Shown here: piece by piece, positions 1 to 47,356 of the stretch
Numbering within the stretch: position 1 is the stretch's first letter
Layout: every line of letters starts with the position of its first letter
Source: a virus
Taxonomy: Duplodnaviria; Caudoviricetes
Strand: one strand, 5' to 3'
Virus record (IMG/VR): IMGVR_UViG_3300013767_000078
Coordinates: 1-47,356 of that record
Length of the DNA stretch: 47,356 bases
Made by a program: the position numbers and the translations under genes
The notes under the pieces: generated by a model
Databases searched by the model: none
What the model saw: the letters and a program-made list of their open reading frames with translations, nothing else
Told to the model about the DNA's origin: nothing

Positions 1-53
1 CTGATGCAACGGTGCACGCGGTTCATGATGGCTAAAAGGGAAGGAGACGTGTC

Positions 54-1871
54 ATGTGTGGCATCGTCGGCGCGGTCGCGCAACGGGACATCGTCCCGAT
101 TCTGATTGAAGGTTTGCGTCGCCTCGAGTATCGCGGCTACGATTCATGCGGCGTGGCGACGGTCGTCGACGGCCAGGCGCGTCGCGAGCGCAGTGTGTCG
201 CGCGTCGCCGATCTCGACGCGCACGTGCGCACCGCCGGCCTGACCGGCAGCACCGGCATCGCGCACACGCGCTGGGCAACGCACGGCGCGCCGGCAACCT
301 GCAACGCGCATCCGATCTTCTCGCGCGACGAAATCGCGCTCGTGCACAACGGCATCATCGAGAACCACGAAACGTTGCGCAAGCAACTTTCAGACGAACA
401 CTACGAATTCGATGGTCAGACCGACACCGAGGTCGTCGCACACCTGATCCACAGCAAGTATCGCGGCGACCTGCTCGCCGCCGTGCGCGCAGCGACATCA
501 CAGCTTCACGGCGCCTACGCGATCGCCGTGTTCAGCAAGCACGAGCCGCAGCGGCTGATCGGCGCGCGGGTCGGCTCGCCGCTCGTCGTCGGCGTGAAGG
601 ACGGCGAATGCTTTCTTGCCTCCGACGCGCTCGCGCTTGCCGGCATCACCGACCGCTTCATCTTCCTCGAGGAAGGCGACATCGTCGAGTTGACGCCGGG
701 CGGCGTGCGCGTGCTCGATCGCGGCGGCTCACCGGTCGAGCGCACGGTACAAACCATTTCCTCCGCCGAGGCCGCGGTCGAACTCGGGCCGTACCGGCAT
801 TTCATGCAGAAGGAGATTTTCGAGCAGCCGCAGGCCGTGGCCGCGACCATCCCGGATGCGGGGCTGTTCGATCCGGCCGTGTTCGGCCCCGACGCCGCGC
901 GGGCGTTCGAGCAGATCGACAACGTGCTGATTCTTGCGTGCGGCACGAGTCACTATTCCGGCCTGACCGCGCGCCGCTGGCTCGAAACGATCGCACGCGT
1001 GCCGGCACAGGTCGAGATCGCGAGCGAATACCGTTACAGCGACGCGCTCGCGATGCCGAATACGCTGGTGGTGAGCGTATCGCAATCCGGCGAGACCGCC
1101 GACACGCTCGCCGCGCTCAAGTACGCGCAAGCGCTCGGCCATATCGACACGCTGGCGATCTGCAACGTGCCGACCAGCGCGATGATGCGGCAGACCGGCC
1201 TGCGCTTCCTGACGCGGGCCGGCCCGGAAATCGGCGTCGCGTCGACCAAGGCGTTCACGACGCAGCTCGTCGCGCTGTTCATTCTCGCCGTCACGCTCGG
1301 CCGGCTGCGCGGCTACGTCGACGATGCACAGCTCGCGCGCTACACGATGCAATTGCGGCGGCTGCCCAGCGCGCTTGAAGACGTGCTCGGGCTCGAGCCG
1401 CAGATCGAGCGCTGGGCGGCGGAATTCTCGCAACACGAGAATGCGCTGTTTCTCGGGCGCGGGCTGCACTACCCGATCGCGCTCGAAGGTGCGCTGAAGC
1501 TGAAGGAGATTTCGTATATCCACGCGGAGGCATATCCGGCCGGCGAACTGAAGCACGGGCCGCTCGCGCTCGTGACCCACACGATGCCCGTCGCGACAAT
1601 CGCGCCAAATGACGCGCTGCTCGAAAAGCTGAAGTCGAACATGCAGGAAGTGCGCGCGCGCGGCGGGCAGCTTTACGTGTTCGCCGACGCCGATACGCGG
1701 ATCGACAACAGTGAAGGTGTGTCGGTACTGCGGATGCCGGATTACTACGGGTTGTTGTCGCCGATCCTGCACGTCGTGCCGTTGCAACTGCTCGCGTATC
1801 ACGCGGCGTGTTTGCGCGGTGCGGATATCGACAAGCCGAGGAATCTGGCGAAATCGGTGACGGTGGAGTGA
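54..1871 (+). CDS. glmS: Glutamine--fructose-6-phosphate aminotransferase (host gene)
   Basis: N-terminal MCGIVG (Ntn Cys), [33 protein letters not shown]-terminal [11 protein letters not shown]; 605 aa. Confidence 0.99.
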
Positions 1872-1921
1872 GGGGGTTGGGTAACCCGGGGCGGACTGGT
1901 GAAGGTCTTTGAAGGATGTAG

Positions 1922-1967
1922 CTGGCCCGCCCTACACGATTCAAACGTGTGACCTACGTTTTGGAAG
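1922..1967 (+). repeat. att core, left junction (46 bp)
   Basis: ctggcccgccctacacgattcaaacgtgtgacctacgttttggaag, identical to 47230-47275. Confidence 0.96.
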
Positions 1968-2007
1968 AACGGTAGCCTGAAAATAGGCAGGAACGGAAGC
2001 GCAGTCA

Positions 2008-2020
2008 AATCAACGACTTG
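2008..2020 (+). promoter_or_regulatory. Putative IHF binding site in the att arm
   Basis: AATCAACGACTTG matches WATCAANNNNTTR and lies between the att core and the putative arm sites. Confidence 0.55.
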
Positions 2021-2082
2021 CAGCGATCGCCAACCCCGGTCGGCTGCGCTTCCGGTACCAATTTTAGCCTTTTGACGTCGTT

Positions 2083-2685
2083 TCACGTCAAGATTCTGTC
2101 AAGGTCCGTCAGGGCCGTGATCACGCGCGCGATCGCATGATCCGTCACGTTCGGGAATGGGAACATCGGGCGCCCGATCTGCCGAACCGCACCGGCATGA
2201 AGCCAGTCGAGCGGGAGTTCGGGCACGATATCGTTACCGTTCTTGTACAGGTTGAGCGGTACCCTCCCGAGCACCGCCGCCACGCTCCCGTTCGTGCTCA
2301 CCCGCGGCGGCTCGAAGCCGTACACGGCCGCCGGCGGATTGCCGCCGACCACCATCGCGGCGGCAGCCATGATCGCGATCGCGGCGCCGAGCGAGTGCCC
2401 GACGAGCGTCACCGGCCGGCCGTCGATCGCCGCGAGCACGTCGACAGCGATTGCTCCCCACGCCTTCCAGAACCCGTGATGCACTTGGCCGATGCCGATG
2501 ACGTCGATCGGATGGGCGTCGAGATCTGCCGCGACGCAGTCGAGGTTGTCGGTACCCGGGAAGGCGACGACCAGGCCGGCCGCCGTTTGCCGCACGATCG
2601 CGCGTGAGGCGCTGTCCGCTTTGCCGATGTCGGGCTTCGCGGAATACGCCTCCTGCGCGAGCAGCGCGTAATCGCGCGGGGTCAT
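2083..2685 (-). CDS. Class 3 lipase / alpha-beta hydrolase
   Basis: VVAFPGT, VHHGF, GHSLG nucleophile elbow, NGNDIVPELP, C-terminal DH; start overlaps the upstream stop (ATGA). Confidence 0.85.
   Translation of the reverse strand: MTPRDYALLAQEAYSAKPDIGKADSASRAIVRQTAAGLVVAFPGTDNLDCVAADLDAHPIDVIGIGQVHHGFWKAWGAIAVDVLAAIDGRPVTLVGHSLGAAIAIMAAAAMVVGGNPPAAVYGFEPPRVSTNGSVAAVLGRVPLNLYKNGNDIVPELPLDWLHAGAVRQIGRPMFPFPNVTDHAIARVITALTDLDRILT
2085..2106 (+). repeat. Putative integrase arm-type sites (tandem GTCAA), left arm
   Basis: acgtcaagattctgtcaaggtc is 20/22 identical to 47141-47162 at the other prophage end. Confidence 0.65.
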
Positions 2686-3275
2686 TGCAGCGGCGCACCT
2701 TCGAGCGCACTGAGCCGCTGATTGAGCAATTGAAAATTCTTGTTCAAATCGCCCGCGGTAAGCACGTCGCCCGGCTGGAATTTCGTCATCGCCTTCGACG
2801 TCGTGGCCGGCGCGGCGGGCGGGATCACTGTCGACGTCTTTGCGGCCTGGAGCGCGTTTTCATACGTCCCGACCAGATTCACGGCTAGCTCGGCAGCAGC
2901 GAATCCCGCCTGGATAGCCGCCTGAGTCGTCGGTGCCAACGGGAGCGCCGCGACGATACCCGCGATTGCAGGGATGCCTTGCGTGATGAGCTCCTGGACG
3001 CTCGTCGACGTAATGGTCGCGCCAGCCGCGCACGCACCTGCGACGATCGGCTTCACGGTTTTCTCGATCACAACGTTCGCGTTCGCGGCGGACGGCAACG
3101 TCGGCGCCATGGCCGCATTGAATGCCGTGATCTGGGTGATCGCGCTGTTGGTCGCCGGGCACAAGACTGCGGCGACCTGTGCCGGCGATTGCTGAACCGT
3201 GCCGAGCGACTGGCAGCCGGAAACGAGGAAAGCGGACGCGGCAATGCCTGCCGCGAGCGGCATGAGCTTCTTCAT
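2682..3275 (-). CDS. Lipoprotein in the lysis region (possible spanin-like role)
   Basis: Start reassigned to MKKLMPLAAG...; signal peptide ending in lipobox-like LVSG|C; internal hydrophobic Ala-rich segment. Confidence 0.65.
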   Translation of the reverse strand: MKKLMPLAAGIAASAFLVSGCQSLGTVQQSPAQVAAVLCPATNSAITQITAFNAAMAPTLPSAANANVVIEKTVKPIVAGACAAGATITSTSVQELITQGIPAIAGIVAALPLAPTTQAAIQAGFAAAELAVNLVGTYENALQAAKTSTVIPPAAPATTSKAMTKFQPGDVLTAGDLNKNFQLLNQRLSALEGAPLQ

Positions 3276-3318
3276 GGGATTTCCTTCGGGAGTGGTGCCG
3301 CGGCGTGCGGCGGGACGG

Positions 3319-3525
3319 TTACTGCTGTGCGGCCTTCGCTGCTGCGCGCGCGACGAGCGCGTTGTAGACGGCATGCAGCCCGGCAACGATCAGCGTCGCG
3401 ACGAGCGACGATGCGCTGGTCGGTACGGCACCGTGGAAGCCGCCGAGCGCCCAGTCGACGGTCGGGATGAGGTCGGTGACGCCAAGCGTGATACCGCCGC
3501 TGACGAGGCTGGATTTCATGGGCAT
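3319..3525 (-). CDS. Small membrane protein, holin candidate
   Basis: 68 aa, two hydrophobic segments, positively charged C-terminus, GGAG RBS, lies in the lysis cluster. Confidence 0.5.
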   Translation of the reverse strand: MPMKSSLVSGGITLGVTDLIPTVDWALGGFHGAVPTSASSLVATLIVAGLHAVYNALVARAAAKAAQQ

Positions 3526-3527
3526 GG

Positions 3528-4160
3528 CTACTCCTTCTTCGATTGGACGAGCTCGTCCGGGGTGAAGACGAACCCGGCCTTGCGCGGGAACGCCTGGAAC
3601 ACGAAGGTCGGGAACGACCGGTGATGGATGCCGTGCGTCGGAGACCGATGGAACTTCGCCGAGAGCGGCAGCATGTTCACCATCGCGTCGACGAAGGTCT
3701 CGGGCTTCGCCGTATCGAACGCATGCCAGTCAAAGCCGCGCAGTTCGACGAGCTTGCAGATCAGCCAGATGAAGGATTCCTCGGCGGGATACAGTTCCTT
3801 CGTCGGTTGGTCGGTCTCGGGATCGAGCACGGGGATTTCCTTGATCTCGCCGAGCGCAATGCCGCGCACGGCCGTCCAGTCGACGCCATCGGAGTCGGCC
3901 CATTCGCAGAAAAGGTGGTGGTACTCGGGTGCTGGCTGGCCGCTGATCGAGCAGCGCAGGCCGGCCGTGTGGCCGACCTTCTTCGTGTGGCGGAACGTCG
4001 CCGACTCGGTGCGCGGAGGGTGATCCGGGTAGTACTCGATCTCGACGTCGGTCACGCGAACGGCATGCTCGCCGGCGATCTTCGGCAGGCCGGCGAGGCC
4101 CTCGGCCGTGCACTTCTCGCAGCGCTGCTCGAGCGCGACGTCATGGCTGCATCGGGTCAT
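3528..4160 (-). CDS. Hypothetical protein with HNH-like His/Cys motifs
   Basis: 210 aa; C-x-ISG...EYHH...N.LPL...FH...HGIHH pattern. Confidence 0.5.
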   Translation of the reverse strand: MTRCSHDVALEQRCEKCTAEGLAGLPKIAGEHAVRVTDVEIEYYPDHPPRTESATFRHTKKVGHTAGLRCSISGQPAPEYHHLFCEWADSDGVDWTAVRGIALGEIKEIPVLDPETDQPTKELYPAEESFIWLICKLVELRGFDWHAFDTAKPETFVDAMVNMLPLSAKFHRSPTHGIHHRSFPTFVFQAFPRKAGFVFTPDELVQSKKE

Positions 4161-4176
4161 GTCTGGTCCGGAAATG

Positions 4177-4201
4177 AAAAAGCCCGGCGCGCGGCCGGGC
4201 T
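4177..4201 (-). terminator. Intrinsic terminator after the endolysin
   Basis: Minus strand agcccggc-cgcgc-gccgggct followed by a T run. Confidence 0.6.
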
Positions 4202-4237
4202 GGATTGCGAAATTTCGAAAAAACGAAAACTGGTGCG

Positions 4238-4810
4238 TTAGGCGACGCCGAGTGCCTTCTTGCAGGAACCCCAGAGCGCCAGGCGCTCAGGCATGCCGTT
4301 CGGCGTGGCCGCTGAGCGCGGATTGCCGAGGTTGATCGCCCGACTGATCGACAGGAAGTCGCCGGCATCAGCGAACGCGCTCAGGGCGTTGTCCGCCCAG
4401 AACTGCGCGGAGGCCTCGGCCGCAACGCTGGGCTGCGAGATCTGATCGGGGTTGCCCTCCAGGTTGATGCCGATCTTCTGGCCCATCACCCGGAAGTTGT
4501 AACGGCCGGTGATCTGCAGCAGGCCGCCGCCGCGGTACCGGAAGCCGTCGCCAGCCTGTGTGTTACCCAGCTCGGCTGCCTTCGCCGCTGGCGGCTCGTA
4601 CGCACGCTGCGCCGGCGTCGGCCCCCAGATCTCGCGAAGCCACTGAAAGCGGCCCGATTCATGTCCGCACTGCGCGAGAAACGCAGCCTGGCGCATGGGC
4701 GAGTCGATCGCGTACAGCGCCATCGCGGCCGAGAGCGGATCGGCCCACTGCGTCGCGCGCGCAAGCGGAATCTGCAGCGCATCGGCAAGGATTTGTGGTG
4801 TCATGGTCAT
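4238..4810 (-). CDS. Endolysin, glycoside hydrolase family 19
   Basis: AAFLAQCGHES, GDGFRYRGGGLLQITGRYNF, AINLG motifs; start reassigned to the ATG overlapping the upstream TGA. Confidence 0.9.
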   Translation of the reverse strand: MTMTPQILADALQIPLARATQWADPLSAAMALYAIDSPMRQAAFLAQCGHESGRFQWLREIWGPTPAQRAYEPPAAKAAELGNTQAGDGFRYRGGGLLQITGRYNFRVMGQKIGINLEGNPDQISQPSVAAEASAQFWADNALSAFADAGDFLSISRAINLGNPRSAATPNGMPERLALWGSCKKALGVA

Positions 4811-5193
4811 CCCAGCAGCAGTTTCACGACCGCGCTCGCCCAATCGGGGATGGGTTCGTGTCGCAGGTAACGGAAAACAATCACGCCGATCGCGGCGCCC
4901 GCGATCGTCGGGCCGGCCACGTTCCGGACCAGGAAGCGCCACGCATCGGCGAGCCGACAGAGAGCGCGGACGACGCGCGCGCCGCCCTCCCACGTATCGA
5001 CCATCGACTGCGTGTTCGTCTGGATCAGGGAAACCGAAGCCACGATGGCGTCGATCTTTTCGTCCTGCCGCTGCAGGTGGGCCTTTACCGCCGCGTCGCT
5101 TGCGTCGATTCGCTGCTCGAGCTTCGAGAAGCGACGATCGCCGGCGCGCAGGCGTTCCTCGACGCGCGCGTTCCCCGATGCGTTGTCGGTCAT
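4807..5193 (-). CDS. Membrane protein upstream of the endolysin (holin/antiholin candidate)
   Basis: 128 aa, N-terminal coiled coil and C-terminal TM helix; translationally coupled to the endolysin. Confidence 0.55.
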   Translation of the reverse strand: MTDNASGNARVEERLRAGDRRFSKLEQRIDASDAAVKAHLQRQDEKIDAIVASVSLIQTNTQSMVDTWEGGARVVRALCRLADAWRFLVRNVAGPTIAGAAIGVIVFRYLRHEPIPDWASAVVKLLLG

Positions 5194-5208
5194 TCATCCC
5201 CCGGAAAT

Positions 5209-5232
5209 AAAAAGGGCGCCCGAATGCGCCCT
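5209..5232 (-). terminator. Intrinsic terminator after the tailspike-like gene
   Basis: Minus strand agggcgc-attcgg-gcgccct followed by ttttattt. Confidence 0.6.
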
Positions 5233-5250
5233 GGTCTCGATCTCAGTGAA

Positions 5251-7098
5251 CTACTGCTTGAAGTATGTGAGTTGCCCCGCAAGCGCGCTGCTCGACGTGA
5301 AGTTGCTGTTCGTCATCGCAGTTGTCCCGCTCGCCCCCTGCATCAGCAGATTCGCGGTCGTGCCGCCCGATACGCCCTGCGCGCTCGGCTGGCTCGTGAG
5401 CGACGACATGCCGCTCAGGCCGGCCAACGCACTGATCGCACCGTTGCCTGATGTCGACCCCACGGTGATCGGAAGACCCGTGAGCGTAGCCGAACCAGTC
5501 GCGGAGCCGACTGCCGACAGGCCAAGCGAGAACTGAACGCTCACGCGCTGACCTTGGATCTGGTACTGGCACGCACGCGAACCGTATGTGATACCAGTGC
5601 TGGCACCCCCGAACGCCACACCGAGCGTGCATGGCGCAGCGCCTCCCCAGATCTGATTTCCGCTTCCCGTCCCCGTCTCGGTGATTCCGTTGTAGCCGAG
5701 TACCGCGTTTCCTGTCTGCGTCACCGCATGCACGACGCTATTGCTCGTCCCGTCGAACACTACGGCGTATGACCCGATGTTGCCGCGGTTGTAGTTGTGG
5801 ATGTCAGCGTCGACCGTCACATAATTCGAGTTCTTGATGTAAACGCCCATATCCGTCGACGCGATATGGACGCCACGAGCGGTCGAATACGTTGCTCCAT
5901 TGAACAGCAGTCCATATGTCACACTGTTACCGATCCAGACGTTCGACAGCATGACGTCTTTAACAGGGTTAGTGTTGGCACCCTGCTGGATCGTGATACC
6001 CGGCCCGCTCGTCGTGTCGGCCAGAATGTTCGAAAAGTGACCGAATTGGCAGGCGACTGATGTCTGGACGTATGCTCCATCGCACAGGTACCAAGCGGTC
6101 ACGCCGTTTGTGCCCTCGACGTTTGTGAACTTCGAGCCGGCGAAGTACACCAGGCGGAAAGCGTACAGTGCGACGTTTTGCACGGTCGTGTTGGTGACGA
6201 CCAACGCGTTATTGGGCATCGTGTCTGCCGCATTCGTCGGCGCACCGGCATAGATGCCGATCGAATTCTGCTGCGCCCCAACGCCGTCGACACGGACACC
6301 GTCGATCTCAGTTTGCCAGTTGTCGTAGAGATCCAGCGCATGATTGCAGCCTGTGATGAAGACGTCTCGTATCGACGCCGAGTTCACATACGTGAACGAG
6401 ATGCCGTGCGAGTTGCTGCCCGACATGCCCGCGCACTGCAACCACATGTGCGCGACACCGACCTTGTTGTCGACCGCCGTGTAGGTGCCGTTATCGACGA
6501 TCAGCGGATAGTTGCCGGTCGCGATCAAGACCGTCGACAGCCGCCCTGCACCGACCAGGCGAACCCCGCTGCGGCCCGCCGTATTGATCGACGCGGTCGT
6601 GCGAAAAGACCCCGATGGAAATTCGATTTGCGCACCGCCCTGCACTGTTCCACTGCTCGCAGCAACGCTGTTGATCGCGGTCTGGATGCAAGTCGTGCTG
6701 TCAGCCACTCCGGTCGGATCGCAGCCCGGGAAATCCATCACGTTCACGCGATCGGCCAGCTTGCTCGCGATCGAACGCGCTGCGCTGCCCGGTTGTGTGG
6801 ACTGGAACTGCAGTTGGCTCGTCGCGCCGAGCGCCGTCGTCGCGTTCGTTCCGCCGGACGCGAATCCGATCGGCGCGGACAATCCTGCAATCGTGCCGCC
6901 AGCGATGTTCGCCGTACCAATCGTCGCGCTCGGCATCACGAGCGGCCCAGTCAGCGTGCCGCCTGCTTTCGGCACCACGGTCGAAAATGCGGAATTGAGC
7001 TCGCTTGCAGACAACACCTGCCCGGGAATGAACTGCGCGAAGGCAGGAGCCGCCACGACGAGCGCAGCCAGTGAAAACCACGTCAGAATCCGCTTCAT
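5251..7098 (-). CDS. Parallel beta-helix (pectate lyase-3-like) tailspike/depolymerase with an apparent N-terminal signal peptide
   Basis: VNVMDF..CDPTGVADSTTCIQTAIN...IEFPSGSF motif and beta-helix repeats; N-terminus MKRILTWFSLAALVVAAPAFA|Q. Confidence 0.75.
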   Translation of the reverse strand: MKRILTWFSLAALVVAAPAFAQFIPGQVLSASELNSAFSTVVPKAGGTLTGPLVMPSATIGTANIAGGTIAGLSAPIGFASGGTNATTALGATSQLQFQSTQPGSAARSIASKLADRVNVMDFPGCDPTGVADSTTCIQTAINSVAASSGTVQGGAQIEFPSGSFRTTASINTAGRSGVRLVGAGRLSTVLIATGNYPLIVDNGTYTAVDNKVGVAHMWLQCAGMSGSNSHGISFTYVNSASIRDVFITGCNHALDLYDNWQTEIDGVRVDGVGAQQNSIGIYAGAPTNAADTMPNNALVVTNTTVQNVALYAFRLVYFAGSKFTNVEGTNGVTAWYLCDGAYVQTSVACQFGHFSNILADTTSGPGITIQQGANTNPVKDVMLSNVWIGNSVTYGLLFNGATYSTARGVHIASTDMGVYIKNSNYVTVDADIHNYNRGNIGSYAVVFDGTSNSVVHAVTQTGNAVLGYNGITETGTGSGNQIWGGAAPCTLGVAFGGASTGITYGSRACQYQIQGQRVSVQFSLGLSAVGSATGSATLTGLPITVGSTSGNGAISALAGLSGMSSLTSQPSAQGVSGGTTANLLMQGASGTTAMTNSNFTSSSALAGQLTYFKQ

Positions 7099-7113
7099 CG
7101 ATATTCCTTTGCG

Positions 7114-7668
7114 TTACGCCCAAGCAATGGCCTGCACTGCGGTGGCGCTCTGTGCCGCGTGCACTTCGGCCTTCAACGTCTGGAGCTTCTGAAAAGCCGC
7201 AACGCCCTGAGTTCCCATCGCGGCAGCCAGCCCCTGAAGGTCCGCGTACGTGAACGGCACCTGAGTGTTGTCGGAGGCCACCCAGTAGAATCCATCAGGC
7301 ACGACGCCGGTGCCTTGGAACGCCATCAGCATCTGCGTCAGGTTCGCGATACTTTGCGGCGACGCCTGATACTGCTTCGACACACCGCCTTTCGACGTAT
7401 AGCTGACGGGCAAGTAGATCGCGATCTGATATGCCGCGTTGAGAATCACAACCTGCGCTTGCCGCTCCACCTCGAGGCTGAGATCCGGTGCCGACTGCGT
7501 AAGAGTGCCGTCGACGACATACCACTCACCGGTGCTCACTGCTGAGTACTGAGCGTCTGTGACGTCGAGCAGGAGGTTCGTCGACGGAAGAGAGGGATAC
7601 GCGAACGCGTCCGTATCAAGCAACTGCAGAACCGCACACGTATTCGGGTCGAAATATGCGTATTTCAT
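7114..7668 (-). CDS. Tail fibre assembly / DUF4376-like protein
   Basis: Follows the tail fibre; W...DN..VPFT..DL..LA motif and C-terminal V.AI.W. Confidence 0.7.
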   Translation of the reverse strand: MKYAYFDPNTCAVLQLLDTDAFAYPSLPSTNLLLDVTDAQYSAVSTGEWYVVDGTLTQSAPDLSLEVERQAQVVILNAAYQIAIYLPVSYTSKGGVSKQYQASPQSIANLTQMLMAFQGTGVVPDGFYWVASDNTQVPFTYADLQGLAAAMGTQGVAAFQKLQTLKAEVHAAQSATAVQAIAWA

Positions 7669-7672
7669 CGTG

Positions 7673-8941
7673 TCACCATTCGATCATTGCGAAACCAGGA
7701 GTTCCTGCGCCGCCAGACCCTCCGGCGGTGCTCGTCGTGCCATAGCAAGCGCCACCGCCAGCGCCGCCAGCACCGTATCCTGCCCCAGGGTAACCGCCAT
7801 AGCTTCGGCCCGATGCTCCCGGCGGCGCACCGCCGCCGCCGCCGAACGGTCCAGACGCACCCGCACCGCCGCCCGCGCCGGCCAAGCCATCGGCCCCCGC
7901 GCTGGCAGCCGGGTAGCCGCTACCACCACCTCCTCCTGACGCAGTCGGGCTACCGCCTTGGCCACCACCGCTGCCGCCTACCAAAGTGGTGCTGCCGATG
8001 ACCGTATTGCCGCCTGCGCCACCCGCACCACCCGCGTTACCACCCGCGGCACCCCCAACGCCCGGAATGCCGGGGGCACCCGGAGTGACATTAATGACTT
8101 GACCGGGAGTTACCGACAAATGCGCCCGATAGATCGACTGACCATATCCGCCACCGCCGCCGCCTCCGGCGCTATTGGCGCTGCCGTTACTCCCCGCGCC
8201 GCCTCCGCCACCACCTCCGCCAGCGCATCCGGATTGCCAGATGTCATAGACACCCTCTGGGACCGTAAACGAGCCTGCTGATGTATAGATGGCACGCATG
8301 CCGAGAACCTGTCCAAACTGCGGTGCCTGGTGACTCGCATGAGCGGTCCGGACCTGTTGTGATCCACCGATCGAATCGATGATCACCCAGCAAAGGGCGC
8401 CCGAGTTGAGCATCGGCCCGACATACGAGACGAGTCGCGCGATGCCCCCGGCGACCAGTTCATCGCCTTGAAGCTGACCGCCGCCTAGGCCGAAGATAGG
8501 TGCGGCTGGAAGACCGTCCGGTGCGTACGTAGACGGACCGCTATTCGTGTTGCCAATGATGAGCGTCTGGCCGTAGCCGGACGCCGTCGGGAGCGCCGTG
8601 AGCGGTACCGGGTTCGCCGCGGCGTACGCGTTCGCCGCGCCCGTATCATGCAGCAGCACCGCGTTGCGCGAGGCGTTTTGCACCGCCGATTGCAGATTCC
8701 CAAGCAGCGTCGCGGTCGTGCCGTCATCGATGGCCGGCTGGCCGGTCTCGGCAACGATGAATTGCGCGACGACCGCAGCCATGATGGTGCTCTGCCGCCA
8801 AGCCTTGTTGCATGCCGCTGACTGTGCTGTGCCGGCTTGAAATCCCTGCGCGATCGCGGCCAGCGCGGCGTACTGAGTTTGCGGAAGCACGTTCGCGCTA
8901 CCGTCTACCGCGAACGGCAGGAAGTCGTTTTGGATGGTCAA
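7673..8941 (-). CDS. Tail fibre protein with glycine-rich C-terminal domain
   Basis: N-terminal NDFLPFA...ANVL.Q...NKAWRQ baseplate-attachment motif; GGGGG-rich C-terminus ending G...IEW. Confidence 0.8.
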   Translation of the reverse strand: MTIQNDFLPFAVDGSANVLPQTQYAALAAIAQGFQAGTAQSAACNKAWRQSTIMAAVVAQFIVAETGQPAIDDGTTATLLGNLQSAVQNASRNAVLLHDTGAANAYAAANPVPLTALPTASGYGQTLIIGNTNSGPSTYAPDGLPAAPIFGLGGGQLQGDELVAGGIARLVSYVGPMLNSGALCWVIIDSIGGSQQVRTAHASHQAPQFGQVLGMRAIYTSAGSFTVPEGVYDIWQSGCAGGGGGGGGAGSNGSANSAGGGGGGGYGQSIYRAHLSVTPGQVINVTPGAPGIPGVGGAAGGNAGGAGGAGGNTVIGSTTLVGGSGGGQGGSPTASGGGGGSGYPAASAGADGLAGAGGGAGASGPFGGGGGAPPGASGRSYGGYPGAGYGAGGAGGGACYGTTSTAGGSGGAGTPGFAMIEW

Positions 8942-8995
8942 GGGAACTCCGATGGCGTTGCAGGTCGATCGACCCCGCCGTGAGAAAGGCGCCCG

Positions 8996-9712
8996 CTATG
9001 CGAGCGTCGAATTGTCGAGCGTGAACGTGTAATCGAGCAGGTTTGCTGCGGCGAGCGTGTCGGCGGACCACGCTCCTGAATCGAATCCGGCGACGTACTC
9101 GCTGTCGACATCGAACCCGAAAATCGCCGCACCATCGACAGATGTCACGGCGTAGTTGACTTGAACCGCTTCCGGCTTCAGCGTCAGAAGGCCGGTCTTC
9201 AGCAGCGCCAGATACAGCGCCGACGGAAACTTTCCAGCCACGCCGATCGTGATCGACATGTCGCACGGATCCTCGAGGAAGACGAGCGTTCCCGGGGGGG
9301 CGAGCATGTCGATAATGTCCGCCGCCGATTCCGGCGTACCGTCCCAGTGATTCGCCGCGATCTTCGCGCGCAGCGTCATCAGGTAGGTCGCATCGTCCAG
9401 CGACACCAGGCCGGTGTCAGGATCGAACGGCCCCTTCCATGCGCCCTGATCGAAGCCAAGCCCCGGAACATCGAACGCGAAATAGATACCCGTCAGCGGC
9501 GTCGTAACCTCTCGGCTCAATCCGATCCACTGACCCAGAACGTCGAGCTGATCGCCAACAGCGACGTCGAGATCGAACAGCGCCGGCATGACATCCAGCA
9601 CGTTCATCAGATCGACGAGTGGCGCGGACAGCATCTCGACAATCGCCATGAACTTCGGCTTGTCGCTGTGCTCCGACGTGATCAGCGCCGTGTAGTCGTT
9701 CAGTTCAGCCAT
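8996..9712 (-). CDS. Baseplate wedge protein (DUF2612-like)
   Basis: LITSEH..KPKF, FDLD.AVG.QLD.LG.WIG.SR, AKI.AN.WDGT. Confidence 0.8.
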   Translation of the reverse strand: MAELNDYTALITSEHSDKPKFMAIVEMLSAPLVDLMNVLDVMPALFDLDVAVGDQLDVLGQWIGLSREVTTPLTGIYFAFDVPGLGFDQGAWKGPFDPDTGLVSLDDATYLMTLRAKIAANHWDGTPESAADIIDMLAPPGTLVFLEDPCDMSITIGVAGKFPSALYLALLKTGLLTLKPEAVQVNYAVTSVDGAAIFGFDVDSEYVAGFDSGAWSADTLAAANLLDYTFTLDNSTLA

Positions 9713-9714
9713 GC

Positions 9715-10902
9715 TCACCCCGTCGTGATCGTCACCTGGTCAGCCGTGCACGAGGCCGCTTCGTTAAACAGCAGCGCGACGTCCGGTGCACCGGCACCGC
9801 GCGGTCCGGTGAGCGTCAAACTGACGATCTTGAAAGTGTTGCCGCCAAGAATCGCCTTCGCCGCGGAGATGCAGTTGTCCCACTCGACCGCCTGCGCATC
9901 GCCTCCGCCGATCGCCACGGCCGTGATGTATGCGGCAATCGCAACCTGCATCGCGACACCGATCGCGCTCGTGTATCCGGGCAGTGCACGGATCGCCACG
10001 ACAGCCGACACGGGTGCATCGGTCGATCGGAAGAAATTGATCTTCACCGGCATCCCGTACCGGTTCGTCGTAACTATCGTGGTGGTGCCATACGTGCCAC
10101 CTCCGGGCGTCTTCTTGACGGCAATCGCGTTCGCGATCGCAGTCGCATCGCCCCCCTCGACGACAAGCGTGATCGAATGCGACGGAATGCCGTTTGCATC
10201 CGTCACGTTCGTGTCGTTCTCGTAGGGCGCGTAGCGCGTCACACCCGGCAGGTTCGCGACCGCGCCAACGATCCCGTCGAGCACGGTCTGCGATGGGAGA
10301 GCAGTCGACACCGTCTGCCGCGCGCGCAGCGCGGCATCCGTTTCGACCGGCGCCCCGAGAGATGCGTCCGACGCATTGGTGACCGACTGCCAGCCGCGCG
10401 TCGGCGTGCCGATCTGGTTGATCGTGCCGGCCAGCGCCGCAACCGCGCCGATCGTCGTGCATACGGCTGTCACCGTGATCTGGCCGGCCGGCGGGATCGT
10501 GACGGTAGCCGGAAGCGCCCACTGGTTGTTGTTCCCGTCCTTCGCGATCCCGTTCGCGATCGTCGTGCCGGCCTGTCCGACCAGCGTCAGGTCGGCGCTC
10601 GAGTACGACGGCGCCTCGCGCTGGATCCCGTTGATCTTCACGTTGCTCGACAGCGCCGCGCCGACCGCCTTGGCCGGGCTGAACGAGTTGTAGATCCCGA
10701 TCGAAACGGCGTTGCAGTCGGCGATCGCCTGAGCGAACACGGCGAGCAGCTGACCGTCCTGGCTGTCGGGATCGATGTAGACGTCCGTCCCATAGATCGC
10801 CTGGTACTTCGCCTGGAAGTACGCGTATACGTCCGCATACGTCGGCGCGGTGATGCCGTTCGCGTCGATGGTCGCCGCGACAGTGGTGAGCGTCGTCGTC
10901 AC
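9715..10902 (-). CDS. Baseplate J / gp47-like protein
   Basis: PDSQDGQ, ETDAALRARQ, YENDT, HSI..VVEGGD...IA; GTG start overlapping the upstream TGA. Confidence 0.85.
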   Translation of the reverse strand: MTTTLTTVAATIDANGITAPTYADVYAYFQAKYQAIYGTDVYIDPDSQDGQLLAVFAQAIADCNAVSIGIYNSFSPAKAVGAALSSNVKINGIQREAPSYSSADLTLVGQAGTTIANGIAKDGNNNQWALPATVTIPPAGQITVTAVCTTIGAVAALAGTINQIGTPTRGWQSVTNASDASLGAPVETDAALRARQTVSTALPSQTVLDGIVGAVANLPGVTRYAPYENDTNVTDANGIPSHSITLVVEGGDATAIANAIAVKKTPGGGTYGTTTIVTTNRYGMPVKINFFRSTDAPVSAVVAIRALPGYTSAIGVAMQVAIAAYITAVAIGGGDAQAVEWDNCISAAKAILGGNTFKIVSLTLTGPRGAGAPDVALLFNEAASCTADQVTITTG

Positions 10903-11252
10903 AGGGTGGTCTCGATTGTGGTGGTGCCGTAGAGCGTCGTGATCGTCACGGTGACGGTCAGCTTCCGAGTTGTGCTGTCCAGCGAGCTCGCATACGCAGT
11001 GATCTCGGTGACGCCGGTCGTGCCGAGGATGCAGGTGCGAATCGCCGCGTCGGCGGTGCCCTGAGTGTTCCTGCCGATCACGGCGGACTCCCACGGCATG
11101 CCGACGGTGGTGTCGAGGAACCACTCACCGCGATGTAGCCGCAGGCGCGTCAGAACGGCCTGCGCGACTGCCTCGGGCGTGTTCACGAGGAAGTCGGCCG
11201 CGCTCCCGCCGAAGACGAAATCGCCGTCAGCGTCGAGTTTTCGGTATCGCAT
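10899..11252 (-). CDS. Baseplate wedge / sheath initiator (gp25/gp46-like)
   Basis: MRYRKLD..GD..FG, AQAV.TRL.L..GEWFLD...G.PW. Confidence 0.75.
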   Translation of the reverse strand: MRYRKLDADGDFVFGGSAADFLVNTPEAVAQAVLTRLRLHRGEWFLDTTVGMPWESAVIGRNTQGTADAAIRTCILGTTGVTEITAYASSLDSTTRKLTVTVTITTLYGTTTIETTL

Positions 11253-11259
11253 GGGAACC

Positions 11260-12021
11260 TCAGTTGACGGGGCCGGTGTTGCCGCCCTCTCCGTTCGGGT
11301 GCGTGTGCGTGTCGTCGATCACCTTCCCGTTCGCCGTCAGGCGCCCGATGAAGTTGATCGTGCCGGTTATCGTCGCGGCGACGCCTTCTGCGGCGCTGCC
11401 GATCAACCCTGCCAGGAACGTGAAGACGCCTTCAACGGTAAGCGCGCCGGTGAACGTCGATTCAGGCGAATTCACCCTCATCGTCGGTGCATCAATTTCC
11501 AGGCCGCCCGGCGCGACCAGCTTCAGCGTGCCGGCCCCCGGGTTCAGATCGATGTACGTCGCGCCGTCGTCGCTGCGCAACTGCGTCGACGACGTGCTGA
11601 CATTGGCCAGGACGCGCGGCTTCGATCGAAAGCCGAGTAGCGCGAACCCGTCCGACAGGTCGTGCATACGCCATTCAGCCTGCTCCTGCACGCCGCCTGA
11701 CTGCCACCACGCGTCGATGCAGCGCGAGGCAAACACGACCAGGCATTCGTCTCCGGGAGCGACCGGGAAGGTCAGCGTACAATTCCCGCCAGACGGGAAC
11801 TGCACCGGGCAGTTAACGACAGGCGGCAACGCGGCGGTCGTGACCGTGCCGTCGTTGGCCCGGACCGGAACCTTGATCGCCAGCTGAACGGCGCACGTCT
11901 GTGAATCGCCGTCGAACGACTCGATCACGCCGGGCAATGCCGTCCACATGCCGACCTGCCAGCCGCGCAGCATCGCGCGCAACGAGGCCAGCTCGTCGTC
12001 GACTCGTTCTTTTCGATCCAT
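11260..12021 (-). CDS. Baseplate central spike (gp138/gpV-like)
   Basis: TALPG.I.SFD, PV..GDECLVVFA.RCID.WW, R.HDLSD and C-terminal HTH iron-binding tip; start MDRKERV. Confidence 0.85.
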   Translation of the reverse strand: MDRKERVDDELASLRAMLRGWQVGMWTALPGVIESFDGDSQTCAVQLAIKVPVRANDGTVTTAALPPVVNCPVQFPSGGNCTLTFPVAPGDECLVVFASRCIDAWWQSGGVQEQAEWRMHDLSDGFALLGFRSKPRVLANVSTSSTQLRSDDGATYIDLNPGAGTLKLVAPGGLEIDAPTMRVNSPESTFTGALTVEGVFTFLAGLIGSAAEGVAATITGTINFIGRLTANGKVIDDTHTHPNGEGGNTGPVN

Positions 12022-12032
12022 GGGGGTAAGAC

Positions 12033-12479
12033 GTGAAGAAAATTGTTGGAACCTTATTTCTGACTGCCTTGATGCAAGTCGGCATTGCATATGCAGCCGA
12101 TCCCGAAGCTTATGTCTTGGCAGATAAGCCATCGACATATGGGGCAATTCCCCAATCGACCATGATCTACGCACTGATGCTGCATCGCCCTTGCAAAATG
12201 CCGATTGCAAATGCTCGCAACCTGAAAGAAGCTCGAATTTTCAACAACCGCCGACACCCAGATCGCTTTGATGTTGGGTGCTGGGGAATCACGCTAGATC
12301 CATCGCATGCCGAGGCGGTGGTGATCGGCCCCACTGGCACTGTATCTTCAGGTATGGCATTGACGGCATTCGTGCGCGCAACAATCAATCGCGATGGCGA
12401 CGGGACAGAAATCGGGCCGGCAATGACGCAAGAGGAGTACCGCCGAAATATCGATGCGTATGAAAAATCGATCCGCTAA
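12033..12479 (+). CDS. Antisense accessory (moron-like) exported protein
   Basis: 148 aa, GTG start, signal peptide MKKIVGTLFLTALMQVGIAYA|A, lower GC, opposite strand within the tail operon. Confidence 0.7.
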   Translation: MKKIVGTLFLTALMQVGIAYAADPEAYVLADKPSTYGAIPQSTMIYALMLHRPCKMPIANARNLKEARIFNNRRHPDRFDVGCWGITLDPSHAEAVVIGPTGTVSSGMALTAFVRATINRDGDGTEIGPAMTQEEYRRNIDAYEKSIR

Positions 12480-13465
12480 CCGTATGGATTGATCGCGCCT
12501 AGCTTAGGCGGGACCGGGCCGCTTACCCCTTGCACTGATTTATTAAATAAATCTTTGTCTAGAACAGTAGCGTCAACAGCGAGGCAAATAACCTCGTTGT
12601 ACCAGTCGTTTCCGCGTGTATCGCCCCAGAATTCATTCGACATTACATAATAAAAACCGTCTCCGGCGATCTTGTTTTGCAAGGCCGTATTGCGATTCGA
12701 GGCATCCTCGGTAAAGTTCAAACTGAACTCATACCGCTGGATGCTCGAGTTGTCGAGCTGGATCAGGCGACCGATCTTCACCCCCGGGTTGAGCAGCATC
12801 CTCACGGTGATGCCGTTCGCCGTCTGTTCCGGCATCCCGACCATCCCCGATTTCGCATTGATCACGGGAATCTCACCGGGCGCGTACGACGTCTCAGGAA
12901 CGATCTGCAACTGCCCGTCCTGGATCGACCAGAGCGTCTGCGTAGAACGCGCCACCGTCTCCAGATGATCGCGCGCCATGCCGAACAGCACTTTGCCGCG
13001 CGGCAGCGGGTTCGACGGCAGTTCCGCGATGTAACCGGCGGTCACGCCGAACGTCCCCATCGCCTTCAGGCATGCATCGACGACATCAGCCTGCGTCGCG
13101 CCGGCCGCCAGCGTCGTGTTCACCACGGCGAAGTTGTACGCCATGTCGCCATCGGCTGCCGTGATGTCCATGTAGGTGTCGGTCGGGCTCTCGCGCCCGC
13201 GTCGCACCTGGATGATTGAGCCGTCGAAGATGATGCCGTAGTTGCCCTCGTAGCCCGCCTGCAGAACGATCCGGGTGAACTCCTTGCTCTCGGCGCGCTG
13301 AGCGGTGTTATCTGACACGTTGTAGACGCGCGCGCGCAACGAATTCGGCGTCTGCGTGTCACCTCGCTGCACGCGGAATACGATGCGCAGGCCGGACAAA
13401 TCGAGTGCATCGCCCGCGTCCGGCCCGATGATCAGCGATACCTTGCGTCCGAACTGTTCAGCCAT
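12476..13465 (-). CDS. Baseplate hub protein
   Basis: RVYN.S, L.AGY...G.IF.G, I.A.DGD.AY, PRGK...G, WSIQDG, GM.G.P; position in the tail module. Confidence 0.8.
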   Translation of the reverse strand: MAEQFGRKVSLIIGPDAGDALDLSGLRIVFRVQRGDTQTPNSLRARVYNVSDNTAQRAESKEFTRIVLQAGYEGNYGIIFDGSIIQVRRGRESPTDTYMDITAADGDMAYNFAVVNTTLAAGATQADVVDACLKAMGTFGVTAGYIAELPSNPLPRGKVLFGMARDHLETVARSTQTLWSIQDGQLQIVPETSYAPGEIPVINAKSGMVGMPEQTANGITVRMLLNPGVKIGRLIQLDNSSIQRYEFSLNFTEDASNRNTALQNKIAGDGFYYVMSNEFWGDTRGNDWYNEVICLAVDATVLDKDLFNKSVQGVSGPVPPKLGAINPYG

Positions 13466-13779
13466 CAGTCTGTCACCCAGAAAACATGTGAGCCGACACC
13501 CAGGTCGTCGAACGTCGGCACATCGTCAGGGCTCGCCGCGCCCTGCACCCATAAACGGCCACCGAAGCCGAGATATCCGAACTGCCCCAACAGGTCGGTT
13601 CCCGTCACCAACGGGATGCCGCTGACCAACAGGTTGCCGCTCGCGTCGGCAACATCGAGGATCCAGCCTGTTCCGCCGGCCGCTCGATACTGGACCGTCA
13701 ACTGATAGATGACACCGCTCAGCGTGACGGTGAACGTCTGTGGGTCGGGCGTCAGCGGGATTTCGTAGAACGTCGTCAT
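13465..13779 (-). CDS. Small baseplate (plug-like) protein
   Basis: MTTFYEIPL...Q.F...L, W.LD, GIPLVTG.DLL.Q..YLG; start reassigned. Confidence 0.7.
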   Translation of the reverse strand: MTTFYEIPLTPDPQTFTVTLSGVIYQLTVQYRAAGGTGWILDVADASGNLLVSGIPLVTGTDLLGQFGYLGFGGRLWVQGAASPDDVPTFDDLGVGSHVFWVTD

Positions 13780-14378
13780 CACATGCTCGTCGGTGGAACC
13801 GATCCGCCCGGCGCCGGCGTCGCCGGCACGGCCGACTTCGCACCTGCGTTCTGGGTCTCGGCGGTGGCGGCCGGGTTCGCCTGGTTCGCGCGCGGCGGCA
13901 GTTTCGTCGCCTGCGTGCTCACGATGATCACCTGCTTCAACGACGCCGTGAGCATCAACGCCGAGCCGGACTTCTGGTCGGTGACGACCGACAGCCCAGT
14001 GATCAGCATGTTCGAGTACTTCCGGCGCGTCGTCACAACATCGACGCGCTCGCGTTTCGCCTGAATCTGCAACAGCTGGCTGTAGATCGCATCGACGTAC
14101 GTGCCGGTCGCCATCGTGTTCGCGCCGGTGTCGTCGAATGACGCGACGGCCGAGCCTAGCAACGCCTGATAGTCGGCATTGCTCCATCCGCACTTCATCA
14201 GGATCTCGCGCGGCCGCATGAACGCGTGATCGTTCACCGGCGCGCCGTTTTCGACCGGATGCTCGGTGACGATAACCTCGTCGCTGTACACCTCTTCGAT
14301 GGCGGCCGAGATCGTCACGCTCCCGATTTTCTTGCTGCCGATGAGCGTGACGTCGAGGATGTCGGAAAGCGTGCTCAC
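13779..14378 (-). CDS. Baseplate / tail-tube initiator (Dit-like) protein
   Basis: VTEHPVE.GA.VNDHA...P, Y..LL, Y.NMLI. Confidence 0.75.
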   Translation of the reverse strand: MSTLSDILDVTLIGSKKIGSVTISAAIEEVYSDEVIVTEHPVENGAPVNDHAFMRPREILMKCGWSNADYQALLGSAVASFDDTGANTMATGTYVDAIYSQLLQIQAKRERVDVVTTRRKYSNMLITGLSVVTDQKSGSALMLTASLKQVIIVSTQATKLPPRANQANPAATAETQNAGAKSAVPATPAPGGSVPPTSM

Positions 14379-16198
14379 GTCAGCGCCCCCTTCATAGTCC
14401 GGGTAGTAGCGTCCGCGACGCCCTTCTGCTCACGCGCGACCGATCGCGCCGTCGCATCGGGATCGCTGGACCCGCTCACCTGGATCTTGACGTCCTGGTT
14501 GATCTCGACGTGATTCGACGCGCCGGCCTGGGTGGCCGCCGGAGCGAGCCACTCGGGATTCTGCAGTGCGTTCGACATGATCTTCTTGAGCTTCGTGCCG
14601 TAATTGCGGTCCTCCGCGTAGACGCCGGTCAGCGCGTCGGCGAACGAAAACGCATTGCCCATCACCTTGCGGGCGTTCGCATACGGCTTTCCCTTCGCCA
14701 GCAACTGCGCGTGCGCATCGAACGCGTCCTCAAGCGTTTTGAACCGGCGGAACTTCGCCTGGTACGGCGTGCCGTCGGCCCGATGGTCAAGGCCCCATAC
14801 GAAGTCCTGACCCGCTGTCGCCTGAATGCTGAACGGGTTGTTACTCCGCTTCGAAAGGCCGCTGCTACCGAACCCACTTTCGAGCGCCCACTGCGCGAAC
14901 GTGACCAGCCAGGGCACGCCATACTTGCGCTCGGATTCCTTCGCCGCCGCGATCGCGGCGCGCACGCGGTCGATAAGACCCGGCGCGTCGAGCTTGCTGC
15001 CGCCCGTCGCCGTCGCCGGCGCGGGGGATGCAGGCGCCGAAGGAGCCGGACCTGAAGCCCCGTCGATCGTCGGCCCGAGTGCCTGCCGCCGGCGAAGTTC
15101 CTCATCCTCGCCGCTGTTCAGGTCGCTGCTGTGCAGCAGCAGTCCCAAACCGCCAGCGAGCCGCGCGGCAAACGGCAGCAGGCGGCCGAGCAACCCGCCA
15201 GCGCCCACCGCTGCGCCTGCGGTCGATGCCGCCGTCGTTGCGCCCGCCATGGCGCGCAATGCACCGACCATTTTCCAAATCCCGCCGACGATCGCGAACC
15301 CGCCGAGCATCTTGAAGATGCCAACGAGCAGCAGAAGTTTTGTCGACCACCCATCGGTCGCCTTGTCCATCTCGACAAACTCGTCCGCGAGCCACTTCAG
15401 AATCGGCCCGATAACTGTGGCCGCATCGGCGAACGCGCTCGCGATTTCACCGACGCGACGCGCAATTTCTTCGCCATGCTCATCCATCCACTTCTGGAAG
15501 TGATCGAGCTGCGGCCCGATCTTCTGCAGCATCACACCTTCGATGCGGATGCCGAGGTTCTCGAACGTCGTCCCGATCTCGCGCAGCCGGACCATGAACT
15601 TGTGCGAATCGTCGGCCGCCTTGTCGAGGCCGGTCGTGGCCGACATCTCGCGATACTGCTTCAGGAACTTATCGAAGTCCCCGTTGCGCATCGCGAGCAT
15701 CAGGTTCTCGTCGATCCCGAAGATGTTCGCGTACTGCGCCGCGCGATACGTCGGCATCTTGGCGAGCGCGCCGCCGAGATCCGACATGATGTCGACCGTA
15801 TCGCGCAACTCGCCGTTGGCGTTCCGCGTCTGCACGCCAAGCGTGCCGAGATAGCTTTCGCCCGCCGGGTTGTTGCGCAGGAAGCGCGCGAGATTCTCGA
15901 TCGTGCCGAACGCCGCGTCGGTCGATACGCCGAGGTTGCGCGCGGCGAAGTCGAACGCGCGCAGGCTCGTCGCCGCGGCACCCGTGCGCTGCGACACGAA
16001 GTACAGCCGCTCGAGCTTCGACGCGAACGCGGACACGCCCGCGCCGAGCGTGAGCGCAGCGCCGGAGATCGTAGTGATCAGGCGCGTGACGCCCTTCGTT
16101 GCACCCTCGACGCCCTCCGTGAAGTTCTTCAGGCCCTTCTCGTCGACCTTGAAGCCGAGAGCGACCAGGAACTCGCGGATGACGACCGATTCAGCCAT
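14375..16198 (-). CDS. Tape measure protein with C-terminal GH73/FlgJ-like glucosaminidase domain
   Basis: I.EFLV.LGF.VD N-terminus, helical body and TM segment; AQWALESG.G, NN.F.I.A, FR.F, YA.D..Y..KL. Confidence 0.8.
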   Translation of the reverse strand: MAESVVIREFLVALGFKVDEKGLKNFTEGVEGATKGVTRLITTISGAALTLGAGVSAFASKLERLYFVSQRTGAAATSLRAFDFAARNLGVSTDAAFGTIENLARFLRNNPAGESYLGTLGVQTRNANGELRDTVDIMSDLGGALAKMPTYRAAQYANIFGIDENLMLAMRNGDFDKFLKQYREMSATTGLDKAADDSHKFMVRLREIGTTFENLGIRIEGVMLQKIGPQLDHFQKWMDEHGEEIARRVGEIASAFADAATVIGPILKWLADEFVEMDKATDGWSTKLLLLVGIFKMLGGFAIVGGIWKMVGALRAMAGATTAASTAGAAVGAGGLLGRLLPFAARLAGGLGLLLHSSDLNSGEDEELRRRQALGPTIDGASGPAPSAPASPAPATATGGSKLDAPGLIDRVRAAIAAAKESERKYGVPWLVTFAQWALESGFGSSGLSKRSNNPFSIQATAGQDFVWGLDHRADGTPYQAKFRRFKTLEDAFDAHAQLLAKGKPYANARKVMGNAFSFADALTGVYAEDRNYGTKLKKIMSNALQNPEWLAPAATQAGASNHVEINQDVKIQVSGSSDPDATARSVAREQKGVADATTRTMKGALT

Positions 16199-16376
16199 TT
16201 TCTCTTTCCTGTCTGCGGCGCCAAGCCGCTTCGTTGTCTGCCCGGACGGTGAGTGAATCGTTCATCAGAGCGACGTCGGCCAGGTCAAGCGTCCCGTCCT
16301 TCAAGGACTCGAACCGGCACATCTGCGCGTGCACGGGCGCGAGCAGCCAGTCCTCGCCGCCGGGCAGCGACTTCAA
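16191..16376 (-). CDS. Tail assembly chaperone C-terminal (gpT-like) ORF
   Basis: LPGGEDWLL.PV, LKDG.LDL.D.ALMND; lies in the -1 frame relative to the upstream chaperone and directly precedes the tape measure gene. Confidence 0.7.
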   Translation of the reverse strand: MKSLPGGEDWLLAPVHAQMCRFESLKDGTLDLADVALMNDSLTVRADNEAAWRRRQERENG

Positions 16377-16906
16377 ACAGCCGTAGTCGCCGCCGGGCTG
16401 CTCGCTTGGCTGGTAAGCAGCCCGTTGATAAAAGGGCCGAGGTTCTCGACCACGACGCGCACGACCAGCGGCAGCATGGACCCCATGTCCATATCGTCGA
16501 ACAGCGACGTCTTATGGGCAGCCGACCAGACCTTCGCCCAGCCGTTCTGATGCTGCCGCTCGACCACCGACAGACACGTTCCGAAGACGTACTCGGCATC
16601 CTCGTCCTTCAGGCCGGCGAGCGCATCGGCGAACGGCTGCAGCACCGGTGCGATCGAGTCGACCAGACCCAGCACGTCACGCTGCTCGGCTGCGGCCCCA
16701 GCTCCGCCAGCGTTGGCCGCGAGCGCGGCGAGAGCCGCATTCGCGGTCGCGTTGCGCGTGCGCTCGATCTCCGCATAGAACTTCATCAGGACCGGGATCA
16801 TCGACGGGATGATCGGCGCGATGCGCCGGCTCACGTGGAACTGCTGCATCGCGTTCAAGCGCCCGATCTGGTACCGCTTGCCGCTCAGTTGGATTTCGGT
16901 CGCCAT
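16373..16906 (-). CDS. Tail assembly chaperone (gpG-like)
   Basis: Y.IG.L.A..QFHVSRRIAP; between tube and tape measure; start MATEIQ. Confidence 0.8.
   Translation of the reverse strand: MATEIQLSGKRYQIGRLNAMQQFHVSRRIAPIIPSMIPVLMKFYAEIERTRNATANAALAALAANAGGAGAAAEQRDVLGLVDSIAPVLQPFADALAGLKDEDAEYVFGTCLSVVERQHQNGWAKVWSAAHKTSLFDDMDMGSMLPLVVRVVVENLGPFINGLLTSQASSPAATTAV
16430..16436 (-). other. Putative -1 programmed frameshift slippery site C CCT TTT
   Basis: In-frame X XXY YYZ heptamer (GGC CCT TTT); the -1 frame stays open from there into ORF 16191-16376. Confidence 0.65.
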
Positions 16907-16908
16907 GA

Positions 16909-17349
16909 TCAGTACGTCCCGAGCAGGCTGTCGATCTTGATCGAGTCGAAGATCCACTCGACGATGTCGCCGTCCTTCGCATAGCGCAGGTCCGGCGCCT
17001 TCTTGAACGCGCAGCTGCGCGCCGTGATGACGTCGCCGGCCGCCGTCTGCGATACCTCGATCAGGTTCTTACCCCACAGGGCGCTCGACAGCGACTGCGC
17101 GTCATACATCGCCATCAGCTTGGCGTTGATGGGAGCCGTCTTCAGGTAACGCAGCGTCACCTGGCCGGACTTGTCGGCATGCAGGCTATGCATGCCCTCG
17201 CCGTCGGAACCGATGGTCATCGTGTTCTTGTCGCCGGCGCGCGTGATCACGATGCCCTCTTCGGCCGTGGCTTCGCCGTAGCCGAGCGAGAAAACGCCCG
17301 TCGGCCCGACGATCGTCGCCGTGACGTCCACAAAGCTGTAGGTGCTCAT
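16909..17349 (-). CDS. Tail tube protein (DUF3277-like)
   Basis: M.TYSF.DV, G...AEEGI, NTMTIG.DGE.MHSL; directly follows the sheath. Confidence 0.8.
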   Translation of the reverse strand: MSTYSFVDVTATIVGPTGVFSLGYGEATAEEGIVITRAGDKNTMTIGSDGEGMHSLHADKSGQVTLRYLKTAPINAKLMAMYDAQSLSSALWGKNLIEVSQTAAGDVITARSCAFKKAPDLRYAKDGDIVEWIFDSIKIDSLLGTY

Positions 17350-17364
17350 GGTGTTTTTCTTCCT

Positions 17365-19185
<1,821 letters not shown>

Positions 19186-19776
19186 CTACAGGTTGACGTT
19201 TATGGTGGATGTGACCGGCGGCGACGCGTCTGTCGTCGTCGACGCCTGCACGGACTTCAGGTTCAGGACCGCGTAGGTGCGCGTGACTTTGCGGCGCAGC
19301 TTCACGGACATGTCGTACCGCCGCACCCATTGCTGGTTGACCAGGTCCGGTGCTGCGCGGATCTCGGAAACGCCTACGAACGCCATGTCGAGCAGCTGGA
19401 GCTGTTCGCGGTTCTGCGGGAGCGAGAGACCATCGGCGAGCCGCTGCGCGTAGCCCTTGGCCTGCGGGCCGTAGAACGTGCAGAGCACGTCGAGATCCTG
19501 ATGGCGGATGTATGTGTCGCTGCCCTCGTTCGCGCCGTTGTGGACGATCGCTGGGCTCGCGTCCGGTGTCTGCGTCTGGATGCCGAACGCGCACCAGTTC
19601 ACGCTGGGCTCGGGCTGCTTCGCGACGACCGGTTGCCAGCGCGGCCGCACGAGGTCGGGAGACAGGGCCGTGACACCCGCGACCAGGTCGTGCACCAGGT
19701 CGTCGAGGGCATCATCCTCGTCCGGCGGCGTATCGACGGCTGGCGCCAGGTATCCGCCGGTCGAGCTGTCGGTCAT
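19186..19776 (-). CDS. Tail terminator / neck protein
   Basis: S.TGGYL.P, VRPRWQ, FYGP, QN...L, W.RRYD; position. Confidence 0.7.
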   Translation of the reverse strand: MTDSSTGGYLAPAVDTPPDEDDALDDLVHDLVAGVTALSPDLVRPRWQPVVAKQPEPSVNWCAFGIQTQTPDASPAIVHNGANEGSDTYIRHQDLDVLCTFYGPQAKGYAQRLADGLSLPQNREQLQLLDMAFVGVSEIRAAPDLVNQQWVRRYDMSVKLRRKVTRTYAVLNLKSVQASTTTDASPPVTSTINVNL

Positions 19777-19780
19777 GGAG

Positions 19781-20152
19781 TCATCCGGAAAGAGGTTTCA
19801 GGTCGCACGTCGCGCAGACGAAGCCGCGGCCGAAATGCGAATAGTCGTTCACGTTGACGACGGTGTAGGTGCGCCCGGCCCAGATCACCTCGTCGGCGTC
19901 CTGCCCGGGGCTGCCGTCCATCAGGCGAAACATCGTGTGCAGCATGATCGAGCCGATGATTCGGCTGCCATCCGCGTTGCGGTGCAGGATGTCGCCCTTG
20001 TCGCTCGTCACGACAGCCGCGAACGTGGTCGCCGTGGGCGCGTTCTGGCCGCGCCCATGCGCGTCGACGGTCTGCGTCATGCGATTGCAGACCAGACCGG
20101 TGTCCATGAAATCGGGATCGAGCAGGACTTCGGTAACGTCGAGGAAAGCCAT
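19781..20152 (-). CDS. Head closure / head-tail joining protein
   Basis: LDV.EVLLDPDF, D...W.G..Y.V..V.DYS.FG.GF. Confidence 0.65.
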   Translation of the reverse strand: MAFLDVTEVLLDPDFMDTGLVCNRMTQTVDAHGRGQNAPTATTFAAVVTSDKGDILHRNADGSRIIGSIMLHTMFRLMDGSPGQDADEVIWAGRTYTVVNVNDYSHFGRGFVCATCDLKPLSG

Positions 20153-20155
20153 GCG

Positions 20156-20638
20156 CTACCCCTTCTTGCGGATCACGTACGTGATCGAATTGCGGTACTG
20201 ACCGGTGTCGACCAGCGTGTTCTCGCGCGTGACGCCGCGCCGGCGCCGCGCTTCGAGCGTCGATTCCGCGAGCTGCGGCGCGATGTTGCTGTTGACCTTC
20301 GCGCGCACGGAGTTCTGCGCTGCGATGCCGGCCATGTTCAGCCGGCGCTGGACCTGTTCGAGGTCGCCGTCGAGCGCCGCTTCGACGCCCTTCTGCAGCT
20401 GCGGCTCGAACTTCGGCCGCGCGTCCTGCACGCCGGGCACGAGGTGCGGGCGCGCGGGGATGTTGTTCGCTGGGGATCCAGTCTCCTGGATATAACCGAT
20501 CTCGGCATTGCTGAGCGGCTCGCCGTCGTCCTTGCGACCGGCCGTGCTATCGGGCACGCCGACGAGCACTTCCTGCTTCACGAGACCGGCGATGGACTTC
20601 AGCACCTCGTCGAGGCGGTCGATTTTCATGCTGCCCAT
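20156..20638 (-). CDS. Neck / tail completion protein
   Basis: V.VGVP, NA.I.Y..E.G....IP.RP, L.DTG..R.SITY. Confidence 0.7.
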   Translation of the reverse strand: MGSMKIDRLDEVLKSIAGLVKQEVLVGVPDSTAGRKDDGEPLSNAEIGYIQETGSPANNIPARPHLVPGVQDARPKFEPQLQKGVEAALDGDLEQVQRRLNMAGIAAQNSVRAKVNSNIAPQLAESTLEARRRRGVTRENTLVDTGQYRNSITYVIRKKG

Positions 20639-20666
20639 GGGATTCTCCCGACGGGCAGCGGCGGCG

Positions 20667-21050
20667 CTACAGCTGCATGCCGCCCGCGCCCATCATCATC
20701 GCGAGACTGAGATAGAGGATTCCGTACATGGTGCTGTTCCAGAATCCACCGTCCTTGATGGCGACGGCAGCTGTGTCGTAGCTGGCGCTCACCTTGTCGA
20801 CGGACTTCGCCGACTGCGGCCCGGTCACCTGCCCGGGTACGGCGCCGACGGCGGCCGCGTTCTGATCGCGCATCGACAGCGCGACATGGTGTGCAGTACA
20901 GAGCCCGATGCCGATGTCGGTCAGCTCCTGCCAGCGGTCCGGGTTCACTAGCGACACGGACACGGTCAGCCAGATCTGGATGACCGCGTCGGGGTACAGC
21001 GTCGAATTCGAGAATTCGGGGAACGTCTGGCGGAACTGAGCGATGTCCAC
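20667..21050 (-). CDS. Head-tail adaptor (DUF4054-like)
   Basis: FR..FPEF, L..AH, KSV..VS.SYD, W..T.YG. Confidence 0.75.
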   Translation of the reverse strand: MDIAQFRQTFPEFSNSTLYPDAVIQIWLTVSVSLVNPDRWQELTDIGIGLCTAHHVALSMRDQNAAAVGAVPGQVTGPQSAKSVDKVSASYDTAAVAIKDGGFWNSTMYGILYLSLAMMMGAGGMQL

Positions 21051-21083
21051 GGGTCACCTTCGGTTGGAGATGGTGGGCGCGCC

Positions 21084-21094
21084 GGGGGGGGGGG
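21084..21094 (+). repeat. G11 homopolymer, intergenic
   Basis: Eleven consecutive G between ORFs 20667-21050 and 21112-21549. Confidence 0.85.
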
Positions 21095-21111
21095 CGCCCC
21101 ACCCGCGGCCA

Positions 21112-21549
21112 TTATGCCTGCTTGCCGCCCTGCTTCTGGCTGCCGCTCGCCTTCTGCGAAGCAGCCTCGGCAGTTGCCGCCTGGGCTGCCTCGAACGCCG
21201 CGACGTTCGACGCGTGCTCCAGTTCGCGAGCGGCGATCGAGCCCTCCCGCGCGTCGAGCTCGGCGGCACGCGCGTCGATGCCCTTCGACATCGCATCGAG
21301 CTCGGCACGCTGCTCGGCCAGCCGGCCGCCCTCGGCTTCGAGCTCGGCGCGCGCCGCCGCGAGCGCAGCTGACATGTCGCTGCCGGCCGCCGCCGGCGCG
21401 TCGCCCGGATCGCCGAGGTGGTGCTTCACGTACCAGTTTTCCGCGATGGCCTCGTCGACCGTGTGCATGCCGACGTGGAAGTCGGTGTGCTTGCCGTCGG
21501 CACCGAGCAGCTTGAACGCCTTCGCAACGTAGATTTTCGTCTTCGCCAT
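21112..21549 (-). CDS. Virion-associated hypothetical protein downstream of the capsid gene
   Basis: I.V.K.F.L...G....F..G.H.V....A..WYV..H N-domain plus coiled coil. Confidence 0.6.
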   Translation of the reverse strand: MAKTKIYVAKAFKLLGADGKHTDFHVGMHTVDEAIAENWYVKHHLGDPGDAPAAAGSDMSAALAAARAELEAEGGRLAEQRAELDAMSKGIDARAAELDAREGSIAARELEHASNVAAFEAAQAATAEAASQKASGSQKQGGKQA

Positions 21550-21558
21550 GATGTCCCC

Positions 21559-22596
21559 TTACACGCCGTCGCGATAGCCGATGGTTTCCGGATACACGAC
21601 TTCGACGACACCGAGCCGGCCGAAGTACGTCGTCAGCTGGCGGATGTCGCGGTACTCGAGCGGCGTGCGCTGCAGCGGCACGAGCGGGAAGCGCACACGG
21701 TTCTTGTCCTTCGTGTACGCGACCATGCGGTTCGTGCTGCTCGCGCCGCGGCTCGTGAGCCACTTCGACGGGTAGATCTCGAGCGGACGGCCGTTGATGG
21801 CGTTCGACAGCGAGTTGTTCTTCAGGAACTGAAGGATGCTGATGTTGCCCGCGCTGCTCACGATTTCCGAATTCAGGCGCGAGAAGTTCAGCGGGTCGAT
21901 CAGCAGGCGCTCCGGGCACACTGCGTATGCCGAGGCCGCCCATACGCTGTTGCACAGCTCGTTCACGTCCGCGAGCATCTGCGCCGGCGTCGCGCTGCCC
22001 CAGCTGCCGGTGATCGCGTTGCTGGTGTTGGTCACCGATGCCGCGTTCACCAGCCCCGTCACGCCGAGGATCGGGTCGCCGATGTACACCTGCTCATCGA
22101 CGTCCATGTTGTGCTTCAGCTGCATGCCCTCGAACTTCTGCTGGTCGACCGGGCGGCCGAGCTTCTGCGCGGATTCGAGTTCCGGGATCGTCCAGCCGAT
22201 CTGCATGCCCCAGAGGGTCAGCGGGTTCGGCGTCTTGCCGATGTCCAGCGACAGGCCGGCGATCGCGCTCGCATCCTTGCCGATCCACGACTTGCCGTTC
22301 GGCGACGCGCCGCCAGCGGCCGCGAACGTCGAGTTCGTGAACGACGACACCTCGTCGGCGATCGACACGTCCTCGCGGAGGTCGATGTCGCGCGACCAGG
22401 TGACCGACGCGAGCGGCATGTGCAGCGTCTGGTCGAGCCGTTCGAGCTCGCCGACGAGGAACGAGCCGGTGCTGTCGATCGTCGCCGCATCGAAAGTCAT
22501 CAGCGCGTCGCGCGTGCGTGCGCGGATGATCGCCGGCGCGCCGACGATGGCGATGCCCGCCGCGCGGGTGAGCAGCGTTTTGTTGTGAGTCGTCAT
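21559..22596 (-). CDS. Major capsid protein (DUF2184-like)
   Basis: FL..ELERLD, W...EL..A...GRP.D..K, D...Y.GD...G..GL.N, GVE..YPE...Y.DG; GGAG RBS. Confidence 0.85.
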   Translation of the reverse strand: MTTHNKTLLTRAAGIAIVGAPAIIRARTRDALMTFDAATIDSTGSFLVGELERLDQTLHMPLASVTWSRDIDLREDVSIADEVSSFTNSTFAAAGGASPNGKSWIGKDASAIAGLSLDIGKTPNPLTLWGMQIGWTIPELESAQKLGRPVDQQKFEGMQLKHNMDVDEQVYIGDPILGVTGLVNAASVTNTSNAITGSWGSATPAQMLADVNELCNSVWAASAYAVCPERLLIDPLNFSRLNSEIVSSAGNISILQFLKNNSLSNAINGRPLEIYPSKWLTSRGASSTNRMVAYTKDKNRVRFPLVPLQRTPLEYRDIRQLTTYFGRLGVVEVVYPETIGYRDGV

Positions 22597-22606
22597 GTCG
22601 GCTCCC

Positions 22607-23095
22607 TTAGATGTTGTAGGCGATTTCGACGTTGCCGACGGCATCGGCTGCCGCCATGAACGTCGCGCCGGCGATGGCGATCGTGTTGGTGCTATCGGCC
22701 GCCGCCTCGATGCCGCCGATCGGCTTGCCGGCTGCGGCCGCCGCGACGCGCACGTAGACCTGGCCGTTCAGCGCGGCGACGCCGGCGTTCAGCTGGACGG
22801 TCATGTAGCCGCGACGCAGGATGTCGGCCGGCCCCTTGGTCGGGGGCGTCGACGTGCCGACGGGGTCCTGCGAGCTCTGCGTCGGGAACGGGCGCACGAG
22901 CAGCCCGTAGACCGCCGTGGCGACGTCACCCGCGCCGATCGGCACGAACTTGCCGCTCACGACCTTGCCGAACAGGCCGTATGCCGAGAACGGATTTGTC
23001 GAATCGAAGAAGCCGGTTTCAACCGTGGCCTGCGACTGCCGGCTGATGTCGCCGGGAATGCCCGAAGGCATGCGAAACAGAATTGCGTTGCCCAT
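22607..23095 (-). CDS. Capsid decoration/cement protein
   Basis: RMP.GI.GD.SR, G..VRPFP, RRGY.TV, VYVR; sits between scaffold and capsid. Confidence 0.7.
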   Translation of the reverse strand: MGNAILFRMPSGIPGDISRQSQATVETGFFDSTNPFSAYGLFGKVVSGKFVPIGAGDVATAVYGLLVRPFPTQSSQDPVGTSTPPTKGPADILRRGYMTVQLNAGVAALNGQVYVRVAAAAAGKPIGGIEAAADSTNTIAIAGATFMAAADAVGNVEIAYNI

Positions 23096-23107
23096 GTGGC
23101 ACTCTCC

Positions 23108-24424
23108 TTATTGGCCGGCCCGCTTGGACCAGAATTCTGCGTTGCGCTTGTTGATGTCGGCGATCGTGGTTGCCTTGCCGAAATCGCGCGTGTTGACCTT
23201 GCCGCTCGATGCGCCAGCATTGTTCTTCGCGCGCATCAGCTCGGCCGCGCCGGTGAAGATCGTATCGACGACGCGCGCGGGCATCGTGTCGAAGTCCGGC
23301 GCGCGGCCGCCGAGGAACGGCGCGATCGCGGCGCGGCCGGCGTCCGTCTCGTACGCCTGGTCGAGCGCCTTGCGCTGGCAGCGGCAGAGCGCGGCCGCTC
23401 GGTCCTTCGTCTTCAGACCGTCGAGCGTCGGGAGCTTCACGCCCGGCGCGAGGATCTCGGCGCGCGCCGGAATCAGGCGCGCGGAGTCGCCGGTATACAG
23501 GTCGACGCCAGACTGATCGAGACGGCCAGCGGTTTCGGCCTCGATGACAGTGTCCGTCGTCTCTTCCGTCTCGTCGTCCTCTTCCTCGTCGTCGTCCTCG
23601 GTTTCACGCTCGCGGTCGGCGTCGCGCGCCGCGAGGCGGTTGAGCTTGCGATCGAGGGCCTTGACCGTCTTCGTGAGCGCTGCGATCGCATCGGCCGTCT
23701 TGCCTTCGCGCTCGGCGGCTTCACGCTTTTCGCGTTCCTCGTCGGACTCTTCGTCCATCGACTTGCGGCCCTCTTCGAGCGCTTCCTCGACGCCGTCCTC
23801 GTCGCCAGTCTTCAGCGACTTCATCAGGCGGTCGAGCCACGACGAGCGGCGCGGAGGCTTCGTGGTCGGCTTGCTGTCTTTCGTCTTCATCTCGGGTTCC
23901 TTATCGCCGATCGCGCAGCGCGGGCCGCAGCGGCCGCGAGGGACGATGGCTACGTGGTTGACAACGATGTTCCGCTGTACCCCGCGGCCGGGTGATACCT
24001 GTTCGTAGTCGGCCTCGTAACCGAGGCTGACCTCTTCGATTTCTTCGTCCTGCACCGCTGCGATGGTGTCCGGGTGCTTGATAAGCAGGTCCGCGACGAG
24101 CAGATCCGGCTCCGACGAGCTTCGACGCGGGTTGAGCATCACGCCTTGCGTCAGGCCGGCGTAGTTCGACGGCTGCACGAAATCGTCGGGATGGTCCAGC
24201 GTGACGTCCTTGCCCATGCAGCTGGCCATCGTCGCGTCGCGGAACACTTCTTCCGGCGTGCGGCTGATGCGGATCAGGCCGTCCGGACCGGCCTCGATCG
24301 GAACCTCACCGGTGGCGTACAGCATCTCGCCAGTGCGCGCGACGGGAACGTCCTCGCACAGCAGGAAGCCCTCGGGCGTGAGCGAACGCTTCGGCCCGAG
24401 CTTCTGGATCGTGTAGAAGCGCAT
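23108..24424 (-). CDS. Prohead protease/scaffold (DUF2213-like)
   Basis: TPEG.L.C..VP.AR.G, PEEVF, VT..HP, EVS.GY, NHVAIV..GR.G..C.I.D; acidic C-terminal scaffold. Confidence 0.85.
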   Translation of the reverse strand: MRFYTIQKLGPKRSLTPEGFLLCEDVPVARTGEMLYATGEVPIEAGPDGLIRISRTPEEVFRDATMASCMGKDVTLDHPDDFVQPSNYAGLTQGVMLNPRRSSSEPDLLVADLLIKHPDTIAAVQDEEIEEVSLGYEADYEQVSPGRGVQRNIVVNHVAIVPRGRCGPRCAIGDKEPEMKTKDSKPTTKPPRRSSWLDRLMKSLKTGDEDGVEEALEEGRKSMDEESDEEREKREAAEREGKTADAIAALTKTVKALDRKLNRLAARDADRERETEDDDEEEDDETEETTDTVIEAETAGRLDQSGVDLYTGDSARLIPARAEILAPGVKLPTLDGLKTKDRAAALCRCQRKALDQAYETDAGRAAIAPFLGGRAPDFDTMPARVVDTIFTGAAELMRAKNNAGASSGKVNTRDFGKATTIADINKRNAEFWSKRAGQ

Positions 24425-24425
24425 G

Positions 24426-25184
24426 TCAGTCCTCGGAAATAATCGGTTCGGCCCAGCACCGGCAGTTCCAGATCTGCCCGGGGTGGAATCGCATGACGCG
24501 GCCGTTCTCGTCGACCTCCGGCGGGTCGTTCCACGCGCAGACCTTGCCTTCCATCGCGCGGTGGCCGGCGCGCACGTCGCTGTCGCCGCTGGTGCGCCAG
24601 ATGTAGTGCGTGCTGCCGACGGCGAGCGCACGAGCTTCCGTCAGCGACGTCGCCGCGCGCGAAACCTCCGTGCGGGCGATCAGGTCGGCGCGACTCTTTG
24701 CCACCTCGCCCGATCGCTGAATCTCCTTCGAGATCGCAGCCGCGCGCGTGCTGTCTTCGAGCGCCTCGATCGTGAGACGGTGCACGCGCTCGGCGGCTTC
24801 CAGCGGGATCGACTTGATCGACCCCACCTGTTCCGCCATCAGCGCGCGCATCGTCTCACCGGTCGGCGCGCGCCGCAGCTCGTCGCGCAGCGCGCGCGAC
24901 ATATCGGCGGCCTGCTGCATCCATGCCTGCTCGTCGCGCCGGTTCAGGTCGTCGAGCATCCGCGCGGCGGTGACCTCGGCCCACGGGCCGAGCGCTTCGG
25001 CATATCGCCTAAGCAGCTGCTCGATCGTCGGCGCGTACGCGGGATCGCCAGGCGGAAAGCCATCGACCAACGCGCCCACCTGCTCGGCGATCTTGCGGAG
25101 CTGCGTCCTTAGCTGACGCTCGGGCCCGGCCAGGCGCACCGGATTGCGGCGTCGCTTGCGGTCCGTCGTTCTGGTCATCAGCAT
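24426..25184 (-). CDS. Head morphogenesis protein (Mu gpF / SPP1 gp7-like)
   Basis: RA.LIARTE, Y.W.T..D..VR..H, HPG...NCRC. Confidence 0.85.
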   Translation of the reverse strand: MLMTRTTDRKRRRNPVRLAGPERQLRTQLRKIAEQVGALVDGFPPGDPAYAPTIEQLLRRYAEALGPWAEVTAARMLDDLNRRDEQAWMQQAADMSRALRDELRRAPTGETMRALMAEQVGSIKSIPLEAAERVHRLTIEALEDSTRAAAISKEIQRSGEVAKSRADLIARTEVSRAATSLTEARALAVGSTHYIWRTSGDSDVRAGHRAMEGKVCAWNDPPEVDENGRVMRFHPGQIWNCRCWAEPIISED

Positions 25185-26592
25185 CAGGGGGAAGCTCCGT
25201 TTCGGCGGCCGGCGGCGGTTGGTCCTCGGCCTGCTTGATTTCCTCGTCGGTGATCGACGAGAACACGCCGGTGCGATGCGCTGACGCGCGCAGCTCCTTC
25301 ATGCCGCCGGCCGGCGTCACGAGGCCAGCATCGACAGCCTTCGTCACCGCGTCGGTGATCGTGTTGGCCGTCGCGGCCTTCTGCTCGTCCGTCATCTGCC
25401 ACAGCGCGCGGAAGTCGTACGAGAAGCCCTTCGGGGGAGCTTTGCCGAGCACGGAGCGGAACAGCACCTCGAACAGCACGTTCAGCGGCCGGCGCAGCCG
25501 GCGCTCCTGCTGTTGCTTGATGTTGTCGTAGTACGTGCGCAGGTCCGACTCGCCGGTGGCGTTCAGGCCGGCTGGCGACTGGCCGAGCAGCCGCACGAGC
25601 GGGATCTGCAGCGCGCCCGCGAGCTGCTGCGCGAACTGCAGCAGCACGGCGTCCAGGCCGGTGAAACCGTACTGGTCGATCTGCATTTCATCGTCAGCAT
25701 CGATCAGCGACAGCCCTTCGTTGGACTGGAACCGACGGATGAAGTCGACGTTCTTCAGCAGCGCCTCGAGCGCCGGGCCGCCCATCGCAATGATCTTGCG
25801 CAGGTCCTTCACCTTCATCGTGCGAAGGTGCGCCTTGAACACGAGCTGCGCCGCGCCCATCGTCGTGCTGTCGAACGCGACGAGCCGGTCGATCAGCCGC
25901 TCGATGACGGACTGCCCCCAGAGGTTCTCGGCGATGCGCTGCCAGTACGGCAGCGTGACGCCATCGAAGCGCAGCACGCGGCTGTAGTGGATGCGCTGGC
26001 GCGGCAGCGCCATCGAATCGGCGACGACGTCGTAGTAGCGCGGCATGCCCAGCTCAGGGCCCGGCTCCTGCACCAGGTCCGTGAGAGTCGGCTGAACTAG
26101 CCAGCGGTCGAGCACGCAGAGGCCCTTGAACTGCCCCTCGGCGATCGTGTCGAGCCGCAGTGGCTTCGACGCGTCCTGGCCGTCGATCATCATCACGGCG
26201 AGCGCGCCACCGTAGAGGCGCGACCACTTCACCGTGTCGCACAGGCTGTCCCAGATCGCGAGGTTCTCGAACCCCTGGTTCAGGGTGTCTTTGTCCTCGG
26301 GATCGATGTCGGAACCGATCTCGACGCCCATGCGCGTCATGTCTTCTGCGACGACGTCGACGGCCTGGCCAACGATCCACGACGACCGGTACATCGCCTC
26401 CATCTGCACGCGGTTGCGCGAGATGAAGTCGAACCCGTACTGATAGGCTGACGACTGGTTCGGCGTGCCGAGGCCGACGCGCGCTTCGAAGTTCTGGAAG
26501 CTGTCCGGCGTCAGCCAGCGTTTCGCGTTGGCAGAATCCGCAGCCATCGCGCGGTATTGCCGCTGCTCGGCCTTGCGTTGTTTTCGATTCAT
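25009..26592 (-). CDS. Portal protein (DUF1073-like)
   Basis: Follows TerL; Y..SW.....VD..A.DM.R, W.RLYGG, IH.SR...F.G, IP...L.G.SP.G.NATG..D...YYD. Confidence 0.85.
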
Positions 26593-28184
26593 CCTGCCAA
26601 CCTTGTCCAGATGTCCAGAACCTGCCCGGCCGGCTGATACGCGATCATCACCGCGTCAGCCAGGTTCGGCGATTTCGTGCCTTCCGGCGCCTTGTCGATG
26701 ACGATCTTCCCCACACCGTTGACGGTGTAGGTCGGCTGCGCCAGTTCCATCGTCAGCGCGGACAGCTCGTCCAGCGCTGGGTCGATCGAGATGATGTCGT
26801 CCGGGTTGTACGGCTTCCCCTCGACGACTGCGCGGTATGTCGCCTGAAAGCGCAGCCGCAGTGCCCACCACGACTGCGCCTTCAGGTTCGCGAAGAAATC
26901 CTGGTTCTTTCGCTCCTGGACCATCTCGCCTTCAGGGTCATGCACGGGCCCGGAGCCGCGGAACGGCTCGTCATTGATCGTCCGTTTGCCGATCGCGATG
27001 CGCTGCTCGTTGATCACGCGCGCGTCGCCGCGCACGCCCGCACCAAGGCCGTCGGCGTCATAGTCGAACGACTCGTAGCCGAGCTCGTCGCAGATGCCGA
27101 AGGTCTTCTCGACCGTCTCGTAGATGTCGCCGCCCTTGCCCGACCAGGACCGGAGGTAGTTCAGCAGGAAGCCGTAGCGGCCCGCGAATGCGTTCTTGTC
27201 CTTGCCCTCGTCGGCGACGTCAAGGCCGCCGCGCCGCAGGCCGGTCGGCTCGATACCGAGCTTCACGTGCGCGCCGATCGCGGCCTGCACCCATGCCGAC
27301 GGAATCACGACGCCCTCGACGGACGCCGCATAGTTGATGTCGATTTCCTGCGCGACGACCACGGCCGGCAGCTCGGCGACCTGCTTGGCGTACCAGGCGT
27401 CGTCCTTGCGCGGGTCATCGCGCCAGTGGAACGTGAAGACCTTGATCTTGCCGCTGTGCCGTCGCTGGGCGAACGAGTTGCCCATGCCGTTCGGCGTCGA
27501 GATGTCCTGGCGGCAGTTCGTCGTCGCCGACAGCGACGCGTCGACCAGCTGCGGCCGCTCGAGGAACGCCGATTCGTCCACGACGTAGAAGCTGGCGCGG
27601 TCGCCGCGCCCGATACCGTCGCCCGACTCGCCCGTGATCACCGAACCCGTGTCCGGGAACAGGATGCGCATGTGCGGCGCGTGTGTGTCGATGTTCCACG
27701 ATCCGCGGAACTCGGCCGGCAACAGACGCAGGAACTCGCGCGCCTTCCAGAACAGGCTTTTCGGCGCGCCGATCTTGTCGACGTACTCTTCCTTGCGCGA
27801 ACCGAACCCGGCTGCGACACCCTCGTGGAATAGGCAGATCGTGTCGGCGAGGCCGACCGTCAGCCACGACATGCCCATGTCGCGGGTCTTCTCGGTGATG
27901 CCCGGCTCCTGCGACTTCCAGCGCTCCATGAACCACTGGCACCATTCCTCCTGCTTCGGGAACAGCAGGAACGGGATCGTCGCCGGCAGCCCGCGCTCGA
28001 CGTTACGCGGATCGAACGTCATGCCCCAATCGATGATGAACTGGGCCGGGTTGTCCCGATAGAACGTGCGCAGCGCCGGCAGCATGGCCGGGTTCGCGCG
28101 GATGCGCTTCAACCGCTCCGCTCGCCATTCGAAGACCTGCACGTAGTCCGGTGCGCGGAAGTCGAACGGGAACGGGATGGGCAT
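26589..28184 (-). CDS. terL: Terminase large subunit
   Basis: [10 protein letters not shown] Walker A-like, YVVDE Walker [15 protein letters not shown] and SPNLAD nuclease motifs. Confidence 0.92.
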
Positions 28185-28185
28185 G

Positions 28186-28665
28186 CTACGGGTTCATGAG
28201 CTTGGCGTAGATCTTCGCCGCCTCCTGTGGGTCGTTCGTCACAGTCGAGATCGCGGTGATCGGACCGCCCTCTTTGCCCGTGTGCTCCAGACGGTGACGG
28301 TTCGTGAACGCGCCTCCGGCTTCCTTCGCAGCTTGTTCGAGCAGTTGGGCCATCAGCGGAATGTTTCCGCGCTGCTCGGCGATGCCGACAGCGTGGTCGA
28401 GTTTGCGGAGGCGAACGGCGCGGTGCGCGACGCCGATCTGCGATGTGTCCTTCAGGAATTCCTCGCGCGTGCGCTCGAAGATCTCGCGGTACTTCTTGCT
28501 GAGCGTCGAGCCTGCGCGCTTCGTCGGGTCGTACCGCTCGCATTGCTGCGGCGACACCTCGACGTCGAATGTCTCGCGCACGGCCTTCGCGACGCGCGAG
28601 ATCGTGTCGAAGCAGGCGAGCGACTGGGTGATGTACACCTTGATCGCGTCGGGAAGTGCTGCCAT
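28186..28665 (-). CDS. terS: Terminase small subunit (DUF2280-like)
   Basis: MA.L....K..I...LACFD, YDPTK..G..LS.K....F..TR; immediately upstream of TerL. Confidence 0.8.
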
Positions 28666-28682
28666 AGCGGGAAATCGTTCAG

Positions 28683-29336
28683 TTACGCGGCCCGCAGGAT
28701 GCAGGTGCCGCAGGCTCGCGCGATGTCGACGTGGCCGACCTCGGGCGAGCGCCGTGCGGCGTCGACCAGCTTCGCGGTGTCGCCGGCCGCCGCGCCGGTG
28801 CCGTAGCGCCGCACGATGCCGACGAACTCCTCGACGTCGTGCCCGCGGATGCCGAGCTTCGGCATGCCGTCCTTCGTGAATGCCGGCGTGCCGAATCCGT
28901 CGTCGCGCTGGCCGATGTGATACAGCTCGTGCTCGACGAGCGCGCACCACTCCATGTCGCTGCACTCGCGCGCGTAGTGCGCGTCGAGCGTGATCAGGAA
29001 TGCCGGCACGCGGCCAAACCATTCGCAGAGCTGCTGCTCCTGCCGGGCACGCTGCCAGCCGCCGGCGCGGATCATCACCTCTTCGCACTGGCCGACAACG
29101 CGGCGCATCTGGCGCACGTTCTCGACGGCCGCCCAGAGGTAGGCAACGTCGGCGTCGACCAGGTGCGCGTGATCTCCGTTGTGCAGCGGCGCGCCGTCGC
29201 GCAGGAAGGTGTGGTGCACCCAGTCGTTCACGCCGTCGGCCGGCATGAGGTGACGAAACCAGTTCGAGTCGTCGAAGAACGCGTCGGGCGGCATGGGCCG
29301 ATTGCTGGCGGGCTCTGCCTTCTGCACCCGGGTCAT
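28683..29336 (-). CDS. Phage putative metallopeptidase
   Basis: LVEHELYH (HExxH) and HDVEEF..IVRRYG. Confidence 0.75.
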   Translation of the reverse strand: MTRVQKAEPASNRPMPPDAFFDDSNWFRHLMPADGVNDWVHHTFLRDGAPLHNGDHAHLVDADVAYLWAAVENVRQMRRVVGQCEEVMIRAGGWQRARQEQQLCEWFGRVPAFLITLDAHYARECSDMEWCALVEHELYHIGQRDDGFGTPAFTKDGMPKLGIRGHDVEEFVGIVRRYGTGAAAGDTAKLVDAARRSPEVGHVDIARACGTCILRAA

Positions 29337-29512
29337 GCCAGGCTATCCAGCCGCGGCGGCAGGTCGAACAGCGCATCGGCCGCGCGGCGCGCTGGACTGG
29401 GCTCGTTCCTGAGCGCCTGCCGCTGCCGCTCGCGCTGCTCGGCTTCCTGCTTTGCCTCGAGCACGAGCATCGGATCGCGGTACATGCGGGTTTCGAGGAT
29501 GCGGAAAGACAT
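29333..29512 (-). CDS. Hypothetical protein, first gene of the late operon
   Basis: 59 aa from MSFRILE, YRDP..VLE motif; stop overlaps the next start. Confidence 0.5.
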   Translation of the reverse strand: MSFRILETRMYRDPMLVLEAKQEAEQRERQRQALRNEPSPARRAADALFDLPPRLDSLA

Positions 29513-29528
29513 AGCTGAACCCCAATGC

Positions 29529-29561
29529 AAAAAGCCCGCTGGCTTTCGCTCAGCGGGCTTT
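29529..29561 (-). terminator. Terminator downstream of the late promoter (tR'-like)
   Basis: aaagcccgctg...cagcgggcttttt stem with a T run on the minus strand. Confidence 0.75.
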
Positions 29562-29594
29562 GGACGCACGTATCACGTGTATCGAATATCGCGG

Positions 29595-29623
29595 ATTATT
29601 GTGCATGAAATGCACATCGTCAA
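29595..29623 (-). promoter_or_regulatory. Putative late promoter (pR'-like)
   Basis: TTGACG-17 nt-AATAAT on the minus strand; the spacer holds the palindrome GTGCAT-N3-ATGCAC (29601-29615). Confidence 0.55.
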
Positions 29624-30213
29624 GTGGTTTCACTCTCCTTCAACAATCCGATCTCGTTGAGCTTCCGCTCGATCTCGCGCCATGCGACCTGCGCAACACC
29701 AACGGATTCACCCTTTCGGTCGCCTTCGATCCAGAGCCGCACGGCCGCGTTCTGCTTGCTCACGGTGTTCCGATGCGCCTCACATTCGTCGGCGATCTCC
29801 GACAAATCGCACTTCACGCCAAACAGCCGCTCGATGATCGCGCGGCGCACGCGGTAGTGCGAGAAACCCGAACAGTATGCCGCTGACGCGCGCGTCAGCC
29901 AGCCGATAGCAGCCTGCCATTCGAGGTTCGGTGTGCTGCCGCTGCAGCATGCCGATGCGCACGAGCACGGCAGCACATGCGGCGCGGCGCGCGCGACGAT
30001 CACCGACATGTGCAGCTCGGGCAGCGTTTCCAGCTCGCGCCGGATCATGCCCGCCTGGCCGGCTCCGGCCAGCCCGATCAGCCCCATTCCGTTGCCGCCG
30101 ATCTCGCCGCGCATGCGCTTCGCCATGATCGTCTCGCCGTACTGCTGCGACGAGTAGCAGAGCGCGAAGCGCACGGCGTCGAACGCCGATTTGAACTCGA
30201 TCACATCGCTCAT
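29620..30213 (-). CDS. Late transcription regulator (Q antiterminator-like)
   Basis: Last early-right gene before promoter, terminator and late operon; Cys cluster C.C...CC and C-terminal HTH. Confidence 0.6.
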   Translation of the reverse strand: MSDVIEFKSAFDAVRFALCYSSQQYGETIMAKRMRGEIGGNGMGLIGLAGAGQAGMIRRELETLPELHMSVIVARAAPHVLPCSCASACCSGSTPNLEWQAAIGWLTRASAAYCSGFSHYRVRRAIIERLFGVKCDLSEIADECEAHRNTVSKQNAAVRLWIEGDRKGESVGVAQVAWREIERKLNEIGLLKESETT

Positions 30214-30539
30214 CGCGCACCCCGCGTCGTCATGGCCAGTGCCTGGTGGCTGCCGAGCCAGCCCGCGTACCCCGTGAGGTGGCTCGTGAAGTCCGGGCGG
30301 ATCCGCGTGTCGACGTGGCCTTCCCCGCCGCACGTGCCGGCCAGCGAGAACATGCGGCCGCGCTTTTCGCCGCGTCGGACGTCGATGCGCGTCGCGGCTC
30401 GGTCGCTAGCGAGCAGGTGCCGCACGGTCGATAGCGGCACGTCTGCGTTGCGCGACAGGTCGTGCGCCGTGTAGCGCTGCCCGGGCTTCATGACCGACAG
30501 CACCGTGTCGAGGGTGATTTTCGTGGTTTTCGTCTTCAA
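30210..30539 (-). CDS. Hypothetical winged-HTH protein
   Basis: 109 aa, TTG start with GGAGG RBS, MKPG..YTA..L motif. Confidence 0.55.
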   Translation of the reverse strand: MKTKTTKITLDTVLSVMKPGQRYTAHDLSRNADVPLSTVRHLLASDRAATRIDVRRGEKRGRMFSLAGTCGGEGHVDTRIRPDFTSHLTGYAGWLGSHQALAMTTRGAR

Positions 30540-30549
30540 AGGGCCCTCC

Positions 30550-31026
30550 CTATGCTCGCTGCAGGTTCAGTTCGATGACTTCGACGCGCACGCCGGGCAC
30601 GACCGCGTAGCGCTTCGCGACCCAGAGATCGACGACCTGGCCGTCGTCGACGTATGCAACCCCGTTCATCCCGTCTTTCAACGCCTTGACAACGTTGTCC
30701 GCGTCCGGCTTCTTGGTGGCGCCGATCTCTCCGGCGGCAGCGGCGCGTTGACGCTTCTGCGACCAGCTCGTCGGGATGGGCATGCCGATGTGCACCACGA
30801 GACGGATCGGGCCGGCGTACGGCTCGGTGCTGCGCATCGCAGCGCTCGCGGCCATCTTCACGAGGTTCTCGTAGCGCTCGGTCTTCTCCGGCGTGTAGGT
30901 CGTGACGTGCGCGCCTCGGCGCGCAAACTTCGGGCGCCCCTTTGCGACAGGCGTACCGGGCACGACGAACTCGACGCTGCGCGCGACGAGCGATGCCGTG
31001 ATCAGTTGCTGCTGCTCGTAGCTCAT
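30550..31026 (-). CDS. rusA: RusA-family Holliday junction resolvase
   Basis: PG.P..KGRP, KPD.DN..K...D.MNG..Y.DD.QV. Confidence 0.9.
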   Translation of the reverse strand: MSYEQQQLITASLVARSVEFVVPGTPVAKGRPKFARRGAHVTTYTPEKTERYENLVKMAASAAMRSTEPYAGPIRLVVHIGMPIPTSWSQKRQRAAAAGEIGATKKPDADNVVKALKDGMNGVAYVDDGQVVDLWVAKRYAVVPGVRVEVIELNLQRA

Positions 31027-32132
31027 CGGCCGGCCTCCAGGATCGAGCCAGCCGCGACTGGGCCGGCGCTGTTGCGAAATGCGCGGTTATGCTCGTCCCA
31101 CCACGGGCCATCACCCGCAGCGCGAAGCACGCGCAGCTTGAAATCGGGACACGTCTCGTGCTCGCCCTGCTCGAGGCCGAGCGTGCGGCCCTGAGCGACG
31201 ATGCCGGGCCAGCTGGTGTGCCACGGGCCGGCGACCGCAGTGGTCGAGCTGGTGCCGGCGCGGCTGGTGCGCTGAGCGATCGCCTCGGGCAGCAGCGAGT
31301 TCAGCAGGCCGATGTTCAGCGGCTGCGTCGAGTTCTCGCGCTTGCGGCGCAGCAACCCGACCTGAATCGCCGTGCGCAGGTCGATCGGCGTCGCGCCGAG
31401 CGCTGGCCAGCTGCGCACTCGCTCGTCGTCGGTGGCGAAGCCGATGCCGCTGGCGCGAAGGATCTCGACGAAAGCGGCGGCGGCGCTCTGCGTGTCGTCG
31501 CCTACTGCCTGTGCTGTGCCGCCGCCGCTTGCTTTTAGGTTTACTTCTCCCTCTCCCTCTCCCTTGGATGAGGTTTCCCCGGGGACAGTCGGGGGGACAC
31601 CTCCTGCTTGTCCCGAGGGACGCTTACCGCTTGTCCCTGGGGACACTTTCTGTTTGTCCCTCGGGACAGGATCGCGATATTCGGGGGACAAGAACTCTTC
31701 GAACGAGGGAAATTCGATCTGGATCTCGTGCCGCTGGTTGTGCTTCTTGATGCGCGCGCACTCGGTTTTGTAGCGCTGCTCGTGCTTCGCTGACCATGCG
31801 TTGCGCGCTTTCTCAGCGACGACCGGGTGATACAGGCGACCATCGGTGCACTTCATCCAACCGCGCAGCGCGCCATCGCGGACCTTGCGCCACTCGGTGA
31901 CGACGCGGCCGTAGCCGGCGAGCTGCGAGAGCACACGATCGTCGTCAGGAAGCGACGCCGCGGGCACCTGGTGCCATGCGGCGCACCAGAGCAGCACTGC
32001 AGCGCGGAACTCGTCAGCTGACGCCAGCGCAGCAATGTCGCTGTCGCGAAGGCGCACGACGTCAAGCGGCATGAATGCGAAGTCGCGCACGTCGCAGTCG
32101 GCGGCGGTGAGAGGATTCGGGAGGTCGTTCAC
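31023..32132 (-). CDS. Replication initiation protein (DUF1376/YdaU-like N-domain)
   Basis: F.FMPLDV.RL.DS, W..AWHQVPA.SLPDDD..L..LA, DGRLYHPV; position after cro/cII. Confidence 0.75.
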   Translation of the reverse strand: MNDLPNPLTAADCDVRDFAFMPLDVVRLRDSDIAALASADEFRAAVLLWCAAWHQVPAASLPDDDRVLSQLAGYGRVVTEWRKVRDGALRGWMKCTDGRLYHPVVAEKARNAWSAKHEQRYKTECARIKKHNQRHEIQIEFPSFEEFLSPEYRDPVPRDKQKVSPGTSGKRPSGQAGGVPPTVPGETSSKGEGEGEVNLKASGGGTAQAVGDDTQSAAAAFVEILRASGIGFATDDERVRSWPALGATPIDLRTAIQVGLLRRKRENSTQPLNIGLLNSLLPEAIAQRTSRAGTSSTTAVAGPWHTSWPGIVAQGRTLGLEQGEHETCPDFKLRVLRAAGDGPWWDEHNRAFRNSAGPVAAGSILEAGR

Positions 32133-32347
32133 GGCTGTTGCTCCTCACCATCGGTCCCAAATTGGGCCGCTTTGGGCCGCTTCTCGAACTCGATGACGAG
32201 CGGGTGCATGGCGCCGTACGCGCCGCGTAGCACCTGAATTCCCAGGAAATCGGTAACGGGGATGCCCTCCGCCGCCGCACGCATTGCCAGATCAGCTGCT
32301 TCGACCACTGGCAGCAGGACCGCCTGCTCTACGCGGCGACCTGTCAT
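32129..32347 (-). CDS. Hypothetical protein
   Basis: 72 aa, coupled by 4-bp overlaps on both sides. Confidence 0.55.
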   Translation of the reverse strand: MTGRRVEQAVLLPVVEAADLAMRAAAEGIPVTDFLGIQVLRGAYGAMHPLVIEFEKRPKAAQFGTDGEEQQP

Positions 32348-32568
32348 GCATTCACCTGTGGGCCAGTCTGTCCCACATCGGCACTGACGCCCGCGAGCTG
32401 GACGGGCAAAGTACCCACAACGCCGAACAGCGCCACCTCTGCGATGCGGTTGAGCGCGGCGGAGTCGGAATCGATGCCGTGCAGCTGCTTGTAGAACTGA
32501 AGCGCGTCGTACACGCGATCACGCAGCCGCGTTTTTACTTCGTTTCGAAATTCGGCGCGTCTTGACAT
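32344..32568 (-). CDS. Small DNA-binding protein in the cII position (RHH-like)
   Basis: 74 aa, VKTRL...VY..L; first gene after cro on the same strand. Confidence 0.5.
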   Translation of the reverse strand: MSRRAEFRNEVKTRLRDRVYDALQFYKQLHGIDSDSAALNRIAEVALFGVVGTLPVQLAGVSADVGQTGPQVNA

Positions 32569-32664
32569 GACGATAGCCCCGATTTTTATTGAAAAAGATG
32601 CGAACCACCGCTATGCGAGAATTGAAGCCTCTGACCTCTTCAACAACCACAACACGGGGTTCGC

Positions 32665-33123
32665 ATGACCGTCTTCGACCAGGCCGTGGCGATCGCAACC
32701 GCTGTCGCTACCGCTGCCACTGCCGTGATCATGTTTTTTCAGTACCGCCAGACCGCGCTGAACGCCGCCCCCTACTTCCGGGCCATCGCCGATCCGCATC
32801 CGTCCGGCGACTATCTCGTACGGCTTCTCGTTACGCCGGGCGACAGCAAGCTATGCATCACCTCGATCCGAAGCCGATCCGAACTGCGGAGCGCCGATCG
32901 AACGGTCAACGCATCCGGTCGCGTCGACATGCAGCCGTCGTCTCAACCGCCTTCGCACTCGCTGTCGATGCGCGAGGTGATCGAGCCGGCTCGCATTTCA
33001 TCCTCAGACACTCTGCTCTGGCTCTTCGCCTCGACGACTAACGACTGCATTTCGTTGAACATTCGAACCAATCGACTACTGGTGCGATACAGCATCCAGG
33101 CCGAAATCAGGACGCAAAGCTGA
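32665..33123 (+). CDS. Antisense accessory membrane-anchored protein
   Basis: 152 aa, N-terminal hydrophobic helix AVAIATAVATAATAVIMFF; opposite strand between cro and the cII-like gene. Confidence 0.6.
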   Translation: MTVFDQAVAIATAVATAATAVIMFFQYRQTALNAAPYFRAIADPHPSGDYLVRLLVTPGDSKLCITSIRSRSELRSADRTVNASGRVDMQPSSQPPSHSLSMREVIEPARISSSDTLLWLFASTTNDCISLNIRTNRLLVRYSIQAEIRTQS

Positions 33124-33151
33124 CCGAAGGCGAGGCAGGCGGATTGGAAAG

Positions 33152-33352
33152 TCACTTCGCCCCCTTCGGCTTACCGCATCGCTCGGCATGAAGCTCCATG
33201 ACCCGGCTCGCGATTCCATAGGACACACGTGCACCCCGCGCACCTCTTAGGAGCGCGGAAATCAAGGACTGCGAGCACGGAACCAGGCCGGCCAGCTGAG
33301 ATTGAGTGAGTCCCGAACCCAAGAGGTCGGCGACGGCTTTTTGAATGTCCAT
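33152..33352 (-). CDS. cro: Cro-like HTH regulator
   Basis: 66 aa, GLTQSQLAGLVPCSQSLIS HTH; divergent from the repressor. Confidence 0.8.
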   Translation of the reverse strand: MDIQKAVADLLGSGLTQSQLAGLVPCSQSLISALLRGARGARVSYGIASRVMELHAERCGKPKGAK

Positions 33353-33357
33353 GCCCC

Positions 33358-33422
33358 AGTATCACATTTGTGTTTTAGACGGTCAACACAAATCGAATGG
33401 GGCGTTCTATTACGATTGTGAT
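33358..33422. promoter_or_regulatory. Right operator region: three 14-bp operators, PR and PRM
   Basis: Sites at 33361, 33385 and 33409 (24-bp spacing): ATCACATTTGTGTT, AACACAAATCGAAT, ATTACGATTGTGAT; minus-strand TTGACC-17-GATACT; plus-strand -10 TACGAT at 33411. Confidence 0.75.
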
Positions 33423-33803
33423 ATGTACACCCTAGCCGACAGACTTAAATGGGCGCGACTTCGCGCCGGCCTATCCCAAGAGCAGCTTGGCGATAAGGCG
33501 GGCGTGTCCCAATCAACAATTGGGAATCTGGAAGCCGGTACGCGCAATAGCGCGAGGCGGCTACCTCAGATCGCCGACATTCTCGGCGTCAGTGCGCTTT
33601 GGCTCGCCGAAGGCGAAGGTAAGCCAACTCCAGATCCCGATACTGAAGCAAGCTACGACTCCACAGTCAGTTCGGCGAGCGGGCCGGCAAAAACTTTGAT
33701 CGACGCCATTCTCAGGGCTGACAAAGCCGGGGAATCTAGCCAGACGTTCGAGCTGATGCTTCGAATGCTTCCTGGATCGGATAAGCTTGGCGCCGGCGAC
33801 TAG
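33423..33803 (+). CDS. cI: CI-like XRE repressor, short (126 aa), without S24 peptidase domain
   Basis: TLADRLKWARLRAGLSQEQLGDKAGVSQSTIGNLEAG...LPQIADILGVSALWLAEG; start reassigned to MYTLAD. Confidence 0.85.
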   Translation: MYTLADRLKWARLRAGLSQEQLGDKAGVSQSTIGNLEAGTRNSARRLPQIADILGVSALWLAEGEGKPTPDPDTEASYDSTVSSASGPAKTLIDAILRADKAGESSQTFELMLRMLPGSDKLGAGD

Positions 33804-34074
33804 CCTCGAACGCCGGCGACACCGTGATCTCCGGCGACAGCGGCTCGAGCGACGAGTCGCGAAATCCATACCGCGATGTGACGACTGGCTCCCGGCCCGA
33901 TAACGTCACACCCAGCACCGCCCCGCCCAAAAGGCAGACAGCCCAGCGGCCGTGATCTTGCCGCCACCTCTCGACGACAACAATCTGATCGATCAAGGCT
34001 GGGTTGGTCGAATGAACCACCCTTGCCAAATCCCCGGGCCTGCATCGCAGGCGCTGCTCAGCTTCTTCTTTCAT
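33736..34074 (-). CDS. LexA-boxed small protein, antirepressor candidate
   Basis: 112 aa from MKEEAEQRLRCRPGDLARVV; GAGG RBS; SOS box ~35 bp upstream; convergent on cI. Confidence 0.55.
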   Translation of the reverse strand: MKEEAEQRLRCRPGDLARVVHSTNPALIDQIVVVERWRQDHGRWAVCLLGGAVLGVTLSGREPVVTSRYGFRDSSLEPLSPEITVSPAFEASRRRQAYPIQEAFEASARTSG

Positions 34075-34106
34075 CGGCCGCCCTCGTCTTCGCCAGCACC
34101 ATAATA

Positions 34107-34122
34107 CTGTATGCATGTACAG
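34107..34122. promoter_or_regulatory. LexA (SOS) box
   Basis: CTGTATGCATGTACAG = CTGT-N8-ACAG, flanked as TACTGT...ACAGTA; abuts a minus-strand TATTAT -10. Confidence 0.85.
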
Positions 34123-34207
34123 TAGTTTAGCCCCAGATTCGGGGAACATTCAACTGGTGTAAACAGTTCGCGCCGAAGGTCAGCGTTTAGCAACAGTTGG
34201 CACCCCA

Positions 34208-34270
34208 ATCACAATTTCTAGATCGAAAATCACATTTGTGTTGACACAACGAAAACACGTATGTGATTAT
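34208..34270 (+). promoter_or_regulatory. Left operator region and PL-like promoter
   Basis: ATCACATTTGTGTT (34229, identical to the 33361 site), AACACGTATGTGAT (34254), partial site at 34208; TTGACA (34241)-18-GATTAT. Confidence 0.75.
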
Positions 34271-34302
34271 CACTCCAACGCAGCACACAACGCGCTGCGC
34301 CA

Positions 34303-34330
34303 CCGCCCCAGGCGGATCGCTCTCTAACAA
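34303..34330 (+). promoter_or_regulatory. nut-like antitermination site (hairpin plus boxA)
   Basis: ccgcc-cca-ggcgg hairpin followed by cGCTCTCTAACAa, one mismatch to boxA GCTCTTTAACA. Confidence 0.55.
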
Positions 34331-34661
34331 TCGAAGGTATGCCGGGACCGCTTCTGCGGAGCAACCGGCCGGCGCGATCAGCGTCGTGAGTCAGGACGGA
34401 CGCAGCGGAAGACCGCTGTGCGCCGAGCGAGCCTGATGCAAGACAGCCAGAGCAACACGTGACCGATGGCTTTGTAATCGGCACACAACCTCGCGCGGCC
34501 CGGAGCCGGCACGGCCGGGAGTAGCCGGGCGCGCGAGTGAAAGCAGTTCTGACCGGTGGCGGTTCTTCTTCGAGGCGCCACCGGTGAGAGCTGCTGCAGC
34601 AAGCACCGTTCACCGTTTCACACCCCAATTTACTTAGTAGTTCTTCCTTTCCGGAGTCTCT

Positions 34662-35042
34662 ATGAACGCGCCCACCCCCACCGCTGTATCCATTCCGCAG
34701 CTCGCCGAGGGCGAGATCTACGTCGGCATCGTCACGAACACCGCCGGCGAACAGCATCACGTCGTGCTCCTGCCGGGCGACAACGACGACGCAACGTGGC
34801 AGGCGCAAATGGAGTGGGCAAAGTCGATCGGCGGCGATCTGCCGACGCGGGTCGAAATGCTCTTCCTTCTGGAAAACCATCGCGACGAGTTCGAGCGCGA
34901 CGCGTATTGGACGTGCCAGCCGGACACCGATCCGGGCTACTCCGGCTGGGCGTGGTGCCAGCACTTCTTCAGTGGCTACCAGAGCAACGGCCCCCAGGAC
35001 GACGAGTTGCGCGCCCGCGCCGTCCGCAGATTGCCCATTTAA
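34662..35042 (+). CDS. DGR target protein 1 (remote), DUF1566/CLec-like, 126 aa
   Basis: W..Q..WA...GGDLPTR.E, YW, GWAW...F..G.Q...ELRARAVRR; its 3' end is VR1. Confidence 0.9.
   Translation: MNAPTPTAVSIPQLAEGEIYVGIVTNTAGEQHHVVLLPGDNDDATWQAQMEWAKSIGGDLPTRVEMLFLLENHRDEFERDAYWTCQPDTDPGYSGWAWCQHFFSGYQSNGPQDDELRARAVRRLPI
34941..35031 (+). repeat. DGR variable repeat VR1
   Basis: 91-bp ungapped match to TR 42073-42163 with 12 mismatches, all at TR adenines. Confidence 0.96.
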
Positions 35043-35075
35043 CCCTTCATCGATTTCAACTGCGTGGAGGGTGCG

Positions 35076-35501
35076 ATGCATCCGAACAATCACCAGGTCG
35101 GAAACGTCCGCACGCTCCCTTCGCGTATGGACGCCCTCGCCGACCACCGACAAGCAGCAGCCGATGACGCGGCTCTGACGCGCGACGAGCGCAACGAAGC
35201 GATCGCCGAGCGCGTGACGTTCGACGTGTTGCCATTCTCGGTCGATCAGATCGCAGTGGTCGACGCGGCGCTGCGCCGCGGCTACATCGAGGACGTCTAC
35301 GAGGTCTGGAACGTGTGTCAGGACGTCATGAAGGCGGAAATCGCGCGCCGCATCGCATGCGCCGACCTCGCCGCAGTCGCGCCGCGCTTCGCGCAGACGA
35401 CCTGCTCGTCGTGCGGTGTCGCGCTCGGCCCGGGCAATGCTGGCGTCAGCCACTGCGCCGACCACGGCGCGCCGGCGCTTCGCCTCCTGCGCGGGATCTG
35501 A
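35076..35501 (+). CDS. Hypothetical protein with C-terminal Zn-ribbon-like motif
   Basis: GGAGG RBS; CSSCG...HC..H. Confidence 0.6.
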   Translation: MHPNNHQVGNVRTLPSRMDALADHRQAAADDAALTRDERNEAIAERVTFDVLPFSVDQIAVVDAALRRGYIEDVYEVWNVCQDVMKAEIARRIACADLAAVAPRFAQTTCSSCGVALGPGNAGVSHCADHGAPALRLLRGI

Positions 35502-35502
35502 C

Positions 35503-35610
35503 ATGGCCCGCTTCGTCATTGGCGTCGGCGCCCTCCTGATCCTGTGGCTTGTCGTCGAACTTGCTCGCGCGATCAAGCGCTGGGGCGACGACGAGCACCA
35601 CCGCGGCTGA
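35503..35610 (+). CDS. Small membrane peptide (35 aa)
   Basis: MARFVIGVGALLILWLVVELARAIKRW single TM helix; tightly packed in the operon. Confidence 0.45.
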   Translation: MARFVIGVGALLILWLVVELARAIKRWGDDEHHRG

Positions 35611-35637
35611 GCCGCGCCAACCACACCGAGAGACCAC

Positions 35638-35967
35638 ATGGGACAGACCAGCCATCCGCAAGGGCCGTGGGAAACGTGCGAGCCCGGCGACTACCTCGAC
35701 TACGACGGCAACTGCATCGTCGTGCTCGGCGAAGACGAGCGCATCTGCATCGTGCTCGGCGCGAGCGACCAGTCTCAGGCGCGTGCGCAGCTGATCGCGG
35801 CATCGCCGGACATTGTCACCGCGCTGCGCCTCGTTGCCTCGAAAACCGTGCTCACGTCTGGGATTCGCGCCGTCGTCGACGCCGCGCTCGGCAAGGCCGG
35901 CTACACGGCACCCGTGCCGGTCACTGATCCTGTGCGCCACGTACGCGTCTGCGGCGAGGGTCTGTAA
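35638..35967 (+). CDS. Hypothetical phage protein
   Basis: H..GPW N-terminus and A.LIAA.PD...AL motif common in phage early genes. Confidence 0.65.
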   Translation: MGQTSHPQGPWETCEPGDYLDYDGNCIVVLGEDERICIVLGASDQSQARAQLIAASPDIVTALRLVASKTVLTSGIRAVVDAALGKAGYTAPVPVTDPVRHVRVCGEGL

Positions 35968-36150
35968 ATGCGCGCGCTCACCGTTCCCCGTGCGCCGACC
36001 GACAACGTGCTGCTGCGCGTGGCCGGGCGCGCACCGCGCATGCGCCGCGCCGTCGAGGCCGGCGTGTGGATGGTCGCTTACGGCGTCGCGATCGCGGGCC
36101 TCTGGTACGGCTCGCTCGTCGCCGGCCCCTACCTGAGGAGCCTCGGATGA
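35968..36150 (+). CDS. Small membrane protein
   Basis: 60 aa with C-terminal TM; abuts the upstream stop. Confidence 0.5.
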   Translation: MRALTVPRAPTDNVLLRVAGRAPRMRRAVEAGVWMVAYGVAIAGLWYGSLVAGPYLRSLG

Positions 36151-36311
36151 CCCCCTTCGATTTTCTCGGCGCGCTGCTCGAACGCATCCACGCTCGCAGC
36201 CCGGTCGTCAGCTACATCGTCGCGAGCTTGATCGCCGCCGCGTGCATGTACGTCGCCGCCGCCCTCAATGCCGACGGCACCAGCGCCGTCGCCAACCTCG
36301 TGAGAACCTGA
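36147..36311 (+). CDS. Small membrane protein
   Basis: 54 aa from MTPFDFL, AGGAG RBS, one TM; overlaps both neighbours. Confidence 0.5.
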   Translation: MTPFDFLGALLERIHARSPVVSYIVASLIAAACMYVAAALNADGTSAVANLVRT

Positions 36312-37120
36312 TGAACCCTTCCATCTACACCGTCCGCGCGTCCAGCTGGGGCGCACTCTTCGACTGCGCATACCGATGGGAGGGCATCCACCTCCTGAAA
36401 ATGCGCAACGTGGTCGGCCTGCGCGCAGCGCTCGGCACCGCGATTCACGCCGGTACGGCCGTGTTCGACCAGGCACGCATCGACGGCTCCGGCCTGACGG
36501 TCGATGACGCGGCGGGCGCGTTCGTCGACAAGCTGCGCGACCCGGAGAACGAGTTCGACCCGGCCCGCGACGACTTGAACATGTCGGATGCCGAGCGCAT
36601 CGGCCTGTCGCTCACGACGAAGTACTGCCTCGACTTCGCGCCGCGCTACAACTTCGTCGCGGTCGAGATGGAAACGAAGCCGCTCGAAATCGACTGCGGT
36701 GGCGGCGTCATCGTGCGCTTGACGGGCACGATGGACCGCGCGCGCGTGCGCCGCTCGGCAGCCGGCGTCGGTATCGCGGACCTGAAGAGCGGATCGTCTG
36801 CAGTCCAGAAAGGTGCGGCCGTCACGAAGGGGCACGGGCCGCAGATCGGCACGTACGAGCTGCTGTACGAGCACACGACTGGCGAGGAAATCGGCGACAC
36901 CGCCGAGATCATCGGCCTGAAGACGAAGGGCACGCCCGAGGTCGCAACCGCGTCTATCGCAAATTCGAAGCGCGTGATGGTCGGCACCGAGGAAACGCCC
37001 GGGCTGATCCAGTTCGCTGCGGACATGTTCCGGTCCGGCCGCTTCTACCCCAACCCGAAATCGCTGCTGTGCGACAAGAAGTACTGCCCGCGCCACGGCA
37101 CCTGCCAGTTCCACGACTAA
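36311..37120 (+). CDS. PD-(D/E)XK exonuclease, RecB/Cas4-like with probable Fe-S cluster
   Basis: RASS....FDC, GTAIH, VE, LTGTMD, IADLKSG, Q...Y, C-terminal C....C.....C. Confidence 0.8.
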   Translation: MNPSIYTVRASSWGALFDCAYRWEGIHLLKMRNVVGLRAALGTAIHAGTAVFDQARIDGSGLTVDDAAGAFVDKLRDPENEFDPARDDLNMSDAERIGLSLTTKYCLDFAPRYNFVAVEMETKPLEIDCGGGVIVRLTGTMDRARVRRSAAGVGIADLKSGSSAVQKGAAVTKGHGPQIGTYELLYEHTTGEEIGDTAEIIGLKTKGTPEVATASIANSKRVMVGTEETPGLIQFAADMFRSGRFYPNPKSLLCDKKYCPRHGTCQFHD

Positions 37121-37134
37121 CTCGCGAGATCTCC

Positions 37135-38193
37135 ATGTCCACGCCTACCACCCTGGAAGCTATCCGCAATCCCGCGCCGCGCGAGGCATCGCTGCCGCCT
37201 GTTCGCGCGGGCTTCTTCGATCTTCAAGGCTTCGAGCTGTTGCAGCGCGTCGCCAAGGCTTTCGCGTCTTCGTCACTTGTCCCCGCTCACTACCAGAACA
37301 ACGTCGCGAACTGCATGATCGCGCTGAATCTCGCGCGCCGCCTCGGCGCCGACGAGCTGATGGTCATGCAGAACCTGTACATCGTCCACGGCAACCCCGG
37401 CTGGTCGAGCAAGTTCCTGATCGCCAGCGTGAACACATGCGGCCGGTTCGAGACGCTGCGCTACGAATGGCGCGGCACCGAAGGCAGTGACGACTTCGGT
37501 TGCCGGGCATGGACGATCGAGAAGTCGACTGGCGAGCGCCTGAACGGCACCTGGATCGACTGGAAGATGGTCAAGGCTGAAGGCTGGAACAAGAAGAACG
37601 GCAGTAAGTGGCTCACGATGCCCGACCAGATGTTCGTGTATCGCTCGGCCGCGTTCTGGCAGCGGGCCTACGCCCCCGAGATCAGCATGGGGCTTTCGTC
37701 ACAGGAAGAGCTGATCGATACCGTCGAAGTTCGAGCCGACGGCTCGGTTGCAGTGACCAGCACGCTCGAAGAGCTGCGCAACGGCCGCGCGCAACCTGCG
37801 GAGGAAGTGCCGCGCGGCGCCGAGCCGGCACAGACCGGTCCCGCGACGGAATCGCGCGCGGCCGACGCGCCGCCGGCAGCTACCCGAGCCGATCGGGTCG
37901 ACGACCAGGACGAGCCTCGCGCCGGCGCCAGTCAGAGCCAAGGCGGTTTCGAGTTCGACGTCGAGGGGCTGGTGCGCGGTATCCGCGAGGACATCGAGTC
38001 CGCTGCGACCGCCGAGGATCTCGACCTCGCACGCAGCGCGATCGCCGGCGTGCCGGACGAGGCCGCGAAGGCGGACCTGAACGCGTCAGCTTCAGCGCGC
38101 ATGCGCGCCATCACCGCAGCGGCCGAACAGGCACAGCAACAGCCGCGCGCCGGCACCGCGCGCCGCACGCGCACGCCGATCAGCGCCGACTAA
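37135..38193 (+). CDS. RecT/Red-beta-like single-strand annealing protein
   Basis: LVP..YQ..ANC.IA, VMQNLY.V.G.P.WS, KW.TMP.QM..YRSA.FW.R.YAPE..MGL...EE; follows the exonuclease. Confidence 0.75.
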   Translation: MSTPTTLEAIRNPAPREASLPPVRAGFFDLQGFELLQRVAKAFASSSLVPAHYQNNVANCMIALNLARRLGADELMVMQNLYIVHGNPGWSSKFLIASVNTCGRFETLRYEWRGTEGSDDFGCRAWTIEKSTGERLNGTWIDWKMVKAEGWNKKNGSKWLTMPDQMFVYRSAAFWQRAYAPEISMGLSSQEELIDTVEVRADGSVAVTSTLEELRNGRAQPAEEVPRGAEPAQTGPATESRAADAPPAATRADRVDDQDEPRAGASQSQGGFEFDVEGLVRGIREDIESAATAEDLDLARSAIAGVPDEAAKADLNASASARMRAITAAAEQAQQQPRAGTARRTRTPISAD

Positions 38194-38205
38194 CCGGAAC
38201 CTCCC

Positions 38206-39972
38206 ATGAAGATCACCGACATCTATGTCTCGAAAGTGCTCGGGATCCACGCCGCAGACCTGCGGCTGTCGAAGCCCGTCGCACTCTTCACCGGACCGAA
38301 CGGCGCCGGCAAGAGCAGTCTGCAGGAAGCCGTGCGCATGGCGCTGACCGGCGACACCGTGCGCGTCGCGCTGAAGAAGGAATACGGCTCTCTCGTGACC
38401 GATGGTTCCGAGGCCGGCCAGATCGTCGTCGCGTGCGGCGAGCAGGCGAATAGCGTCATGCTGCCGTCGGGGAAGCTGAAGCGCGAGCTTGCCGAGGATC
38501 CGCGCTTGCCGCTGGTGCTCGACGCGCAGCGGTTCGCGCACCTTGGCGCGGCCGAGCGCCGGGCGTTCCTGTACGACCTGATGGGCGTGAAGATCGGCGT
38601 CGACGAAATGCGCGTCCGGCTGCTCGAGAAGCTCGGGCTTCGCGCCGATGTGTTGCCAGCGCCGGCCGCCGCGCGGCTCGCAGCCGTCACGCCGATGTTG
38701 CGCGCCGGATTCGAAGCAGCGCAGAAGGAGGCGGCCGACCGCGCGCGCGGCGCGAAGCAGTCATGGCGCAACGCGACCGGCGAAACGTACGGCAGCCAGA
38801 AGGCAGCCACCTGGCGGCCGGCGGCGGTCGAGTTCGACGAAGCAGTGTTGCGGAAGCTCACGGGCGACCGCGCGGCGCTCGACGACCGGATCGGCGAACT
38901 GCAGCAGCAGATCGGCGCAGCCGACGCGGCGGACACCGCAGCACGTGCGCGGGCGTCGAAAATTGCCGACCTGCGCACGCGCGCCGCCGGTTACGCGAAG
39001 GCGGTCGAGCTCGCGCAGCTCGCCGACGAGCAGGTCGCCGAATTCCTGCCCAAGGTCGAAGCGCTTCGTGTGCTCGCCGGCGCAGCGCCGGCCGGAACCG
39101 AATGCTCTTGCCCGGAATGCGGTGCGCTCTTGCGCTACCTCAACGGCGTACTGTCGGCGGCGGCTGCAGCTGGCGCGCGCGACGCCGACGCGGCCGCGAA
39201 GCTGCCCGAGTATGAACACGGCCTGAAGACGCTGCAAAACGCGGCCGTGAACCGGAAACGTGACGTCGAAGCAGCTGAATCGGCCGCGACGCAGCTGCGG
39301 GCGCTCGAAGATGACGCGGATGACAGCGGCGCGGCCGCCGCCCGAGAGAGCGGCGACGCCGCGCGCTCGGAGCTGGCCGACCTTCAGCGCCGCCGCAAGC
39401 AGCTCGACACCGAGATTGCGACGCTTCGTGAAATCGAGCGGCGCGCCTCCGGCGCTGCCGATCTGGCAAAGCAAGCTGCGGCGTTGCACGAAGACGTTGC
39501 CGCCTACGAGGCGATCGCCGACGCGCTCGCGCCCAACGGCATCCCGGCCGACCTGCTCAGCGAAGCGCTCACACCGATGAACGAGCGCCTGACGGACCTC
39601 GCCGAGATGTCCGAATGGGCCGACGTGACGATCACGCCGGAGATGGAAGTTCTCGCCGACGGCCGCGCGTACGCCCTGTTGTCCGAATCGGAACGCTGGC
39701 GCGTCGACGCGCACATCGCCGCGGCGATCAGCCTCTTCTCAGGCCTGAAGCTGCTCGTGCTGGATCGTGCCGACGTCCTGGTCGGGACGGAGCGCGACCG
39801 GCTGCTCTACTGGCTCGATGATCTCGCCTACACCGGCCAGATCGACACGGCGCTCGTGTTCATGAGCCTGAAGGCGGCGCCGGCCGGCCTGCCGGATGGA
39901 ATCGAGGCATTCTGGGTCGAGGATGGACAGGTCGGCGCGCCGGCGCCGCGTGCCGTACGGGAGGCAGCGTGA
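38206..39972 (+). CDS. SMC/Rad50(SbcC)-like ATPase
   Basis: Walker A GPNGAGKS, coiled coil with central CPEC Zn-hook, LSESE signature, LLVLD Walker B. Confidence 0.8.
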   Translation: MKITDIYVSKVLGIHAADLRLSKPVALFTGPNGAGKSSLQEAVRMALTGDTVRVALKKEYGSLVTDGSEAGQIVVACGEQANSVMLPSGKLKRELAEDPRLPLVLDAQRFAHLGAAERRAFLYDLMGVKIGVDEMRVRLLEKLGLRADVLPAPAAARLAAVTPMLRAGFEAAQKEAADRARGAKQSWRNATGETYGSQKAATWRPAAVEFDEAVLRKLTGDRAALDDRIGELQQQIGAADAADTAARARASKIADLRTRAAGYAKAVELAQLADEQVAEFLPKVEALRVLAGAAPAGTECSCPECGALLRYLNGVLSAAAAAGARDADAAAKLPEYEHGLKTLQNAAVNRKRDVEAAESAATQLRALEDDADDSGAAAARESGDAARSELADLQRRRKQLDTEIATLREIERRASGAADLAKQAAALHEDVAAYEAIADALAPNGIPADLLSEALTPMNERLTDLAEMSEWADVTITPEMEVLADGRAYALLSESERWRVDAHIAAAISLFSGLKLLVLDRADVLVGTERDRLLYWLDDLAYTGQIDTALVFMSLKAAPAGLPDGIEAFWVEDGQVGAPAPRAVREAA

Positions 39973-40592
39973 GAGAGGACATTGAGCGGTATCTCGCTGA
40001 TACGTCGGAAGCCACGGCGAAGGCCGTGGCGACCGGAACAGGGCTTCCGCAGCTCGACGTGACGAAGGAGCTGAACCGCATGCTCGGCGACGGGCTGGTC
40101 GAGCGCGAGAAGCGCGCCGGCGGCGGCAATGAGTACGTGTACTGGCTCGCGCGCGCGGCACAGGCAGCGCAGCCGCTCGGCGAAACGCCGCCGGCCGAAG
40201 CCGCGCCGGTGCTGGTATCCGTCGGCCTGGTCGAGAAGTCGCTGGACCCGAACGCCGGCGTCATCGATGTCGCGCGGATCATCGCGGAATTGCGCGCCGA
40301 CGTCGAGCGCCTCACCGCCGAGCGCGACGCCGCGCATCTGAAGGCCGACACCTGGCGCGCGAACGCCGCGACGCTCGAGGCACGTATCGACGAGCTGACG
40401 CTCGGCCCAGTCGGCACCCGCGCGCCGCTGTTCGTGACGGTCGGCCGCACTTGTAAGCCGCAGCGTCACACCTCGCTCGAACTCGCGCAGCGCCGCGGAA
40501 GCGCGCTCGTACGCAGCGAACAGGAATCCGAGGTGCTCGTGCTCGAACCGGTCGGCCGGATCGTGCGCGGCACGCAGTGGATGCCCCGCTGA
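39969..40592 (+). CDS. Hypothetical protein (N-terminal wHTH, coiled coil)
   Basis: 207 aa, GTG start overlapping the upstream TGA, GGAGG RBS. Confidence 0.6.
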   Translation: MREDIERYLADTSEATAKAVATGTGLPQLDVTKELNRMLGDGLVEREKRAGGGNEYVYWLARAAQAAQPLGETPPAEAAPVLVSVGLVEKSLDPNAGVIDVARIIAELRADVERLTAERDAAHLKADTWRANAATLEARIDELTLGPVGTRAPLFVTVGRTCKPQRHTSLELAQRRGSALVRSEQESEVLVLEPVGRIVRGTQWMPR

Positions 40593-40640
40593 TTCAACAG
40601 AGCCTATCCCGCGCGGCTTACCTCGGTCCGCGCGGCATTC

Positions 40641-40670
40641 GAAGGGCGCCGATCGGCGCCCTTCTCTTTT
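40641..40670 (+). terminator. Intrinsic terminator-like palindrome upstream of the DGR cassette
   Basis: Perfect 24-bp palindrome gaagggcgccgatcggcgcccttc followed by tctttt. Confidence 0.65.
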
Positions 40671-40681
40671 CCGGAGAAACC

Positions 40682-41044
40682 ATGCAGATCCAGCTTCCCA
40701 CGCTCGCCGAAGGCGAGATCTACCTCGGCGGCTTCGTCGACAAGAACGGCGACGTCACACACACGATCCTGCTGCCCGGCGAGAACGATCGCGGGACCTG
40801 GCAGGAACAGATGGACTGGGCCAAGAGCCGTGGCGGGGACCTTCCGACGCGCGCCGAGCTCGTGATCGCATACGAGCAGCACCGCGACCTCTTCGAGAAG
40901 GCTGCGTACTGGTCGAACATGCCGGACGACGACCCGGATTACGCCGGCTGGGCGTGGTACCAGAACTTCCTCAGTGGCTACCAGTACGACGACCGCCAGC
41001 ACGACGAGTTGCGCGCCCGCGCCGTCCGCAGATTGTCGATTTAA
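40682..41044 (+). CDS. DGR target protein 2, DUF1566/CLec-like, 120 aa
   Basis: Paralog of target 1 (LPTLAEGEIYLG vs IPQLAEGEIYVG; GGDLPTR.E); GGAG RBS; its 3' end is VR2. Confidence 0.9.
   Translation: MQIQLPTLAEGEIYLGGFVDKNGDVTHTILLPGENDRGTWQEQMDWAKSRGGDLPTRAELVIAYEQHRDLFEKAAYWSNMPDDDPDYAGWAWYQNFLSGYQYDDRQHDELRARAVRRLSI
40944..41033 (+). repeat. DGR variable repeat VR2
   Basis: 90-bp ungapped match to TR 42074-42163 with 10 mismatches, all at TR adenines. Confidence 0.96.
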
Positions 41045-41074
41045 CCCTTCATCCATTCACAATCGGAGCATGCA

Positions 41075-41539
41075 ATGACGATCACGCTGGAACAGATCGA
41101 AGCAGATCACGCGCGCATCGGCGCGATGATCGACGAGTTCAAGAAGCAGCCGCGCGCGACCCAGTACCACGTCGACGCTGTCACGGTCCCGCTCGCGGCT
41201 GGCGAGCGCATCGCCGGACAGATCCTTCTCGAAGACGGTTCGCTGAGCCACTACCTGATTCTCCTGCCGGGCGATGCTGAAGATCTGGATTGGGAGGCGG
41301 CGAAGGCCTGGGCCGCCGAACATGGCGGCGAACTGCCGACGCGGCGGGAGCAATCGTTGCTGTTCTCCAACCTGAAGGGTGAATTCGAGCCGAGCTGGTA
41401 CTGGTCCATCGAGCGTCACGAATCGAATTCCGGCTGGGCGTGGTACCAGTACTTCCGCGATGGCTTCCAGTACTACCTCCACCAGGACGGCGAGTTGCGC
41501 GCCCGCGCCGTCCGCAGATTTATCCCTTCAGTTTTTTGA
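41075..41539 (+). CDS. DGR target protein 3, DUF1566/CLec-like with N-terminal helical extension, 154 aa
   Basis: LILLPG, W..A..WA...GGELPTRREQSLLF, WYWS, GWAWYQ; its 3' end is VR3. Confidence 0.9.
   Translation: MTITLEQIEADHARIGAMIDEFKKQPRATQYHVDAVTVPLAAGERIAGQILLEDGSLSHYLILLPGDAEDLDWEAAKAWAAEHGGELPTRREQSLLFSNLKGEFEPSWYWSIERHESNSGWAWYQYFRDGFQYYLHQDGELRARAVRRFIPSVF
41429..41519 (+). repeat. DGR variable repeat VR3
   Basis: 91-bp ungapped match to TR with 13 mismatches, all at TR adenines. Confidence 0.96.
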
Positions 41540-41553
41540 TCATTTAACCCACC

Positions 41554-41910
41554 GTGGCCCTGCACAACCAACTCCCGATATATCGAGCGGCCTACGGGCT
41601 GCTCGATGACGTCACCAGCCTGGTCAAGAACATGCCCCGCGACTTCAAGCGCAGCATCGGCGAGAAGATCAGCGCGGAGTGCATCGAGATCATGGTGTTG
41701 GTGTTCCGCGCGAACGTCGCGGCCGACAAGGCGCCGCACCTGGTCGAATTGCTCGAGCGCCTGCAGGTGATCGAGCTGCTGCTTCGGCTCAGCATGGATA
41801 AGCGCCTGATCGCGCGTGACGGATACGCAGCTGCCGTCGAGAAAACGACGAGCATCGGGAAGCAGGCCACCGGCTGGAAGAACGCCGCAAACCGTCGCCC
41901 GCTCCGCTAA
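41554..41910 (+). CDS. avd: Accessory variability determinant (Avd-like four-helix bundle)
   Basis: 118 aa, LPIY..AY.L......MPR..K..IG, L..L...LRL, IGKQ..GW; lies between VR3 and TR. Confidence 0.85.
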   Translation: MALHNQLPIYRAAYGLLDDVTSLVKNMPRDFKRSIGEKISAECIEIMVLVFRANVAADKAPHLVELLERLQVIELLLRLSMDKRLIARDGYAAAVEKTTSIGKQATGWKNAANRRPLR

Positions 41911-42072
41911 GGTCAAGGCCTTCGCGGCTGAGCGATATATCAATCTGGTCGTGCCGCTGGCTCACAAGGCCACCGCCATGCGCAATGAGGAAACCGGCCG
42001 CCGGCGTGCGGAAAGGTCCAGCGCAGTTTCCCGACTGAGCAATCGGCCGGGCGACGTAGATCGCACGATACC

Positions 42073-42163
42073 TCCGGCTGGGCGTGGTACCAGAACTTCA
42101 ACAATGGCAACCAGAACAACAACCACCAGAACAACGAGTTGCGCGCCCGCGCCGTCCGCAGAT
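42073..42163 (+). repeat. DGR template repeat (TR)
   Basis: 26 adenines, nine AAY codons in the target frame (tac cag aac ttc aac aat ggc aac cag aac aac aac cac cag aac aac gag), and a 14-nt G/C-only tract at 42141-42154. Confidence 0.96.
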
Positions 42164-43264
42164 CGAGGGCCATTTTCGTTCGCCGAGCTGGTCGAAGCGT
42201 ATCTCGACTGCCGGCGAACGAAGCGAAACAGCAATGCAGCGCTCGCGTTCGAGATGCGGCTCGAACGAAACCTGCGCCGCCTCTACGACGAGCTGGCCGA
42301 CGGCAGCTACATGCCCGGCCGCTCGAAGTGCTTCGTCATCACGAGACCGAAGCCGCGCGAAGTCTGGGCGGCCACGTTTCGCGATCGCATTGTGCACCAC
42401 CTGCTTTACAACCGGATCGGCCCGCATTTCGAGCGGTCTTTCATAGCCGATTCCTGCGCCTGCATCAAGGGGCGCGGCACGCTGTACGCCGCGCAGCGCC
42501 TCGAATCGAAGGTTCGGTCGATCACGCAGAACTGGTCGAAGCGCGCGTTCTACCTGAAGTGCGATCTCGCGAACTTCTTCGTCAGCATCGACAAGCTGAT
42601 CCTGCGCGACCTGCTGCACGCGAAGATCCCCGAGCCGTTCTGGCGATCGCTGACCGAAACCGTGCTGATGCACGATCCACGGACCGACTACGAGTACCAC
42701 GGCGATCCCGCCATGATGGAGCTCGTGCCACCCCATAAACGGTTACTCGAACAGGCGCCTGACCTCGGTCTTCCGATCGGGAACCTGTCGAGCCAGTTCT
42801 TCGCGAACGTCTACCTCGACGTGCTCGACCAGCGCGCAAAGCACATGCTCGGCGCGCGGCACTACGTCCGCTACGTCGATGACTTCGTGTTCCTGCACGA
42901 CTCGCCGGAGCGACTGAACGAGATTCTCACCGATGTCACAGCCTTCCTGCCGGAACGGCTCGGCGCGCGAATCAACCCGCGAAAAACCATCCTGCAGCCG
43001 ATCGACCGCGGCATCGACTTCGTCGGCCAGGTCATCAAGCCTTGGCGCCGAGAAACGCGGAAGCGCACGCGCAATGAAGCACTGCGGCGTGTCGTCGAGA
43101 CGCCGGCCGGCGACCTGATGCCCGTCGCAAATTCGTATTTCGGCCTGCTGCGGCAGGCAACCGCCAGCCACCAAGATCGCGCAAGCCTTGCGAACCTCCT
43201 GCGTTCGCTGGGGAAGTCCGTCGATCACGATCTAACAAAAACCTATCGGAGCTCCAACGCATGA
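42104..43264 (+). CDS. DGR reverse transcriptase (start uncertain: ATG 42104 inside the TR, or ATG 41978)
   Basis: L..AY...R..KR, PKPREV, FRDRIVHH, S.AC..GRG, LKCD..NFF.SI, GLPIGNLSSQFFAN (DGR-type SQ motif), YVRYVDD, GIDFVG. Confidence 0.95.
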   Translation: MATRTTTTRTTSCAPAPSADRGPFSFAELVEAYLDCRRTKRNSNAALAFEMRLERNLRRLYDELADGSYMPGRSKCFVITRPKPREVWAATFRDRIVHHLLYNRIGPHFERSFIADSCACIKGRGTLYAAQRLESKVRSITQNWSKRAFYLKCDLANFFVSIDKLILRDLLHAKIPEPFWRSLTETVLMHDPRTDYEYHGDPAMMELVPPHKRLLEQAPDLGLPIGNLSSQFFANVYLDVLDQRAKHMLGARHYVRYVDDFVFLHDSPERLNEILTDVTAFLPERLGARINPRKTILQPIDRGIDFVGQVIKPWRRETRKRTRNEALRRVVETPAGDLMPVANSYFGLLRQATASHQDRASLANLLRSLGKSVDHDLTKTYRSSNA

Positions 43265-45156
43265 AGCGCGACCTGATCACCCTCCCGCTCGACCTTGGCA
43301 GCGAACTGATCATCGACAACTTCGCCGGGGGCGGCGGCGCAAGCACCGGCCTCGAGCGCGCCTTCGGCCGCCCGGTCGACGTAGCGATCAACCACGATCC
43401 CGAAGCGCTCGCGATGCACGCGGCGAATCACCCGCACACGAAGCACTACTGCGAGAGCGTATTCGACGTCGATCCGGTTGCGATCACGGGCAACCAGCCA
43501 GTCGGCCTCGTCTGGCTGTCGCCCGACTGCAAGCACTTCAGCAAGGCGAAGGGCGGAAAGCCCGTGTCGAAGAAAATCCGCGGGCTCGCATGGGTCGCAA
43601 TTCGGTGGTGCCTCATGACCTCGCCGCGCGTCTTCATGCTCGAAAACGTCGAGGAGTTCGTGACTTGGGGCCCGCTGATCGAGGTTTCGCCGGGTAACTT
43701 CGTTCCAGATCCGGCGCGGAAAGGCGAGACATTCGACGGGTTCGTCAGCATGCTCACCACCGGCATTCGCACCGACCATCCCGCCCTTGCTGAATGCTGC
43801 GAGGTTCTCGACCTGGCGATTGATGGTCCGGAGGCCCGGCGCCTCATTACGGGGCTTTCCTACGACGTCGAATACCGCGAGCTGCGCGCGCATGAATACG
43901 AGGCGCCGACGATCCGTAAGCGCCTATTCGTCGTCGGTCGCCGCGACCACCTTCCGATCGTCTGGCCGACGCCGACGCACGGTGACCCGAAAAGTGCGGC
44001 CGTGCGCGCTGGAGCGCTGCAGCCGTGGCGCACCGCGGCCGACTGCATCGACTGGTCGATCCCGTGCCCGTCGATCTTCGAACGCGACCGGCCGCTGAAG
44101 GACGCCACGCTGCGCCGTATCGCGCGCGGCATCATGAAGTTCGTCGTGAACAGCGCGGATCCGTTCATCGTGCCGATCGCGCACTACAACGGCCGCGACA
44201 GCGTGCACTCTGGCGACGAGCCCCTGCGCACGATCACCGCACATCCGAAGGGCGGCAGTTTCGCCGTTTGCGTGCCGCACGTGACGAAATTTCGTGCGAA
44301 CAGCATCGGCAGCGCCGCCGACGCGCCGCTCCATACCGTGACCGCCGGCGGCGATTGCGCGCGGCCAGCCGGCGCCGCGCACGCGATGGGCGTCGTCGCG
44401 GCGACGCTCGTGAAAAACAACTTCGGCGAAACGCCGTGTCAGGACGTCGCAGGGCCGCTGCACACCGTTACGACGCAAGGCAACAAATTCGGCGTCGTCG
44501 CGGCGACGCTGATCCAGACCAGCTACGGCGAGCGGCCCGGCCAGGCGCCACGCGTGCCCGGCCTCGACAAGCCGCTCGGTACGGTCGTCGCACAGGGCGT
44601 GAAACACGCGGCTGTGACCGCGTTCCTCGCGAAGCACTACGGAGGAGTCACCGGCACGCGCATCGACGTACCGGCCGGCACCGTGACGACGACCGACCAT
44701 CACGCCGTGGTGACGTCCAACCTCGTGAAGCTGCGCGGCACGTGCCGCGACGGCGCGCCGGCTGACGAGCCGCTGCACACAATCAGCGCTGGCGGCACGC
44801 ATCACGCCGAGGTCCGCGCGTTCCTGATCAAGTACTACGGCGAGGGTGGCCAGTGGCAGGACGCGCGCGAGCCGATGCACACGATCCCGACGCGCGATCG
44901 CATCGGCCTGGTCACGATCCATGGCGAGGACTATGCGATCGTCGACATTGGCATGCGCATGCTCACGCCGCGCGAGCTGGCCCGCGCGCAGGGATTTCCC
45001 GACAGCTACATTCTCGACCCGGTCGTGAACGGCAAGCCGCTGTCGAAGTCGGCGCAGGTGCGCATGATCGGCAACAGCGTGTGCCCGGACGTCGCTACCG
45101 CCCTGATCCGCGCGAACTTCTCCCATGAACGACTGCTCACTGGAGTCGCTGCATGA
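43261..45156 (+). CDS. C5 cytosine DNA methyltransferase with repetitive insertion
   Basis: DNFAGGGG (motif I), SPDC (IV), ENV (VI), R.RLF (VIII), RELARAQGFP, IGNSV (X). Confidence 0.9.
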   Translation: MKRDLITLPLDLGSELIIDNFAGGGGASTGLERAFGRPVDVAINHDPEALAMHAANHPHTKHYCESVFDVDPVAITGNQPVGLVWLSPDCKHFSKAKGGKPVSKKIRGLAWVAIRWCLMTSPRVFMLENVEEFVTWGPLIEVSPGNFVPDPARKGETFDGFVSMLTTGIRTDHPALAECCEVLDLAIDGPEARRLITGLSYDVEYRELRAHEYEAPTIRKRLFVVGRRDHLPIVWPTPTHGDPKSAAVRAGALQPWRTAADCIDWSIPCPSIFERDRPLKDATLRRIARGIMKFVVNSADPFIVPIAHYNGRDSVHSGDEPLRTITAHPKGGSFAVCVPHVTKFRANSIGSAADAPLHTVTAGGDCARPAGAAHAMGVVAATLVKNNFGETPCQDVAGPLHTVTTQGNKFGVVAATLIQTSYGERPGQAPRVPGLDKPLGTVVAQGVKHAAVTAFLAKHYGGVTGTRIDVPAGTVTTTDHHAVVTSNLVKLRGTCRDGAPADEPLHTISAGGTHHAEVRAFLIKYYGEGGQWQDAREPMHTIPTRDRIGLVTIHGEDYAIVDIGMRMLTPRELARAQGFPDSYILDPVVNGKPLSKSAQVRMIGNSVCPDVATALIRANFSHERLLTGVAA

Positions 45157-45917
45157 CCGAACGCCCTATCCTTTTCAGCGGCCCGATGGTGCGCGCTATC
45201 CTCGAAGGCCGGAAAACGCAGACGCGCCGCGTCGTGAAGTGCCAACCTCCTGACGACGTCACGCCGATCACCGTCGCGCGGTACAACCCGACGATCATCG
45301 ACCGGAACGGTGACGAAGAGCCAGGCCCGGAGATCTTCGGCGCATTCAGCGAAGACGGTGAATGGGGGGGTAAGTCGCCATTCGGGGAACCCGGCGACCG
45401 GCTGTGGGTGCGCGAGACGCACCTGAACTGGTGGAAGCTCGATGAGGCCAATCCCGACGGCCCGCGCGTGTTCTCGCATGTCGCCGCGTACGCGGCCGAC
45501 GGATACGAACTGCAGCCTGGCGAGACGTGGATTCCGTCGATCCACATGCTGCGCGCCGCCTCGCGCATCACGCTCGAGATCACCTGCGTACGCGCCGAGC
45601 GCCTGCAGAACATCAGCGAGGGCAATGCGATCGCAGAAGGCGCCGTCTACACGGACTTCGGTATCGAGCCGCCGAAAGGCTCGATCAGCCTCGATGGCGG
45701 ACGCACCTTCCATCCCGTCGTGCGCGGCACGCAGCGGAACGGCTGGCACATGGGTGACGCGACCAGCCACGAGAAGTGCATGGGAACGGCCAAGTACGCT
45801 TTCGCGAACCTGATCAATCGACTGCATGGTGGCGAAAACTGGAACTTGAAAGGCCCGGGCCTTTGGGAGGCGAACCCGTGGGTGTGGGTCATCGAATTCA
45901 GGAGGGTTGAAAAGTGA
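45153..45917 (+). CDS. Conserved phage protein (ASCH/PUA-like)
   Basis: ERPILF...MVRAIL.GRKTQTRR, GDRLWVRET, PSIHM.R.ASRI.LEI..VR.ERLQ, W..NPWVWVIEF. Confidence 0.75.
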   Translation: MTERPILFSGPMVRAILEGRKTQTRRVVKCQPPDDVTPITVARYNPTIIDRNGDEEPGPEIFGAFSEDGEWGGKSPFGEPGDRLWVRETHLNWWKLDEANPDGPRVFSHVAAYAADGYELQPGETWIPSIHMLRAASRITLEITCVRAERLQNISEGNAIAEGAVYTDFGIEPPKGSISLDGGRTFHPVVRGTQRNGWHMGDATSHEKCMGTAKYAFANLINRLHGGENWNLKGPGLWEANPWVWVIEFRRVEK

Positions 45918-46255
45918 GCGAACAGGCTGAAACCGCCCTCACCTTACAGCAGGTAGCTGACCGACTGCAGCTTTCCTACAGCACGGTTTTCGCAATGCGA
46001 AAGCAAATTGGCTTCCGTATGCCCGGTTCGCGCGTCTGGCGCGTTTGGCCGTCCCAACTTGCCAGCATGTCCGAAAGGCGCAACAATCTGACCCGGCTAT
46101 CGCTGCGGGTCGGTATGGAGGACAAATGTCAATCCGCAAAGATAAAAAGTCCGGTATCTATCACCTCGACATCAGCGCGCCAGGCGGCGAAAGAATTCGC
46201 CGCTCTGCTGAAACAAAGGACAAACGGGCAGCGCAGGAATACCACGACCGGCTGA
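45914..46255 (+). CDS. Excisionase-like HTH protein
   Basis: LTLQQVADRLQLSYSTV...G.R..G...WRV; directly upstream of and overlapping int. Confidence 0.65.
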   Translation: MSEQAETALTLQQVADRLQLSYSTVFAMRKQIGFRMPGSRVWRVWPSQLASMSERRNNLTRLSLRVGMEDKCQSAKIKSPVSITSTSARQAAKEFAALLKQRTNGQRRNTTTG

Positions 46256-47220
46256 AGGCTGATTTGTGGCGGCAGGATAAGCTCGGCGAGGTACCCGACC
46301 GCATTTTCGAAGAGGCTGCCATGCGGTTCCTGAAGCTATGTGAGGGGCAGCGCGATTATGCCGGGAAGCTTCGGCACGTCACATATTGGGGAGAGCAATT
46401 TGTCGGTCGCTCAATTCGGAGCATTACTGGTGACGATATCTTCAACGCGTTGCCGACCCATCGATTGATCAAGGGGAAGCCCGCGCGGCCACTCGAGCCA
46501 GGCACGCGCAACCGCTACGTCAACACCATCCGGCGCATGCTGAACCTGTGCGTCGAGTGGGAATGGTTGGACCGCGTGCCGAAGCTCCAGCGGTTCGAGG
46601 AGCCCGACGTGCGGGTGCGGTGGGAGTCGCCGGCGGTCATCATGACGATGATCAATGCGTTGCGCCTGCCGTGGATGCGCGACGCGGCGATCGTAGCCGT
46701 GGCGACTGGGATGCGCGAGTCCGAGCTGTTCGGCCTGCGCATCTCGCAGCTCGACCTCCCGCAGTGCAATGCGTGGATCACGCACGAGGGCGCAAAGTCG
46801 AAGCGAGCCCGGTCGGTACCGCTGAACGAGGATGCGATGAGCGTGCTCGCGCGGCGGGCCCAGACGGCGACGGATCTCGTTTTTACGCGCGGGTACACGC
46901 GCGGAGACGGGCCGCCGAAGCTGATCGGGCAGATCGACAAGCGGGACTTCGCGCGGGCGTGTGAGGCGGCCGGGATGGTCGACTTCAACTGGCACGACCT
47001 GCGGCATACCTGGGCGAGCTGGCACGTGCAGCGCGGCACGCCGCTGATGGTGCTGAAGGAACTGGGCGGTTGGGAGACCGTTGCCATGGTGCAGAAATAC
47101 GCGCACCTCGCACCGAGCCATCTGGCTCAGCACGCCGGCAACGTCAAGTTTCTGTCAATGTCGGTTGAGCAGAAACAAAAAACGCCGCTGTCGGAAGCGG
47201 CGCAATCCCTTGCTGCATAA
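46126..47220 (+). CDS. int: Tyrosine recombinase / phage integrase
   Basis: TGMR..E, K, HDLRH, LGGW, Y catalytic residues; GGAGG RBS before MSIRKDK; ends 9 bp from the att core. Confidence 0.95.
   Translation: MSIRKDKKSGIYHLDISAPGGERIRRSAETKDKRAAQEYHDRLKADLWRQDKLGEVPDRIFEEAAMRFLKLCEGQRDYAGKLRHVTYWGEQFVGRSIRSITGDDIFNALPTHRLIKGKPARPLEPGTRNRYVNTIRRMLNLCVEWEWLDRVPKLQRFEEPDVRVRWESPAVIMTMINALRLPWMRDAAIVAVATGMRESELFGLRISQLDLPQCNAWITHEGAKSKRARSVPLNEDAMSVLARRAQTATDLVFTRGYTRGDGPPKLIGQIDKRDFARACEAAGMVDFNWHDLRHTWASWHVQRGTPLMVLKELGGWETVAMVQKYAHLAPSHLAQHAGNVKFLSMSVEQKQKTPLSEAAQSLAA
47141..47162 (+). repeat. Putative integrase arm-type sites, right arm
   Basis: acgtcaagtttctgtcaatgtc, 20/22 identical to 2085-2106. 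Confidence 0.65.
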
Positions 47221-47229
47221 GGCTTTCAA

Positions 47230-47275
47230 CTGGCCCGCCCTACACGATTCAAACGTGTGACCTACGTTTTGGAAG
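47230..47275 (+). repeat. att core, right junction (46 bp)
   Basis: Identical to 1922-1967. Confidence 0.96.
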
Positions 47276-47337
47276 GCCGTTGCTCGTGTAGCGCCGCGCC
47301 TTGCTGGGTGCAGCTTGTATCCAACTCGCCAGGGCGG
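47231..47337 (-). pseudogene. Degenerate tRNA-Arg(UCU)-like pseudogene used as the integration site
   Basis: Minus strand CCGCCCT GGCGAGTTGGATA [32-nt insert] GAGCA ACGGC CTTCCAA AACGT AGGTC ACACG TTTGAAT CGTGT AGGGCGG GCCA: acceptor and T stems and CCA intact; T-loop, anticodon arm and D-arm broken. Confidence 0.7.
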
Positions 47338-47356
47338 CGTCGCTACAGCCGTGCTA

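What the first reader, a model, noticed from the sequence alone, without database searches (positions are those of the whole stretch)
34662..43264. Prophage DGR diversifying three small cytoplasmic early proteins, not a tail fibre
Seen: one TR (42073-42163) aligns without gaps to the 3' ends of three genes (VR1 34941-35031, VR2 40944-41033, VR3 41429-41519). They carry 12, 10 and 13 mismatches, all 35 at TR adenines, next to an Avd-like gene and an RT with GNLSSQ and YVDD. The targets are 120-154 aa paralogs with no signal peptide or TM segment, essentially a bare DUF1566/CLec-like domain. They lie in the early recombination operon, and I saw no VR in the tail fibre or tailspike genes. Established: the model phage DGR (Bordetella BPP-1) diversifies the virion receptor-binding protein Mtd, and characterised bacterial targets (TvpA, LdtA) are surface lipoproteins. 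Inference: this is a library of hypervariable intracellular binders; nine AAY codons alone allow 15^9 (~3.8e10) sequences per target. Plausible roles are counter-defence, host takeover or competitor-phage exclusion. I cannot tell from the sequence whether this arrangement has been described.
Basis: partly seen in the sequence, partly recalled or inferred. Interest (0 to 1): 0.95.

Follow-up and report, generated by a model that had tools for sequence, protein, structure and literature searches.

The report
Phage hypermutates three small early binders
A Burkholderia prophage carries an intact targeted-mutation element (a DGR) whose template matches the ends of three tiny genes in its early gene arm rather than its tail; the proteins are predicted lectin-fold dimers that likely bind host proteins inside the infected cell, a layout already catalogued but with no tested function.

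Summary
Observation confirmed exactly: one template, three variable repeats, 35 of 35 mismatches at template adenines, intact Avd and RT, no template match in tail genes. The layout is not new: it is listed for Burkholderia cenocepacia H111 in a 2017 survey and for phage Magia, and this scan met it before on other DNA. I found it in 116 loci across beta/gamma-proteobacteria.

What I add: (1) target 1 is the first gene after an operator-flanked early promoter, and myoviruses and siphoviruses carry the same cassette, arguing against a virion role; (2) 28 of 28 repeats sharing this template differ, so the lineage has been active; (3) target 3 is a predicted homodimer with the variable hairpins at the interface (0.78 versus 0.02 control); (4) an 8-bp-spaced TT array follows 212 of 221 variable repeats and 0 of 94 templates, mostly without the classic hairpin (also noted earlier by this scan).

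The ligand is unknown. Binding host proteins during early lytic growth, likely defence proteins, is my best inference (about 0.5). New member of a known kind; interest 0.5.

The parts
1922..1967 (+). 46-bp att core, left end of the prophage, just downstream of host glmS (54-1871)
   Evidence: identical direct repeat D17; glmS domains
33361..33374 (+). operator-like site ATCACATTTGTGTT between cro-like (33152-33352, -) and cI-like genes
   Evidence: promoter-like site 33386-33358 on - strand
33423..33803 (+). cI-like HTH repressor
   Evidence: HTH_3 E 1e-13, PHROG 4 (run on the longer ORF from 33345); start at 33423 inferred
34229..34270 (+). PL-like promoter (TTGACA-18-TGnGATTAT) overlapped by two inverted operator-like sites at 34229-34242 and 34254-34267
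34662..35042 (+). target gene 1 (126 aa, stand-alone CLec/DUF1566), first plausible gene after PL
34941..35031 (+). VR1, 12 A-only mismatches
35037..35060 (+). three 8-bp units (ATTTAACC CTTCATCG ATTTCAAC), candidate target mark
36242..39972 (+). exonuclease, RecT-like annealing protein and SbcC-like ATPase of the same early arm
40641..40664 (+). terminator-like hairpin just before target 2
   Evidence: terminator annotated at the same place in Magia
40682..41044 (+). target gene 2 (120 aa); AlphaFold2 pLDDT 94, CLec fold
40944..41033 (+). VR2, 10 A-only mismatches
41039..41062 (+). three 8-bp units (ATTTAACC CTTCATCC ATTCACAA)
41075..41539 (+). target gene 3 (154 aa): N-terminal helix 5-23 plus CLec domain; predicted homodimer
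41429..41519 (+). VR3, 13 A-only mismatches
41518..41549 (+). four 8-bp units (ATTTATCC CTTCAGTT TTTTGATC ATTTAACC), partly inside the coding end of target 3
41554..41910 (+). avd (118 aa, pI 9.8)
42073..42163 (+). template repeat TR (26 A, nine AAY codons); no 8-bp array behind it
41978..43264 (+). DGR reverse transcriptase; the frame is open through the TR, likely start ATG 41978
46045..47220 (+). tyrosine integrase ORF (real start probably internal), excisionase 45914-46255 before it
47230..47275 (+). 46-bp att core, right end of the prophage

Best explanation
This is an intact multi-target DGR in the early arm of a Burkholderia prophage whose template matches the ends of three small signal-less genes; the proteins are predicted lectin-fold dimers that likely act in the cytoplasm early in lytic growth, likely by binding host proteins such as defence factors. 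Shown: TR/VR pattern, Avd, RT, gene position, lineage-wide VR divergence, the 8-bp array behind VRs only. From established DGR biology: RT and Avd copy TR RNA with errors at A, and the cDNA replaces a VR. Inferred: induction or infection opens the operator-overlapped PL promoter; the 8-bp TT array is the recipient mark that tells VR from TR in place of the BPP-1 hairpin; two variable hairpins meet at the dimer axis to form one binding face; variants that bind and neutralise a host factor are favoured.
For: A-only mismatches 35 of 35, no other TR match. Identical operator-like 14-mers at both early promoters (3 exact matches of 5 hits; 1.5 hits expected at up to 2 mismatches), and only ORFs of 21-57 aa lie wholly before target 1 on the + strand. 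88 of 94 loci of at least 14 kb have a labelled early or lysogeny neighbour, cI upstream and integrase downstream. The same cassette with A-only VRs occurs in sheath-bearing phages (window, Magia) and in sheath-less Haboob and phPA-G. 206 unique clean targets: 96-276 aa, median pI 5.1, 0 lipoboxes, 5 with a hydrophobic 19-mer. 28 of 28 VRs from 9 loci with an identical TR are unique, median 14 differences. CLec fold: pLDDT 94 and 93; Lcl C-terminal domain TM 0.70; Z 13.2 (rmsd 2.2, 102 aligned) to Bd2740 and 12.9 (rmsd 4.1, 113 aligned) to Lcl. Target 3 homodimer: score 0.78 against best control 0.02; runs agree in at least 98% of contacts; pLDDT 91; in calibration 20 of 30 true dimers and 1 of 23 monomers reached the mark. 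The interface includes VR residues 129-133, and residue 94 on the axis is S/A/G in 47 of 47 aligned relatives. Array: 212 of 221 unique VR tails, 0 of 94 TR tails, 1 of 557 other gene ends, 138 of 6598 T-matched windows, 41 of 45 RT groups; a matrix trained without the window's RT group ranks the three VR tails as its top four hits in the window.
Against: No ligand, phenotype, virion proteome or expression level was found. The targets match no PADLOC model, and the few longer homologues give only indirect hints. Early-arm position is shared by many genes unrelated to defence. The Tyr/Asp/Gly/Ser-rich VR composition does not show selection, since PMC12875486 reports Tyr, Ser and Asp as intrinsic RT products. 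Invariant Gln and Glu positions are all A-before-G, which stays unchanged in 98% of 723 cases, so RT context may explain them. Contigs of one related strain showed the same listed VR letters in runs of 2015, 2019 and 2024, apart from one single-base gap in one run, so no ongoing change was seen; contigs drop rare variants. The dimer was tested for one of three targets and one stoichiometry only. The nearest folds (Lcl, Bd2740, Mtd) are surface adhesins. My localisation test was hydropathy and motif scans, not a dedicated predictor.
Confidence: 0.5

Rival explanations
1. The proteins are binders aimed at competing phages or other mobile elements in the same cell (exclusion or interference), not at host factors.
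For: A hypervariable binder suits fast-changing viral ligands; cytoplasmic CLec sensors of invaders are proposed for cellular DGRs in 10.1101/2023.09.22.558884. RNA-library contigs of related strains cover the arm, though DNA carry-over is not excluded.
Against: The genes lie behind an operator-overlapped promoter and a terminator-like hairpin, so they are probably silent in the lysogen. There is no effector domain and no conserved third partner beyond RT and Avd: the next most shared same-strand neighbours occur in 11 of 48 RT groups.
Confidence: 0.15
2. They are sensors or regulators of the lysis-lysogeny choice or of early transcription, tuned by variation to host proteases, polymerase or small molecules.
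For: Target 1 occupies the first position after PL, where lambda keeps N and cIII (recalled).
Against: No DNA- or RNA-binding domain; proteins are acidic. The first-position copy is optional: most loci show only the two adjacent targets within the 10 kb flank (68 of 116 have two). Conserved host regulators would not need a large library.
Confidence: 0.13
3. They are accessory virion proteins or released adhesins that recognise cell surfaces, like Mtd but encoded apart from the tail.
For: Nearest solved folds are adhesin tips (Bd2740, Lcl, Mtd at Z 8.1). Most viral DGR targets were annotated as tail proteins in PMC8144416. PMC7883833 suggests host-range change as one possibility.
Against: Opposite strand and different operon from all structural genes; same cassette with contractile and non-contractile tails; no anchor, collagen or fibre domain; size stays 96-276 aa in 206 targets.
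Confidence: 0.1
4. The cassette is nearly neutral cargo: the VRs drift by homing and the proteins matter little.
For: VR composition can be explained by RT bias. Earlier scan notes describe phages in which an HNH gene replaced the DGR core (not tested here).
Against: The scaffold, the tandem pair, Avd, RT and the array are kept across 48 RT groups at an 80% identity cut; extra target copies have been placed at remote sites repeatedly.
Confidence: 0.1

Closest known systems
DGR of Burkholderia phage Magia (MT701587, genes 47, 46, 45, 44 and remote 57; PMC7883833)
   Same: Same gene order and same place around recT/exonuclease; RT 91% identical, target 2 87.5% identical; the same three VR positions are found.
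   Different: The paper names two targets (47, 57), not gene 46, and leaves the function open (adaptation or host range). VR alleles differ.
CLec2 / category d1 / architecture B1 DGRs of PMC5758913 Table S1 (B. cenocepacia H111, B. thailandensis MSMB43, R. solanacearum CMR15)
   Same: TG-TG-AVD-TR-RT plus a non-adjacent bare DUF1566 target in both Burkholderia rows (CMR15: one adjacent, two non-adjacent); stem-loop scored 'no' or 'weak'.
   Different: The phage-homologue column is empty in those rows; the passages I read do not mention early-operon position, an 8-bp array or dimers.
Bordetella phage BPP-1 DGR (mtd-avd-TR-brt)
   Same: Avd, RT, A-specific TR-to-VR changes, C-terminal VR on a CLec fold (Mtd Z 8.1), GC-rich 3' end of the repeat.
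   Different: BPP-1 has one virion target and a GC hairpin needed for efficient homing (PMC3240598 abstract). Here there are three small early targets and no hairpin. The BPP-1 IMH lacks the TT array but shows TGA at spacings of 8 and 7.
Quimbyvirus second DGR target (PMC8008677)
   Same: Non-structural phage target on the strand opposite the structural genes, near methyltransferases, proposed to act in phage-host conflict.
   Different: Bacteroidetes phage, one such target beside a tail target, frameshifted RT; also untested.
Clade 5 cellular DGR targets proposed as antigen sensors (10.1101/2023.09.22.558884)
   Same: Cytoplasmic hypervariable CLec domains proposed to recognise proteins in a conflict.
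   Different: Host-encoded, fused to STAND/vWA/peptidase effectors; here phage-encoded and effector-less.

Membership tests
Diversity-generating retroelement | TR-VR pairs that differ only at TR adenines | tested here: met
   35 of 35 mismatches
Diversity-generating retroelement | DGR-type RT with intact catalytic motif | tested here: met
   PHROG 1423 E 8e-112; YVDD at 42872, open frame
Diversity-generating retroelement | Avd accessory gene | tested here: met
   bAvd E 1e-12, above cut-off
Diversity-generating retroelement | VR at the C-terminus of a CLec-fold domain | tested here: met
   (predicted models)
Diversity-generating retroelement | RT-dependent mutagenic homing in this copy | not testable with these tools
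   only contigs were available; lineage-level divergence shown
CLec2/DUF1566 d1, architecture B1 lineage (PMC5758913) | TG(s)-AVD-TR-RT order with bare DUF1566 targets and a non-adjacent target | tested here: met
   the Pfam Lcl_C score is below the cut-off, the fold match to Lcl supports it
BPP-1-type tropism-switching DGR | target is a virion receptor-binding tail protein in the tail module | tested here: not met
   no TR match in tail genes; targets on the other strand in the early arm. Virion presence itself was not tested.
BPP-1-type tropism-switching DGR | GC-rich hairpin just downstream of VR | tested here: not met
   longest perfect GC-rich stems 4, 5 and 3 bp within 100 nt of the three VRs; 18 of 247 VR tails in relatives reach 7 bp
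Surface lipoprotein targets (LdtA, TvpA) | signal peptide with lipobox | tested here: not met
   0 of 206 lipobox matches (motif scan only)
Phage anti-defence proteins | inhibits a defined host defence system | not testable with these tools
   needs plating or pull-down; no anti-defence library was available

The most novel reading that the evidence does not exclude
Temperate proteobacterial phages run an antibody-like intracellular repertoire: paralogous hypervariable CLec chains pair through a shared surface (homo- and heterodimers), so two independently mutated halves form one binding site that neutralises host immune proteins, and a hairpin-free 8-bp repeat code addresses any gene end for mutagenesis.
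Probability: 0.2. Interest if true: 0.88.

Novelty: new member of a known kind. Interest (0 to 1): 0.5.

Why it matters
If the targets bind host defence proteins, this would be adaptive counter-immunity by phages, a use of DGRs that has only been proposed so far. The lineage is common (116 loci, 48 RT groups here) and includes cultured phages of a laboratory-grade host (vB_E192a from B. thailandensis), so the question is testable. The 8-bp array addresses a gap stated in PMC5758913: only 34% of DGRs have the hairpin, and how the rest tell VR from TR is unexplained. A compact multi-target DGR with a short portable mark could also serve as a mutagenesis tool.

Tried and rejected
RecT as a dedicated homing partner: the window-type RecT occurs in only 15 of 94 long loci and 3 of 48 RT groups; other annealing-protein families were not labelled, so this is weak. 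A conserved DNA-binding partner for the array: none found among clustered neighbours. VR amino-acid bias as proof of selection: rejected, because RT bias gives the same residues. Within-sample VR variants: two read-laying runs had contigs only and showed none; RNA-library cover cannot show expression or timing. Fusion forms: 39 longer proteins among 7994 scored candidates; the closest are read-through-like joins to other early-type ORFs or tandem targets, one with a WDGH domain, and none names a function. PADLOC: no hit for the three targets. ESM Atlas: nearest clusters are unnamed or Lcl_C in 27% of members. Sequence search of solved structures: only Lcl, E 4e-4. Host genome: the assembly is the window alone, so remote chromosomal targets could not be sought. 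Papers on Haboob and Cruim01 do not mention the DGR in the main text; the Minerva preprint was irrelevant. A word search of scan notes for dimers returned nothing.
Full report
Observation. The window is one 47,356-bp contig holding a complete prophage between identical 46-bp repeats at 1922-1967 and 47230-47275, next to glmS. Named members of the glmS cluster are Burkholderia cepacia complex species (15 of 553 listed). The template TR 42073-42163 matches three gene ends with 12, 10 and 13 mismatches, all at template adenines; the next best match on either strand has 27 or more non-A mismatches. Avd and RT are intact.

Setting. Structural and lysis genes run on the minus strand, from the terminase (26589-28184) down to about 2,000; the DGR and its targets run on the plus strand with exonuclease, RecT-like, SbcC-like, methyltransferase, excisionase and integrase genes. 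A 14-bp operator-like sequence occurs exactly three times: once at the cro/cI promoter region and twice, inverted, across a strong sigma-70-like promoter at 34241-34270. Only ORFs of 21-57 aa lie wholly between that promoter and target 1. I infer a lambda-like repressor-controlled early operon (lambda layout recalled), with targets 2 and 3, avd, TR and RT behind a terminator-like hairpin. Expression was not measured: RNA runs were contigs only.

Relatives. Scans gave 50 viral loci and the best 80 of 83 genome hits. With Magia and the window that is 132; 6 lacked an RT in the fetched flank and 116 had at least one TR-VR pair. Of these, 106 have two or more VRs within 10 kb. They fall into 48 groups at 80% RT identity, one group holding 53 loci, so they are not independent. 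Of 263 VR hits I dropped 49 that were cut by contig ends, short, or read in a wrong or shifted frame; the 206 unique remaining targets are 96-276 aa, median pI 5.1, none with a lipobox, 5 with a hydrophobic 19-mer, 124 without cysteine outside the last 45 residues. Of 94 loci of at least 14 kb, 88 have a labelled early or lysogeny neighbour; homologues of the window's own structural genes appeared in only one other locus, which has no VR pair; divergent tails would be missed. Haboob and phPA-G, whose annotations show no sheath, carry the cassette between cI and integrase with A-only VRs. Tail type therefore does not travel with the targets.

Activity. Nine loci share the window's TR letter for letter; their 28 VRs are all different, median 14 changes. 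That shows repeated past homing in the lineage, not activity of this copy. Contigs of a related strain from three years show the same listed VR letters, apart from one single-base gap in one run. Adenines before G are unchanged in 98% of 723 cases; AAY codons give mostly Tyr 20%, Asp 15%, Gly 13%, Ser 12%, Asn 10% of 1693. PMC12875486 (passages) reports a similar intrinsic bias for the BPP-1 RT, so this is not evidence of selection, and the usable library is well below 15^9.

Protein structure. Both models are confident (pLDDT 94 and 93). Best matches are the Lcl C-terminal domain (Foldseek E 7e-5, TM 0.70) and Bd2740/Lcl (Z 13.2 and 12.9), then many C-type lectins. Target 3 has an extra amphipathic helix (5-23). 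Two copies of target 3 scored 0.78 against a best control of 0.02, with at least 98% contact agreement and pLDDT 91; in calibration 20 of 30 dimers and 1 of 23 monomers reached the mark, and the counts hold only roughly with my alignment. The interface uses residues 25-51, 91-101 and VR residues 129-133, not the N-terminal helix. Residue 94 on the axis is Ser, Ala or Gly in 47 of 47 relatives and Leu95 is kept in 46 (the same alignment fed the model). No solved complex is close in sequence. Because the interface lies mostly in the domain shared by all three paralogues, heterodimers are possible but untested; targets 1 and 2 have larger residues at that position.

Target mark. Behind each VR, and not behind the TR, lies a row of TT spaced by 8 bp. 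Of 263 tails, 247 could be anchored and 221 were unique: 212 have TT-N6-TT-N6-TT, against 0 of 94 TR tails and 23 of 1105 shuffles, 1 of 557 other gene ends and 138 of 6598 T-matched windows; it holds in 41 of 45 RT groups and in 39 of 42 remote targets. Nine unique tails miss, some through a wrong anchor or a 7-bp step. A matrix trained without the window's group ranks the three VR tails first in the window. Perfect GC-rich stems of 7 bp or more follow only 18 of 247 VRs, though 6 of 45 groups do have them. BPP-1 lacks the TT row but its IMH has TGA at 8 and 7 bp spacing, so the array may be a lineage form of IMH rather than a new kind of element. A role in homing is inferred from position only. 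I saw the array before reading scan notes; two to four earlier notes describe it on other DNA.

Literature. PMC5758913 (passages, section 14 part 1, four rows of Table S1) lists this architecture. PMC3521204 (passages) lists multi-VR DGRs of Burkholderia and Ralstonia and TR/RT overlap. PMC7883833 (main text) reports the Magia DGR. PMC8008677 (passages) proposes a conflict role for a non-structural phage target. PMC8144416 (abstract, sections 8-9, passages) treats viral targets as mostly tail proteins. PMC3240598 was seen as abstract only; 10.1101/2023.09.22.558884 and PMC12860723 as passages. Searches listed no paper that tests these proteins or, by title and abstract start, describes the array or a dimer. 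The library lacks most subscription papers, and I did not read supplements other than that one table; TR-VR alignments in the supplements of PMC5758913 and PMC8144416 may show the array.

Verdict. A real, intact member of a catalogued and widespread DGR lineage. Non-virion, early, cytoplasmic action is well supported by context (about 0.85). The specific role, binding host proteins such as defence factors, is my best inference (about 0.5). The predicted dimer and the 8-bp mark give concrete tests. Interest 0.5.

Noticed in passing
window 41978-42172: The RT reading frame is open across the whole TR, with no ATG after it. The same holds in 112 of 116 loci (ATG after the TR in only 6); the other two frames are open over the same span in 1 and 2 of 116. 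The TR is probably also translated as a Thr/Arg-rich RT leader; overlap of annotated ORFs is noted in PMC3521204.
   Followed up: partly
window 34270-34661: About 390 nt of leader between the PL-like promoter and target 1, with long GC-rich inverted repeats and no clear gene; could be an antitermination RNA or small RNA.
   Followed up: no
window 1922-1967 and 47230-47275: 46-bp att core downstream of glmS; it holds no tRNA by ARAGORN.
   Followed up: partly
window 5251-7098 (-): 615-aa tail-associated ORF with only an N-terminal tail-fibre match and no Pfam family; probable tailspike, not DGR-diversified.
   Followed up: no
window 2083-2685 (-) and 3528-4160 (-): Lipase_3-family gene at the end of the lysis module and an HNH-like gene beside the GH19 endolysin.
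   Followed up: no
L134 (OK094664.1) and OP650936.1: Two 47,902-bp records labelled as Shewanella and Tenericutes phages carry an RT 92% identical to this Burkholderia one; the host labels look doubtful.
   Followed up: no
L016, L018-L022; L135:1937-2350: Target homologues with no RT in the fetched flank mostly keep the 8-bp array (13 of 14 gene ends); some flanks are simply cut. The EBPR siphovirus 1 homologue lacks it.
   Followed up: partly
P0002, P0006: Target domains joined to other early-type ORFs; P0006 has a WDGH domain and P0002 a MazG-like stretch (by eye, recalled pattern, not confirmed by Pfam).
   Followed up: partly
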